Below, piece after piece: positions 1 to 19,100 of a DNA stretch of 19,100 bases (positions are counted from its first letter, which is position 1; each line of letters opens with the position of its first letter). The translations under genes and the position numbers were made by a program. Origin of the DNA: a virus. Under the pieces are notes generated by a model. That model was not told the origin of the DNA, made no database searches, and saw only the letters and a list, made by a program, of their open reading frames with translations. The DNA is taken from the UHGV virus genome UHGV-0207576; one strand, written 5' to 3'.

Positions 1-336
1 CTTGGTTTGGGAGAAGCGGCAAAACGGAATGTGGGAACAGGGGAAAATCAGATACCTGATATGTCATCATATGCATCAGGTTCAGGCTGGCGAAAAATGC
101 CAGATGGTTCAATTGAACAGTGGGGACGAATTAGTTTTCCTGGTGAACACGGGCCTGTATCCGCCAATGTTTCATTCCCGATTCCATTTACACAGACACC
201 GGGCATTGTAATTGTGTGCGATGGTGGTTTCGGGGGCGGGAATATGTGGGGGGCGACCAACTGGAGCACTACCGGCTTCATAGCTCACTGCAATTATGGT
301 CTTGAAGGTGGTGCGTTTTTCGCTAAGGGCTGGTAA
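1..336 (+). CDS. Alternative tail-fibre C-terminal variable exon (S'v-like), no own start codon; would be expressed only after inversion fuses it to the constant N-terminal part
   Basis: Frame 1 is open from position 1 ([17 protein letters not shown]...KGW stop at 334-336). Its first codons repeat the LGLGE motif encoded at the crossover site inside the minus-strand fibre gene. Gly-rich C terminus. Confidence 0.55.
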
Positions 337-779
337 TGATGAAATATCTGTACGTAAACAACCTGGCATATCCTTACGAACTTCAGTCTCTTTATGTTGA
401 AAAAGGTGAATGGCCTGAAGAAAAAGGTGTTGATATAGACGAAGTAATTTTCAGGGAATATTTCTATGACACACCACCAGAAGGAAAATACAGATGTGTT
501 GGAGAAGATGGACTGCCTGCATGGGCAGATATTCCTCCACCAACACGTGAAGAACAAATTGCATCAGCCGAAACTAAAAAGCAGCAATTGATTAACCAGG
601 CCAACGAATACATCAACAGTAAACAATGGCCAGGTAAAGCATCAATTGGTCGTCTGAAAGGTGAGGAACTGGTGCAATATAATTTGTGGCTGGATTATCT
701 GGACGCACTGGAACTGGTCGATACTTCCGGTGCGCCAGATATTGAATGGCCTACGCCTCCGGCAGTTCAGGCCAGATGA
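336..779 (+). CDS. Tail fibre assembly protein (U'/Tfa-like), partner of the alternative fibre exon
   Basis: 147 aa; ATG overlaps upstream stop (TAATG); C terminus ...[23 protein letters not shown] resembles the C terminus of the opposite-strand assembly protein; position matches U' of Mu G segment. Confidence 0.65.
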   Translation: MMKYLYVNNLAYPYELQSLYVEKGEWPEEKGVDIDEVIFREYFYDTPPEGKYRCVGEDGLPAWADIPPPTREEQIASAETKKQQLINQANEYINSKQWPGKASIGRLKGEELVQYNLWLDYLDALELVDTSGAPDIEWPTPPAVQAR

Positions 780-1356
780 CGTCCGGCGCTGTGCTGGTAT
801 CTGTTGCCGTCACCACGTCAATGTAATCCAGCACAGTGTTAAGCCGGGTTGTTTCTGCCTGCGTCAGTTTCCGTCCGGCCTTTAATTTCAGCTGAATCAG
901 ACTGATGGAAGCCATTGCAGCATCAATCAGTGACTGGCGCTGTGCTTCTGCCGCGTCTACTGCGGCGCTATGCTGTGCCTCAATATCGGTCACCCATTTC
1001 TCACCATCCCATTTATCGTATGGCGTTAACGGGGCGATAGTGGTCGTATTTTCAGGATAATCACCCGGACCTGTGATTTCTTTCGATTCTCCTGTTTCGG
1101 TGTTATAGACGATTTCACCGCGATGGTCTGGCACATATTCCCATGAGTTTAAATCCATCGAACGGCAGATAGCATAACCCGCCTTATGTGTGCCAGGGGC
1201 ATCTAAACAGGAATATGCAGGGATACCGACACCCACAGCAAGATATTCAGTTGATGCAGAAATATACTCCCGTGTCTCACTGTCATAGTTATAAACGGTA
1301 ATCTCTCCTGCCTTTGTGGCAATAAATTTACTATTCAAGATGGCGTTATACATCAT
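751..1356 (-). CDS. Tail fibre assembly protein (U/Tfa-like)
   Basis: 201 aa; start overlaps fibre gene stop (ATGA); C terminus ...[28 protein letters not shown] parallels the U' C terminus; 3' end overlaps the convergent U' gene by 29 bp. Confidence 0.65.
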
Positions 1357-2183
1357 GCAGCCCTCACAATGTAATTAAATGAAATATTACGTGGGCGTGT
1401 CTCTGCTGCACCGACAATACTGGTTCTCAACCCCGTCGCTGTTCGTTTGTTATTTTTATTTCCTTCAATCAGACAGTTGTAATCATCATTACCAATTAAC
1501 GAATTAGTGGCATCAATACCGTCCGGGGACAAGGCATTAGTTGTAGAACTTAAAGTCAGCATCTCGTCTGAACTTGGAAGATTTTTTAATGGTATTTCAT
1601 TGCGAGAAATACCCGCGTAAAAAAAGGACTCATGCCTGTGCGCTTCAAAAGAGTCATCCTGAAGACTTAGCAAGGCACGTCCCGCATCCACACCACGCCC
1701 GTCATCCCAGCCACGAATAAACTCACCACGTAAATCAGGCAATTTATTTGTCGGATAAGCCTTTGCCAGTTCCGGGTATTCTTCAGCAGAAAAAGCGGCA
1801 CCGTTGCATTTCAGCCAGCCTGTTGGCGGAGTGGCGGAAGGCCACGGAACAGGCACGCCAACGGGTAATGCCGAACCTTCTCCCAAACCAAGGTTTTCGA
1901 GAGCCGTTGGTACTGTGCCGTCCGATTTGATATCGCCAAACGGATTTTTGCGGCTTAACAGCAACGCGCGAAGCGCGGTAAGTAGCTGATCCGTTTTTTT
2001 GGGGTCAGGTTGAATATGTGCACCACCAAGAACATTAAGGAGTTCCTGCTGTAAATCACGGGCTGCCCCCTGCTGATTGTTTAAATAACCAGCAGTCACG
2101 AGGGTTCCTTCTATCCCCTGAGTGGGGTCACCATCATGAAACAATTGATCCGGTGTATTTATCGGGGGCATCAGATTTTGCAT
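1353..2183 (-). CDS. Tail fibre protein (S-like): constant N-terminal ~97 aa outside the invertible segment, variable C-terminal collar-type domain inside it
   Basis: 276 aa; motif PWP...[22 protein letters not shown]...[22 protein letters not shown]...H.H is a typical phage tail collar/fibre signature; the crossover site at 1878-1903 lies in-frame ([13 protein letters not shown]). Confidence 0.75.
1878..1903. other. Serine DNA-invertase crossover site (gix/cix/pix-like), right boundary of invertible segment
   Basis: ttctcccaaacc-aa-ggttttcgagag: a 26-bp imperfect palindrome with central AA, closely resembling Gin/Hin/Cin/Pin recombination sites as recalled (AAACC..GGTTT core); its inner half-site is repeated inverted at window positions 4-15. 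Confidence 0.7.
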
Positions 2184-2755
2184 TACTGCTCCTCCTTATA
2201 TGTGAAATGGCAATAAGTAAAAGCGGGTTTAAGGTCTTTAAATGTTTCTTCCAGTACAGGGGCACCAAAGGAAAGTAACGGCTCCCCGGCAGCAGATACT
2301 CCGGTTCTGAATCTGTAGGCTGGCGTTCTGCTTCCTGTGACATTAACCTGCCAAATCCATCGGACATCTGTTATATAGAGACGATCACCACATCGGTTTA
2401 TCCCCGCTCTGAATGGATGAAGTTCAGTAATTGTTATGGTGTACCCGAGGCTGGCTGCAAGTTGTTTAAAATAAGGGATAGATAACCCACCAGTTGCAGC
2501 CATCTTTATAAGAATATTTTCTCGGCGTTCCTGCTGTGTGGCACCGTCGCGGGGTATTACTCCATACACTCGTTCCCAGTCAGACAGCGTCATGGATGCG
2601 TAAAATGGTGTGACAGATGCAAGCACTCGTGCAGCTGACGCTTTTACTTCATCCATAATGGCTGCTTCTGCGTTCAGTTCTGCTGAAATATATTTCCCGT
2701 TCGGGTCATAGCTGACCGGTGGTAACATGGCACGAAATAAATCAACCGTATTCAT
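2183..2755 (-). CDS. Tail/baseplate protein, Mu gp48-like (DUF2313/YmfQ-like)
   Basis: 190 aa; sits between the baseplate J-like gene and the tail fibre gene as in Mu and e14; stop overlaps fibre start. Confidence 0.55.
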
Positions 2756-2758
2756 GTA

Positions 2759-3838
2759 TTAACTCTCCCGGGGAAATGGCTGGATATCAATACTCCCCGG
2801 ACGCAGCCACTCCCATGTGGATTCATTGACAACTGCTTTTACATTATCTGACGGCATAATAATTCGCCGGTCACTGACGCCAGAAATTAATGAAATCTGA
2901 GTTTCCAGTTGTGAAATAATTAATTCCTGCCCCGGCTCCAGCCGGTTCATAAAATCCGTGATAACTTCAGTTATCTGTGGTTTTATCTGTTCAACAGTAA
3001 GACCACTGGTTTTTACCCGGACAACGAAATCAACGGCTTTTTTCGTCGGGGCCAGCACCATCGTGTCCTTCGCTGTCACCGGGCGGACTTCCTCAATATG
3101 TGCCAGCACGGCATTAATCAGTTCCTGCGAAGGGAGGTCATTGGCTGACGTAATGGCCACATCAACCGTCCCCAGTCCACGACGCAACGGCTCCACATAC
3201 GCAGACGTAACGCCATCCACTTCCAGCGCCCAGCGTTTGTAATCATATTTATTACCGCCAGCGGGCGGCCTGCGCAGAATATCCAGATAACGCGCCAGCA
3301 GGTCGGCGTCGCTTTCCCTGTCCGTTCCGCCGGTCAGGGATTTAATCGTCACCGTGCTGTTGATGCCTTCAGGTGGGCTGACCAGCGTTGCCGTCTGCGT
3401 CGTGGATGCATTCGTCTGTGCACCCGTGGCAGTGCTTTTTACCGTCACCTCTGCGCTGCCTTCATCACCGACGGTGCAGTCTGCTGCGGTGGCCACGCTG
3501 ACACCTTCACCACGAATTTCCGCACCGGCTGGCAGCGTCTTACCGGGTGTGCCGGTAATCACTGCCGGACCGGATGAGGCCGTTGCTTTTTTACGAAAAA
3601 CATTGCGCGTGCGGCAGTGCAACTCCAGATATTCAGGGTCTGCCGTATCAGGAAACACCTGACGGAGTATCCACCCCTGATGCATATACAGTCCGTCCGC
3701 CACGCCGGATACGGCATTTGCACGAATGCGGTAATCGCTGTCAGCGCCGGTGTCGATGGTTTCGCCCGGCAGGGCGTTAGCGATATCACGTAGCTGGCGT
3801 TCTGTGTTTTCAGCAACGCCCGGAACAGGAAACGGCAT
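2759..3838 (-). CDS. Baseplate J-like protein (Mu gp47 / P2 gpJ family)
   Basis: About 359 aa from ATG at 3836-3838 (GAGGA Shine-Dalgarno 8 nt upstream; the longer ORF to 3862 starts on TTG and overlaps the upstream stop). Size and position match baseplate wedge J. Confidence 0.65.
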   Translation of the reverse strand: MPFPVPGVAENTERQLRDIANALPGETIDTGADSDYRIRANAVSGVADGLYMHQGWILRQVFPDTADPEYLELHCRTRNVFRKKATASSGPAVITGTPGKTLPAGAEIRGEGVSVATAADCTVGDEGSAEVTVKSTATGAQTNASTTQTATLVSPPEGINSTVTIKSLTGGTDRESDADLLARYLDILRRPPAGGNKYDYKRWALEVDGVTSAYVEPLRRGLGTVDVAITSANDLPSQELINAVLAHIEEVRPVTAKDTMVLAPTKKAVDFVVRVKTSGLTVEQIKPQITEVITDFMNRLEPGQELIISQLETQISLISGVSDRRIIMPSDNVKAVVNESTWEWLRPGSIDIQPFPRES

Positions 3839-3848
3839 TACATAATCC

Positions 3849-4187
3849 TCACAGGTGTTCAAACGTCTGCGGTGTGCCCGCGTTATCCGTGACGGTGATT
3901 AACAGCAACAACCAGCCGCGCTGCCCCGGTTTTGTGTCAACGGTAATGGATTTTGCCCGCCCGTCATCGAGCAGGGGCTGAAGTGCCTGGCTGGCATACT
4001 GCGCCGCAAGCTTATGAACACGGGAAACGTCTTTTTCCCGCTTCAGCTCGTGCAGGCGTGACCCCAGCGACGCATCCGCCCAGTAACTGCCAAGCGGCGT
4101 CGCCAGTCGCAGATAAACCGCGTTATGAAGGGTATAAATCCGACGGCGTTCGTAGTCGCCGGTTGCAGGTGAAATCGTCTGGTCCAT
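3849..4187 (-). CDS. Baseplate protein, Mu gp46-like (P2 gpW-like)
   Basis: 112 aa; small protein between the V-like spike and the J-like wedge, the conserved gp45-gp46-gp47 order. Confidence 0.5.
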   Translation of the reverse strand: MDQTISPATGDYERRRIYTLHNAVYLRLATPLGSYWADASLGSRLHELKREKDVSRVHKLAAQYASQALQPLLDDGRAKSITVDTKPGQRGWLLLLITVTDNAGTPQTFEHL

Positions 4188-4240
4188 GCCGCCAGTCTGG
4201 CAGCATGGACAGGTCAGAATCAGGTGAGGGTGTTCAGCAC

Positions 4241-4894
4241 TTAATTAACCGGCGTGTCAGACATGCCGTGTGGGGTTGGATGTTTGTGCGTTCCGATTTT
4301 AACGCCATTAATGGTGACGTCAACGGAGGTAATCACTCCACCCACATGGTTGATATCGCCTTCAAAGGTGGCAGTGTATCCCTTGCCCCCACTGATGGCC
4401 ATGCCACCGTTGCCGGTGATTTTGCCTTCCACCGTCAGCCTGTCACTGGCTGTCAGTAACGGTGTCGTGAATGTGGCGTTCTCCTCTGCCTCAACCTCGT
4501 AGCGTTTGCATTTCACGCGATAAACGTCACATTCGGTTTCAATAACCCGTCCGCGCTTCAGTACGATTTTCGCGCCTTCATCGGTATACAGGGCCACTTC
4601 CCCGGGTTTCAGTTCCGTCAGACGATATGCGCCGTGCTCTGTGGCCACCACGACAGTATGAGAGGTATTGCCGTTCAGCGGAACGGCAATACCCATTGAG
4701 CCGGGCGGCGGGGATGTGGTGAGGCCGTAATGCTGAAAATACTCCGCACCGTCCAGCTGTTCGCCTGCCAGCCCGTTAAGCTGAAGCAGCTGTACTTTGG
4801 TCGAACTGTCCACCGTACCGGTCACCACCCTGAATGCCTGGCGAACGGCGGCCAGTGCCTGCTGTACGCGCTGATTAACTTTGTCCCACATCAT
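4241..4894 (-). CDS. Baseplate assembly protein V / central spike (Mu gp45-like)
   Basis: 217 aa; start overlaps upstream stop (ATGA); C-terminal ...VTINGVKIGTHKHPTPHG resembles gpV-type spike tips; size and position match Mu gp45. Confidence 0.65.
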   Translation of the reverse strand: MMWDKVNQRVQQALAAVRQAFRVVTGTVDSSTKVQLLQLNGLAGEQLDGAEYFQHYGLTTSPPPGSMGIAVPLNGNTSHTVVVATEHGAYRLTELKPGEVALYTDEGAKIVLKRGRVIETECDVYRVKCKRYEVEAEENATFTTPLLTASDRLTVEGKITGNGGMAISGGKGYTATFEGDINHVGGVITSVDVTINGVKIGTHKHPTPHGMSDTPVN

Positions 4895-6102
4895 TTCTCC
4901 CAGACCTTAACAATGGCGACCTCTTTTTTCTTTTTGCCCCTGCGGTGATGGCGTTTCTTCTCGCGCGGGAAGGCATCAGGTATCCACACGCCGTCCTCTT
5001 TAAAGCGGAGCCGGGTTGTCTGCCCGTTTCGGCCTCCGCTGAACTCACGCCCCATCAGGAAAAAGATGGCATCAATGCCGTGGAGTTCGCTGACAATCCG
5101 CACCCGCTGGCCGGGCTGCCACAGAACACCATCTGCCGTGCGATGACCTGCAACCAGCGCGACGATATCCAGCCCCGACAGGCGGGCATCACTCATCATT
5201 TTTTTTGCGCGCCAGTTCACCTGCTCCAGATTGCTGGTGTCGCCCTGGGTGATTATCTGCGGGCGGTAATAATCCACGGTGGGGTCGGTGGCAACGGCTT
5301 TCATGTTATGAATGCCTGTCTGGCCACTGTCCGTATTACCGCTGTCCTGCCCGGACAATGTGCGCACGCTGCCGTCCTCGTTCCAGATATCCAGCGGCAC
5401 CACGGCCACCTGTTTCTTGCTGTCTGCGCGGCGGGCGTGGCTCTGGGCCAGCACAGTAAGTTCGGAGAAACAGCCGTTAATGGACCGGGTATCGTCCAGC
5501 TCCATCACGTTGTTCCCGGTGCCGTTCAGCTTCAGAATCAGCGTATCCACCGGCGTGGTGGTGTAGTCAGGGCCACCCACAACCAGCGTCCCGTCAGGCT
5601 CAAACCACGGCCATAAGCCGCGACCGGCGGCAGCTTTGGCCAGTGCATCCCACGCACGCATCCCCGGCTCAATAACGACTTTGTCATTACGTGACACACC
5701 GGACGCCTGAATACGGATGCGCTGTATCCCCAGCGGTCTGACAATCCTGTCGATGACCTCGTCCAGCGTCAGCTGGTTGGCGCTGAACACTGGCGCGGCA
5801 CAGTCCACCAGGATGGCGGCATCATCACGCCCGGACAGGGTCAGCGTGCAGCTCTGACGGGATACACTGCGGCGCACGCTGTCTATGCGCCCACTGAGCA
5901 CCGTTTCGTCTCCCACCTGCAACCGGATTTGTGCGCCCCGGACGATATCCGCCGGGAACACCTTTTCAGGCAGCCCCAGCTGAAGCTGCCAGCCGTCGGC
6001 AGCTTTCAGGAAATCGCTGTCAATACGATAACTGTTCCAGTCAGAATGCGACCTTCCGGCAATGACCAGGCTGATTTTGTCTTCGTTATTTTGCGTAGGC
6101 AT
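4891..6102 (-). CDS. Tail/baseplate hub protein (Mu gp44 P-like, P2 gpD late-control-D family)
   Basis: 403 aa; position between gp43-like and gp45-like genes; unusual Lys/Arg-rich C-terminal tail (EKKRHHRRGKKKKEVAIVKVWEK). Confidence 0.6.
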   Translation of the reverse strand: MPTQNNEDKISLVIAGRSHSDWNSYRIDSDFLKAADGWQLQLGLPEKVFPADIVRGAQIRLQVGDETVLSGRIDSVRRSVSRQSCTLTLSGRDDAAILVDCAAPVFSANQLTLDEVIDRIVRPLGIQRIRIQASGVSRNDKVVIEPGMRAWDALAKAAAGRGLWPWFEPDGTLVVGGPDYTTTPVDTLILKLNGTGNNVMELDDTRSINGCFSELTVLAQSHARRADSKKQVAVVPLDIWNEDGSVRTLSGQDSGNTDSGQTGIHNMKAVATDPTVDYYRPQIITQGDTSNLEQVNWRAKKMMSDARLSGLDIVALVAGHRTADGVLWQPGQRVRIVSELHGIDAIFFLMGREFSGGRNGQTTRLRFKEDGVWIPDAFPREKKRHHRRGKKKKEVAIVKVWEK

Positions 6103-6937
6103 TAATGACCACCCCGGCGGTTATGTTGTTCGGGTCACGCAGCTGCGGGTTCAGACGTTGCAGTTCTGCCGCACGACTGTAATCACCGTACCACTGCCAC
6201 GCCAGCAACAGCAGACAGCTGTCCGCCTGCACCTGTTTCTGCATCAGCGGTGGGCGGCGTGACAGAACCAGCAGGCCGACATCCTGCACGGATGCCGCCA
6301 CGTTTTTCATGCTCTGAATGATTTCCGGGTACATCAGCCCCAGCGGTGATGCGGTTTCGGTTATCCGTTCGCGTTCGCCTTCATAGCGTTCACGGAACAG
6401 CGTGATGGCAGCCTGTAAGCGGGTGCGCACATCCCCGACCAGTCGCCCGATATCCGCCGGTATAAGCTGTTCTGACTGCGCATCATCAACCAGTATCGCC
6501 ATTGCAACACTGGCCAGTTCAGATGCGGCCTGTGTTGCGTAAACTGCTTTCACATCCTGCACATCGTCTGGCGAGGCATCCGCAGGAAGTACCACCTCCG
6601 GTACTTTATCGCCACTGACCAGGGCAACAGGCAGCGCAACAAATTCATCCATATCAGTGATGACCTTATTCCAGCAGTTCATCACTGTCGCAGAACTGGC
6701 GACGGTCGTCTCTCCTGCCAACCCGGTCCGGGTGGCAGAATCAACACGTTGCAGAACCGGCACCGGTTGCCCGACATCTGATGTGTGGATTTCCAGCACC
6801 TCTGCCAGTCCATTGATAAATTTTCCGGGTTCGCCTGCCAGTGACACGATATTATCGACAGTGGAGACAAAATCACTTTTGAACGACAGCAGGGTATTCA
6901 CCAGTGTGGCACGCACTGTCTGGGCTTTTTTAATCAT
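6086..6937 (-). CDS. Tail protein, Mu gp43 (N, DNA circulation)-like; C-terminal region resembles the LysM-like fold of P2 gpX
   Basis: 283 aa; C terminus ...LLLLAWQWYGDYSRAAELQRLNPQLRDPNNITAGVV resembles a LysM/gpX-like motif; lies immediately after the tape measure. Confidence 0.45.
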   Translation of the reverse strand: MIKKAQTVRATLVNTLLSFKSDFVSTVDNIVSLAGEPGKFINGLAEVLEIHTSDVGQPVPVLQRVDSATRTGLAGETTVASSATVMNCWNKVITDMDEFVALPVALVSGDKVPEVVLPADASPDDVQDVKAVYATQAASELASVAMAILVDDAQSEQLIPADIGRLVGDVRTRLQAAITLFRERYEGERERITETASPLGLMYPEIIQSMKNVAASVQDVGLLVLSRRPPLMQKQVQADSCLLLLAWQWYGDYSRAAELQRLNPQLRDPNNITAGVVINAYAK

Positions 6938-6941
6938 GCTG

Positions 6942-8336
6942 TTAACGGTATTTAAAGGTGCAGTAAGCCAGGATTGCCTTCAGTGCCTGCATATCACCAA
7001 CAAGCTCACCAACACCGAACCCCTCAAGAATTTTCGCCATAGACTCTAGGATTTTGTCCTGCTGGCCTTTGTCTTTTGTTGCTGCCAGACGCTTCTGAAG
7101 CTCCTGATATTGTTTGTTGTTCGCGGTGACTTTATCAGTGAGGCGTGAAAATGCTTCTATCGGATCAATGCCGTTTTCCATAGCTCGGGTCAACGTACCA
7201 GGTAGATCAATACCTTTGCCATCAATCGTGATGCTTTTCGCCCTTGTTGCTGATTCACTACTGAAAAGTTTGGCCAGCAGGTTTACAACGTTATTACCTG
7301 CTTCACTGCTGCTGCCTGCGGCAATCCCTGCGACCTCATTAAATGCCAGTAATTTCTGGAGTCCATCCAGTCCTTTCATTCCGGCGTTACCAGCTAACGC
7401 CATCTGAGGTCCAAGATATTCCGCCATATCCCGTAGCTCAAAATTACCCGCTTTACCTGCTGCGACAGCCATATTAAACATGGCCGGGAGGTCGTCATCT
7501 GTCAGTCCAAATGTTTGTTTAGCTTTGGCCGCCATAGTGACCAGATCGCGTGGAGATGCGCCGGATGCAGTAGCAAATTTCATAATCTGCGGTAAGAGAT
7601 TATTCGCGGTATCCCAGGAAAAAGCGCCGCTGGCCAACATCTCATTCATTGCTTCAGCTGCATCCTCTTTCGTTCCGCCACCATACGTTACCGCCGCGCG
7701 GATACTGTTTTTCAGCTTTTCACGCCCAAACTGCCTGCCTTCCAGACCACCATCACTGAACGCCGTGTTCGCCATCATGCTGAGCTGACGTTCATAACTC
7801 ATTTGATTTCTGACTGGTTGCGTCATAATGGCGGCCCCTGCCATAATTCCGCCGCCTATTGTCACGGCATTCCCGCCAAATGCAGCCGCACGGGCAAAAC
7901 GCCCCCGTTCAGGGATAACAGGCGTTTTCGCCATCTTCATCTGAGCCTGAGTGACGCCATCCAGTTCACGCTTGAGTGCCCGGGCTTTTTCCCGGGTGGC
8001 CTGCATGGCGCGCTCCTGCTCCTGCGCAGATTCAAAACCGGCGCGGGCCAGACGGTTATAGCTGGCAACCGTCTGATAAATTTCACGCCGGATCTCGCGT
8101 TCTGCACGAATACCGAGCGTTTCCCGGGCACGGGCGGCACGCTGTATCTCTTTTGCCGCCTTTTTCGTGCTGTTAACGCTTTCCTGCCCGGTACGCGTCT
8201 GCTCTGCGCCTGCCTTCCGGGTTGCCTTTGTTACACCTTCGGTGGCTTTGATAACCTGTTTTTGTCCCTTTTCCAGAACCTGCGAGGCTTCGTCCTTCGC
8301 AGTCAGGGTCATGCCAACTTTGAAATTACCGGCCAT
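6942..8336 (-). CDS. Tail tape measure protein
   Basis: 464 aa; Ala/Gly-rich, charged coiled-coil N-terminal region, central GGxxxG-type hydrophobic stretch (AAAFGGNAVTIGGGIMAGAAIM), typical tape measure composition; preceded by a chaperone gene with an overlapping alternative frame. Confidence 0.8.
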   Translation of the reverse strand: MAGNFKVGMTLTAKDEASQVLEKGQKQVIKATEGVTKATRKAGAEQTRTGQESVNSTKKAAKEIQRAARARETLGIRAEREIRREIYQTVASYNRLARAGFESAQEQERAMQATREKARALKRELDGVTQAQMKMAKTPVIPERGRFARAAAFGGNAVTIGGGIMAGAAIMTQPVRNQMSYERQLSMMANTAFSDGGLEGRQFGREKLKNSIRAAVTYGGGTKEDAAEAMNEMLASGAFSWDTANNLLPQIMKFATASGASPRDLVTMAAKAKQTFGLTDDDLPAMFNMAVAAGKAGNFELRDMAEYLGPQMALAGNAGMKGLDGLQKLLAFNEVAGIAAGSSSEAGNNVVNLLAKLFSSESATRAKSITIDGKGIDLPGTLTRAMENGIDPIEAFSRLTDKVTANNKQYQELQKRLAATKDKGQQDKILESMAKILEGFGVGELVGDMQALKAILAYCTFKYR

Positions 8337-8498
8337 TTTTCTGTTTACCTTTTCTGCGTTTCTTTCTGAGGGATTTAAATGACTGGCGGGTGGTCTGTGA
8401 GGTGTCCTTTCTTCCTGAGCCGCCGCCGTTCAGCCTGTCAACGGCGGCAAGCCAGCCGTCCAGCTCGGGACGGCTCATGGTCATGATTTGTTCTTCAG

Positions 8499-8789
8499 TT
8501 ATTCCGTAGCGCCCGAGGATAAGGACTGCGAGCCGGAGTCCGGCGAGCCGGGATTCCCGCCGCTCCGCTTTACCTTCAGGACGTTGCGTGATGCCAGCAG
8601 AATATTAAAATCTTCCGGCGTCATGTTGTCGTGCAACAGCTCCGCCGTCAGTTCTTCCTGCGGAATATCCCCCAGACGGACCAGCGTTGCCGCCATTACC
8701 GCACAGCGGTAGTAATAATCCGCCGCGAAGCCGTCCACTGTCTGAAAGCGTTCTTCAGTTTCTTCCAGTGCCTGCCCGTTATCACGCAT
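8499..8789 (-). CDS. Tail assembly chaperone (P2 gpE / Mu gp41-like), probably lacking its original N terminus
   Basis: 96 aa from ATG; the frame stays open 29 codons upstream (TGIATQTGELSDGLVFNGTIHKNFELRLPV) with a gpE-like pattern but no start codon; acidic LTAELLHDNMTPEDFNILL region; lies directly upstream of tape measure. Confidence 0.5.
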   Translation of the reverse strand: MRDNGQALEETEERFQTVDGFAADYYYRCAVMAATLVRLGDIPQEELTAELLHDNMTPEDFNILLASRNVLKVKRSGGNPGSPDSGSQSLSSGATE

Positions 8790-9262
8790 GACCGGCAGAC
8801 GCAGCTCAAAGTTTTTATGAATGGTGCCGTTAAAAACCAGACCATCGGACAGTTCGCCGGTCTGTGTAGCGATACCTGTTCATAGAAACGCACTGCTTTA
8901 ACTAGTCCTTCCGGCACTACCGACGCTGGCGGGGCAGCATAAAGCTCATGCATTCCATCAGATAGCGAGTGACCTACATACTCACTGAACCCATCAACAC
9001 ACATGCATCCATCTTCAACAATGCATGACGCTACTGGCAAAGCCACCTCCCGTGCCTCCAGTTCTTCTGCCCACTCCCGAAGCCCTTCAATCTCACCATT
9101 ACGAGCTATCAGATCGCGACACAGTCTTTCGTTTTCATCCAGCAACGCCTGCACAACCTCCGGCGTAGCCGCAGCATGAAAAGCCTGTAGGTTCTGCCAC
9201 GTCGTATCCCCCTTCGCGGCCTCTGCCACCTCACGCAGTGCCTGATAGTTAATCTCGCTCAC
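8696..9262 (-). pseudogene. ead/Ea22-like protein, N-terminal ~120 aa intact, then runs across a probable deletion/recombination junction (~8880-8900) into out-of-frame chaperone sequence
   Basis: GTG start with AGGAGG RBS; N terminus MSEINYQALREVAEAAKGDTTWQNLQAFHAAATPEVVQALLDENERL matches the Ea22-like N-terminal pattern as recalled; C-terminal ~65 aa is Cys/Trp/Arg-rich and overlaps the chaperone frame. Confidence 0.45.
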
Positions 9263-9518
9263 TGGTTGCCTCCTTTTTCCATGTTTTCAGACTTTCACCA
9301 CAGAACGGGCAAAAACACATGGCAACACCACGACCGACATATTGGCCGGAGTGAATTTGAGCAATGTCTAAGCCTGGCTCGCCGGTGTTTATATTCACGC
9401 GTTCCGGGATAAATATGCCTTTACTCTTAAAGGCTGGATTTCCATATTCGAGTGCTTTTGCCAGTACCGCACACGGTTCTATCTGATTGCCATTAATTCG
9501 ACACTTTAATTCACTCAC
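9249..9518 (-). CDS. Hypothetical small protein with Cys motifs (possible zinc-binding)
   Basis: Likely GTG start at 9516-9518 (GGGAGG RBS, GTGA overlap with upstream stop); contains C..C and CFCPFC motifs. Confidence 0.4.
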   Translation of the reverse strand: MSELKCRINGNQIEPCAVLAKALEYGNPAFKSKGIFIPERVNINTGEPGLDIAQIHSGQYVGRGVAMCFCPFCGESLKTWKKEATSERD

Positions 9519-9679
9519 TTCAACACCTCCCGACGACGTTCCTGAAGTTCCAGCATTGCAGCCCGGAAATCCTGCCACCATTCCTCATCGGCAACGGGGG
9601 AGTTCCGCTCCAGCACCTTGTCCGCATCGGCAATCAGTCTGGTCAGACTCTTATCGCTTATTCTGGTTTGCTGACTCAC
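9515..9679 (-). CDS. Hypothetical small protein
   Basis: Probable GTG start at 9677-9679 preceded by AGGAGA RBS (longest ORF reaches 9718 on TTG); charged, helical-looking 53-67 aa. Confidence 0.35.
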   Translation of the reverse strand: MSQQTRISDKSLTRLIADADKVLERNSPVADEEWWQDFRAAMLELQERRREVLK

Positions 9680-9965
9680 TGGTTGTCTCCTGTTCATTTT
9701 TTTCATTCCGGTACACAAGAATTACGATATCTCCCCGGGTAATTACGCGTGCGGGGTCGCCCTGTTGCATATGGTCAATATCAAAAGCGTCATTAAACGC
9801 ATTTAGCGCCTTCGCGCGCTTGTCTTTACAACGATGTTTTTCACGCTGCTTAAAGAGCGAAGAAATCAACCACCTGAATGACATAAAAGTGATATAGCCA
9901 TAACCGATAAGCGCCAGACCTGTATTCATGGCTACATCTATCGTTATCGTTTTATCAATGACCAT
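9651..9965 (-). CDS. Hypothetical small membrane protein (one predicted TM helix)
   Basis: 104 aa; strong AGGAGG RBS 7 nt upstream of ATG; hydrophobic stretch NTGLALIGYGYITFMSFRWLISSLF followed by basic segment; start overlaps upstream stop. Confidence 0.5.
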   Translation of the reverse strand: MVIDKTITIDVAMNTGLALIGYGYITFMSFRWLISSLFKQREKHRCKDKRAKALNAFNDAFDIDHMQQGDPARVITRGDIVILVYRNEKNEQETTSESANQNKR

Positions 9966-10185
9966 TGCCAGCCTCCTGTTTTGCCACTTTAAACGCCCGC
10001 AACATCGGGACCGTTTTACCGCTGATGACAGTGTTCATAACAATACCGATTCCACTGTGATGTAACGCTCCCGGTGCAACAAACAGCGCAGCATCTACAA
10101 CTCTGAAGTAACGGTGGAACTCCCAGAACCAACAAGAAATAGTGATAGTTGCGGTGACCCCATGGTCATAAAATTCAATTTTCAT
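9955..10185 (-). CDS. Hypothetical small protein
   Basis: 76 aa; ATGA start/stop overlap with upstream gene (translational coupling). Confidence 0.4.
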   Translation of the reverse strand: MKIEFYDHGVTATITISCWFWEFHRYFRVVDAALFVAPGALHHSGIGIVMNTVISGKTVPMLRAFKVAKQEAGNGH

Positions 10186-10409
10186 TTGCAGTTAAACCTT
10201 CTCTTATGACGTTCTACGGCAGCCTTCATATTGTTGTGCACGGTTCTTTTAATAATCCGACGTCCCACACTGTCATAGAACCGCCACCGGGAAGCCCCCG
10301 GATATCCGGGGAACTCAACCACCGCGCTACCGTCATTCATCCTGTATTCGTGGCGTTCTCCGGGCGGCTGGTATATTGCTTCGGTAACACTAAGAAGTTT
10401 AAAAGCCAT
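10182..10409 (-). CDS. Hypothetical small protein
   Basis: 75 aa; strong GGAGGG RBS ~7 nt upstream of ATG; 2 nt after upstream stop. Confidence 0.45.
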   Translation of the reverse strand: MAFKLLSVTEAIYQPPGERHEYRMNDGSAVVEFPGYPGASRWRFYDSVGRRIIKRTVHNNMKAAVERHKRRFNCK

Positions 10410-10411
10410 CG

Positions 10412-11122
10412 TTACACCCTCCCCAGTGCCAGCGGTCTGTTGCTCTGACCATTAACCCCCTGATGCAGCCTGGCGTTCTTCCCGGCGATAAAACCGGCAG
10501 TAGCGGCAAACTCTGCACCCCGACACGCTTTAGCTGTGCGCATATCCCCGTCGCGCAGTCCCTTAGTGCTGTGCAGGTTCTTTCTGTAAAGCTCAAGGCG
10601 GCTTTTTTCTTCCGGGGAGACGTCATACACCGCAATGACATCACGGGCACCAAAGACCCAGCCTTCGCAGAACTGGTCGCCACGGGCTACCCGCGTGGAC
10701 GGACCACAACGTTTGCAGTGTTTATCCTGATATTTCTTGCGCTCTGCCATCATCTGACGGGAAAGCACATCAAACGCGTAAGCCGCGATTTCCGGGCGGC
10801 TGTCAGGACCATAAAAACGCACGTAACGTTTGAGTGAACCAGAAGCCCGGTATTCGCCGGAGATGTAACACTCGACACCGAAGGCTTTACAGACCAGGTC
10901 ACACAGGATGTGCATATAACGCGGCGGCGTACTGGCGTCACTCGGCGCACCCGCGCTGGCAGCTTCCTGAATGTCGAACAATTCCGCGTCGTTTTCGCTG
11001 ATACCATGCTGGCGCATATAAGCCTGGGCTTTTGCAATAGCGTTAGCGGCTTCTTCCGGGCTTGATGTTCCTCTGGCAAGGCGTAACAGTTTTTTGATTT
11101 TGGCAATGTATTTATCTTTCAT
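10412..11122 (-). CDS. Phage accessory protein with DUF2786-like N-terminal helical motif
   Basis: 236 aa; N terminus KIKKLLRLARGTSSPEEAANAIAKAQAYMRQHGI matches the DUF2786-type pattern common in prophage early regions (from memory, not searched). Confidence 0.5.
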   Translation of the reverse strand: MKDKYIAKIKKLLRLARGTSSPEEAANAIAKAQAYMRQHGISENDAELFDIQEAASAGAPSDASTPPRYMHILCDLVCKAFGVECYISGEYRASGSLKRYVRFYGPDSRPEIAAYAFDVLSRQMMAERKKYQDKHCKRCGPSTRVARGDQFCEGWVFGARDVIAVYDVSPEEKSRLELYRKNLHSTKGLRDGDMRTAKACRGAEFAATAGFIAGKNARLHQGVNGQSNRPLALGRV

Positions 11123-11210
11123 GGTTGTAACTCATTGTTTTTGATCAACTTATAACCACAAAACACTTGTCATAATCGCTGCCCCAACATACCCAATCAG
11201 GAGTTAAAAA

Positions 11211-11429
11211 ATGATTGATGATGAAATTGCGGCAGCAATTACTGCTAACAAAGCTGCGTGGAGCTTTCTGGTTAAACAGCTTTCAGAAAATGGCTGTCTG
11301 AACCTCAGCGCCCTGGATTCTGAATTACGCAACTTCCAGCACGGCCTTCAGGAACGTGGGGAGTTCGTTCTGGCTGCGGCGCTGGATGAACATCTGCTGT
11401 CGATTGAGAACTGGTCGCAAGACGATTAA
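11211..11429 (+). CDS. Hypothetical small acidic protein, transcribed opposite to all flanking phage genes
   Basis: 72 aa; AGGAG RBS 7 nt upstream of ATG; followed by two hairpin terminators; net acidic. Confidence 0.5.
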   Translation: MIDDEIAAAITANKAAWSFLVKQLSENGCLNLSALDSELRNFQHGLQERGEFVLAAALDEHLLSIENWSQDD

Positions 11430-11451
11430 AACAAACGATTGTCAGATTAAT

Positions 11452-11471
11452 TTCGCGGGCGAATTTTTTTT
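11452..11471 (+). terminator. Weak intrinsic terminator after the plus-strand small gene
   Basis: Short GC hairpin ttcgcgggcgaa followed by a run of 8 T. Confidence 0.35.
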
Positions 11472-11507
11472 GCTTAGCAATATTCATAAATAAACTTCCT
11501 CAGATTC

Positions 11508-11545
11508 AGGCGTAAGCCAGCCCCTGCGGGTTTACGCCTGTTTTA
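11508..11545 (+). terminator. Strong hairpin terminator at the boundary between early-gene block and accessory block
   Basis: aggcgtaagccagcccctgcgggtttacgcct forms a ~12-bp stem with one mismatch, followed by gtttt. Confidence 0.5.
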
Positions 11546-11569
11546 AATAACAATTAAAAACAAATTAAA

Positions 11570-11761
11570 TTAATGCGGTGCTTTCAGTGTTTCGACTTTA
11601 ACGAAATAAGGCTCGACATTAATTTCAACCACACAACCACATTTAAAATCTCTGGCAGGTGCAACAGTTTTTACCACCCGACCACCACGCACTGCCCGAT
11701 GTGCAATGTGCATGAAGCGAGTCCCTGGCGGATATAGCTGATTAAAGCGTTTCGCGTTCAT
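11570..11761 (-). CDS. Hypothetical small protein (last gene of early operon)
   Basis: 63 aa ORF; overlaps upstream gene end, real start may be internal Met at ~11713. Confidence 0.35.
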   Translation of the reverse strand: MNAKRFNQLYPPGTRFMHIAHRAVRGGRVVKTVAPARDFKCGCVVEINVEPYFVKVETLKAPH

Positions 11762-11975
11762 GAGGCGGCTTCCATCTTTTCAGGTGAGCATTGGCACAGA
11801 ACTCTGCCCGGTGTTCCGCCCAGATGCGGCGCAGGGTACTACACGGGCTTTGTGCTGCCTTACGCCACAGTTTTTCAGCTTCGGCATAATCGCCGCGTTG
11901 TTCTGCTCTGGACGCGCCCAGCGAATACGCTGCGCAACGGTTCCCGGCCCTGTACTCTTTGATATCCTGATGCAT
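11742..11975 (-). CDS. Small regulator-like protein (ANR-family-like pattern)
   Basis: About 77 aa from ATG at 11973-11975, directly after upstream stop at 11977-11979; pattern ...AAYSLGASRAEQRGDYAEAEKLWRKAAQ...W...C recalls ANR-type small regulators. Confidence 0.4.
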   Translation of the reverse strand: MHQDIKEYRAGNRCAAYSLGASRAEQRGDYAEAEKLWRKAAQSPCSTLRRIWAEHRAEFCANAHLKRWKPPHERETL

Positions 11976-11976
11976 G

Positions 11977-12621
11977 TTAAACCCCTGCAATATCAAGCGG
12001 GATTGCGCGGTATTCAGCAGAATCACCGACGCGCTCATACACGCGGATATAGCTTTTGCTGCCAATTACCTGGACGGCTTCACCAATCAGTTTCATGGCG
12101 TTATCCCAGCGTTCCTCCGTAATATCGAGACGACGCAGAGCCAGAACGCGCCCGGTGTTAATGTTGCCTTCCTTGTCCGTGCTGAATGCTTCACTGATGA
12201 TGGCTTTAATTTCAGGGCGCGCTCCTTCCGTCCAGTCAGCCAGACAGTCATCAATCAGTGCCTTCGCGGTCTGAATGCGTTCATCAAGCGCGATACGGTC
12301 CTGCATGGCGCGCTGAATCTTGTAACGCCCGTCAAAGCTGTAAAGTGTGATATTCCCTTTTTTACCGCCTTTCACAGCGCCGTATTTCTCCGCCGACAGG
12401 TCAATAAATGCCTGAATATCACCAAACGCACGCAGTTTCAGTTCACGCAGTGAGGCAGAGGCAGCAATCACCATCTCCACAAGCTCACCGACCAGCTGCT
12501 CACGGTCGCGGTCAATATCTTTGATAAGACTTTCAGGCGTCATCACACCACGGGCATCAACCCAGTAGCCTTCCTGCACTTTATTTTTTGTATATTGCTT
12601 AACTTTATTTTCAGTCGTCAT
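11977..12621 (-). CDS. Mu-like early-region protein (DUF3164-like)
   Basis: 214 aa; position downstream of the B-like gene in the semi-essential early region; family assignment from memory of the protein pattern, not searched. Confidence 0.45.
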   Translation of the reverse strand: MTTENKVKQYTKNKVQEGYWVDARGVMTPESLIKDIDRDREQLVGELVEMVIAASASLRELKLRAFGDIQAFIDLSAEKYGAVKGGKKGNITLYSFDGRYKIQRAMQDRIALDERIQTAKALIDDCLADWTEGARPEIKAIISEAFSTDKEGNINTGRVLALRRLDITEERWDNAMKLIGEAVQVIGSKSYIRVYERVGDSAEYRAIPLDIAGV

Positions 12622-12650
12622 AATTAAATTACCTCAGTGATATTTACAGA

Positions 12651-12866
12651 TTAATGTGTGTTATGTGCGCGAGGCGCAACATTTTCAGAAAAAAGATTCA
12701 CGCCGTTATAGTCATTTCTGAGCGTTTCCTTGATAGCATCATGTAATCTTGTTGCCACCTGAAACTCCTTTTCGGAAGCTCCGTCCTTCGAATAACTCCC
12801 CGTGGTCTGGGTTAAAACACAGCCTTTTTCATCGGTATAGATAATTACTTCTAACTTAACCGCCAT
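12651..12866 (-). CDS. Hypothetical early-region protein
   Basis: 71 aa ORF in the early operon. Confidence 0.4.
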   Translation of the reverse strand: MAVKLEVIIYTDEKGCVLTQTTGSYSKDGASEKEFQVATRLHDAIKETLRNDYNGVNLFSENVAPRAHNTH

Positions 12867-12878
12867 TCTGATTTCCTC

Positions 12879-13118
12879 TTATTGCCATACGACGGTGCAG
12901 CCGTCGATACAGGACGTTTTCACCACGCGGCGCAGGCCGCTGAATGTCTGGATGATTTCCGTTACCGGCCATACAGGGCCGCCCACGGGCGGGCAGGCAT
13001 AAACCACAGGTAAACGGTGATGTTGCCCAGTTACGCGACCGCCGGTGGTGTGGATGGCCACACGGGCACGGGAACGGACGGCGTTAATGGTCTGCTTGTC
13101 CATCATCTTGTTCTCCAT
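12879..13118 (-). CDS. Hypothetical early-region protein
   Basis: 79 aa ORF immediately downstream of the B-like gene. Confidence 0.4.
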   Translation of the reverse strand: MENKMMDKQTINAVRSRARVAIHTTGGRVTGQHHRLPVVYACPPVGGPVWPVTEIIQTFSGLRRVVKTSCIDGCTVVWQ

Positions 13119-14011
13119 CAGTGAATTAACATTTCTGCGAATTTATCAATGGCCTGCACACTGACCGGTGCATCGCTGATATCACAAATCCGGTACACAC
13201 CGCGAGCCAGTTTGAACAGGCGGCGGGCATTACCCAGTGAGCGTGCGTAGAGCGCCTCGCTGATTTCCGGTTCTGCTGCTTCCGGCATCAGCCCGGTAGC
13301 TATCTGGTTAAAATCTTCCTGCGACAGCGTATCGCCCAGGTTAAGCGCCAGCGCCACACGGCTGTATAACTGGGCGAACTCACCGCGACGTCCCTTGAGG
13401 TTAATCAGAAGGCGTGGCATACCCGCCAGGACAATCCCGATACCCGCTTTGTCATGCAGACGGCGCAGAACCTCCAGTGCGCGATAGGGGAGCAGTTCAG
13501 CCTCGTCCACCATCAGCAGGCGACCGGAATCACGCAGTTCTCGCACACATGCATCAATCAGTTCGTGGATATTGCCGCGAACTTTTACCCCCAGCTGGCG
13601 GCACAGCTCCTCAAGCAGTGTTCTGGCTGTATAGCCCGGGTCGGCTTCAATCAGGACCGCATCCCGGTTTCTGGCGGCGTATTCACGCAGAATCATTGTT
13701 TTGCCAAGACCTGCCGCGCCATACAGTACGCAGATTTCACATTCCAGGTGAGCATAGGCCAACACCTCCAGTCCTTTGGCAGCCATACCGGTGGCAACAA
13801 ATTTCGCTTTAATACGGCGGCTGTTTTCCTTTTCCCGCTCACGGGTCACAAAGGCAGAAATGCGTTCTTCAATATCAGCCATATCGCCCTGATATTTACC
13901 CTGTAAATACTGGTTGATAACGGCGCTGCTACGACCAATAGCACGGGCGACGTGGGTTTGCGTATAGCCGCGACGGGCCATTACGTCATTTAATTGCGTA
14001 ATTAAACTCAT
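13118..14011 (-). CDS. MuB-like transposition target-DNA activator (AAA+ ATPase with N-terminal HTH)
   Basis: 297 aa; N-terminal HTH (YTQTHVARAIGRSSAVINQYLQGK), Walker A GAAGLGKT, Walker B LLMVDEAE; lies directly after the transposase gene as in Mu. Confidence 0.85.
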   Translation of the reverse strand: MSLITQLNDVMARRGYTQTHVARAIGRSSAVINQYLQGKYQGDMADIEERISAFVTREREKENSRRIKAKFVATGMAAKGLEVLAYAHLECEICVLYGAAGLGKTMILREYAARNRDAVLIEADPGYTARTLLEELCRQLGVKVRGNIHELIDACVRELRDSGRLLMVDEAELLPYRALEVLRRLHDKAGIGIVLAGMPRLLINLKGRRGEFAQLYSRVALALNLGDTLSQEDFNQIATGLMPEAAEPEISEALYARSLGNARRLFKLARGVYRICDISDAPVSVQAIDKFAEMLIH

Positions 14012-14029
14012 AATTAAATACCTTTTAAA

Positions 14030-16072
14030 TTAACGGTTGTTTGTGCCGTTTTTCTTTAAATTGCGTTCGCGTTCAGATGCGAATAAATAAAGTTCTTCTT
14101 TTTCCTTTTTCTCCAGGCGTTCCAGTCCATATCCCAGATTAAAGTCAGGCTTCTGCGTAATGGCCGGGGTAAGCTCGCGTTTAGCCTCTTCGATTTTCTG
14201 CGTGGCCCGTGCAATGCGGCCCTTGACGCGTTTCTCCAGTTTTTGTTCGATAACTGGTTTAGCGAAGGCATCAACCTTGTTACCGTTCCAGATGGCATCG
14301 CAGATATAAGAGCCATCAGCCCGCCGGACAATGACGCTGTTTGCATCATGAATATCGTAACTGACCCTGACTTCATTCCCGTGCTCTGCGGCCAGATCAT
14401 ATGAGTAATAAATATTGTTGAATAACTGAATTTCCCCGCGAAATGTTTTGCGCGTCACTTCCGGCCTGAACATTTCATGCAGTTCTTCCGGCGACAGGAA
14501 ATCAATTTCAACATTCTGCTCTTTTATCAGTTTCCGGCGATACGCTGCCGGGCTGTAATGCTCGCCATCCTCTTTGCGAGGAAGGCTGCTGTGTGGCCGG
14601 TTGTTATAGCGTCTGACCTCCAGCTCTATGGCTGCCATCAGTTGCTCAAAGGTAGGGATTTCATCCCTCGCCTTAACCTGCCGTTTTGTCAGCTCTTTCC
14701 CTTTGTGGGTGGCCTTAATGGCTGACTGCATAATCCGTTGCTGCATCATTACGGTTTCCTTGTCTGCATCCCTTGCGCAGTACGTTTGGAAACTCAGGGC
14801 CACGTCTTTGGGTATTTCCTTGTTAACCCTTTCAATCACCCCGCGCCCCTGCGGGTTACCTGGTATCCCCGTGTGATGTTCCACACCCAGACGGGGCAGA
14901 ATCCCGGTAATATCGGCATCAAGCACCAGGTTTTTTTCGCCGCCCCCGTTATCGGAGTAATAAATCAGCGGTATCCCGTGCTGTGCCATGCCGTAACGTA
15001 ACGCATCAGCAACGGCTATCACGTTCTCCGACAGGGACAGTGACCAGCCCACAATAAAGCGTTGTCCTGCATCCATAACCAGCGTCACTTCTGGCCGGAA
15101 AATATTGCCGGTCAGGGGGTTAAACGCGGTCATTTTCATACAGTGACCATCCCCGACCCATACCGCATTAACCGGTAATGATGTCCACTCGCGCCGCACA
15201 AAGGGATTGAGCGAACGCCAGGCTGAACCTGTGGAGCGGAAACGCTCTTTAACAATCACCGGGACGCTGCTTAACACCCGTCTTACTGCGTGAACTGAAG
15301 GCAGTGCCGCCAGCATTCCCGCATCGTTCGCGTGTTTTTCATGCCACCAGGCTGAAAACTCGCGATACGCATATTCAACGGTCGGGCGCTTCCATGAGCG
15401 ATAGAACATAAAGAAATCGCTCAACCACCAGACCTGCTCCCACGGTGTTCCCTTATGATGACCGGGAGCCAGTAACGCCAGTAACTGATTGGCATCACCG
15501 CGCGCCATCACCCAGCTGGAGTACCAACTATCCAGGCTGCCTGTGCTGACACCGGTTCGCTTTCCCTGACGTGCATTTGCAGTATTAGCTGCTTCGATAA
15601 TGCGGTCAGGTAACGCCCCCATGCGCACACCATCAACGATGTGCTTTAACGCGGCCTTCCTTGTCATTCCGGCGTATTCACGCAGTTTATGCACTTCAGT
15701 AGCCAGCAATATCCGCGCATCAGCGATGGCCTTTTGCTTGTCAGTCAGTGCCTGGACTTCGCGTAATGCCAGTTCCGGGCATTTGACCATCACCTCCAGT
15801 TCATCGCGAACGGCGACGTTTTTAACTGCCTTCTGCTCAACCACGGCGGGCAGTTGCGTATCTTCCAGGACCTGATGGGTCAGGCGCTTACGTAAAACTT
15901 TCTGCGCTTCAGCGGGCAGGCAGTCGATGTGATACTCGAATGCTTTGGTGCCTTCACGCTTGCGCTTCCATTCCGGGTGCGTCTCTGTGATCCGATTGAG
16001 CGTCCAGCGCACCCCCTGAACTGTACCGGGCAAACCAGGAAGACCGGCCAGCTCATTGGCTGAATAAAACAT
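14030..16072 (-). CDS. MuA-like DDE transposase
   Basis: 680 aa; N terminus LAGLPGLPGTVQGVRW...TKAFEYHIDCLPAEAQ parallels the MuA end-binding winged-helix domain (ANLPGLPKTSAGV...KAIEYNANSLPVEAK); central DDE region with VWVGDGH; TAATG overlap with Ner-like gene. Confidence 0.9.
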   Translation of the reverse strand: MFYSANELAGLPGLPGTVQGVRWTLNRITETHPEWKRKREGTKAFEYHIDCLPAEAQKVLRKRLTHQVLEDTQLPAVVEQKAVKNVAVRDELEVMVKCPELALREVQALTDKQKAIADARILLATEVHKLREYAGMTRKAALKHIVDGVRMGALPDRIIEAANTANARQGKRTGVSTGSLDSWYSSWVMARGDANQLLALLAPGHHKGTPWEQVWWLSDFFMFYRSWKRPTVEYAYREFSAWWHEKHANDAGMLAALPSVHAVRRVLSSVPVIVKERFRSTGSAWRSLNPFVRREWTSLPVNAVWVGDGHCMKMTAFNPLTGNIFRPEVTLVMDAGQRFIVGWSLSLSENVIAVADALRYGMAQHGIPLIYYSDNGGGEKNLVLDADITGILPRLGVEHHTGIPGNPQGRGVIERVNKEIPKDVALSFQTYCARDADKETVMMQQRIMQSAIKATHKGKELTKRQVKARDEIPTFEQLMAAIELEVRRYNNRPHSSLPRKEDGEHYSPAAYRRKLIKEQNVEIDFLSPEELHEMFRPEVTRKTFRGEIQLFNNIYYSYDLAAEHGNEVRVSYDIHDANSVIVRRADGSYICDAIWNGNKVDAFAKPVIEQKLEKRVKGRIARATQKIEEAKRELTPAITQKPDFNLGYGLERLEKKEKEELYLFASERERNLKKNGTNNR

Positions 16073-16308
16073 TACGCCGCCTTACTGGCATACCGGCTTG
16101 GCCAGATCTCCGCAGGTTCCACACCAATAGCATCGGCTATGATGCGTTCATATTTAGGGCATGAGCGATACAGTGCATTTTTTAAAGAGTCTTTTTTTAG
16201 ACCAGCGCGTTCAGAAAGTTCACGCAATGTAAAACCTTTGGTGTGCACAGCGGCAACGATGTACTCGCGGTGCCAGTCTTTGTTCATTACTTCATTTCTA
16301 ACCATCAT
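16072..16308 (-). CDS. Ner-like DNA-binding regulator (Ner/Nlp family)
   Basis: About 78 aa from ATGATG at 16303-16308 with AAGG RBS; WHR...LSERAGLKKDSLKNALYRSCPKYERIIADAIGVEPAEIWPSRY closely parallels Mu Ner. Confidence 0.8.
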   Translation of the reverse strand: MMVRNEVMNKDWHREYIVAAVHTKGFTLRELSERAGLKKDSLKNALYRSCPKYERIIADAIGVEPAEIWPSRYASKAA

Positions 16309-16490
16309 TAGGTTACCCTTAAAAGTTATCCGTGCGGATAACACCGCCGTGTTATCCCTTCGGATATAAGTATTGATCCATATATAGCTCATGTAAAGCA
16401 AAAATAGCCCTTTCTTTGTATTTTCTTTTTGCTTTTGGTCTTTATATGGTTTTTGTAATTAAAATCAATAAGTTATAGAGGAAAGAAAAA
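16309..16490. promoter_or_regulatory. Divergent early control region (Pe/Pc-like) with candidate operators
   Basis: Two palindromes, GTTATCC-N4-GGATAAC at 16325-16342 and GTTATCC-N4-GGATA at 16351-16366, centres 26 bp apart; CTTT-rich repeats 16411-16436; TTTACA and TATA-like hexamers on both strands. Confidence 0.5.
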
Positions 16491-17138
16491 ATGACTAGAA
16501 ATGATGATGCTTTTTCTTTTGTCGACCGGGGAAAAGAAAGTTTCAGAGAGCGTTTAGTAAAGCTGATAGGTAACCGTAGTGTCAGAACTGCTGCGAGTGA
16601 TTGGGGAATCCCCCCTTCAACCTTAAACAACTACATTCATAAAGGAACAGAGCCTTCTTTTAAAATAGCTTGCCTTATCTCAGATAAAGAACAAGTGAGC
16701 TTAAATTGGCTCGCTTACGGTGAGGAACCCATCGCCAAAGAAAGTTCTCTATCAAATCAAACAGCGCAGCCTTCTCCCGATATTACAAACGAGCTAGTTA
16801 ACGAGTTATTGAAAAGAGCGTCCACAGAAGATAAGGAACAGTTGATAAGTGCAATATGCGATATGGGCATTAAAGGAATCTTGGAACGCCTACAGCAACC
16901 CACCAGGCAAACTAAGCAAGCCGATAGCGAACTTGAGGAGCAAAGAAAGGCCATTCAAAGCCTGAACATCAGGCAATCGCTTAAAGACGCTGTTTGCATG
17001 GCATTAGCTGGCGATGAGGAAAATGACAAAGAGATTTTGCGCCGCGCCAAAGCCATTTTCTGTGCTGGAACACCAGGTGATCGCGTTCCCGTCACACCGG
17101 AGCAAGAAACTAAGCCTGTAAACAAGAAATCAGCATAA
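16491..17138 (+). CDS. Prophage repressor (c-like) with CI-type HTH domain
   Basis: 215 aa; N-terminal ...SDWGIPPSTLNNYIHKGTEPSFKIACLISDKEQVSLNWLAYGE matches the 186/P2 CI-repressor HTH pattern; divergent from ner-A-B and pointing to the prophage end, as Mu c does. Confidence 0.75.
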   Translation: MTRNDDAFSFVDRGKESFRERLVKLIGNRSVRTAASDWGIPPSTLNNYIHKGTEPSFKIACLISDKEQVSLNWLAYGEEPIAKESSLSNQTAQPSPDITNELVNELLKRASTEDKEQLISAICDMGIKGILERLQQPTRQTKQADSELEEQRKAIQSLNIRQSLKDAVCMALAGDEENDKEILRRAKAIFCAGTPGDRVPVTPEQETKPVNKKSA

Positions 17139-17298
17139 GCGCCTCGTTTTGGCGGGGCGTGTGCTGTTAGCTAATCAGCAATAACCACAACAAAACCGAA
17201 CACAACAGATGAGAACAAATTGAGGAAAACGGGTAAGGATAAAACTCTTTTTAAAAGCATTTAAAACCCGTTAAGTTTGTAGCAGAACCAGATCAAAA

Positions 17299-17450
17299 GC
17301 GCCCAGAAAAAAGCGCAAAAAAAAGCGTTTTTGGTCATTTCTCACAAATCCGCCCAGAATCACGCTAAATCACCACACCCCGCGCCACACAAGGCTTGCC
17401 GGTTCTACCAGGCTGCACTAACTCCGCCCAGAATTGATCACTACCCCACA
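17299..17450 (-). repeat. Prophage left end (attL-like) with three direct transposase-binding-type repeats
   Basis: Plus-strand cores (g/c)cgcccagaa at 17299-17308, 17350-17359 and 17424-17433 (TTCTGGGCG in element orientation); spacing resembles Mu L3, L2, L1; sequence ends ...cca-ca at 17448-17450. Confidence 0.55.
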
Positions 17451-18025
17451 ATTCCCGGAAGATTTAGTGGATTAAAAAGAAGATTGATATTAAGCATTGA
17501 TATTATCGAAGGAAACTTTAGGAGACTCTCATTTTTTTGAATCGCAGCAAAAATGCTCCCGACAGGATGTATATAATTTTGTTCATAGTATATAGTCCTT
17601 AAATAGTGAATAACCAACCTGTTTTTTATACTGATCAAATTGGTCATTTTTTCTGGGCGAAATACAGAAGTGACATCCATTCCAATAAAATCTTTATTTA
17701 TACCTCTTATCCGAATTTCACTACCATAAAGATTATTAATTATTACTCTATATTTAACATTGTCCTGCAGATATGTATCAAAACTAAGTGCTGGCGCTCC
17801 TGGCTTTGAGGCATCATAGTTAATGTTAGACATATAGGCAATCATATAATTAAAGTTTGATTCTGCTATTTCATCGCAGTCACATTGACCCGTTGATATA
17901 AAGAAAGTGAGTGCTGTCATAGTAGACTGCAGCCTTTCTTTAAAAGAGTCGAAAGCCAGGCTTTTAATATTTAAATCACCATAATTACTCTGTATTAAGT
18001 TTGTAGAAAACATCTCCCGCCTCAT
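17441..18025 (-). pseudogene. AT-rich host ORF apparently interrupted at its 3' end by the prophage insertion (possibly ydjO-like, unverified)
   Basis: 194-codon ORF begins 277 bp from cedA and reads straight into the predicted prophage terminus, stopping 3 codons inside it; markedly AT-rich compared with the prophage. Confidence 0.45.
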
Positions 18026-18271
18026 ATTGTTAACAAAATTATTATCTCATTTAAATCTAAGTCATTTACAATATAAGTTTAAGAGCGACGCCACAGGATG
18101 AACTATCAAAAATAGCTCATCATGATTAGCAAAACTTAATCATTTTAAAATAAATAAACAATTAAAGAAAAAAGATCACTTATTTATAGCAATAGATCGT
18201 CAAAGGCAGCTTTTTGTTACAGGTGGTTTGAATGAATGTAGCAACGAAATACAGAATTTCAGGTCATGTAA

Positions 18272-18290
18272 CTCCCGGCAAAACCGGGAG
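18272..18290 (-). terminator. Hairpin downstream of cedA (possible terminator)
   Basis: ctcccgg-caaaa-ccgggag, 7-bp stem, 12 nt after the cedA stop; no clear T tract. Confidence 0.3.
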
Positions 18291-18301
18291 GTATGTAATC
18301 C

Positions 18302-18544
18302 TTACTCAGTCACTTCCCCTTCCTGGCGGATCTGATTTGCCCAACGTTGGGCAGATTCAGGCACAGTAAACGCCGGTGAGCGCAGAAATGACTCTCCCAT
18401 CAGTACAAACGCAACATATTTGCCACGCAGCATCCAGACATCACGAAACGAATCCATCTTTATCGCATGTTCTGGCGGCGCGGGTTCCGTGCGTGGGACA
18501 TAGCTAATAATCTGGCGGTTTTGCTGGCGGAGCGGTTTCTTCAT
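18302..18544 (-). CDS. cedA: Cell division activator CedA
   Basis: Translation MKKPLRQQNRQIISYVPRTEPAPPEHAIKMDSFRDVWMLRGKYVAFVLMGESFLRSPAFTVPESAQRWANQIRQEGEVTE matches E. coli CedA as I recall it (80 aa); an upstream in-frame ATG at 18565 would give 87 aa. Confidence 0.85.
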   Translation of the reverse strand: MKKPLRQQNRQIISYVPRTEPAPPEHAIKMDSFRDVWMLRGKYVAFVLMGESFLRSPAFTVPESAQRWANQIRQEGEVTE

Positions 18545-18747
18545 TACTGGCTTCACTAAACGCATATTAAAAATCAGAAAAACTGTAGTTTAGCCGATTT
18601 AGCCCCTGTACGTCCCGCTTTGCGTGTATTTCATAACACCGTTTCCAGAATAGTCTCCGAAGCGGGATCTGGCTGGTGGTCTATAGTTAGAGAGTTTTTT
18701 GACCAAAACAGCGGCCCTTTCAGTAATAAATTAAGGAGACGAGTTCA

Positions 18748-19100
18748 ATGTCGCAACATAACGAAAAGAACCCACATCAGCACCAGTCACCACTACACGA
18801 TTCCAGCGAAGCGAAACCGGGGATGGACTCACTGGCACCTGAGGACGGCTCTCATCGTCCAGCGGCTGAACCAACACCGCCAGGTGCACAACCTACCGCC
18901 CCAGGGAGCCTGAAAGCCCCTGATACGCGTAACGAAAAACTTAATTCTCTGGAAGACGTACGCAAAGGCAGTGAAAATTATGCGCTGACCACTAATCAGG
19001 GCGTGCGCATCGCCGACGATCAAAACTCACTGCGTGCCGGTAGCCGTGGTCCAACGCTGCTGGAAGATTTTATTCTGCGCGAGAAAATCACCCACTTTGA
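18748..19100 (+). CDS. katE: Catalase HPII, N-terminal part (continues beyond window)
   Basis: Translation [117 protein letters not shown] matches the E. coli KatE N terminus; divergent from cedA as in E. coli. Confidence 0.9.

Follow-up and report, generated by a model that had tools for sequence, protein, structure and literature searches.

A Pin/e14-type invertible tail-fibre cassette in a deleted Mu-like prophage of Escherichia coli

Described inversion systems and the present cassette

Cross-complementation among the serine DNA invertases Gin, Cin, Pin and Hin is well established. In the G segment of Mu (Gin) and the C segment of P1 (Cin) a constant fibre part is combined with one of two alternative C-termini and their chaperones, and the crossover sites are 26 bp long with 12-bp half-sites. 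The Mu G segment measures 3059 bp, the constant part of the fibre about 170 aa, and gin, com and mom come after the segment. The e14 element of E. coli K-12, a lambdoid remnant, has the order stfP-tfaP-tfaE-stfE-pinE and a distance of 1827 bp between the site starts. The Hin/hix system of Salmonella employs a recombinase of the same family, but inverts a promoter and not protein-coding exons as the cassette described here does. Its Fis-dependent enhancer lies in the 5' part of the invertase gene, comprises 65 bp at a distance of about 100 bp from hixL, contains Fis sites 47 bp apart (centres) with ATTTA and TAATG in between, and acts across kilobases, in cis only (McLean et al. 2013, PMC3798978).

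The DNA analysed here (the window) was a stretch of 19,100 nucleotides that starts inside a cassette of this type. As judged from its sequence, the segment from base ~2 to base ~1891 is a Pin/e14 "P-segment" (Din-family) invertible host-range cassette. Because the site is identical to that of e14, the ends are in frame and each arm has its own chaperone, it belongs to a kind that is already known. The feature is real, and a preliminary description made from the sequence alone had classed it correctly. It comprises the following parts.

1-16, no strand: left crossover site, truncated by the window start and repeated perfectly, in inverted orientation, at 1877-1892; it comprises the first base of the outer half-site (1), the core (2-3, TT on the plus strand) and the inner half-site (4-15, GGTTTGGGAGAA), with one extra repeat base at 16
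1-336, plus strand: silent alternative C-terminal fibre exon, 111 aa from the site-encoded LGLGE (Gp53-like_C, PF21882, E=9.8e-8)
336-779, plus strand: tail-fibre assembly chaperone of 147 aa, partner of the silent exon (Caudo_TAP, E=2.7e-32)
751-1356, minus strand: tail-fibre assembly chaperone of 201 aa, partner of the expressed exon (Caudo_TAP, E=1.3e-31)
1353-1892, minus strand: expressed variable C-terminal fibre part, aa 98-276, Collar-type receptor-binding (Collar, PF07484, E=2.1e-15)
1878-1903, no strand: right (fibre-side) 26-bp crossover site TTCTCCCAAACC AA GGTTTTCGAGAG, within the fibre frame
1893-2183, minus strand: constant N-terminal fibre part, aa 1-97, baseplate-attaching (part of ORF 1353-2183)

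A repeat finder reported bases 1-16 and 1877-1892 as a perfect inverted repeat (arms of 16 nt, 100% complementary, 1860 nt apart). With up to three mismatches allowed, the 16-mer occurred in the 19.1 kb only at the two repeat arms, while 0.19 copies were expected from shuffled sequences. Direct reading of 1878-1903 gave two 12-bp half-sites with AA at 1890-1891. The preliminary description, which had named the repeat, read 1878-1903 as a serine-invertase site with 12-bp half-sites around AA and placed the window start inside the left site, was confirmed in these points; the inner half-site, the core and one outer base of the left site are retained. All of the 15 bp visible out of its 26 match, and the relatives described below have complete 26-bp sites at this position.

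Sequences of Mu and of the K-12 e14 region were used for site extraction and comparison. In the comparison with known sites that had been proposed earlier, the right site matched the K-12 e14 site in stfP in 26 of 26 positions, and only 18 of 26 positions agreed with gix of Mu, which has different half-sites and a GA core in place of AA. The right site was also identical to the fibre-side site in all eight inspected relatives of the lineage, and the second site of these relatives, beside a pin stub, is identical to the pinE-side site of e14. A chance inverted repeat devoid of recombination function would be compatible with the short visible stretch on the left (16 nt only). This reading has practically no probability and is already refuted: so few matches are expected even at three mismatches, the sequence is that of a characterized crossover site, both reading frames traverse the site, the inversion breakpoints of relatives coincide exactly with these sites, and flipping of the E2348/69 locus has been published.

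The fibre ORF (1353-2183, minus strand, 276 aa) passes through the right site in frame, with GSALPVG directly after the crossover-encoded stretch, and frame 1 of the silent arm runs from base 1 to a stop at 334-336. Both ends begin with LGLGE, as had been stated; the crossover point is codon L98, and a flip is predicted to yield an in-frame fibre of 208 aa. The swap partners named before, a Collar arm with a 201-aa chaperone and an arm of ~110 aa with a 147-aa chaperone, agree with the Pfam domains. The domain of the silent exon is of the Gp53-like C-terminal receptor-binding type, and an identical 109-aa ORF of the silent arm is present in e14-like, P2-like and Mu-like prophages. The constant part showed 96-99.6% nucleotide identity to six relatives with the same backbone, and its last ~40 aa are nearly identical to StfP of e14. 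The 201-aa chaperone was 89% identical to TfaE, and the 147-aa chaperone 60% identical to TfaP across its C-terminal 97 aa. For the Collar arm the e14 homologue is the StfE fragment (55% identity, near-identical over the first ~80 aa).

The gene order is that of e14: a constant N-terminus of ~97 aa, an arm, two chaperone genes lying tail to tail with a 29-nt overlap, and the other arm, each of the alternative C-termini being accompanied by a Caudo_TAP chaperone. The distance between the site starts (1888 bp) is similar as well. The preliminary description had pointed out the short constant part and a segment of ~1.9 kb, smaller than Mu G. These sizes were correct but are no new feature, since they represent the ordinary e14 format (StfP has 209 aa). 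In e14 the arm corresponding to the silent Gp53-like domain is the C-terminus of StfP, and the backbone of the window is a Mu-like transposable prophage and not a lambdoid remnant. As in Mu, the cassette comes after the gp48 baseplate gene and occupies the right end of a Mu-type genome. Neither gin nor com nor mom was found in the window by Pfam and homology searches, and the arms belong to the StfE and Gp53-like families, not to Mu G.

Prophage background and inversion in relatives

The window represents a Mu-like transposable prophage of E. coli which is inserted in ydjO and crippled. Two larger features describe it.

1-17450, minus strand: deletion derivative of a Mu-like transposable prophage, with the c-end at ~17450 in ydjO
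2183-6102, minus strand: Mu-type baseplate genes gp48/YmfQ-like, gp47/J, gp46, gp45 and gp44/P (Pfam; 98.8% identity to the E2348/69 prophage)

From 17451 on the sequence is E. coli chromosome (ydjO-cedA-katE, 99.9% identity). The early genes retained include a CI-like repressor, ner, the MuA transposase gene A (Mu-transpos_C, HTH_Tnp_Mu_1), B for a MuB-like ATPase, and DUF3164. Of the late genes the minus strand retains a fragment of the tape-measure gene, gp44 to gp48 for the baseplate and, after these, the fibre gene. The sequence was compared with the full-length Mu-like prophage of EPEC strain E2348/69 (NC_011601): window 8873-17451 was 97.7% identical to 2724511-2715934, 6963-8874 was 99.4% identical to 2743038-2741127, and 1875-6966 was 98.8% identical to 2749499-2744407. 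Relative to this prophage a piece of 16.6 kb (Mor, holins, endolysin, terminase, portal, head, sheath and tube) and a second piece of 1.37 kb are absent, in total ~18 kb, and the deletion junctions lie near 8874 and 6966. The deleted form was absent from the complete E. coli genomes searched. A 51-mer across one deletion junction had zero matches in IMG/VR, and the other junction matched one metagenome contig, which ends at 1877. The status as a deletion derivative that is unable to build tails had been overlooked in the preliminary description.

As Mor and the genes for lysis, head, sheath and tube were lost with these ~18 kb, neither fibre would be carried by a virion. Judged by its gene content, this copy of the prophage is incapable of virion production, and the switch in it appears as a relic with respect to host range. 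The fibre could instead serve the host, if the product of one orientation blocked the adsorption of other phages. In e14, inversion driven by PinQ yields StfE2 (N-terminus of StfP plus C-terminus of StfE), which blocks adsorption of T2 (PMC12529663). The expressed 276-aa protein of the window has a StfE2-like make-up, and all five cassette ORFs are intact despite the deletion. However, the Mor activator is among the deleted genes, the receptor-binding tip differs from StfE at the identity of 55% given above, and the intact ORFs may merely reflect a recent deletion, as the remaining sequence is still 97.7-99.4% identical to the full-length prophage. A role in receptor blocking, by analogy with StfE2, is conceivable, but we consider such a host-level function improbable.

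Inversion of an orthologous locus is on record. Table S1 of Goldberg et al. 2014 (PMC4272514) gives an invertible locus "Mu" of E2348/69 at NC_011601 2749478-2751398, with 60 +/- 8% in the forward orientation in four clones; the ratio was obtained from sequenced clonal E2348/69 cultures. These coordinates are exactly the two sites of the E2348/69 locus identified here (L046). This locus belongs to the same lineage as the window (97.7-99.4% nucleotide identity over 1875-17451) and shares with it the fibre-side site, the position at the right prophage end and the architecture. It differs in that the E2348/69 prophage is full-length and both arms are different alleles; its left site is followed by a pin stub and the Mu end, and base 1 of the window is not of the type found there.

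Further relatives were found in both orientations. The annotation labels "gp53-like" and "phage tail protein" are unreliable for orientation, and it was therefore called by BLAST with arm-specific probes. Between E2348/69 and GPEC1176 the segment is cleanly inverted, with breakpoints at the two sites, and strains 47-1826 and 210221272 have the Collar arm in inverted orientation beside the stub and left site. The two orientations thus occur in the lineage, as seen in relatives of the window. A query imitating the flipped junction was covered to at least 80% by no genome, because the arms are mosaic; this search led to GPEC1176. The e14-identical right site, the occurrence of two orientations in many prophages and the flipping of the E2348/69 orthologue together bear out the original assignment to the Gin/Pin family of invertible fibre switches.

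The absent invertase and the pin stub

The preliminary description had placed the invertase gene and its enhancer just left of the window, which has become doubtful. No invertase was found in the 19.1-kb window by tblastn with three cassette-linked invertases (best E=2.5), and an adjacent invertase of ~180-200 aa with Resolvase and HTH_7 domains was present neither in the window nor in the eight relatives. In CFS3292, E2348/69 and GPEC1176 the sole tblastn match to the invertases was 31 residues long, and at a distance of ~250 bp to the left of the site the host sequence resumes (mhpT, eutC and a position near hokB). Five further relatives, in the neighbourhoods of yeiP, an oxidoreductase gene, IS4, melA and pphA, all had the same stub of 93 nt. 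Unlike e14, which has pinE, all eight inspected relatives (8/8) keep only the first 31 pin codons, followed by the Mu right end, and nothing of the gene is visible in the window. The relatives match K-12 pinE from the site through coding nt ~93 and then switch to a Mu-type end, TGTAACTTCGCG..., in which CCCAGAAT repeats resemble those at the c-end of the window. The block of Mu end, 31-codon stub and site (at least 80% query cover) was detected in 20 of 5426 complete E. coli genomes. Locus L049, a possible lineage member in which the invertase is intact, was rejected, as its baseplate genes were only 67-72% identical.

The eight relatives occupy eight different insertion sites without an invertase, which indicates that the lineage spread by transposition while it was invertase-less. 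The remainder of the Mu-like prophage of E2348/69 has zero annotated recombinases, and two P2-like prophages of this strain carry one intact recombinase gene each (1893763-1894362 and 2979534-2980112). For a lineage that lacks an invertase and yet inverts, catalysis in trans is the simplest reading, and other prophages probably supply the invertases for the flipping. A precedent is PinQ of the Qin prophage, which inverts the e14 segment in trans (PMC12529663). The E2348/69 entry of the study cited above (PMC4272514) records the flipping and not the absent invertase.

The part of pinE that was retained may be a regulatory one. The ATG of the stub is located 67 nt from the site centre, and the stub contains two G-N13-C 15-mers at coding nt 22-36 and 71-85, which flank ATTTA (nt 47) and CAATG (nt 57). 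The starts of these Fis-like 15-mers lie 49 bp from each other, as compared to 47 bp between centres in hin. The pinE homology stops ~8 nt beyond the second 15-mer, so that the retained part comprises roughly the site, a spacer and the enhancer. The stub coincides with the position of the Fis enhancer of Hin and, by position and homology, is a putative enhancer. In the window this putative cis enhancer would sit left of base 1. Since that sequence lies outside the window, stub, enhancer and outer half-site are deduced from the relatives.

The preferred reading, to which we assign a probability of about 0.7, is a Pin/e14-type cassette in a Mu-like prophage whose invertase is most likely not encoded next to it, so that inversion would occur in trans, and which is a relic in the present copy. 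A serine DNA invertase supplied in trans by co-resident prophages would bind both inverted 26-bp sites and cut at the central AA/TT dinucleotide, and with Fis bound at the cis enhancer it would rotate and rejoin the DNA. In the present state the constant 97-aa N-terminus (1893-2183) is fused to the Collar-type tip, accompanied by the 201-aa chaperone; in the flipped state it would be fused to the Gp53-like tip, accompanied by the 147-aa chaperone, to give the predicted 208-aa fibre. Left of base 1 this orphan model predicts TTTTCATAAACG, then the 31-codon stub, a Mu end of ~115 bp and the remaining half of ydjO.

The left flank of the window

Base 1 of the window is C, which is G in site orientation and corresponds to the fibre-side type. 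Among 86 sites in the fetched loci the first outer base of the invertase-adjacent sites was C in 47 and G in 2 cases, and that of the other, fibre-side sites was G in 32 and C in 5 cases. All eight stub-side sites (8/8) were of the C type, with which the G type of the window does not agree. In addition, bases 1-1032 were 97.9% identical to e14-like, invertase-bearing cassettes (L015, L050 and L051), as compared to 93% to E2348/69. As the left arm is closer to the e14-like cassettes, it was exchanged, or possibly mis-joined in assembly.

These data bear on a self-contained switch, with a gin/pin-like invertase and an enhancer of its own immediately left of base 1. The same cassette occurs at 92-98% nucleotide identity in P2-like, Mu-like, e14-like and other tail modules, in both orientations, and is usually adjoined by a gene for a 182-197-aa protein with Resolvase and HTH_7 domains; in the fetched loci, a full-length invertase match lies next to 37 of the sites. 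The similarity of the left arm to invertase-bearing cassettes points in the same direction, as does base 1, which is not of the stub type and has a counterpart in two G-type sites next to an invertase (L020 and L051). On the other hand, G-type outer half-sites were invertase-adjacent in just 2 of 34 cases, and every inspected member of the lineage has only the 31-codon stub. A self-contained switch is therefore rather unlikely, although it retains some weight.

Several contigs from other assemblies ended at or near the sites. The sibling contig k119_7697 (ERZ27289098) was 99.7% identical to the window from base 500 on and had a different silent arm, and the same sample contained a separate contig of 773 bp that starts at base 1 and carries the arm of the window. 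A SPAdes contig was 100% identical to 1877-9506 and ended exactly at 1877. In eight other assemblies the arm formed a short contig whose first base lies 2 nt ahead of base 1, in one case of 1881 bp and bounded by an 18-nt inverted repeat. The "ACC" starts of these eight contigs fit several fibre genes that share the arm (contexts ...AAAACC versus ...CATACC), and the "C" start of the window and of k119_86092 matches no flank type seen. An exact 60-mer from the Collar tip was found in 24 IMG/VR contigs and had zero matches in the genome contig set. Exact-protein look-ups retrieved sibling contigs ending at or near the sites, none of which crossed base 1. From the contig breaks it is evident that, in real samples, the arm is joined to more than one neighbouring sequence, through either flipping or multiple cassette copies, and such breaks are to be expected at these sites in assemblies.

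The breaks would also be compatible with a foreign origin of the left end. Bases 1 to ~500-780 could stem from another cassette copy in the sample, e.g. an e14-like element joined via the conserved 3' part of the chaperone gene, or the left flank could be a second fibre gene that arose by recombination between the sites of two prophages. The different silent arm of k119_7697 and the 773-bp contig from its sample, the end of the SPAdes contig at 1877, the eight short contigs and the fibre-side type of base 1 all speak for this explanation, and locus L051, a cassette between two invertase genes, is the reciprocal kind of product. However, flip-flop heterogeneity is equally expected to break contigs at the sites, and CFS3292, a completely sequenced genome from the same lineage, has a silent arm that is 97.2% identical over 5-1100, at the same place and in the same orientation. 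A foreign left end is unlikely. By descent the left flank is more likely the 31-codon stub, and one base, base 1, argues otherwise.

As a switch the cassette offers nothing new: it has the sites and layout of e14, and experimental flipping of its locus in E2348/69 is on record. In annotations, silent arm and accompanying chaperone deserve to be labelled as alternative exons of the fibre gene. The modest interest of the finding lies in the relatives and not in the window. About evenly balanced is the wider proposal that a Mu-like clade (the 20 genomes mentioned above) shed its invertase, kept the sites and 31 codons of pin, and runs an "orphan" switch with the invertases of co-resident prophages, the window being a decayed member. 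If this is true, these transposable phages have retained the cis elements of the switch alone, and cross-talk among recombinases of different prophages would have a clear example in nature.

Deletions, ends and insertion site of the prophage

The Mu-like prophage at positions 1-17450 is a deletion derivative of the prophage type found at full length in the EPEC strain E2348/69. In comparison with the E2348/69-type prophage, 16.6 kb extending from Mor through the tail tube are missing, and a further 1.37 kb are missing at the junction between the DNA-circularization and tape-measure genes. The junctions are located as follows:

6966, deletion junction
8874, deletion junction

The second deletion (1.37 kb) produced a fusion ORF of 283 aa (6086-6937), for which no match was found in Pfam. 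The c-end of the prophage (17290-17450) carries repeated CCCAGAA(T) motifs, and relatives have such motifs at their right end too (TGTAACTTCGCG...CAATTCTGGGCGG). These repeats at the prophage ends are probably transposase-binding sites. The host gene ydjO, into which the prophage is inserted, holds IS1, IS5 or IS30 in other strains.

The chaperone overlap, the Collar-type arm and base 1

The two chaperone genes of the invertible fibre cassette converge and overlap by 29 nt (751-779), exactly as do tfaP and tfaE of e14, and the C-termini of both proteins are encoded by opposite strands of this one stretch of DNA. At its tip (1397-1685), the expressed Collar-type arm is unlike the cassette common to most relatives and matches at 98% a separate allele present in ETEC H10407 and others. 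The arm thus shows internal mosaic exchange. Base 1, the only base of the outer half-site of the left crossover site inside the window, is of the fibre-side type, and the type on the side of the pin stub (the first 31 codons of pin) differed from it in all eight relatives. None of the flank types among the fetched loci explained why the contig starts exactly at this base.

Arrangements in related loci

A cassette of the e14 type with an invertase gene on both sides was found in GCA_011953905.1 (L051, 4369-7491). One invertase (186 aa) adjoins com/mom genes and the other (184 aa) adjoins mcrA, and the cassette appears to have arisen when the switches of two separate prophages underwent site-specific recombination with each other. 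The prophage of E. coli 47-1826 (L065), which belongs to the lineage of the window and has only the stub, contains three crossover sites (3466, 3905 and 5780) and two silent fibre arms in tandem; it is thus a multi-arm shufflon without an invertase of its own. In E. coli OkiPb01676 the same block of Mu end, stub and site (93% identity) is joined to another baseplate module, in which DUF2612 takes the place of the YmfQ/gp48 type. More than one prophage backbone therefore carries the stub arrangement.

Follow-up and report, generated by a model that had tools for sequence, protein, structure and literature searches.

The DNA analysed here (UHGV virus genome UHGV-0207576, a stretch of 19,100 nucleotides called the window in the following) is, all evidence taken jointly, very probably best explained as carrying a defective (cryptic) Mu-like transposable prophage of E. 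coli, sited in the host gene ydjO. Its ancestor would have been a complete prophage of about 35.7 kb of the type known from E. coli E2348/69, and two internal deletions, D1 and D2, turned it into the present element, very probably via illegitimate recombination at the level of microhomology. The Mu-like prophage in eutC of E. coli O127:H6 E2348/69 (NC_011601.1, about 2,715,934-2,751,660; locus L002) served as intact reference. The element itself is routine, an ordinary decaying prophage, but shows to the base pair how a non-excising transposable prophage is disarmed by internal deletion, with genes for immunity, transposition and baseplate/fibre surviving.

An earlier note on this DNA had remarked that only about 4.8 kb, devoid of head, sheath and tube genes, lie between gene B and the tape measure gene. 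Both observations hold: the B stop (13118) and the tape-measure start (8336) are 4,781 bp apart versus 21.4 kb in the intact relative, and scans of every open reading frame of the interval with Pfam, PHROGs and NCBIfam found no terminase, portal, capsid, sheath or tube. The reading frames match early-region families (Kil-like, DUF3164, ANR, DUF2786, DUF4752, Ead/Ea22) or no family, and the search for divergent head or tail-shaft proteins that had been proposed thus returned none. Comparison with intact Mu-like genomes, also proposed there, mapped the end points by blastn against E2348/69, and the 16.6-kb difference in spacing corresponds to exactly one deletion, D1, with the following traces:

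8873-8874, no strand: D1 junction, 16,617 bp missing compared with E2348/69 (L002 3386-20002), 2-bp TA microhomology
8696-9262, minus strand: D1 scar open reading frame, 188 aa, the first ~130 aa Ead/Ea22-like and then out of frame into the tail-chaperone gene
8326-8789, minus strand: tail-assembly-chaperone remnant, 96 aa from an internal ATG, then an intact 52-aa open reading frame

D1 begins at codon ~130 in the Ead/Ea22-like gene and ends at codon ~3 in the tail-chaperone gene, and the two genes are joined out of frame at the TA overlap. In the scar open reading frame, Pfam Ead_Ea22 covers residues 2-96 and the tblastn match to E2348/69 stops at residue ~135. The chaperone remnant has lost its start codon and ribosome-binding site (phrog_508 profile positions 50-146 of 155), and both it and the 52-aa reading frame are 99-100% identical to E2348/69. 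The genes lost are GemA, Mor, both holins, endolysin, terminase, portal, capsid, head-completion, sheath and tube; every missing gene sits between the break points in the annotation of the relative, and a second intact relative, CFS3292, has the same order. The whole head and sheath/tube block that the earlier reading had found missing lies in D1, in line with its view that virions can probably not be made. Judged from gene content, the element should be unable to lyse its host or to form heads, tails or virions, and its late genes would be left without their activator, Mor.

The tape measure is not intact: only 458 of its 757 residues are kept, and the neighbouring hub gene is also cut by the second, 1.37-kb deletion:

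6963-6966, no strand: D2 junction, 1,372 bp missing (L002 106-1477), 4-bp GTAA microhomology
6942-8336, minus strand: truncated tape measure, 458/757 residues plus 6 out-of-frame codons (phrog_794, tblastn)
6086-6937, minus strand: remnant of the hub or 'DNA circularization' protein (Mu gp43/N-like), C-terminal 283/449 aa (phrog_184)

Through D2, the tape measure lost 40% of its length at the C-terminus and the hub protein a third at the N-terminus. The tape measure covers phrog_794 profile positions 2-448 of 763 and, by tblastn, residues 1-458 of the 757 aa that are full length in relatives. The hub remnant, without its first ~166 residues, covers phrog_184 positions 169-411 of 411 and has 96.5% identity with the C-terminal portion of its E2348/69 counterpart. 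Positions 6862-6966 of the window match L002 1-105, and positions 6963-8874 match L002 1474-3385 at 99.4%. The annotation is thereby corrected: tape measure and hub are pseudogenes, the supposed accessory block is the early region, and the late activator Mor is gone.

The retained repressor side of the prophage and the adjoining host DNA comprise:

13118-14011, minus strand: MuB-like AAA+ ATPase, 297 aa, intact (Pfam AAA_22/TniB), 99.3% identical to E2348/69
14030-16072, minus strand: Mu-type DDE transposase A, 680 aa, intact (Pfam), 98.4% full-length identity to E2348/69
16072-16308, minus strand: Ner-like regulator, 78 aa (Pfam HTH_35), 100% identical to E2348/69
16491-17138, plus strand: repressor, 215 aa (phrog_3037 transcriptional repressor), 100% amino acid identity to E2348/69
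17391-17450, no strand: left (repressor-side) prophage end, terminating ...CCGCCCAGAATTGATCACTACCCCACA-3'
17451-19100, no strand: E. coli host flank, 99.9% identical to the chromosomal ydjO-cedA-katE region
17451-18013, minus strand: disrupted ydjO, N-terminal ~187 codons, with the insertion point inside the gene
18302-18565, minus strand: cedA, host flank
18748-19100, plus strand: start of katE, host flank

The earlier impression of an intact repressor, Ner, transposase A, B and left end was borne out, with 98-100% amino acid identity to the intact relative. The repressor is divergent from the early operon and probably still confers immunity. Transposase A carries the Pfam domains HTH_Tnp_Mu_1 (1.5e-10), rve and Mu-transpos_C (1.5e-16), and the MuB-like reading frame directly downstream of it scores 8.8e-23 with AAA_22. 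The left end (...CCCCACA) is kept across the insertions examined, and the same left-end sequence adjoins different host DNA in the insertions of E2348/69, STEC308, L020 and L024. The right end reads TGTAACTTCGCG... in relatives and falls beyond the window for the present element. A predicted junction of right end and ydjO had no match in a scan of JGI metagenome contigs, and the known carriers are in ENA and Logan assemblies, beyond that scan; the alternative fibre-assembly protein was uninformative as a route to the right end, as an identical protein occurs in many P2-like and other prophages. Family insertions lie at unrelated chromosomal sites (eutC, mhpT, between yjiK and yjiL, ydjO, and next to narZYWV), and the target-site duplication reads 4 bp in three relatives (AGTG, TATG, CTTT).

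Between D1 and gene B lies the early region:

9249-13106, minus strand: early ('semi-essential') region, collinear with the E2348/69 prophage, 94-100% amino acid identity except p71
12879-13106, minus strand: Kil-like gene (phrog_2679), located after B
12651-12866, minus strand: p71, the exception to E2348/69 identity
11977-12621, minus strand: DUF3164
11742-11975, minus strand: ANR regulator (ANR_neg_reg)
11570-11761, minus strand: p63
11211-11429, plus strand: p72, opposite-strand open reading frame
10412-11122, minus strand: DUF2786/DUF7168
10182-10409, minus strand: p75
9955-10185, minus strand: p76
9651-9965, minus strand: DUF4752
9515-9679, minus strand: p54
9249-9518, minus strand: p89

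A promoter and terminator scan of positions 6000-13200 gave nothing above shuffled expectation.

On the other side of the deletions, baseplate and fibre genes are present:

2183-6102, minus strand: block of intact baseplate genes (Pfam families), 98.5-99.5% identical to E2348/69
4891-6102, minus strand: gp44/P-like, baseplate
4241-4894, minus strand: gp45/V-like, baseplate
3849-4187, minus strand: gp46/W-like, with a 1-nt deletion near 3853 that changes the C-terminus
2759-3838, minus strand: gp47/J-like, baseplate
2183-2755, minus strand: gp48/I-like, baseplate
1-2183, no strand: tail-fibre cassette with invertible-segment layout, inverted repeats 1-16 and 1877-1892 (16/16)
1353-2183, minus strand: fibre
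751-1356, minus strand: fibre assembly protein
336-779, plus strand: alternative assembly protein, facing the minus-strand fibre/assembly pair
1-336, plus strand: alternative fibre C-terminus, likewise facing that pair

The invertible fibre system that had been proposed is supported in its segment layout and inverted repeats, but the window holds no invertase gene. An identical assembly protein adjoins invertase genes in other prophages; in the intact relatives the invertase is reduced to a stub of 31 codons, and any inversion would therefore need an invertase in trans. The cassette is ~89% identical in DNA to fibre cassettes of P2-like phages. Except for the exchanged p71 and tail-fibre cassettes (38-58%), the remaining proteins are full length and 94-100% identical to E2348/69. 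The intactness of all retained genes, including A, B and the baseplate genes, could reflect recency or some selection for function. That the remnant might on its own supply fibres or baseplates, as was suggested earlier, is an idea weakened by the deletion of the late-gene activator Mor; the intact baseplate and fibre genes would serve at most as a recombination reservoir for related phages.

Three other readings were weighed. An assembly artefact, with contigs wrongly linked at 8873 and 6963, is hardly credible. The window apparently stems from short-read assemblies of the metagenome type, in which contigs break at the fibre inverted repeats. However, the same D1 and D2 junctions occur in at least six independent assemblies of different samples (MEGAHIT-style k119_/k141_ names, Logan), and an assembler would not be misled by overlaps as short as 2 and 4 bp; for D1, this recurrence together with a 2-bp overlap too small for de Bruijn collapse means that the absence of the block is not an artefact. 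Both scars were found in 11-12 ENA and Logan contigs whose shared prophage sequence agrees with the window at 99.97-100% identity, and the ydjO flank is present in all three loci that reach it (L004/L027, on one 84.8-kb contig, and L005; two samples). The earlier note had left open whether the element is deleted or mosaic and saw in the interval a non-Mu accessory block. A mosaic, with such foreign DNA linking a Mu transposition module to a distal tail module, is very improbable. It would fit the P2-like fibre cassette and the lack of a named function for most reading frames in 8336-13118, but the block is the ordinary early region of this lineage, has a Kil homologue as its first gene and shows gene-by-gene collinearity with that of intact prophages (window 8873-17451 matches L002 20001-28578 at 97.7% DNA identity), and a simple deletion within a single genome made the join. 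On sequence comparison, the element is thus deleted (D1 and D2 against E2348/69), not mosaic.

A natural 'mini-Mu', which transposes after derepression and is packaged or complemented by a co-resident Mu-like helper, would make the element a satellite-like mobile element and not dead DNA. This is improbable, albeit somewhat less so than the other two. A and B are full length and 98-99% identical to the intact relative, c, ner and the left end are intact, and the family transposes, as its insertion sites indicate. However, the deleted element was found only in ydjO, its junctions are scars that break the reading frame, and the 84.8-kb contig continues past the left end into host sequence, pointing to a single copy. 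None of 5,426 complete E. coli genomes has the element; a search of them for the deletion junction gave half-matches only. The preferred reading, a prophage disabled by deletion, would have the element persist by vertical inheritance, because Mu-type prophages lack a clean excision route.

With Mu, the element shares the divergent repressor, Ner, DDE transposase A, ATPase B and a Kil-like gene. The overall plan of its family also resembles Mu in the contractile tail with a P/Q/V/W-type baseplate, the use of many insertion sites, a G-segment-like fibre cassette and ends of the TG...CA type, the left one of which is in the window; Mu-like late genes controlled by Mor are found in the intact relatives. 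The target duplication is 5 bp in Mu versus 4 bp in the relatives of the element. Like mini-Mu, the remnant keeps transposition genes without morphogenesis genes, but mini-Mu are laboratory constructs with both ends verified. The E2348/69 prophage has an identical repressor and Ner, A, B and baseplate proteins at 98-99%, and the same gene order and left-end sequence, but it still has the 16.6 kb with GemA, Mor and the genes for lysis, head, sheath and tube, its tape-measure and hub genes are of full length, and it differs in fibre cassette (56% amino acid identity) and insertion site. A DNA search of a phage collection with the whole window matched only the P2-like fibre cassette, and therefore none of the isolated phages is closely related. 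For the transposase, the leading matches among phages reach 50% identity at most and do not include Mu. The element is neither a tailocin, as sheath, tube and lysis genes are absent and tape measure and hub are truncated, nor a virion-forming prophage, as Pfam and PHROGs detected no gene for terminase, portal, capsid, sheath, tube or lysis and the tape measure is truncated. Cryptic prophages of E. coli (e14, Rac and CP4-57 in K-12; the pool of defective prophages in O157 Sakai, PMC2669165) are likewise disabled by deletion, retained in the chromosome and still able to contribute genes to or recombine with other phages. However, they are mostly lambdoid or P4-like with integrase-mediated excision, whereas the present element is transposable and has no clean excision route.

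Other deletion derivatives of the family are STEC306-308 (between yjiK and yjiL), L020 (GCA_000703525.1), L024 (Logan ERR12740292), L025 (GCA_021646825.1) and L031 (GCA_044149095.1). Like the present element, they have internal deletions that keep both flanks (immunity/transposition and baseplate/fibre) and microhomology-scale junctions, nearly always TA, with several break points in the same stretch of the hub gene. In contrast, their insertion sites and end points are different, the fusion is in frame in some of them (A::gp43, tube::gp43), and others have shrunk much further (L020, ~6.5 kb). As STEC308, L020, L024, L025 and L031 are independent, internal deletion is the usual fate in this family. 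Two further loci considered as tape-measure truncations in a full tape-measure homologue search, L032 and L033, were collinear with intact phage, and a 25-kb E. coli genome search for more derivatives was swamped by the fibre cassette.

It is possible, though doubtful, that the deletions of the family are not random and arise from a TA-specific breakage and rejoining with preferred sites. Were TA-only junctions and recurrent break points to hold true in a larger survey, a specific, so far unnamed mechanism would shape prophage decay in E. coli, and this side result could matter more than the element itself. Candidate agents to which the TA steps point are a nuclease or recombinase with a 2-nt stagger, or a host activity against the prophage. 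Several known agents were rejected as the cause: Chi sites do not occur inside the prophage, the gix-like inversion site of the family has the central dinucleotide AA and no half-site similarity, Mu-type end cleavage cuts at CA, and neither the IS5 target YTAR nor the integron secondary-site consensus GWTMW fits more than a minority of sites. The literature search turned up no relevant work on TA-specific deletion junctions in E. coli. TA microhomology lies exactly at the crossover in seven of the eight mapped deletion junctions (chance ~1e-10), including both in the window (D1 TA, D2 GTAA). Four independent break points and one contig edge cluster in a stretch of ~50 nt in the hub gene (codons 148-162), and the same nucleotide of the transposase gene (codon 121) was used by two events.

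The Mu-like prophage in the window belongs to a known lineage, of which it is a new deletion derivative, and is a case of ordinary prophage decay. Nearly all long open reading frames of the window lie on the minus strand, and from the host side leftwards it is laid out as follows:

17451-19100, E. coli host DNA, 99.9% identical to the ydjO-cedA-katE region; the prophage ends at 17450
17451-18013, ydjO, with the prophage inserted after codon ~187 of its 267
16491-17138, plus strand, divergent repressor
14030-16072, minus strand, Mu-type DDE transposase (A), preceded, right to left, by a Ner-like gene
13118-14011, minus strand, MuB-like ATPase (B)
between B and the tape-measure ORF, a 4.8-kb run of small genes
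6942-8336, minus strand, tape-measure ORF, followed, right to left, by a 283-aa ORF
left of the 283-aa ORF, five baseplate genes
left end of the window, tail-fibre cassette with alternative genes on the opposite strand

When 5,426 complete E. coli genomes were searched, the window fell into two halves, each matching the same kind of prophage. Positions 8873-17451 were 97.7% identical to the annotated Mu-like prophage of E2348/69 and positions 5-8874 were 97.9% identical to the tail end of the CFS3292 prophage, both of which are complete. In the intact gene order, the repressor, ner, A, B and the early genes also found in the window are followed by Ead/Ea22, GemA (gp16 family), Mor, two holins and a GH108 endolysin, then by DUF1804, a DNA methyltransferase, TerL, a DUF935 portal, Mu F-like and G-like morphogenesis proteins, a protease, the major head protein gpT, gp36/gp37-like proteins, sheath, tube and two chaperone ORFs, and finally by a 757-aa tape measure, the 449-aa 'DNA circularization' protein (the hub, Mu gp43/N-like), baseplate, fibres and the right end. 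Blastn placed window 8873-17451 on 20001-28578 of the E2348/69 prophage locus (L002), 6963-8874 on 1474-3385 (99.4%) and 6862-6966 on 1-105; two deletions, D1 and D2, therefore set the window apart from the intact phage.

In D1, 16,617 bp (L002 3386-20002) are missing, and the junction lies at window 8873-8874, where the parental sequences have only TA in common (GCGATA/ATCG and CTTTA/CCTG). On the coding strand, about codon 130 of the Ead/Ea22-like gene is joined out of frame to about codon 3 of the gene for a 127-aa tail chaperone, giving a 188-aa scar ORF (8696-9262); the chaperone remnant, with an internal ATG as its only start, is 96 aa long and covers positions 50-146 of the 155 in its PHROG profile. 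In D2, 1,372 bp (L002 106-1477) are missing, with a GTAA overlap at window 6963-6966, which leaves the tape measure with 458 residues plus six out-of-frame codons (PHROG profile positions 2-448 of 763) and the hub protein with its last 283 residues (169-411 of 411). According to the E2348/69 annotation, mor lies inside the deleted stretch and is gone from the window element; phages of the Mu type need Mor, an activator, to proceed to late transcription. The earlier note had missed the truncation of the tape measure, that of the hub gene and the loss of Mor.

Its central observation, a gap of about 4.8 kb between B and the tape measure without head, sheath or tube genes, was borne out. From the B stop codon (13118) to the tape-measure start (8336) there are 4,781 bp, and Pfam, PHROGs and NCBIfam scans of every ORF in this interval returned no terminase, portal, capsid, sheath or tube. 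Found instead were Kil-like phrog_2679, DUF3164, an ANR-family regulator, DUF2786/DUF7168, DUF4752 and Ead/Ea22, together with several more small ORFs belonging to phage families of unknown function. The first gene of the interval is the Kil homologue, as a Kil-type gene is in phage Mu. Two origins had been offered for this arrangement, deletion or a mosaic with a non-Mu accessory block. The first is correct and the second is not. The interval is collinear with the intact relative, and its proteins are 94-100% identical to those of E2348/69, with one small exchanged cassette (p71) as the sole exception; it is the native early region and not foreign DNA.

The p71 gene (12651-12866, minus strand, 71 aa) follows the Kil-like gene, is 44% identical to E2348/69 over part of its length and is the only early gene not conserved there. 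The ANR-family (AraC negative regulator) gene at 11742-11975 on the minus strand (NCBIfam NF033650, 1.3e-15) is possibly a host-regulating 'moron' that is intact in the remnant. A 72-aa ORF on the opposite strand within the early operon (11211-11429, plus strand) is annotated and 100% conserved in E2348/69 and had no match in Pfam, PHROG or NCBIfam.

Outside the deletions the element is well preserved. Repressor and Ner (both 100% identical to E2348/69), A (98.4%), B (99.3%) and gp44-gp48 (98.5-99.5%) are all full length, and the left end is the conserved terminus of the family. The right end falls outside the window; in four relatives it (TGTAACTTCGCG...) lies just about 280 bp past the position equivalent to window base 1, which leaves no space there for head genes. 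With lysis, packaging and tail-shaft genes missing, the remnant would be unable to lyse, package or build a tail shaft, in line with the earlier expectation that it probably makes no virions. Nor would it be able to provide a helper phage with a complete hub and tape measure. What plausibly remains to it is repression of incoming relatives, lethality on derepression, given that Kil, A and B are intact, and a role in homologous recombination as a donor of baseplate and fibre sequence.

An assembly artefact as the source of the junctions is excluded. Exact-sequence look-ups with the scar protein and with the shortened tape measure found 11-12 contigs, in the ENA assemblies ERZ27289098, ERZ27287483, ERZ27274202 and ERZ19661572 and the Logan assemblies ERR11507440 and ERR2619760. 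Across both junctions all of them match the window at 99.97-100% identity; for the ERZ27289098 contig the overall figure is 99.86%, owing to a different fibre cassette. The three loci reaching that far (L004 and L027, which are one contig, and L005) all include the ydjO flank. The deleted element is thus a real feature of one E. coli lineage and appears to be vertically inherited; it occurs in none of the 5,426 complete E. coli genomes searched. The element has one insertion site, and a contig of 84.8 kb continues past the left end; both speak against its recent mobility. A 1-nt deletion near 3853, present in the window and the L004 contig, changes the last gp46 residues (112 versus 116 aa). 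From three other contigs of the same deleted element the window differs both there and by a SNP at 6243, which shows slight diversification of the lineage after D1 and D2.

Homologues of the hub protein led to further, independent deletion derivatives of the family (L020, L024, L025/L026, L031 and STEC306-308); the STEC306-308 element also has a 15-kb tape-measure-to-holin deletion. Since any internal deletion retains the two flanks, the immunity and fibre sides survive without special selection. Eight junctions were mapped to the base.

Deletion junctions in the family: position, product and microhomology at the crossover
Window D1, 8873-8874: TA
Window D2, 6963-6966: GTAA
STEC308 (L001 16337-16338), 602-bp deletion inside gp43: TA
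L020, about 2126, 6.5-kb remnant, A(1-121)::gp43(148-449): GCGCGG[A/T]TA
L020, second deletion, 3106-3107: GAA
L024, about 10380, A(1-127)::gp43(275-449): TA
L025 (also L026), 5570-5574, gp36::gp43(~162): TA
L031, about 2504, tube(1-92)::gp43(100-449): TA

TA stands at the crossover in seven of the eight, a small sample collected via one gene; among random junctions simulated in the intact prophage with a microhomology of 2 nt or more, just 3% contain it. For seven of seven the chance would be about 1e-11 to 1e-10, and for seven of eight, by our own binomial estimate, about 1e-10. Break points also cluster. Four independent ones fall in gp43 at about codons 148 (L020), 156 (window D2), 156 (STEC308) and 162 (L025), those of STEC308 and D2 within about 3 nt with opposite sides deleted, and contig L030 starts exactly at GTTACTGCACC, hub codon 155. 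These four events and one contig edge lie within about 50 nt (L003 25903-25953, codons 148-162; GATTTTTTTGATGCCGTTACTGCACCTTTAAATACCGTTAAC). The transposase gene was cut after the same nucleotide (directly after GCGCGGATA; codon 121, window about 15710) in two lineages, by independent A::gp43 fusions. No tie to the pattern was found for Chi sites, inversion sites, Mu-end cleavage or known IS or integron target rules, and a literature search on TA-specific deletion junctions in E. coli yielded nothing relevant. Behind the pattern there may be a nuclease or recombinase specific for TA, or else a bias in the joining pathway of the host. The element itself is of low interest, and this pattern is the sole part deserving a wider survey.

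The fibre cassette is bounded by a perfect 16-nt inverted repeat (CTTGGTTTGGGAGAAG) at window 1-16 and 1877-1892. One copy stands at the very start of the window, and a number of independent contigs stop at either copy, which fits inversion heterogeneity or a repeat common to P2-like prophages. In intact relatives, a Gin/Pin-type invertase between the fibre cassette and the right end is reduced to a 31-codon stub (MFIGYVRASTNDQDTDLQRNALNCAGYELIF; L008 8461-8553, L003 about 18839-18931), just past window position 1. The G-segment-like cassette is thus without an invertase of its own.

Transposases of the isolated phages compared (Pseudomonas VW-6B, Yersinia Tongde, and Klebsiella and Mannheimia Mu-like phages) reach no more than 50% identity to that of the window element, and the lineage is a Mu-like one known solely as prophages. 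Family members are inserted in eutC, mhpT, the yjiK/yjiL gap and ydjO and beside narZYWV. At three insertions with conserved TG...CA termini (L001 8415/30649; L002 28577 with L008; both ends of L020), the target-site duplication reads 4 bp (TATG, AGTG, CTTT), whereas that of phage Mu is 5 bp.

What the first reader, a model, noticed from the sequence alone, without database searches (positions are those of the whole stretch)
8696..9262. Probable recombination/deletion junction at ~8880-8900 fusing a truncated Ea22-like gene to a truncated tail chaperone gene
The ORF from 9262 has a clean Ea22-like N terminus, but after ~120 aa becomes Cys/Trp/Arg-rich, typical of out-of-frame translation. Over the same DNA another frame encodes gpE-like chaperone sequence that continues 29 codons upstream of its first ATG and is cut by a TGA at 8880-8882 with no start codon. 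Two genes each missing one end, meeting at one point, is the signature of an illegitimate recombination junction. It probably marks where the morphogenesis module was lost.
Basis: partly seen in the sequence, partly recalled or inferred. Interest (0 to 1): 0.5.

Follow-up and report, generated by a model that had tools for sequence, protein, structure and literature searches.

The report
Deletion scar in defective Mu-like prophage
This is the scar of a ~16.6-kb deletion that removed the regulatory, lysis, head, sheath and tube genes of a Mu-like prophage of E. coli, joining two broken genes; it is an ordinary case of prophage decay.

Summary
The window is a Mu-like transposable prophage inserted in E. 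coli ydjO, with its genes on the minus strand. Compared with one intact relative, the E2348/69 prophage in eutC, the window is collinear on both sides of position 8873/8874. About 16,617 bp (26 whole genes) are missing between the two sides. The junction is seamless, with a 2-bp overlap (TA) and no filler or IS remnant.

The Ea22-like gene keeps 130 of 165 codons. It then reads 58 out-of-frame codons of the tail assembly chaperone gene, giving the 188-aa ORF. The chaperone gene has lost only its first 8 nt, including the ATG.

This is not an assembly artefact. The identical 188-aa ORF is on 11 contigs from several metagenome assemblies, and the junction 24-mer is on one more contig from a different assembler. 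No complete E. coli genome (0 of 5426) spans the junction.

A second, 1,372-bp deletion at 6963-6966 (TTAC) truncates the tape measure and DNA-circularization genes. A 1-bp deletion damages gp46.

Verdict: routine prophage decay by illegitimate recombination, of low interest.

The parts
8873..8874 (.). Deletion junction 1. The dinucleotide TA is shared by both parental sequences (2-bp microhomology). About 16,617 bp are missing relative to the E2348/69 Mu-like prophage.
8873..9262 (-). 5' fragment of the Ead/Ea22-like gene: 130 of 165 codons, with the native GTG start and an AAGGAGG Shine-Dalgarno sequence. The PF13935 domain (residues 2-96) is retained. The last 35 codons and the stop are lost.
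8696..8872 (-). Out-of-frame read-through of the chaperone gene by the Ea22 frame: 58 junk codons plus a stop, forming the C-terminus of the 188-aa chimeric ORF.
8499..8874 (-). Tail assembly chaperone gene (phrog_508; positional equivalent of Mu gp41) lacking its first 8 nt, including the ATG. The frame is open from 8879. TGA at 8882-8880 sits where the start codon should be. The first in-frame ATG is at 8789 (Met32).
8326..8484 (-). 52-aa ORF (phrog_3114) between the chaperone and tape measure genes. Its frame is -1 relative to the chaperone and stays open over the last ~37 chaperone codons, so it is a probable frameshift extension of the chaperone.
6942..8336 (-). Truncated tail tape measure gene: 464 aa, against 757 aa in intact relatives.
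6963..6966 (.). Deletion junction 2: TTAC 4-bp microhomology. 1,372 bp are missing, which removes the 3' end of the tape measure gene and the 5' end of the DNA-circularization gene and shifts the frame.
6086..6937 (-). C-terminal 283 aa of the DNA-circularization/baseplate-hub protein (449 aa when intact; phrog_184 profile positions 169-411).
8875..17451 (-). Early region of the Mu-like prophage, intact by ORF length. It contains the repressor (16491-17138, +), a Ner-like HTH protein, the MuA-like transposase (14030-16072), the MuB-like ATPase (13118-14011) and the semi-essential-region genes. The left end at 17451 abuts ydjO.

Best explanation
The window carries a defective Mu-like transposable prophage of E. 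coli inserted in ydjO. Position 8873/8874 is the scar of one internal deletion of about 16.6 kb. The deletion arose by RecA-independent illegitimate recombination, either end-joining or replication slippage, at a 2-bp overlap (TA).

The deletion runs from codon 131 of the Ead/Ea22-like early gene to nucleotide 8 of the tail assembly chaperone gene. It removes 26 whole genes:
- gp16/GemA-like and the Mor-family late activator;
- the holins and endolysin;
- the small-terminase-like protein, a DNA methyltransferase and TerL;
- the portal, head morphogenesis proteins, protease and major head protein;
- the head-tail connectors, sheath and tube.

The product is a chimeric 188-aa ORF: 130 aa of Ea22-like sequence followed by 58 junk residues. 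The chaperone gene is left without a start codon. A second deletion (1,372 bp, TTAC microhomology) and a 1-bp deletion further degrade the tail module.

Shown by tool results: the breakpoint, collinearity with one intact prophage, the gene content lost, and recurrence in independent assemblies. Inferred: the molecular mechanism of joining; that the element can no longer make particles or lyse the cell; and that the remaining tail genes are non-functional relics, now lying directly downstream of the early operon.
For: Megablast of 8300-9700 gives E2348/69 at 99.9% over 8873-9700 and CFS3292 at 99.3% over 8300-8874, with no record spanning both.

Blastn against one intact prophage (L009) gives window 8873-17451 = L009 9512-935 and window 6963-8874 = L009 28039-26128, in the same orientation.

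The base-by-base view shows a seamless junction with only TA shared. The deleted length is 16,617 bp. The annotation of the deleted interval lists 26 genes, from the ORF after Ea22 to the tube gene.

Protein comparisons give Ea22 129/130 identical over residues 1-130 (one substitution) and no similarity beyond, and the chaperone 124/126 identical from residue 2. Family hits are PF13935 at 58.7 bits and phrog_508 at E=8e-40 over residues 2-126.

The exact 188-aa ORF is on 11 contigs from several ENA assemblies, and the junction 24-mer is on a SPAdes contig of another sample. These contigs are 99.86-100% identical to the window across both junctions.

An independent, different deletion of the late region exists in a related prophage of STEC308. 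Loss of morphogenesis genes is a recognised route of prophage degeneration (PMC6379469).
Against: No direct ancestor, meaning an intact prophage at the same ydjO site, was found. The 16.6-kb size is therefore measured on a relative that is 97.7-99.4% identical, not on the parent.

A 2-bp microhomology is barely more than chance, so it does not discriminate between joining mechanisms.

All carriers are metagenome contigs of what looks like one clone. None of 5426 complete E. coli genomes and none of the GTDB species representatives has the junction.
Confidence: 0.93

Rival explanations
1. Assembly artefact: two unrelated pieces of a Mu-like prophage were joined wrongly by the assembler.
For: No complete E. 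coli genome spans the junction. Other contigs of these samples do break or possibly mis-join at the tail-fibre repeats (L010-L013).
Against: The same junction occurs in 11 contigs from several samples plus one more contig from another assembler (MEGAHIT k119 and k141; SPAdes), at 99.86-100% identity. The two parental sequences share only 2 bp at the breakpoint, so no k-mer repeat exists that could mislead a de Bruijn assembler. Sub-lineage differences exist on the same backbone: a 1-bp indel at 3855 and a SNP at 6243.
Confidence: 0.02
2. Natural mosaic boundary: a module exchange between two different phages, not a deletion. The short element would then be a distinct, functional phage or satellite type.
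For: Mu-like prophages are mosaic. In the whole-window search the best hit for each half is a different strain.
Against: Both halves are collinear with a single intact prophage, at 97.7% and 99.4%. Both genes at the junction are broken: out-of-frame fusion and loss of the start codon. The remaining tail module has no sheath or tube, and its tape measure and hub genes are truncated. That is incompatible with a functional design.
Confidence: 0.02
3. The deletion is real but was made by a mobile element: an IS inserted in the late region followed by IS-mediated adjacent deletions, or an intramolecular Mu transposition event, rather than end-joining or slippage.
For: IS elements commonly replace morphogenesis genes in prophages (PMC6379469). 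The element encodes an apparently intact MuA/MuB pair.
Against: No IS or Mu end sequence remains. The window sequence is fully accounted for by the two parental segments, with no filler. Mu-mediated deletions have a Mu end at the junction, whereas both breakpoints here are internal.
Confidence: 0.04
4. The 188-aa ORF is a genuine full-length protein, and the chaperone naturally starts at the ATG at 8789 in an overlapping-gene arrangement.
For: The ORF has a good start and Shine-Dalgarno sequence and is called as a gene by the gene callers.
Against: The intact Ea22-like protein is 165 aa, with profile matches to residue 163. The last 58 aa are simply the +1 frame of a chaperone gene that is 98% identical at the protein level to intact copies. 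The chaperone family profile starts at residue 2 of the 127-aa form. The ORF is seen only in one near-clonal set of contigs.
Confidence: 0.01

Closest known systems
Intact Mu-like prophage of EPEC E2348/69 inserted in eutC (NC_011601.1 ~2715934-2751600)
   Same: The gene order matches, with 97.7-99.4% nucleotide identity on both sides of the junction. The chaperone protein WP_000152396.1 is 124/126 identical over residues 2-127 (two substitutions). The Ea22-like protein matches over residues 1-130 with one substitution.
   Different: The window element lacks 16,617 bp (26 genes) plus a further 1,372 bp. It is inserted in ydjO instead of eutC and has a different tail-fibre cassette at window 1-1875.
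Defective ('grounded'/cryptic) prophages produced by internal deletion, for example the deleted Mu-like prophage of E. coli STEC308 next to yjiL
   Same: The late and morphogenesis genes are lost, while the repressor, transposase and early region are retained. Broken genes are fused at the scar (concept from PMC6379469).
   Different: The breakpoints differ and are independent. In STEC308 a partial, N-terminally truncated gene annotated 'putative holin' abuts the DNA-circularization gene, and Mor and GemA are still present.
Laboratory mini-Mu elements (from my own knowledge of the Mu literature; not tested here)
   Same: An internally deleted Mu that retains c, ner, A, B and the left end, and cannot make particles by itself.
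   Different: This one arose naturally, still carries about 9 kb of decaying tail and baseplate genes, and its transposition competence and right end have not been examined.

Membership tests
Ead/Ea22-like protein (Pfam PF13935) | Match to the Pfam domain above the gathering score | tested here: met
   58.7 bits against a cut-off of 27, over residues 2-96
Ead/Ea22-like protein (Pfam PF13935) | Full-length architecture of the closest intact members (165 aa, with a C-terminal region matching phrog_26213/phrog_660 to residue 163) | tested here: not met
   Similarity ends after residue 130, and the last 35 residues are replaced by 58 out-of-frame residues
Phage tail assembly chaperone (phrog_508; analogue of Mu gp41, P2 gpE, lambda gpG) | Profile match over the whole protein | tested here: met
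   The intact relative hits phrog_508 at E=8.4e-40 over residues 2-126. The window frame is 124/126 identical to it. There is no Pfam hit.
Phage tail assembly chaperone (phrog_508; analogue of Mu gp41, P2 gpE, lambda gpG) | Gene lies between the tail tube gene and the tape measure gene | tested here: met
   In CFS3292 and E2348/69 the order is tube (phrog_185), chaperone, 52-aa ORF, tape measure. In the window the tube gene is deleted.
Phage tail assembly chaperone (phrog_508; analogue of Mu gp41, P2 gpE, lambda gpG) | Complete ORF with a start codon | tested here: not met
   The first 8 nt (ATGACGAT) are deleted, TGA occupies the start position, and the nearby ATG at 8883 is out of frame
Phage tail assembly chaperone (phrog_508; analogue of Mu gp41, P2 gpE, lambda gpG) | Programmed -1 frameshift into a downstream overlapping ORF | tested here: inconclusive
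   The -1 frame is open over the last ~37 codons and continues into the 52-aa ORF, but I found no canonical XXXYYYZ slippery heptamer
Mu-like transposable prophage | MuA-type transposase, MuB-type ATPase, and a divergent repressor/Ner pair at the left end | tested here: met
   PF02316+PF09299 (680 aa), AAA (297 aa), Phage_CI_repr (215 aa) and HTH_35 (78 aa). ORF lengths are identical to those in E2348/69.
Mu-like transposable prophage | Insertion by transposition into an arbitrary host gene | tested here: met
   The left end at 17451 interrupts ydjO, whereas relatives sit in eutC or next to yjiL
Mu-like transposable prophage | 5-bp target-site duplication and an intact right end | not tested
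   The right end lies outside the window. L011/L013 show ~490 nt between ydjN and the invertible segment, but I did not analyse them.
Illegitimate-recombination deletion scar | Both flanks collinear and co-oriented with one intact reference, with a seamless junction, no filler or mobile-element remnant, and at most a few bp of microhomology | tested here: met
   (TA, 2 bp; second scar TTAC, 4 bp)
Illegitimate-recombination deletion scar | Junction reproducible in independent data sets | tested here: met
   11 contigs plus 1, from several samples and two assemblers

The most novel reading that the evidence does not exclude
The element may be a naturally occurring 'mini-Mu'. It keeps the repressor, Ner, MuA, MuB, the whole semi-essential early region and the left end (which would include the pac site). 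It could therefore still transpose on derepression and be packaged by a co-resident or superinfecting Mu-like helper. Headful packaging would then carry ~20 kb of adjacent host DNA. On this reading its retention in a circulating E. coli lineage reflects selection (immunity, early-region accessory genes, mobility) rather than mere decay.
Probability: 0.15. Interest if true: 0.35.

Novelty: new member of a known kind. Interest (0 to 1): 0.12.

Why it matters
The main use is for annotation. The 188-aa 'Ead/Ea22-like' ORF and the 96-aa or 65-aa ORFs called over the chaperone remnant are pseudogene products, not new proteins. The locus should be labelled a defective Mu-like prophage with two deletion scars.

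It is also a clean, base-resolved example of stepwise prophage decay in one lineage: a 16.6-kb deletion, a 1.4-kb deletion and a 1-bp deletion. The junction 24-mer is a specific marker for an E. coli lineage seen in several metagenomes but absent from 5426 complete genomes. It raises no new biological principle.

Tried and rejected
- I searched the junction 24-mer in the GTDB species representatives and in IMG/VR and found no matches. The lineage is therefore not a species representative or a catalogued viral contig.
- I looked for a direct ancestor, an intact Mu-like prophage at the same ydjO site, in complete E. coli genomes. None has it.
- A tblastn search of the chaperone against GenBank phages found only two distant hits, in Klebsiella and Ralstonia Mu-like phages. 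Named isolated phages therefore give no closer reference than the prophages.
- Pfam gives nothing for the chaperone, the 52-aa ORF or the truncated hub protein. PHROGs was needed.
- The promoter and terminator scan around the junction showed nothing above the shuffled expectation.
- I looked for a canonical slippery heptamer for the chaperone frameshift and found none.
- A look-up of the 146-aa tail-fibre-assembly protein found no exact record, because the window differs from the metagenome contigs at 1-499.
- A literature search for a published description of the E2348/69 Mu-like prophage found nothing relevant in the held library.

Full report
**What is in the sequence**

All genes of the region lie on the minus strand. 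The ORF 9262..8696 encodes 188 aa. It starts at a GTG preceded by AAGGAGG. Overlapping it, in another frame, is an ORF whose first ATG is at 8789 (96 aa, 8789..8499). That reading frame stays open upstream to a TGA at 8882-8880. Residues 131-188 of the 188-aa ORF contain 24% Cys+Trp+Arg and no Asp or Glu. Residues 1-130 contain 10% and 18.5% respectively.

**Where homology stops**

I ran megablast of window 8300-9700 against 5426 complete E. coli genomes.
- Window 8873-9700 is 99.9% identical to E. coli E2348/69, where the features are an ead/Ea22-like gene and upstream early genes.
- Window 8300-8874 is 99.3% identical to strain CFS3292, where the features are two hypothetical genes and a tape measure gene.
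- No record covers both sides. The whole-window search gives the same result.

A three-way alignment and a base-by-base comparison put the switch at 8873/8874. The window reads ...TTCTATGAACAGG**TA**TCGCTACACAGACC.... The Ea22 parent continues ...GGTAaagtgtgag, and the chaperone parent begins ...ggatgacgatTATCGCTAC. Only the dinucleotide TA is common to both, and there is no filler DNA.

**One intact reference explains both sides**

E2348/69 carries an intact ~35.7-kb Mu-like prophage inserted in eutC. Blastn of the window against it gives three blocks, all in the same orientation:

| Window | L009 (E2348/69 prophage) | Identity |
|---|---|---|
| 8873-17451 | 9512-935 | 97.7% |
| 6963-8874 | 28039-26128 | 99.4% |
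| 1875-6966 | 34500-29408 | 98.8% |

The first gap is 16,617 bp and the second is 1,372 bp.

The first gap removes these parts of the E2348/69 annotation:
- the last 108 nt of the Ea22-like gene;
- 26 complete genes: small ORFs, the gp16 family, the Mor-family activator, two holins, a GH108 endolysin, DUF1804, a DNA methyltransferase, TerL, the DUF935 portal, head morphogenesis and virion morphogenesis proteins, the protease, the major head subunit, four head-tail connector-type proteins, the sheath and the tube;
- the first 8 nt of the chaperone gene.

**The two broken genes**

The 188-aa product matches the 165-aa Ea22-like protein over residues 1-130, apart from one substitution, and then diverges. 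It keeps the PF13935 domain (58.7 bits, residues 2-96). It loses the C-terminal part that matches phrog_26213 and phrog_660 up to residue 163.

The frame 8879..8499 is 124/126 identical to residues 2-127 of the 127-aa protein WP_000152396.1. That protein lies between the tube gene (phrog_185) and the tape measure gene. It matches phrog_508 'tail assembly chaperone' at E=8.4e-40 over residues 2-126.

The intact start is GGAAGGATGACGATTATC. In the window the ATG position is occupied by TGA, and the nearby ATG at 8883-8881 is one base out of frame. The chaperone gene is thus nearly complete but has lost its start.

A 52-aa ORF (8484..8326, phrog_3114) follows in the -1 frame, which is open over the last ~37 chaperone codons. 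This is the usual arrangement of frameshifted tail chaperones, but I could not identify a canonical slippery site.

**Not an artefact**

The exact 188-aa protein is recorded on 11 contigs of ENA metagenome assemblies. Those shown come from ERZ27289098, ERZ27287483, ERZ27274202 and ERZ19661572. The junction 24-mer also occurs on a SPAdes contig of ERZ1034680. These contigs are 99.86-100% identical to the window across both deletion scars.

The contigs also differ among themselves. L004 and L005 have an extra G at window 3855 and a SNP at 6243, so they are not copies of a single assembly. The parental sequences share only 2 bp at the breakpoint, so a k-mer-based mis-join cannot occur there.

The junction is absent from GTDB species representatives and from IMG/VR.

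**Context**

The prophage left end is at window 17451, and beyond it the sequence is ydjO. cedA and katE follow. No complete E. coli genome has a Mu-like prophage at that site.

The early region has the same ORF lengths as in E2348/69. It comprises the repressor, a Ner-like protein, the 680-aa MuA-like transposase, the 297-aa MuB-like ATPase and the semi-essential-region ORFs.

The tail module is further damaged in two ways:
- The 1,372-bp deletion at 6963-6966 (TTAC shared) leaves a 464-aa tape measure fragment and a 283-aa C-terminal fragment of the DNA-circularization/hub protein.
- A 1-bp deletion shortens gp46 in the window and in L003, but not in L004 or L005.

This is therefore stepwise decay within one lineage. 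A related prophage in STEC308 has an independent, different deletion of its late region.

**Mechanism**

Shown: a seamless internal deletion with 2-bp microhomology, and another with 4 bp.

Inferred: RecA-independent illegitimate recombination, either replication slippage or microhomology-assisted end joining. The data cannot separate these two. A transposase- or IS-mediated origin is unlikely, because no element end remains at the scar.

Consequences are inferred from established Mu biology. Without the Mor-family activator, the lysis cassette, the terminase, the head genes, the sheath and the tube, the prophage cannot lyse the cell or form particles. The residual tail genes now lie directly downstream of the early operon, and no terminator-like signal above expectation lies between them. 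With truncated tape measure and hub genes, they cannot build a tail.

**Comparison and novelty**

Degeneration of prophages by deletion of morphogenesis genes is well documented (PMC6379469). This is a previously uncatalogued instance, not a new kind of thing. The most novel reading still open is that the element is a natural mini-Mu, still transposable and mobilisable by a helper phage. Nothing here tests that.

**Verdict**

Biologically the finding is ordinary, so I score interest low.

Noticed in passing
window 6963-6966 (genes 6942-8336 and 6086-6937, minus strand): A second deletion scar. 1,372 bp are missing relative to the E2348/69 and CFS3292 prophages, with 4-bp microhomology (TTAC). 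It truncates the tape measure protein (464 of 757 aa) and the DNA-circularization/hub protein (the last 283 of 449 aa) and shifts the frame.
   Followed up: yes
window ~3855 (3' end of the gp46 gene, 3849-4187, minus strand): A 1-bp deletion (G) relative to the otherwise near-identical contigs L004 and L005 shortens GP46 from 116 to 112 aa and separates it from the gp47 start. L003 shares the deletion. It therefore post-dates the two large deletions.
   Followed up: partly
window 1-1896; loci L011 and L013 (9426-11400): A G-segment-like invertible tail-fibre cassette: a fibre C-terminal part and a fibre-assembly gene on the minus strand, facing a second pair on the plus strand. Metagenome contigs break at window ~1877-1896. 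In the same samples, other contigs join the cassette in the opposite orientation directly to the ydjN side, which suggests both orientations coexist. No invertase gene was seen in the E2348/69 relative.
   Followed up: partly
window 1-673: The window does not align with contig L003 at 1-499 and carries 26 differences (24 substitutions and 2 single-base indels) from it at 507-673, although the two are identical over the rest. This looks like a swapped tail-fibre/assembly cassette, that is, mosaic recombination in the host-range region.
   Followed up: no
window 17441-18025 (minus strand) and 17451: The 194-aa ORF next to the prophage left end is the remnant of host gene ydjO, interrupted by the Mu-like insertion. 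None of the 5426 complete E. coli genomes has an insertion there.
   Followed up: partly
L008 (E. coli STEC308, NZ_CP091020.1) 7808-9358: A related Mu-like prophage next to yjiL has an independent internal deletion. A partial, N-terminally truncated gene annotated 'putative holin' lies directly upstream of the DNA-circularization gene, and an Ea22-like gene of different length is present. Loss of the late region therefore recurs in this phage family.
   Followed up: no
L010 (ERZ27295315 k141_85843) 10001-20603: An intact Mu-like tail module is followed, after the shared tail-fibre-assembly genes, by P2-like baseplate, lysis and capsid genes in the opposite orientation. This is either a chimeric assembly through the shared fibre-assembly genes or two adjacent prophages.
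   Followed up: no

Follow-up and report, generated by a model that had tools for sequence, protein, structure and literature searches.

Introduction

The window analysed here, a stretch of 19,100 nucleotides from the virus genome UHGV-0207576, carries one small open reading frame that runs against the genes around it, which raises the question of whether this frame encodes a protein and, if so, how that protein might be made and what it might do. The initial annotation had described it as the only convincing plus-strand gene between the repressor and the tail fibres, and no other gene is annotated on that strand from the repressor to the tail-fibre region. The ribosome-binding site and the acidic product that had been claimed for it are both present; the product has 13 Asp and Glu residues against 4 Lys and Arg, a pI of 4.3 and a charge of -9.

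11199-11203, plus strand: Shine-Dalgarno sequence AGGAG, 7 nt 5' of the ATG
11211-11429, plus strand: coding sequence of an acidic, predicted helical 72-aa protein (ATG at 11211, TAA ending at 11429)

Results

The gene opposes a Mu-like early operon

By its gene content, the window is a Mu-like (transposable) E. coli prophage, and its early operon runs on the minus strand. The genes follow the Mu-like early-region order of repressor, Ner-like protein, MuA transposase and MuB ATPase and then small semi-essential genes, with DUF4752 and ead/Ea22-like genes also among the small early genes. Positions 11100-11600 are identical to the prophage of EPEC E2348/69, in which the 72-aa gene is recorded as hypothetical protein WP_000564495.1.

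16491-17138, plus strand: CI-type repressor (Phage_CI_repr)
16072-16401, minus strand: Ner-like HTH_35 protein
14030-16072, minus strand: Mu transposase
13118-14011, minus strand: MuB-like AAA ATPase (AAA_22/TniB)
11977-12621, minus strand: DUF3164 protein, a semi-essential early gene
11742-11975, minus strand: ANR-family regulator, coding sequence within ORF 11742-12065 (NF033650, E 2.8e-15)
11570-11761, minus strand: 63-aa early protein (phrog_5591), convergent neighbour of the 72-aa gene
10412-11122, minus strand: DUF2786/DUF7168 protein (phrog_421), head-to-head (divergent) neighbour and next gene of the early operon

The 72-aa gene had been placed at a module boundary; its actual site is within the early (semi-essential) region, in the part that varies.

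Other features of this prophage deserve mention in their own right. Compared with the Mu-like prophage of E2348/69, it is internally deleted at ~8874/8875, where an ead/Ea22-like early gene directly abuts the C-terminal portion of the tape-measure region; the ~17 kb missing at this point hold gemA, mor, lysis, terminase, portal, head, sheath and tube genes, and the junction is spanned in none of 5426 complete E. coli genomes. In the tail-fibre region, two opposed tail-fibre-assembly (Caudo_TAP) genes (336-779, plus strand, and 751-1356, minus strand) adjoin a tail-fibre gene (1353-2183) that encodes collar and receptor-binding domains, a layout that resembles an invertible G-segment. The ANR gene of the early operon could modulate a host virulence regulator, in a Mu-like phage of EPEC-type background.

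The open reading frame is a protein-coding gene under purifying selection

The window holds 98 ORFs of at least 50 aa, so a 72-codon ORF alone means little, and the base composition of the gene is not distinct (GC 0.493 and GC3 0.507, against 0.507 in the early region). Homologs of the protein were recovered by an exhaustive HMMER scan together with a profile search; a word-indexed search of 5.8 billion proteins returned near-identical E. coli sequences only. The resulting family comprises ~15 clusters of 72-77 aa from Salmonella, Serratia, Trabulsiella and metagenomes, which align over their full length at 30-64% identity. Residues I10, A12, N13, A16, W17, L20, L24 and A55 are invariant and Q43 nearly so, and the window copy keeps all of them; the motif of helix 1, A-A-I-x-A-N-x-x-A-W-x-x-L-x-x-x-L, is invariant in the family. 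Two loci with the gene were found in IMG/VR. The phage GenBank collection gave no match to it by DNA or protein, and a pattern scan of GTDB species representatives gave no confirmed relative.

All 13 homolog loci in Mu-like prophages (L017-L030) hold the gene in the same position and orientation as the window. In each of them it opposes the operon and stands head-to-head either with DUF2786/DUF7168 or, where a 59-aa CxxC gene comes ahead of DUF2786, with that gene. The 72-aa gene is ancient and syntenic, not recently acquired. The initial annotation had weighed its reading against a lack of conservation in related elements; what is found there are full-length homologs, 30-64% identical, in the same place and orientation. 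As a separate observation, the 59-aa CxxC...CxxC (zinc-ribbon-like) gene between the backwards gene and DUF2786 lies at 5263-5442 (minus strand) in L019 and at ~5740-5920 (minus strand) in L022, where it is unannotated; L022, a metagenomic Mu-like prophage, also carries T6SS Hcp and Tlde1-domain cargo genes at 1325-2183 (minus strand), between its early and lysis genes.

The differences between closely related homologs were counted by codon position (1:2:3), and dN/dS was calculated for the plus frame and for the antisense frame.

L018/L026: 7:2:17; dN/dS 0.12 in the plus frame, 3.95 in the antisense frame
L019/L030: 10:5:21; dN/dS 0.15 in the plus frame, 1.92 in the antisense frame
L018/L028: 10:8:19; dN/dS 0.22 in the plus frame, 1.36 in the antisense frame
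L017/L024: 7:4:8; dN/dS 0.40 in the plus frame, 1.36 in the antisense frame

Over the close intact pairs, dN/dS ranged from 0.12 to 0.41 in the plus frame and from 1.1 to 3.95 in the antisense frame. Because of its full-length homologs, their shared synteny, the plus-frame dN/dS and a confident AF2 model (below), the 72-aa ORF is a genuine protein-coding gene under purifying selection, and the coding status originally assigned to it is upheld. Since the selection acts on the protein sequence, it is the protein itself that matters.

A candidate promoter in the divergent spacer

The 72-aa gene and DUF2786 are separated by an 88-bp divergent intergenic region, in which two elements stand out.

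11141-11148, both strands: palindrome TTGATCAA, containing a GATC (Dam) site
11168-11176, plus strand: putative extended -10 element TGTCATAAT (TGn plus CATAAT), read from the sequence

In each of five diverged lineages an equivalent of the Shine-Dalgarno sequence is kept (AAGGAG, AGAGG or AAGGA) and a -10-like hexamer is found at 33-37 nt before the ATG, with the TGn extension in four of the five; the Serratia locus L018 has a TAGAAT hexamer at equal distance without the TG. The intergenic DNA flanking these elements has diverged around the conserved ribosome-binding site and hexamer, a pattern that suggests promoter activity for TGTCATAAT. A simple consensus scan, which requires a -35 element, called neither a promoter nor a terminator at the gene, and the promoter scan came back empty because TGTCATAAT has no -35 match.

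The palindrome lies 22-25 nt upstream of the -10 element and is conserved as TGATCA or CGATCA in all five lineages, two of which hold a second GATC nearby. It occurs as a single perfect copy in the window and may be an operator or else a site that responds to methylation. The idea that TTGATCAA is the operator of the repressor was rejected, as no copy is present in the repressor/ner intergenic region.

The candidate terminator is part of a repeated intercistronic linker

The T8 tract and subsequent hairpin with a stem of ~12 bp that had been reported downstream of the gene are both found, at 11464-11471 and 11507-11540, and the second belongs to a longer element of the early operon.

11452-11471, plus strand: weak stem and then the T8 tract (11464-11471), together a poor candidate for a terminator
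11507-11544, plus strand: strong hairpin (11507-11540) with a 12-bp stem and a 2-bp inner stem, then TTTT
11483-11562, minus strand: ~80-bp intercistronic linker of the early operon, made up of an AT-rich stretch, the hairpin, TGAAT, a ribosome-binding site and an ATG
11501-11495, minus strand: ribosome-binding site GAGGAAG of the linker
11487-11485, minus strand: ATG of the linker

The stem before the T8 tract has a folding energy of -4.9 kcal/mol (z -0.13), no better than shuffled sequence, and the tract itself is confined to the E. coli lineage, being absent from L017, L018, L019 and L022 (Salmonella, Serratia and metagenome homolog loci). The strong hairpin has -23.7 kcal/mol (z -5.6) on the plus strand, where it is followed by UGUUUU, and -19.6 kcal/mol on the minus strand, where it is followed by UGAAUC without a U tract. 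As the U tract is present on the plus strand only, the hairpin can stop plus-strand transcription and yet let the early transcript pass, and it is plausibly a one-way terminator for the plus-strand gene.

The hairpin is conserved in the Mu-context loci examined, and in two loci a hairpin of different sequence (GGCGCAG...CTGCGCC) occupies the equal position, so it is the structure and not the sequence that is kept. A search of the whole window against Rfam found no match, and the hairpin therefore belongs to no described RNA family. In relatives (L004, L005, L008, L013 and others) the ~80-bp linker is repeated one to three times per locus and precedes varied minus-strand genes, namely phrog_7741, a 121-aa gene, DUF7448, DUF2786 itself (L006) and the stump ORF described below. 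From the mosaic pattern, the linker is probably a joint at which recombination shuffles the cassettes of the early region.

The initial annotation had regarded the gene as an independent transcription unit with dedicated terminators. The first part probably holds, given the conserved ribosome-binding site and -10-like hexamer and the strong plus-strand hairpin, although the terminator is not private to the gene. As for the second, the hairpin with its TTTT is a strong terminator candidate on the plus strand, but it is an operon-wide linker element that is also present in prophages without the 72-aa gene, and the T8 stem is weak and restricted to the E. coli lineage.

An overlapping minus-strand frame is the stump of a replaced gene

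A further ORF, which the initial annotation had missed, overlaps the 72-aa gene on the other strand.

11305-11487, minus strand: 60-aa antisense ORF, its ribosome-binding site GAGGAAG directly after the hairpin

This ORF covers the 3' two-thirds of the 72-aa gene and is open in all five diverged lineages at lengths of 60-81 aa; its first ~25 residues are conserved, and the rest is unconserved and of low complexity. Its start is homologous to the N-terminus of a 188-aa protein encoded in a Salmonella locus (43% over 35 aa, E 1e-6), a protein that belongs to phrog_7741 by its C-terminal part. Past the first 25-35 codons there is no homology to the 188-aa protein in any frame, and the ORF itself has no PHROG match. 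In four lineages, 52 or 55 nt separate the plus-strand stop from the minus-strand ATG. The minus-strand ORF is the 5' stump of a phrog_7741-like cassette gene, the body of which gave way to the backwards gene in a single ancient event. De novo birth of the 72-aa gene by overprinting of a phrog_7741-like gene in antisense was rejected, as the homology ends at codons 25-35.

In the part of the minus-strand ORF that does not overlap the gene, all four variable sites (11464, 11470, 11476 and 11479) are third codon positions of the minus frame. The NCBI pipeline (PGAP) is inconsistent at this locus, annotating the plus-strand gene in intact copies and the minus-strand stump ORF in truncated prophages (for example WP_128497447.1 and WP_140431899.1); it calls the latter in L003, L004, L010, L015 and L016.

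The gene is rare and dispensable in E. coli

Among the 5426 complete E. coli genomes surveyed, 8 carry the intact 72-aa gene, and 4 of these are E2348/69 isolates. An identical 169-bp deletion is present in ~35 related E. coli prophages, and ~15 others have the linker without the 72-aa gene.

11126-11294: 169-bp deleted segment, comprising the putative promoter, the ribosome-binding site and codons 1-28, between ATGG microhomologies at 11121-11124 and 11290-11293

The deletion produces a fusion ORF (P0003) and leaves the stop of the minus-strand ORF followed 13 nt later by the ATG of DUF2786. DUF2786 comes directly after the 63-aa gene and the linker in L006 (E. coli 08-00022), with no 72-aa gene in between, and other relatives carry different cassettes at its site. 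The gene is therefore rare, patchy and dispensable for prophage maintenance. A second intact E. coli allele (P0001/L023) differs from that of the window by five substitutions, and because all five are non-synonymous and one (Q43R) affects the near-invariant Q43, there is a hint of relaxed constraint in the E. coli lineage.

Fold prediction and function searches

Modeled with the 16-sequence family alignment, the protein gave an AF2 structure with a pLDDT of 89.8 and a pTM of 0.74, in which residues 2-12, 14-26, 32-48 and 52-71 form helices and the acidic tail is disordered. Three to four helices are accordingly predicted to pack into a soluble, acidic bundle, in which no DNA-binding or enzymatic signature is seen. 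Neither the protein nor any of the 16 family members matched Pfam, PHROGs, NCBIfam or PADLOC, and at E<=1 no antitoxin or DNA-binding domain (RHH, HTH, AbrB or Phd) was found in Pfam, NCBIfam or PADLOC. Fold searches with the AF2 model returned nothing informative, with no match to Ocr, ArdA, anti-CRISPR proteins (AcrIIA4, AcrIF2) or antitoxins. The sole match of a sequence-profile search of the PDB, a designed retro-aldolase (E 0.001), was judged spurious, and an 844-aa protein (P0007) whose eight repeats match residues 31-60 was discounted as repetitive or an assembly artefact. A search of the literature on DUF2786 and on Mu-like morons found nothing relevant.

The most distant homologs, from Serratia odorifera and relatives (L031-L036), lie outside prophages beside IS3 or IS256 elements, ~280 nt downstream of a large protein of 776-1211 aa. 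These large neighbours have only weak BNR, YopT-like (C58) and multi-HTH matches and gave no functional lead.

Two functions had been put forward, as speculation, for a small acidic protein of this kind. That it is an antitoxin is at odds with the gene organisation, since the genes on either side run in the opposite direction, and no toxin gene is co-oriented with this one, which appears to be monocistronic; there is also no DNA-binding domain and no toxin-antitoxin or PADLOC match. That it is a DNA-mimic anti-restriction factor finds no fold match to anti-restriction proteins, and the acidity on which the idea relied is not conserved, as family members vary in net charge from -9 to -2, the latter value in the S. 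odorifera protein. The conserved residues of helix 1 are small or hydrophobic (Ala, Ile, Trp and Leu, and also Asn) and form no acidic surface. The protein most plausibly acts by binding another protein, of the host or of the phage.

Discussion

Explanations for the backwards gene

The explanation that we favour, and to which we would give about an even chance, is that the 72-aa gene is a moron-like accessory unit that stands alone, placed backwards in the variable semi-essential part of a Mu-like early operon. In the lysogen the repressor would silence the early promoter, and because of this nothing would transcribe against the gene. A sigma-70 promoter with the extended -10 element TGTCATAAT would then give a monocistronic mRNA of ~360 nt that would end at the hairpin and U tract (11507-11544), an intercistronic element of the early operon that would happen to terminate in the plus direction only. 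The designation as a moron, which the initial annotation had proposed, fits a gene that lies between genes adjacent in L006 and is patchy and dispensable, but fits less well with a base composition like that of the flanks.

The very existence of the gene could be questioned if the plus-strand ORF were a chance or shadow frame and the true gene were the co-oriented minus-strand ORF, as the NCBI pipeline annotates most related prophages. Within E. coli the substitutions do fall mostly at plus-frame positions 1 and 2, but this pattern comes mainly from copies in which the plus ORF is already truncated. A plus-strand protein that is conserved over its full length with a matching ribosome-binding site and a confident AF2 model, and the dN/dS values of 0.12-0.41 against at least 1 on the minus strand in four independent close pairs, contradict this explanation, and we consider it scarcely credible. 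A milder version, in which both strands are used, is unlikely but deserves more weight. Here the 60-aa minus-strand ORF would be translated without yielding a functional protein, and the transit of ribosomes over ~180 nt would prevent Rho-dependent polarity or couple translation to DUF2786. The strong GAGGAAG site and ATG after the hairpin, a frame open for 60-81 codons in all five lineages, the third-position variation outside the overlap, the stop 13 nt before DUF2786 in the deleted E. coli form and the PGAP calls in truncated prophages are all in keeping with this. Against it, antisense dN/dS is at least 1 across the overlap, and the ORF beyond ~25 residues is unconserved, of low complexity and variable in length (60 to 81 aa). 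Its register, with plus position 1 opposite minus position 1, is that of a classic shadow frame, which often stays open, and its ribosome-binding site and first codons are accounted for as a phrog_7741-like remnant with no PHROG match.

A similarly small chance attaches to a role in cis or through RNA, in which the protein would be secondary and a convergent promoter with a ~360-nt antisense RNA would turn down the expression of the distal early genes (DUF2786, and gemA and mor in intact phages), or set its timing, by transcriptional interference or RNase III cleavage. Without exception the gene converges on the early operon at the same point upstream of DUF2786 or the 59-aa zinc-ribbon-like gene, its transcript would be complementary to the linker hairpin, ribosome-binding site and remnant ORF of the early mRNA, and the divergent region holds the conserved GATC palindrome. 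However, a single ancient insertion can explain the common position, with a stump junction alike across lineages (52 or 55 nt), and purifying selection on the protein sequence, distant homologs outside any such operon and loss of the promoter in most related E. coli prophages speak against it. Such a cis or antisense regulatory role is a live explanation, though less likely than the moron-like unit. It is improbable, to a somewhat greater degree, that the protein is an anti-defence factor, whether DNA mimic or anti-CRISPR-like, or that it serves a neighbouring gene as antitoxin or immunity protein. Its small size, acidity (charge -9, pI 4.3), all-helical prediction and accessory, patchy occurrence would suit such a role, as would the position of the Serratia homologs downstream of a large and weakly YopT-like (C58) protein. 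Set against these are the absence of PADLOC, Pfam or NCBIfam matches and of an Ocr, ArdA, Acr or antitoxin fold, the charge of only -2 in S. odorifera, the apparently monocistronic organisation without a co-oriented toxin and the conservation of Ala, Ile, Trp and Leu on helix 1 rather than of an acidic surface.

A more ambitious proposal, which we hold to be a long shot, is that the backwards gene, the promoter region with its conserved GATC palindrome and the one-way hairpin together form a conserved convergent-transcription switch in the early operon of one Mu-like lineage, the product being a new kind of lysogen-only inhibitor of a host or phage protein (DUF2786/DUF7168 or a host factor, for example) that is shut off by collision after induction. 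If this were true, the 72-aa gene would be a sensor or effector of the lysogenic state and not passive cargo. As it stands, the gene is an ordinary ORFan accessory gene. It defines a truly coding protein family that has no Pfam, PHROG or NCBIfam model and is confined to Mu-like prophages of Enterobacterales and a few IS-flanked loci, and it exposes an inconsistency in annotation, as the NCBI pipeline calls a spurious antisense remnant in the far commoner truncated copies. It also documents a hairpin-plus-RBS linker as a mark of cassette boundaries in a plastic early region. Should the protein, as the moron-like reading would have it, be made in the lysogen and bind a partner from host or phage, it would join the few accessory functions known for transposable phages.

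Comparison with known systems

The 72-aa protein shares with the DNA mimics Ocr and ArdA a strongly acidic and predicted helical character, but it is much smaller, has no fold similarity to them and belongs to a family in which acidity is not conserved. It is, like the ANR proteins (AraC negative regulators, Aar-like), a small and probably helical protein from the same prophage region, in which a true ANR gene lies two genes away; it differs in having no NF033650 match at E<=1 and is not a member of that family.

The linker invites comparison with the PeSL (promoter-early stem-loop) elements, which are said to be mobile regulatory cassettes of T4-type phages. In both cases an intergenic stem-loop is repeated beside small variable ORFs in a plastic early region, but the linker described here carries a hairpin, a ribosome-binding site and a start codon in place of an early promoter, and it is found in a Mu-like temperate prophage.

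Morons of temperate phages were reportedly defined for HK97/HK022-type lambdoid phages. The 72-aa gene resembles them as a small extra gene with a promoter-like element and a candidate terminator, inserted between genes that are adjacent in L006, and as one that is patchy, dispensable and plausibly expressed from the repressed prophage. It is unlike them in that its base composition is not distinct, in that it is ancient and syntenic across Mu-like prophages of Enterobacterales, in its antisense placement in the early operon of a transposable phage, and in a terminator that is borrowed from an operon-wide linker.

Tip of phage D3112 and Aqs1 of phage DMS3 are helical proteins of ~70 aa that are encoded in the early regions of Pseudomonas Mu-like phages and bind host proteins. 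The 72-aa protein has no sequence or fold match to either, and its gene opposes the early operon whereas theirs are co-oriented with it. It is nevertheless also a predicted helical protein of ~70 aa from the early region of a transposable phage, and a functional analogy with Tip and Aqs1 is plausible.

Follow-up and report, generated by a model that had tools for sequence, protein, structure and literature searches.

We find that two tandem palindromes upstream of the small regulatory gene ner probably constitute the Ner operator of an uncharacterised lineage of Mu-like phages, and would serve to repress the early promoter of these elements. The palindromes lie in a 19,100-nucleotide stretch of viral DNA (UHGV-0207576), which is referred to in its entirety as the window. 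Directly observed are the features of the sequence, how they are conserved and how they are linked to ner; from these we infer the promoter, which protein binds and the regulatory effect. In the mechanism that we propose, four copies of the heptamer GTTATCC/GGATAAC together form the operator of Ner, a small Cro-like repressor of the HTH_35 family, and the resulting array would run from directly after the -10 element of the predicted early promoter (Pe) to the ribosome-binding site of ner. Ner produced from the early transcript would fill this array as monomers, covering the transcription start at the palindrome designated P2 and the leader at that designated P1. Filling of the array would turn down Pe, and hence ner, the transposase gene A, and B, so that the lytic/transposition operon would be under negative autoregulation of the kind seen in Mu and D108. 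Unrelated CTTTCTTTT/AAAGAAAG repeats would most likely be the sites at which the divergent 186-CI-type repressor works.

A Mu-like prophage lies in the window in reverse orientation, represented by its left (immunity) end. Open reading frames and Pfam domains bear out the gene layout given in the initial annotation of this DNA, namely MuB, MuA, a Ner-like gene and a divergent repressor:

13118-14011, minus strand: MuB-like AAA ATPase in the MuB position (Pfam PF13401, AAA_22)
14030-16072, minus strand: MuA-like transposase (Pfam PF09299, Mu-transpos_C; PF02316, HTH_Tnp_Mu_1; and rve)
16072-16308, minus strand: ner, 78 aa, HTH_35 family (Pfam PF13693, E 6.8e-26)
16491-17138, plus strand: divergent immunity repressor, 215 aa, with a 186-CI-type N-terminal HTH (PHROG 3037)

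The neighbourhood of ner is that expected of a Mu-type element, with the HTH_35 gene followed by MuA and then by the ATPase in the MuB position. The Ner sequence is identical to RefSeq WP_000989761.1, which is annotated as Ner in other E. coli genomes. Conservation of the N terminus (MMVRNEV/MERNEV) in relatives supports the RefSeq-annotated ner start at 16308 over the alternative ATG at 16287. The MuA protein is only about 23-30% identical to its Mu counterpart, and its N terminus keeps a DNA-binding domain of the Mu I-alpha type (BLAST to D108 c 4.5e-7 and to Mu c 4.8e-4).

The prophage ends at about 17450, where likeness to other copies of the element ceases. A minus-strand open reading frame of 194 aa (17441-18025) that lacks a Pfam match is located at or beyond this end, and the host gene cedA (18302-18565) lies outside it. 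The closest E. coli match to the window is in EPEC E2348/69 (99.3% identical). Of 5,426 complete E. coli genomes, 49 contain related elements, EPEC E2348/69 and several STEC strains among them. These E. coli relatives are chromosomal in every case, and the host neighbour genes differ among the six loci examined, as expected of a transposable phage. Relatives are also found in the Yersinia pestis phages vB_YpM_5 and vB_YpM_6. In the record for vB_YpM_5 (L003, 2945-3529) ner, A and the repressor have all been deposited as 'hypothetical protein'.

The array between ner and the repressor gene comprises two dyads and a more degenerate heptamer:

16325-16342: P1, perfect dyad GTTATCC-GTGC-GGATAAC, consisting of two Ner-type heptamer half-sites
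16351-16368: P2, imperfect dyad GTTATCC-CTTC-GGATATA, in which the right arm has 5/7 matches
16312-16318: fifth, degenerate heptamer, GTTACCC on the plus strand and GGGTAAC in the ner sense, read from the sequence

P1 is a perfect 7-4-7 dyad that also admits an 8-2-8 reading, and it lies 17 bp from the ner ATG (16308). The initial annotation described twin inverted repeats 26 bp apart, centre to centre, upstream of the Ner-like start. This description is confirmed by the sequence, in which the P1-P2 distance is 26 bp whether measured start to start or centre to centre, and by shuffled controls. The 18-mer dyad pattern, allowing up to three mismatches, has four matches in the window compared with a shuffle mean of 0.64, and none of 200 shuffles reaches four. 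Exact GTTATCC is present in seven copies in 19.1 kb (1.8 expected; 0/200 shuffles reach seven), three of which fall inside 33 bp at the array.

The orientation of the arms alternates across the four heptamers, and the inner pair GGATAACAC-GGCG-GTGTTATCC is also palindromic. Because these inner arms pair, the whole of 16327-16366 forms a single larger imperfect palindrome. The fifth heptamer is positioned 13 bp from the left arm of P1 and overlaps the ner Shine-Dalgarno sequence AAGGG (16316-16320). Its 13-bp register matches that of the direct-repeat arrays found with a second group of Ner proteins (group 2, the MERNEV clade described below), and this heptamer might tentatively be counted as an additional unit of the array.

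The array abuts a predicted promoter:

16369-16397, minus strand: predicted sigma-70 early promoter Pe, with -35 TTTACA (16397-16392), a 17-bp spacer and -10 AATACT (16374-16369)

Pe is the sole good sigma-70 match on the ner strand and has the best minus-strand score (9.0). Relatives keep the sequence GATCAATACT of the Pe region almost unchanged, with a -35 element of TTTACA, TTGTAA or TTTACT at a fixed distance, so that Pe, as predicted, appears to behave like a real promoter. P2 abuts the Pe -10 and spans about -6 to +12 of the predicted early transcript, P1 is at about +21 to +38, and the ner ATG is near +55. The array (16325-16368) thus lies between the predicted Pe -10 and the ner ATG, a layout that is shared with Mu and D108. 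The best candidate for the repressor promoter Pc (16435-16465, plus strand, score 8.9) sits about 100 bp from the array, and weaker candidates are present within the 5' end of ner.

The predicted Pe spacer contains a conserved GATC (Dam site, 16375-16378) directly before the -10. Mu has no GATC at the corresponding promoter position, and GATCAATACT is near-invariant across all Ner clades of the family. By analogy with IS10 this GATC may confer methylation-sensitive promoter activity, or it may be part of a protein site.

Scans based on Ner and on the repressor identified about 35 distinct upstream sequences of related Mu-like loci originating from E. coli, Edwardsiella, Sodalis, Yersinia phages and IMG/VR contigs. 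The initial annotation had suggested looking for the motif in related Mu-like elements, and we find that the four heptamer half-sites are kept across these approximately 35 loci, with spacers that vary. In an alignment of 19 diverse relatives the four half-sites are kept, separated by variable spacers and followed by the ribosome-binding site, giving the consensus GATCAATACT..TATcc..A.gGATAAccC.g..G..TTATcC...cgGaT.AACTTTT.AGggTAa. P2 is retained in these 19 sequences as TATcc..gGATAA. Among relatives the P1 spacer is found as GCAC, GTAC, GCGC or GTCC, and the P2 spacer as GAAG, GTAG or GCAG. In the copies from genomes of the insect symbiont Sodalis (L009 and L010) the heptamers are eroded (GTTATCG-GTAC-GCCTAAC, with 2 bp deleted from P2) and the transposase matches are truncated, consistent with these copies being decaying prophages.

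The heptamer persists where the arrangement of the array does not. In the MERNEV Ner clade (recognition helix SPDTLKNALAR) the two dyads are replaced by three copies of CGGATAAC in direct orientation with a period of exactly 13 bp, located about 60 bp upstream of ner (L159, L168, L169, L176 and L182, all IMG/VR contigs). The putative operator is in this way rebuilt with a different half-site orientation within one protein family. In the clade with recognition helix GQNNLYNAVYR, rather than KKDSLKNALYR, the array reads GTTATCA-AATT-TGATAAC. At position 7 of the preserved half-sites C has become A and, symmetrically, G has become T, although some arms are partly degenerate; both the 18-bp dyad length and the 26-bp spacing are retained. 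These comparisons favour the heptamer, and not a hairpin, as the unit that is recognised, and hence a site that would be read by protein. The half-site core GTTATC is common to Ner clades with differing recognition helices, so specificity is not fully explained. More distant Ner clades have their own dyads at the early promoter, AGCTCTATAGAGCT in L133 and TCTAGCTC-AATC-GAGCTAGA in L135 (both IMG/VR). These AGCTC-type palindromes resemble the GAGCTAC arms of the D108 Ner operator, a hint that a half-site may be shared in that branch.

The same comparisons bear on the possibility that the palindromes act as RNA, through a stem-loop in the leader by which the early transcript would be stabilised or the ribosome-binding site of ner hidden. 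The fold of the window leader reaches -24.9 kcal/mol (z = -4.9), which none of 200 shuffles equals. However, this fold needs the central palindrome, a feature missing from Yersinia-type relatives, and the group 2 leader folds differently and weakly (z = -2.0). The direct CGGATAAC repeats of that group make a hairpin impossible there, yet the heptamer is retained. Furthermore, all four arms have a single sequence in common, which a hairpin does not need, and an Rfam search of the leader matched no family (best 17.7 and 15.2 bits, compared with gathering scores of 94 and 57). We consider an RNA element improbable and rejected it because relatives do not preserve the fold and the repeats of group 2 are direct; in the window element the fold could nevertheless have a secondary effect.

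Array identity correlates with Ner identity across 136 pairs (Spearman 0.74). The partial Mantel rho for array against Ner is 0.70, a value reached by 0/2000 permutations, although co-inheritance is partly expected from linkage alone, without function, because the array is adjacent to ner. The corresponding partial rho is 0.12 for array against the MuA N terminus and -0.01 for array against the N-terminal domain of the repressor. Individual pairs of elements separate the three proteins as follows:

Window and L001: Ner 100%, MuA N terminus 100%, repressor domain 51% identical; array identical
L106 and L003: Ner 100%, MuA N terminus 99%, repressor domain 53% identical; array of the same type
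L164 and L173: Ner 100%, MuA N terminus 95%, repressor domain 49% identical; array of the same type
L176 and L159: Ner 97%, MuA N terminus 64%, repressor domain 41% identical; array of the same type
L164 and L001: Ner 50%, MuA N terminus 44%, repressor domain 65% identical; array different

Between L164 and L001 the repressor-side DNA is 72% identical as far as -64 from the ner ATG, where homology stops. The breakpoints of blastn alignments delimit an exchanged segment:

16388-16861: exchangeable immunity cassette, containing the putative repressor-side operators and repressor codons 1-124

Other E. coli prophages have in its place an allele that is too divergent for blastn alignment, with about 51% protein identity in the DNA-binding domain, whereas the flanks of the exchanged cassette are 98-99.6% identical. 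The palindromes are outside the cassette, the left edge of which falls just short of them, between the -35 and -10 elements of Pe. On these comparisons the array follows the ner gene, and not the repressor or the MuA N terminus.

This pattern argues against binding of the palindromes by the 186-CI-type repressor, for which they would be the immunity operators that hold Pe off in the lysogen. P2 overlaps the predicted Pe start, which would be a good place for a lysogenic repressor, and the CI protein of phage 186 binds inverted repeats. However, the array is constant across repressor N-terminal alleles that are 41-53% identical and changes where the repressor cassette stays homologous. In addition, each cassette has separate CTTTCTTTT/AAAGAAAG repeats, which overlap the Pe -35 and recur in the gene, beside the invariant recognition helix STLNNY, and one HTH is unlikely to read both these motifs and the heptamer. 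We rejected the repressor as the palindrome-binding protein on the cassette-swap and correlation evidence, and judge this assignment to be distinctly improbable. The initial annotation had envisaged a hybrid switch involving either Ner acting on dyad sites, which is the version favoured here, or a palindrome-binding CI-type repressor, which conflicts with the cassette swaps. Its premise that palindromes are un-Mu-like is not borne out. Non-palindromic operators are a property of the Mu c repressor; the Ner operators of both D108 and Mu are dyads at the same position as those of the window, so palindromes are to be expected here and are no sign of a palindrome-binding repressor.

Another protein might bind the heptamers, either host DnaA or the I-alpha domain of MuA, in which latter case the array would be an enhancer. 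We regard this as very improbable indeed. In the ner sense P1 reads TTATCCGCA, an 8/9 match to the DnaA box TTATCCACA, but box positions 7-9 fall in variable spacer columns; a DnaA box was rejected because the 9-mer TTATNCACA is not conserved in relatives, which keep TTATCC alone. MuA retains its Mu-c-like N-terminal domain without having a homologous repressor partner here, as might suit an enhancer-binding role. Nevertheless, the array is kept between elements with MuA N termini that are only 64% identical, in line with the low partial rho given above, and the Mu enhancer coincides with the c operators and not with the Ner site.

The initial annotation assigned the repressor a CI-type (186/P2-like) HTH in preference to a Mu Rep-type domain, an assignment supported by Pfam, hhalign and the absence of BLAST matches to Mu-type proteins. 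The repressor matches Pfam PF07022 (Phage_CI_repr) at E 2e-6 (28.5 bits; gathering cutoff 22) and PHROG 3037 ('transcriptional repressor') at 4.5e-58. Its family profile aligns by hhalign with residues 13-72 of phage 186 CI at E 3e-4, with a probability of only 40%, and shows no relation to Mu c in the same type of comparison (probability 0.4%). BLAST of the repressor detects no match to window MuA or Mu c at E up to 10, and only a chance-level match to D108 c (E 1.9), whereas the positive comparisons of Mu c with Mu A and of D108 c with D108 A give 1.6e-13 and 9.5e-16, respectively. As the repressor and the MuA N terminus are not homologous, the Mu-type pairing of repressor and transposase domains is absent here. 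The C-terminal part of the repressor has no PDB match by sequence search and no detectable similarity to 186 CI.

The repressor side of the control region, including the start of the gene, contains the following elements:

16395-16449: CTTT/AAAG-type repeats, present in every cassette type
16395-16404: AAAGCAAAAA, which overlaps the predicted Pe -35 and pairs with TTTTTGCTTT at 16426-16435
16410-16418: CTTTCTTTG, CTTT-rich tract
16421-16429: TTTTCTTTT, CTTT-rich tract
16463-16475, plus strand: match AATCAATAAGTTA to the IHF consensus WATCAANNNNTTR, just upstream of the repressor Shine-Dalgarno sequence, read from the sequence
16512-16540: dyad TTTTCTTTT-N11-AAAAGAAAG in repressor codons 8-17, a candidate autoregulatory or flanking operator

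The CTTT-rich tract that had been noticed nearer the repressor gene is real and is enriched over shuffles, with 15 matches to CTTTCTTTT at one mismatch or fewer (5.9 expected; 0/200 shuffles reach 15). Repeats of the CTTTCTTTT/AAAGAAAG type are found in every cassette, one of them overlapping or adjoining the Pe -35, and the recognition helix STLNNY is invariant in every repressor allele of the family. At the in-gene dyad, alleles that are only 33-50% identical in protein preserve the motif at the DNA level but encode different peptides across it (FSF, LSF, LSL or IAF), and Lys-Glu-Ser is encoded as AAA GAA AG(T/C) in the repressor alleles that retain these residues. The CTTTCTTTT/AAAGAAAG repeats, including the in-gene dyad, are likely to be repressor operators. 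The CTTTCTTTT repeats possibly serve the transposase as an enhancer, additionally or instead. The recognition helix of the repressor and the N-terminal motifs of MuA are both nearly invariant across the family, and for this reason the repressor and the MuA I-alpha domain are not separable as the CTTTCTTTT binder.

The IHF-consensus match recurs at the same place in most of the otherwise divergent cassette types. The sequence ATCAATA within this match is an inverted copy of TATTGAT (16370-16376) in Pe. In vB_YpM_5 (L003) the repressor has been annotated with a start, ATGAATCATATAGTTAAC, at the position of the IHF-like element, and the true start may be further downstream.

The proposed Ner operator follows an arrangement that is known for Mu-type phages and does not overturn current understanding. 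The sequence of the site is new and its architecture is one of modular heptamers, and a non-Mu-type repressor lies alongside. The analysis provides a concrete and testable operator map for an uncharacterised family of Mu-like prophages. If both dyads and 13-bp direct repeats are read, Ner would be a monomer that oligomerises on DNA, and the orientation of operator units would be free to evolve. D108 Ner is reportedly monomeric and oligomerises on DNA. For work on the reading of short-site arrays by a Cro-like monomeric protein, the family provides a natural series that encompasses dyads, direct repeats and a symmetric half-site change found together with an altered recognition helix.

A further question raised by this family is how the enhancer function of a Mu-type transposase operates beside a repressor of unrelated fold. 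The Mu repressor and transposase have homologous DNA-binding domains with which they contest a single operator/enhancer, whereas in the lineage described here the corresponding domains of the two proteins have unrelated folds. It is conceivable, though we think it rather unlikely, that the classical Mu coupling has been broken in this widespread enterobacterial lineage, that the 186-CI-type HTH and the Mu-c-like MuA I-alpha domain have converged on the CTTTCTTTT repeats, and that Ner, separately, reads a heptamer array capable of being rebuilt as dyads or as 13-bp direct repeats.

Known Ner operators provide the closest precedents for the window array. D108 (L153, 996-1025) has a dyad CCGTGAGCTAC-TTTATAGC-GTAGCTCACGG, with an N8 spacer, about 25 bp before ner. 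Mu has inverted 12-mers, AGCTAGCTAAGT-TTTTAC-ACTTAGTTAAAT (N6), between Pe and ner, in a stretch labelled 'Ner binding region' in GenBank record AF083977. We take CCGTGAGCTAC-N8-GTAGCTCACGG of D108 and AGCTAGCTAAGT-N6-ACTTAGTTAAAT of Mu to be the footprinted Ner sites (Tolias & DuBow; Kukolj et al.). The window array has no sequence resemblance to the Mu site (ANPyTAPuCTAAGT) or to D108 CCGTGAGCTAC, which is expected of Ner proteins that are only 43-50% identical (for window Ner, 43% with Mu Ner and 50% with that of D108) and is not class-defining. The window array consists of repeated dyad-symmetric elements that are conserved with their cognate Ner, as would be expected of a Ner operator.

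D108, like the window, has a small HTH_35 Ner protein and a dyad operator between the early promoter and ner. The D108 operator is a single 11-8-11 dyad of unrelated sequence, whereas that of the window would comprise four to five 7-bp units including two 7-4-7 dyads. The D108 repressor is of the Mu type and homologous to the MuA N terminus, which the window repressor is not. Mu has the same gene order as the window (c, operators, Pe, Ner site, ner, A, B), but its Ner site is unlike the window array in both sequence and geometry. In Mu the Ner site extends over the repressor promoter Pc as well, whereas the best Pc candidate in the window is about 100 bp from the array, a difference that counts against our reading. 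The IHF-like match near the repressor Shine-Dalgarno sequence recalls the IHF site of the Mu operator region.

Phage 186 CI shares its N-terminal HTH family with the window repressor, but with only 25% identity over 60 residues, and phage 186 is a P2-like integrase phage whereas the window element is a transposable Mu-like phage. The candidate in-gene dyad at 16512-16540 recalls the FL site of phage 186, which is located within the cI gene itself and is annotated in the phage record as 'CI binding sites'.

The closest solved homologue of window Ner in the PDB is EnrR of Edwardsiella piscicida (7f9h, E 5.8e-17), with Mu Ner (1neq) matching at E 9e-13. EnrR is a nucleoid-associated global regulator that binds AT-rich DNA with closely packed half-sites, and it binds a palindromic duplex as two monomers (PMC9023278). 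The DNA with which it was crystallised, CGAAATATCTATAGATATTTCG, contains TATC...GATA, like the core of the window heptamer, and binding is lost once the half-sites are moved 4 bp apart (PMC9023278). The half-sites of the window, unlike the closely packed half-sites of EnrR, have centres 11 bp apart, a spacing that weighs against Ner as the binder, and a GC-rich 4-bp centre. The EnrR residue in contact with the G of GATA, Arg47, corresponds to Asp40 in window Ner, which likewise weighs against this assignment, whereas EnrR Asn51 and Arg55 are conserved as Asn44 and Arg48.

Follow-up and report, generated by a model that had tools for sequence, protein, structure and literature searches.

The probable left end of a Mu-like transposable prophage in Escherichia coli ydjO and a likely 4-bp target-site duplication in its family

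Phage Mu duplicates 5 bp of its target upon insertion, which is the textbook value. Each end of Mu contains three MuA sites with differing spacings, each of which is bound by a MuA monomer, and L1, R1, and R2 are enough to form a stable synaptic complex (PMC3145075). In published work, Mu and the Firmicute phage Mushu both duplicate 5 bp, and B3-type phages duplicate 6 bp (PMC8705779, PMC5883640). Mu-like transposable phages are referred to as 'Saltoviridae' sensu Hulo et al. in the part of PMC7761591 that cites that work. A literature search of open-access papers found no report of a 4-bp duplication in transposable (Mu-like) phages.

We analyzed a 19,100-nucleotide sequence, the virus genome UHGV-0207576, which is called the window in this study. 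An earlier note, made from the letters of the sequence, had proposed that a Mu-like prophage ends in a ...CA terminus at about 17448-17450, with three repeats inside the end and a split host gene outside it. Comparison with E. coli K-12 and a megablast search placed the left end at 17450 (…CCCCACA), and from 17451 onward the window corresponds to K-12 ydjO-cedA-katE with 99.9% identity. The K-12 sequence across the insertion point is ...CACTTCC C|ATTCCCGGAAG..., and the K-12 base facing the window A at 17450 is C. The proposed terminus was thus fixed at 17450 by the edge of the K-12 homology and by the related prophages described below. Read on the minus strand, the left end is TGTGGGGTAGTGATCAATTCTGGGCGG..., and TGTGGGGT forms the first bases in nine independent insertions, with a variable preceding base. 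The GC content decreases from 0.42-0.55 in the prophage to 0.29-0.34 over 17450-18200, in agreement with the turn to AT-rich DNA claimed for the outside of the end.

To define the junction, the region from 17200 to 18300 was used as a megablast query against 5,426 complete RefSeq E. coli genomes, and 4,311 of them matched. Among the matches listed in which the ydjO side was covered, all begin at query base 252, which is window position 17451. The junction itself was spanned by none of the 5,426 genomes, and the element in ydjO was absent from this set by megablast. Based on these results and on the exact terminus with the transposase and MuB-like genes beside it, we interpret 17298-17450 as attL, the repressor-proximal end of a Mu-like transposable prophage inserted in ydjO, with a probability of about 0.9. 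The features at the junction are as follows.

17449..17450, minus strand (5'-TG; ...CA-3' on the plus strand): terminal dinucleotide of the left end; K-12 homology begins at 17451; putative transposase cleavage and strand-transfer site
17451..18013, minus strand: 5' part of ydjO, nucleotides 1-563, with 99.9% identity to K-12 ydjO
17451..17454, plus strand: predicted 4-bp target-site duplication ATTC, based on seven of seven relatives

The insertion point lies after nucleotide 563 of ydjO, and 80 of the 267 K-12 codons, encoding GMGSGVLEDIMS...PLPA, are missing. In the K-12 locus, tcyP is located on the far side of ydjO-cedA and katE beyond cedA. The disrupted gene is seen in the window as a 194-codon ORF (17441-18025, minus strand), while the annotated K-12 start of ydjO corresponds to 18013. 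The fused ORF reads ...NLPG, followed by IVG and a stop, that is, three altered codons and a TAG whose position (17441-17443) is inside the prophage. The distance from the ORF start to the cedA stop (18302) is 277 bp. These results agree with the claims that a host ORF located 277 bp from cedA runs into the prophage and stops after three codons. The alignment to K-12 ydjO-cedA suggested in the earlier note identified this ORF as the 5' part of ydjO, and a natural end of the ORF at 17441 is excluded because the K-12 gene continues for 80 codons. An identical 190-aa truncated YdjO product is called on six public contigs. The insertion accounts for a ydjO pseudogene and is in itself an ordinary event.

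Related prophages were collected with the terminal 1,051 bp of the prophage as the left-end query. Fifty complete E. coli genomes matched, and a more sensitive left-end search gave 60. Among the 25 matches listed of the 50 genomes, all stop at the equivalent of 17450, each in a different host gene, and no homologous end extended past 17450 among the related ends examined. The host sites of the relatives include eutC (E2348/69), yfcC, mhpT, alx, ypdF, positions near melR and trg, and RHS, PAAR, and TonB-receptor genes. The relatives examined are thus inserted at many unrelated chromosomal sites. No host pseudo-sites that could serve as a targeting cue were found in 2.8 kb of flanks from seven other insertions.

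Both junctions were taken from seven complete prophages. The base before TGTGGGGT is T, T, C, A, G, A, C, and G in the window and the seven relatives. The right ends of the seven relatives all finish with ...CCCAGAAAAAAACGCGAAGTTACA (...GTTACA), and the next base is variable. The termini are therefore 5'-TG...CA-3', defined to the base at the left end in the window and from the seven relatives at the right end. The prophage in eutC of E2348/69 (NC_011601.1 2715936-2751670) is closely related to that of the window, with identities of 99.3% for the left end and 98.5% for the transposase and with the same termini and L1-L3. At 35.7 kb, the E2348/69 copy is complete and carries the head, lysis, and tail genes, whereas the window's copy in ydjO is internally deleted. 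In TUM1881, the two prophage flanks are annotated differently (an scpC fragment and a 'hypothetical protein' fragment) with a clean TATC duplication common to both; this difference is probably a matter of annotation and not a rearrangement.

All seven complete relatives, including E2348/69, showed a duplication of exactly 4 bp (CACT, TATC, GAGA, TTTG, GACA, ATTC, and GGTG), and not the 5 bp of Mu-type or the 6 bp of B3-type phages. As a control, the same procedure was applied to a genuine Mu prophage whose insertion site is shared by E. coli W and strain B-766, and a 5-bp duplication, GCCGC, was obtained. The earlier note had suggested a Mu-type 5-bp duplication (ATTCC, 17451-17455) for the ydjO insertion, and this proposal is probably wrong in view of the relatives and the Mu control. 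Moving the terminus by one base at either end to rescue 5 bp was also considered and rejected, as TG and CA do not change among the ends compared, in contrast to the bases flanking them.

A true Mu-type insertion with ATTCC duplicated, to which the 4-bp pattern of the relatives does not apply, is nevertheless the best surviving alternative, although an unlikely one. A 5-bp duplication is known from Mu and several Mu-like phages (PMC8705779; PMC5883640; the Mu control), and the right junction of the ydjO copy lies outside the window. Against this, the seven relatives are uniform at 4 bp, and a fifth duplicated base would have to be an A before the left end, matching the terminal A of the right end; this A is present in only two of the seven. 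The two readings differ in the right junction that they predict, which is ...CCCATTCC|TGTAAC for 5 bp and ...CCCATTC|TGTAAC for 4 bp. Neither predicted junction was present in the genome, metagenome, and viral contig collections searched, and the left junction was present once (ENA ERZ1034680 NODE_60). The right end of the ydjO copy may be unassembled, altered, or deleted. A search with the C-terminal 80 aa of YdjO recovered unrelated ydjO pseudogenes only; an 80-aa cluster representative was rejected as the ydjO remainder of this insertion, as it derives from a frameshifted ydjO. Taken together, we consider it likely that this family is a natural Mu-type system that keeps the Mu end layout and cuts its target with a 4-bp stagger. 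A stagger other than that of Mu is plausible, given how distant the transposase is from MuA.

We then examined the repeats inside the end. A search of the whole window on both strands located TTCTGGGCG as three exact copies on the minus strand, at 17300-17308, 17351-17359, and 17425-17433. Counted from the terminal A at 17450, these cores are at 143-151, 92-100, and 18-26 bp, which confirms the three direct cores that had been noticed at about these distances. By our own arithmetic, about 0.15 exact copies of a 9-mer are expected by chance in 19.1 kb on both strands. Allowing up to one mismatch, TTCTGGGCG gave 14 matches in comparison with 4.9 ± 2.1 in shuffled sequences, and none of 200 shuffles reached 14. 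A repeat search placed the three minus-strand sites, which are spaced 51 and 74 bp apart, in a single 15-nt family. We assigned the elements of the end as follows.

17423..17445, minus strand: L1, putative transposase-binding site; core at 17425-17433; the extent of about 22 bp is approximate
17372..17422, minus strand: L1-L2 spacer, nearly invariant in eight relatives
17349..17371, minus strand: L2, second putative transposase-binding site; core at 17351-17359, 92-100 bp from the end
17298..17320, minus strand: L3, third putative transposase-binding site; core at 17300-17308, 143-151 bp from the end

Alignment of eight left ends showed that approximately the first 164 bp are almost invariant and that strong divergence begins approximately 13 bp beyond the L3 core, which fits a functional block extending from L1 to L3. 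L1 is nearly invariant in the eight relatives. The L1-L2 spacer is partly retained even in the divergent ends of C5, E423, and UMNF18, and it is a candidate for host-factor bending and/or packaging signals, by analogy with Mu. GCG is found 5-7 bp from the core, toward the terminus, in L2, L3, and the R1-R3 sites of the relatives, and GTG is found in L1. This suggests a bipartite site of about 20 bp composed of GCG or GTG and the core. The sites also form look-alike pairs (L1/R2, L2/R3, and L3/R1). Binding of the transposase to L1-L3 is predicted from their position, repetition, and conservation.

Cores are also present at the right ends of the seven complete relatives, at 18-25, 40-49, and, inverted, 68-75, so that the sequence pattern is of several end repeats with unequal spacing, three at each end. 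We located the cores on the Mu genome (NC_000929) and on the E. coli prophage family by one script. The positions, counted inward from each terminus, are listed for Mu (YRCGAAA) and then for the E. coli family (TCTGGRY).

L1: Mu 20-26; E. coli family 19-25
L2: Mu 125-131; E. coli family 93-99
L3: Mu 165-171; E. coli family 144-150
R1: Mu 20-26; E. coli family 19-25
R2: Mu 42-48; E. coli family 41-47
R3 (inverted): Mu 57-63; E. coli family 68-74

The offset of L1 from the terminus is the same as that of R1 in the relatives and as those of L1 and R1 in Mu. The right ends, with this offset, a 22-bp step, and an inverted third site, and the Mu measurement strengthen the L1/L2/L3 reading of the earlier note.

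The right ends also bear on the possibility that the repeats are operators for the prophage repressor or a Ner-like protein, or that L3 is a transcription terminator. Such roles could be imagined, as the repeats are located just downstream of the repressor gene and, on the minus strand, L3 shares bases with a terminator-like hairpin that precedes T residues. We regard them as improbable, more so than a 5-bp duplication, since the same core occurs three times at the opposite end of the relatives, approximately 35 kb away, with the first at 19-25 and the third inverted as in Mu. Moreover, the TTATCCGNNCGGATAA palindromes within 16325-16366 are better operator candidates, and the hairpin has only six pairs.

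The divergent left ends are informative for the core sequence. In C5, E423, and UMNF18, the left-end cores are TTCTGGAC, TTCTGGAT, and either ATCTGGAC or TTCTGGAC, located at the same three positions. In E423, this variant left end is paired with a right end of the standard type, and the 4-bp duplication (GGTG) is clean. This mixture of end types indicates that the enzyme tolerates both core forms, and only TCTGG is invariant. The exact recognition sequence is thus uncertain, with only TCTGG apparently strictly required. Co-variation of the site sequence with the transposase, considered from the G-to-A change in all three cores of C5, was rejected by the combination found in E423.

Several other features were observed around the repeats. 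A fourth exact copy of TTCTGGGCG (17651-17659, plus strand) does not belong to the array; it lies in the host ydjO DNA, 201-209 bp beyond the prophage end. It has 13 nt (TTTTTTCTGGGCG) in common with the L3/R1 site type. Since it lies within DNA that is 99.9% identical to K-12, this copy is host sequence, and its presence in ydjO is probably due to chance. The weak terminator-like hairpin overlapping L3 is GCGCTTTTTTCTGGGCGC (17299-17316, minus strand), with six pairs and a T-rich stretch next to it; it faces transcription from ydjO and might reduce the read-through that enters the prophage. The 8-mer GCAAGCCT, with GT.GTG after it, is common to the L1-L2 spacers of this end (17391-17398, about 53-60 from the terminus) and of Mu (85-92). 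This likeness may be due to chance, with a rough estimate of about 6% for two such spacers.

The genes beside the end were annotated by domain and PHROG matches.

16491..17138, plus strand: CI-type repressor (Pfam Phage_CI_repr; phrog_3037 transcriptional repressor, 4.5e-58)
16072..16308, minus strand: Ner-like early regulator (Pfam HTH_35, 2.2e-25; phrog_769)
14030..16072, minus strand: MuA-type DDE transposase, 680 aa (Mu-transpos_C 1.5e-16, HTH_Tnp_Mu_1 1.5e-10, weak rve)
13118..14011, minus strand: MuB-type AAA+ transposition/target-capture protein, 297 aa (Pfam AAA_22, TniB)

The transposase matched phrog_310 'transposase' at 4.6e-195 and the MuB-type protein matched phrog_296 'DNA transposition protein' at 2.3e-104. 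A MuA-type transposase gene therefore adjoins a gene for a MuB-type AAA+ activator. The repressor gene reads toward the prophage end, in the position of Mu c, and the Ner-like protein is annotated as 78 aa in relatives. The order from the end (attL, repressor, ner, A, and B) is that of Mu. Integration by site-specific recombination, with ydjO providing a preferred att site and the repeats acting as arm-type recombinase sites, is highly improbable: integrase-type phages also have repeated arm sites near a prophage end, but no integrase gene is located near this end, where a DDE transposase and a MuB-like ATPase are encoded, the relatives occupy many unrelated genes with unrelated 4-bp flanks, and no complete RefSeq E. 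coli genome has the element in ydjO.

Between a promoter-like site (16397-16369, minus strand) and the start codon of the ner-like gene, the palindrome TTATCCGNNCGGATAA occurs twice (16325-16340 and 16351-16366). The paired palindromes probably serve as operators of the early promoter and may also belong to a transposition enhancer.

The window copy was compared with the full-length E2348/69 prophage. A region of 16.6 kb (10513-27127 of the extracted E2348/69 locus), containing late regulators, lysis genes, head genes, and the tail sheath, is missing, with the junction at window position 8873/8874. A second loss of 1.4 kb (29040-30407 of the locus; junction near 6963-6966) joins a portion of the tape-measure gene to the gene that follows and thereby creates a 464-aa ORF (6942-8336, minus strand), which is called identically on 12 public contigs. 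The size and modules of Mu-like phages (about 35-39 kb, Mor/GemA, head, and tail) are present in the E2348/69 relative (35.7 kb, with Mor, a gp16-family protein, terminase, portal, and sheath) and not in the window copy. The window copy is a defective remnant of roughly 18 kb that has lost approximately 18 kb and cannot make virions. The occurrence of the deleted prophage in ydjO in several public assemblies indicates that it is fixed in a lineage.

From the E2348/69 comparison, the right end is expected to lie outside the window, approximately 0.4 kb to the left of its first base. The contigs found by exact-protein look-ups with the truncated YdjO or the 464-aa fusion all break in an invertible tail-fibre segment. 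This segment, at 1-1356 of the window, contains two opposed tail-fibre assembly genes and a gp53-like gene. It corresponds to 36253-37553 of the E2348/69 locus and is nearly identical in many P2-like prophages, and short-read contigs break there. In the E2348/69 copy, the right end retains only about 30 codons of what looks, from its sequence, like a Gin/Pin-type invertase gene, annotated in RefSeq as a partial hypothetical protein.

Alongside the observed exact terminus, ydjO disruption, conserved 3+3 geometry, scattered sites, and 4-bp duplications of the relatives, we propose the following mechanism. The element would have entered ydjO by DDE transposition, with L1, L2, and L3 as the binding sites of its own MuA-type transposase. 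L1 would position the catalytic subunit on the terminal CA (17449-17450), and L2 and L3, with the three matching sites of the right end, would help to assemble the synaptic complex, while the MuB-type ATPase would deliver the target DNA. Strand transfer staggered by 4 bp would then repeat ATTC (17451-17454) at the other junction. A right end with ...GAAGTTACA is expected beside the 3' part of ydjO, the matching right end of this copy being presumed from the relatives. If that end is intact and the duplication is 4 bp, the predicted junction is ...CACTTCCCATTC|TGTAACTTCGCG....

This is a known kind of element, and what is modestly new is an apparent 4-bp duplication combined with the Mu end geometry, together with base-exact ends. 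The analysis provides base-exact ends and probable transposase-binding sites for a family that about 1% of the complete E. coli genomes carry, among them that of the EPEC reference strain E2348/69. Searches for transposable prophages by scars of 5 or 6 bp would set the borders of this E. coli family incorrectly. A MuA-type enzyme with the Mu end layout and another stagger would be a useful comparison for structural work on target bending in the transpososome. If true, the 4-bp stagger gives a comparative handle on what sets the stagger and the site specificity in MuA-like transposases, the latter because the ends tolerate the cores TTCTGGGC and TTCTGGAC in one functional element.

Among known systems, the closest in layout is Mu. 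Both have TG...CA termini and three sites per end, with the first core 19-26 bp from both termini, an R1-R2 step of 22 bp, an inverted R3, and direct L2 and L3 set apart from L1. In both, the repressor gene adjoins attL and is transcribed outward, and ner, A, and B come next. They differ in the core (YRCGAAA in Mu and TTCTGGGCG here), in the core spacings of L1-L2 (105 and 74 bp) and L2-L3 (40 and 51 bp), in the repressor (Mu c-type and CI-type), and in the duplication (5 and 4 bp). A blastn search with the left-end DNA found no match in 50,697 phage records, including Mu. The transposase matched the MuA structures 4FCY and 1BCM with E values of about 6e-4 in the catalytic core only, and all 251 tblastn matches to it were below 60% identity. 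The nucleotide and close protein similarity that unites the Muvirus members Mu, D108, and SfMu is not found here. In its mode of action the element resembles Mu, and it falls within the broad group of Mu-like transposable phages without being a Muvirus; the mechanistic details are drawn by analogy.

The nearest phage transposases are those of Pseudomonas VW-6B (49.6% identity), Mannheimia vB_MhM_3927AP2 (40%), and D3112/JBD-type phages (about 30%), over more than 90% of the length. VW-6B, 3927AP2, and the D3112/B3-type phages have the transposable-phage lifestyle in common with this element, whereas their hosts are different and their DNA has no similarity to this left end. For the stagger, XMRV integration produces 4-bp duplications (PMC2857682). 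The retroviral integrases of MLV and XMRV, like the proposed mechanism, perform DDE strand transfer at CA-3' ends with a 4-bp stagger, an analogy that applies to the stagger only. Unlike this element, they have no multi-site ends and no MuB-like partner, and the protein relation is remote, as seen in the weak rve-core match.
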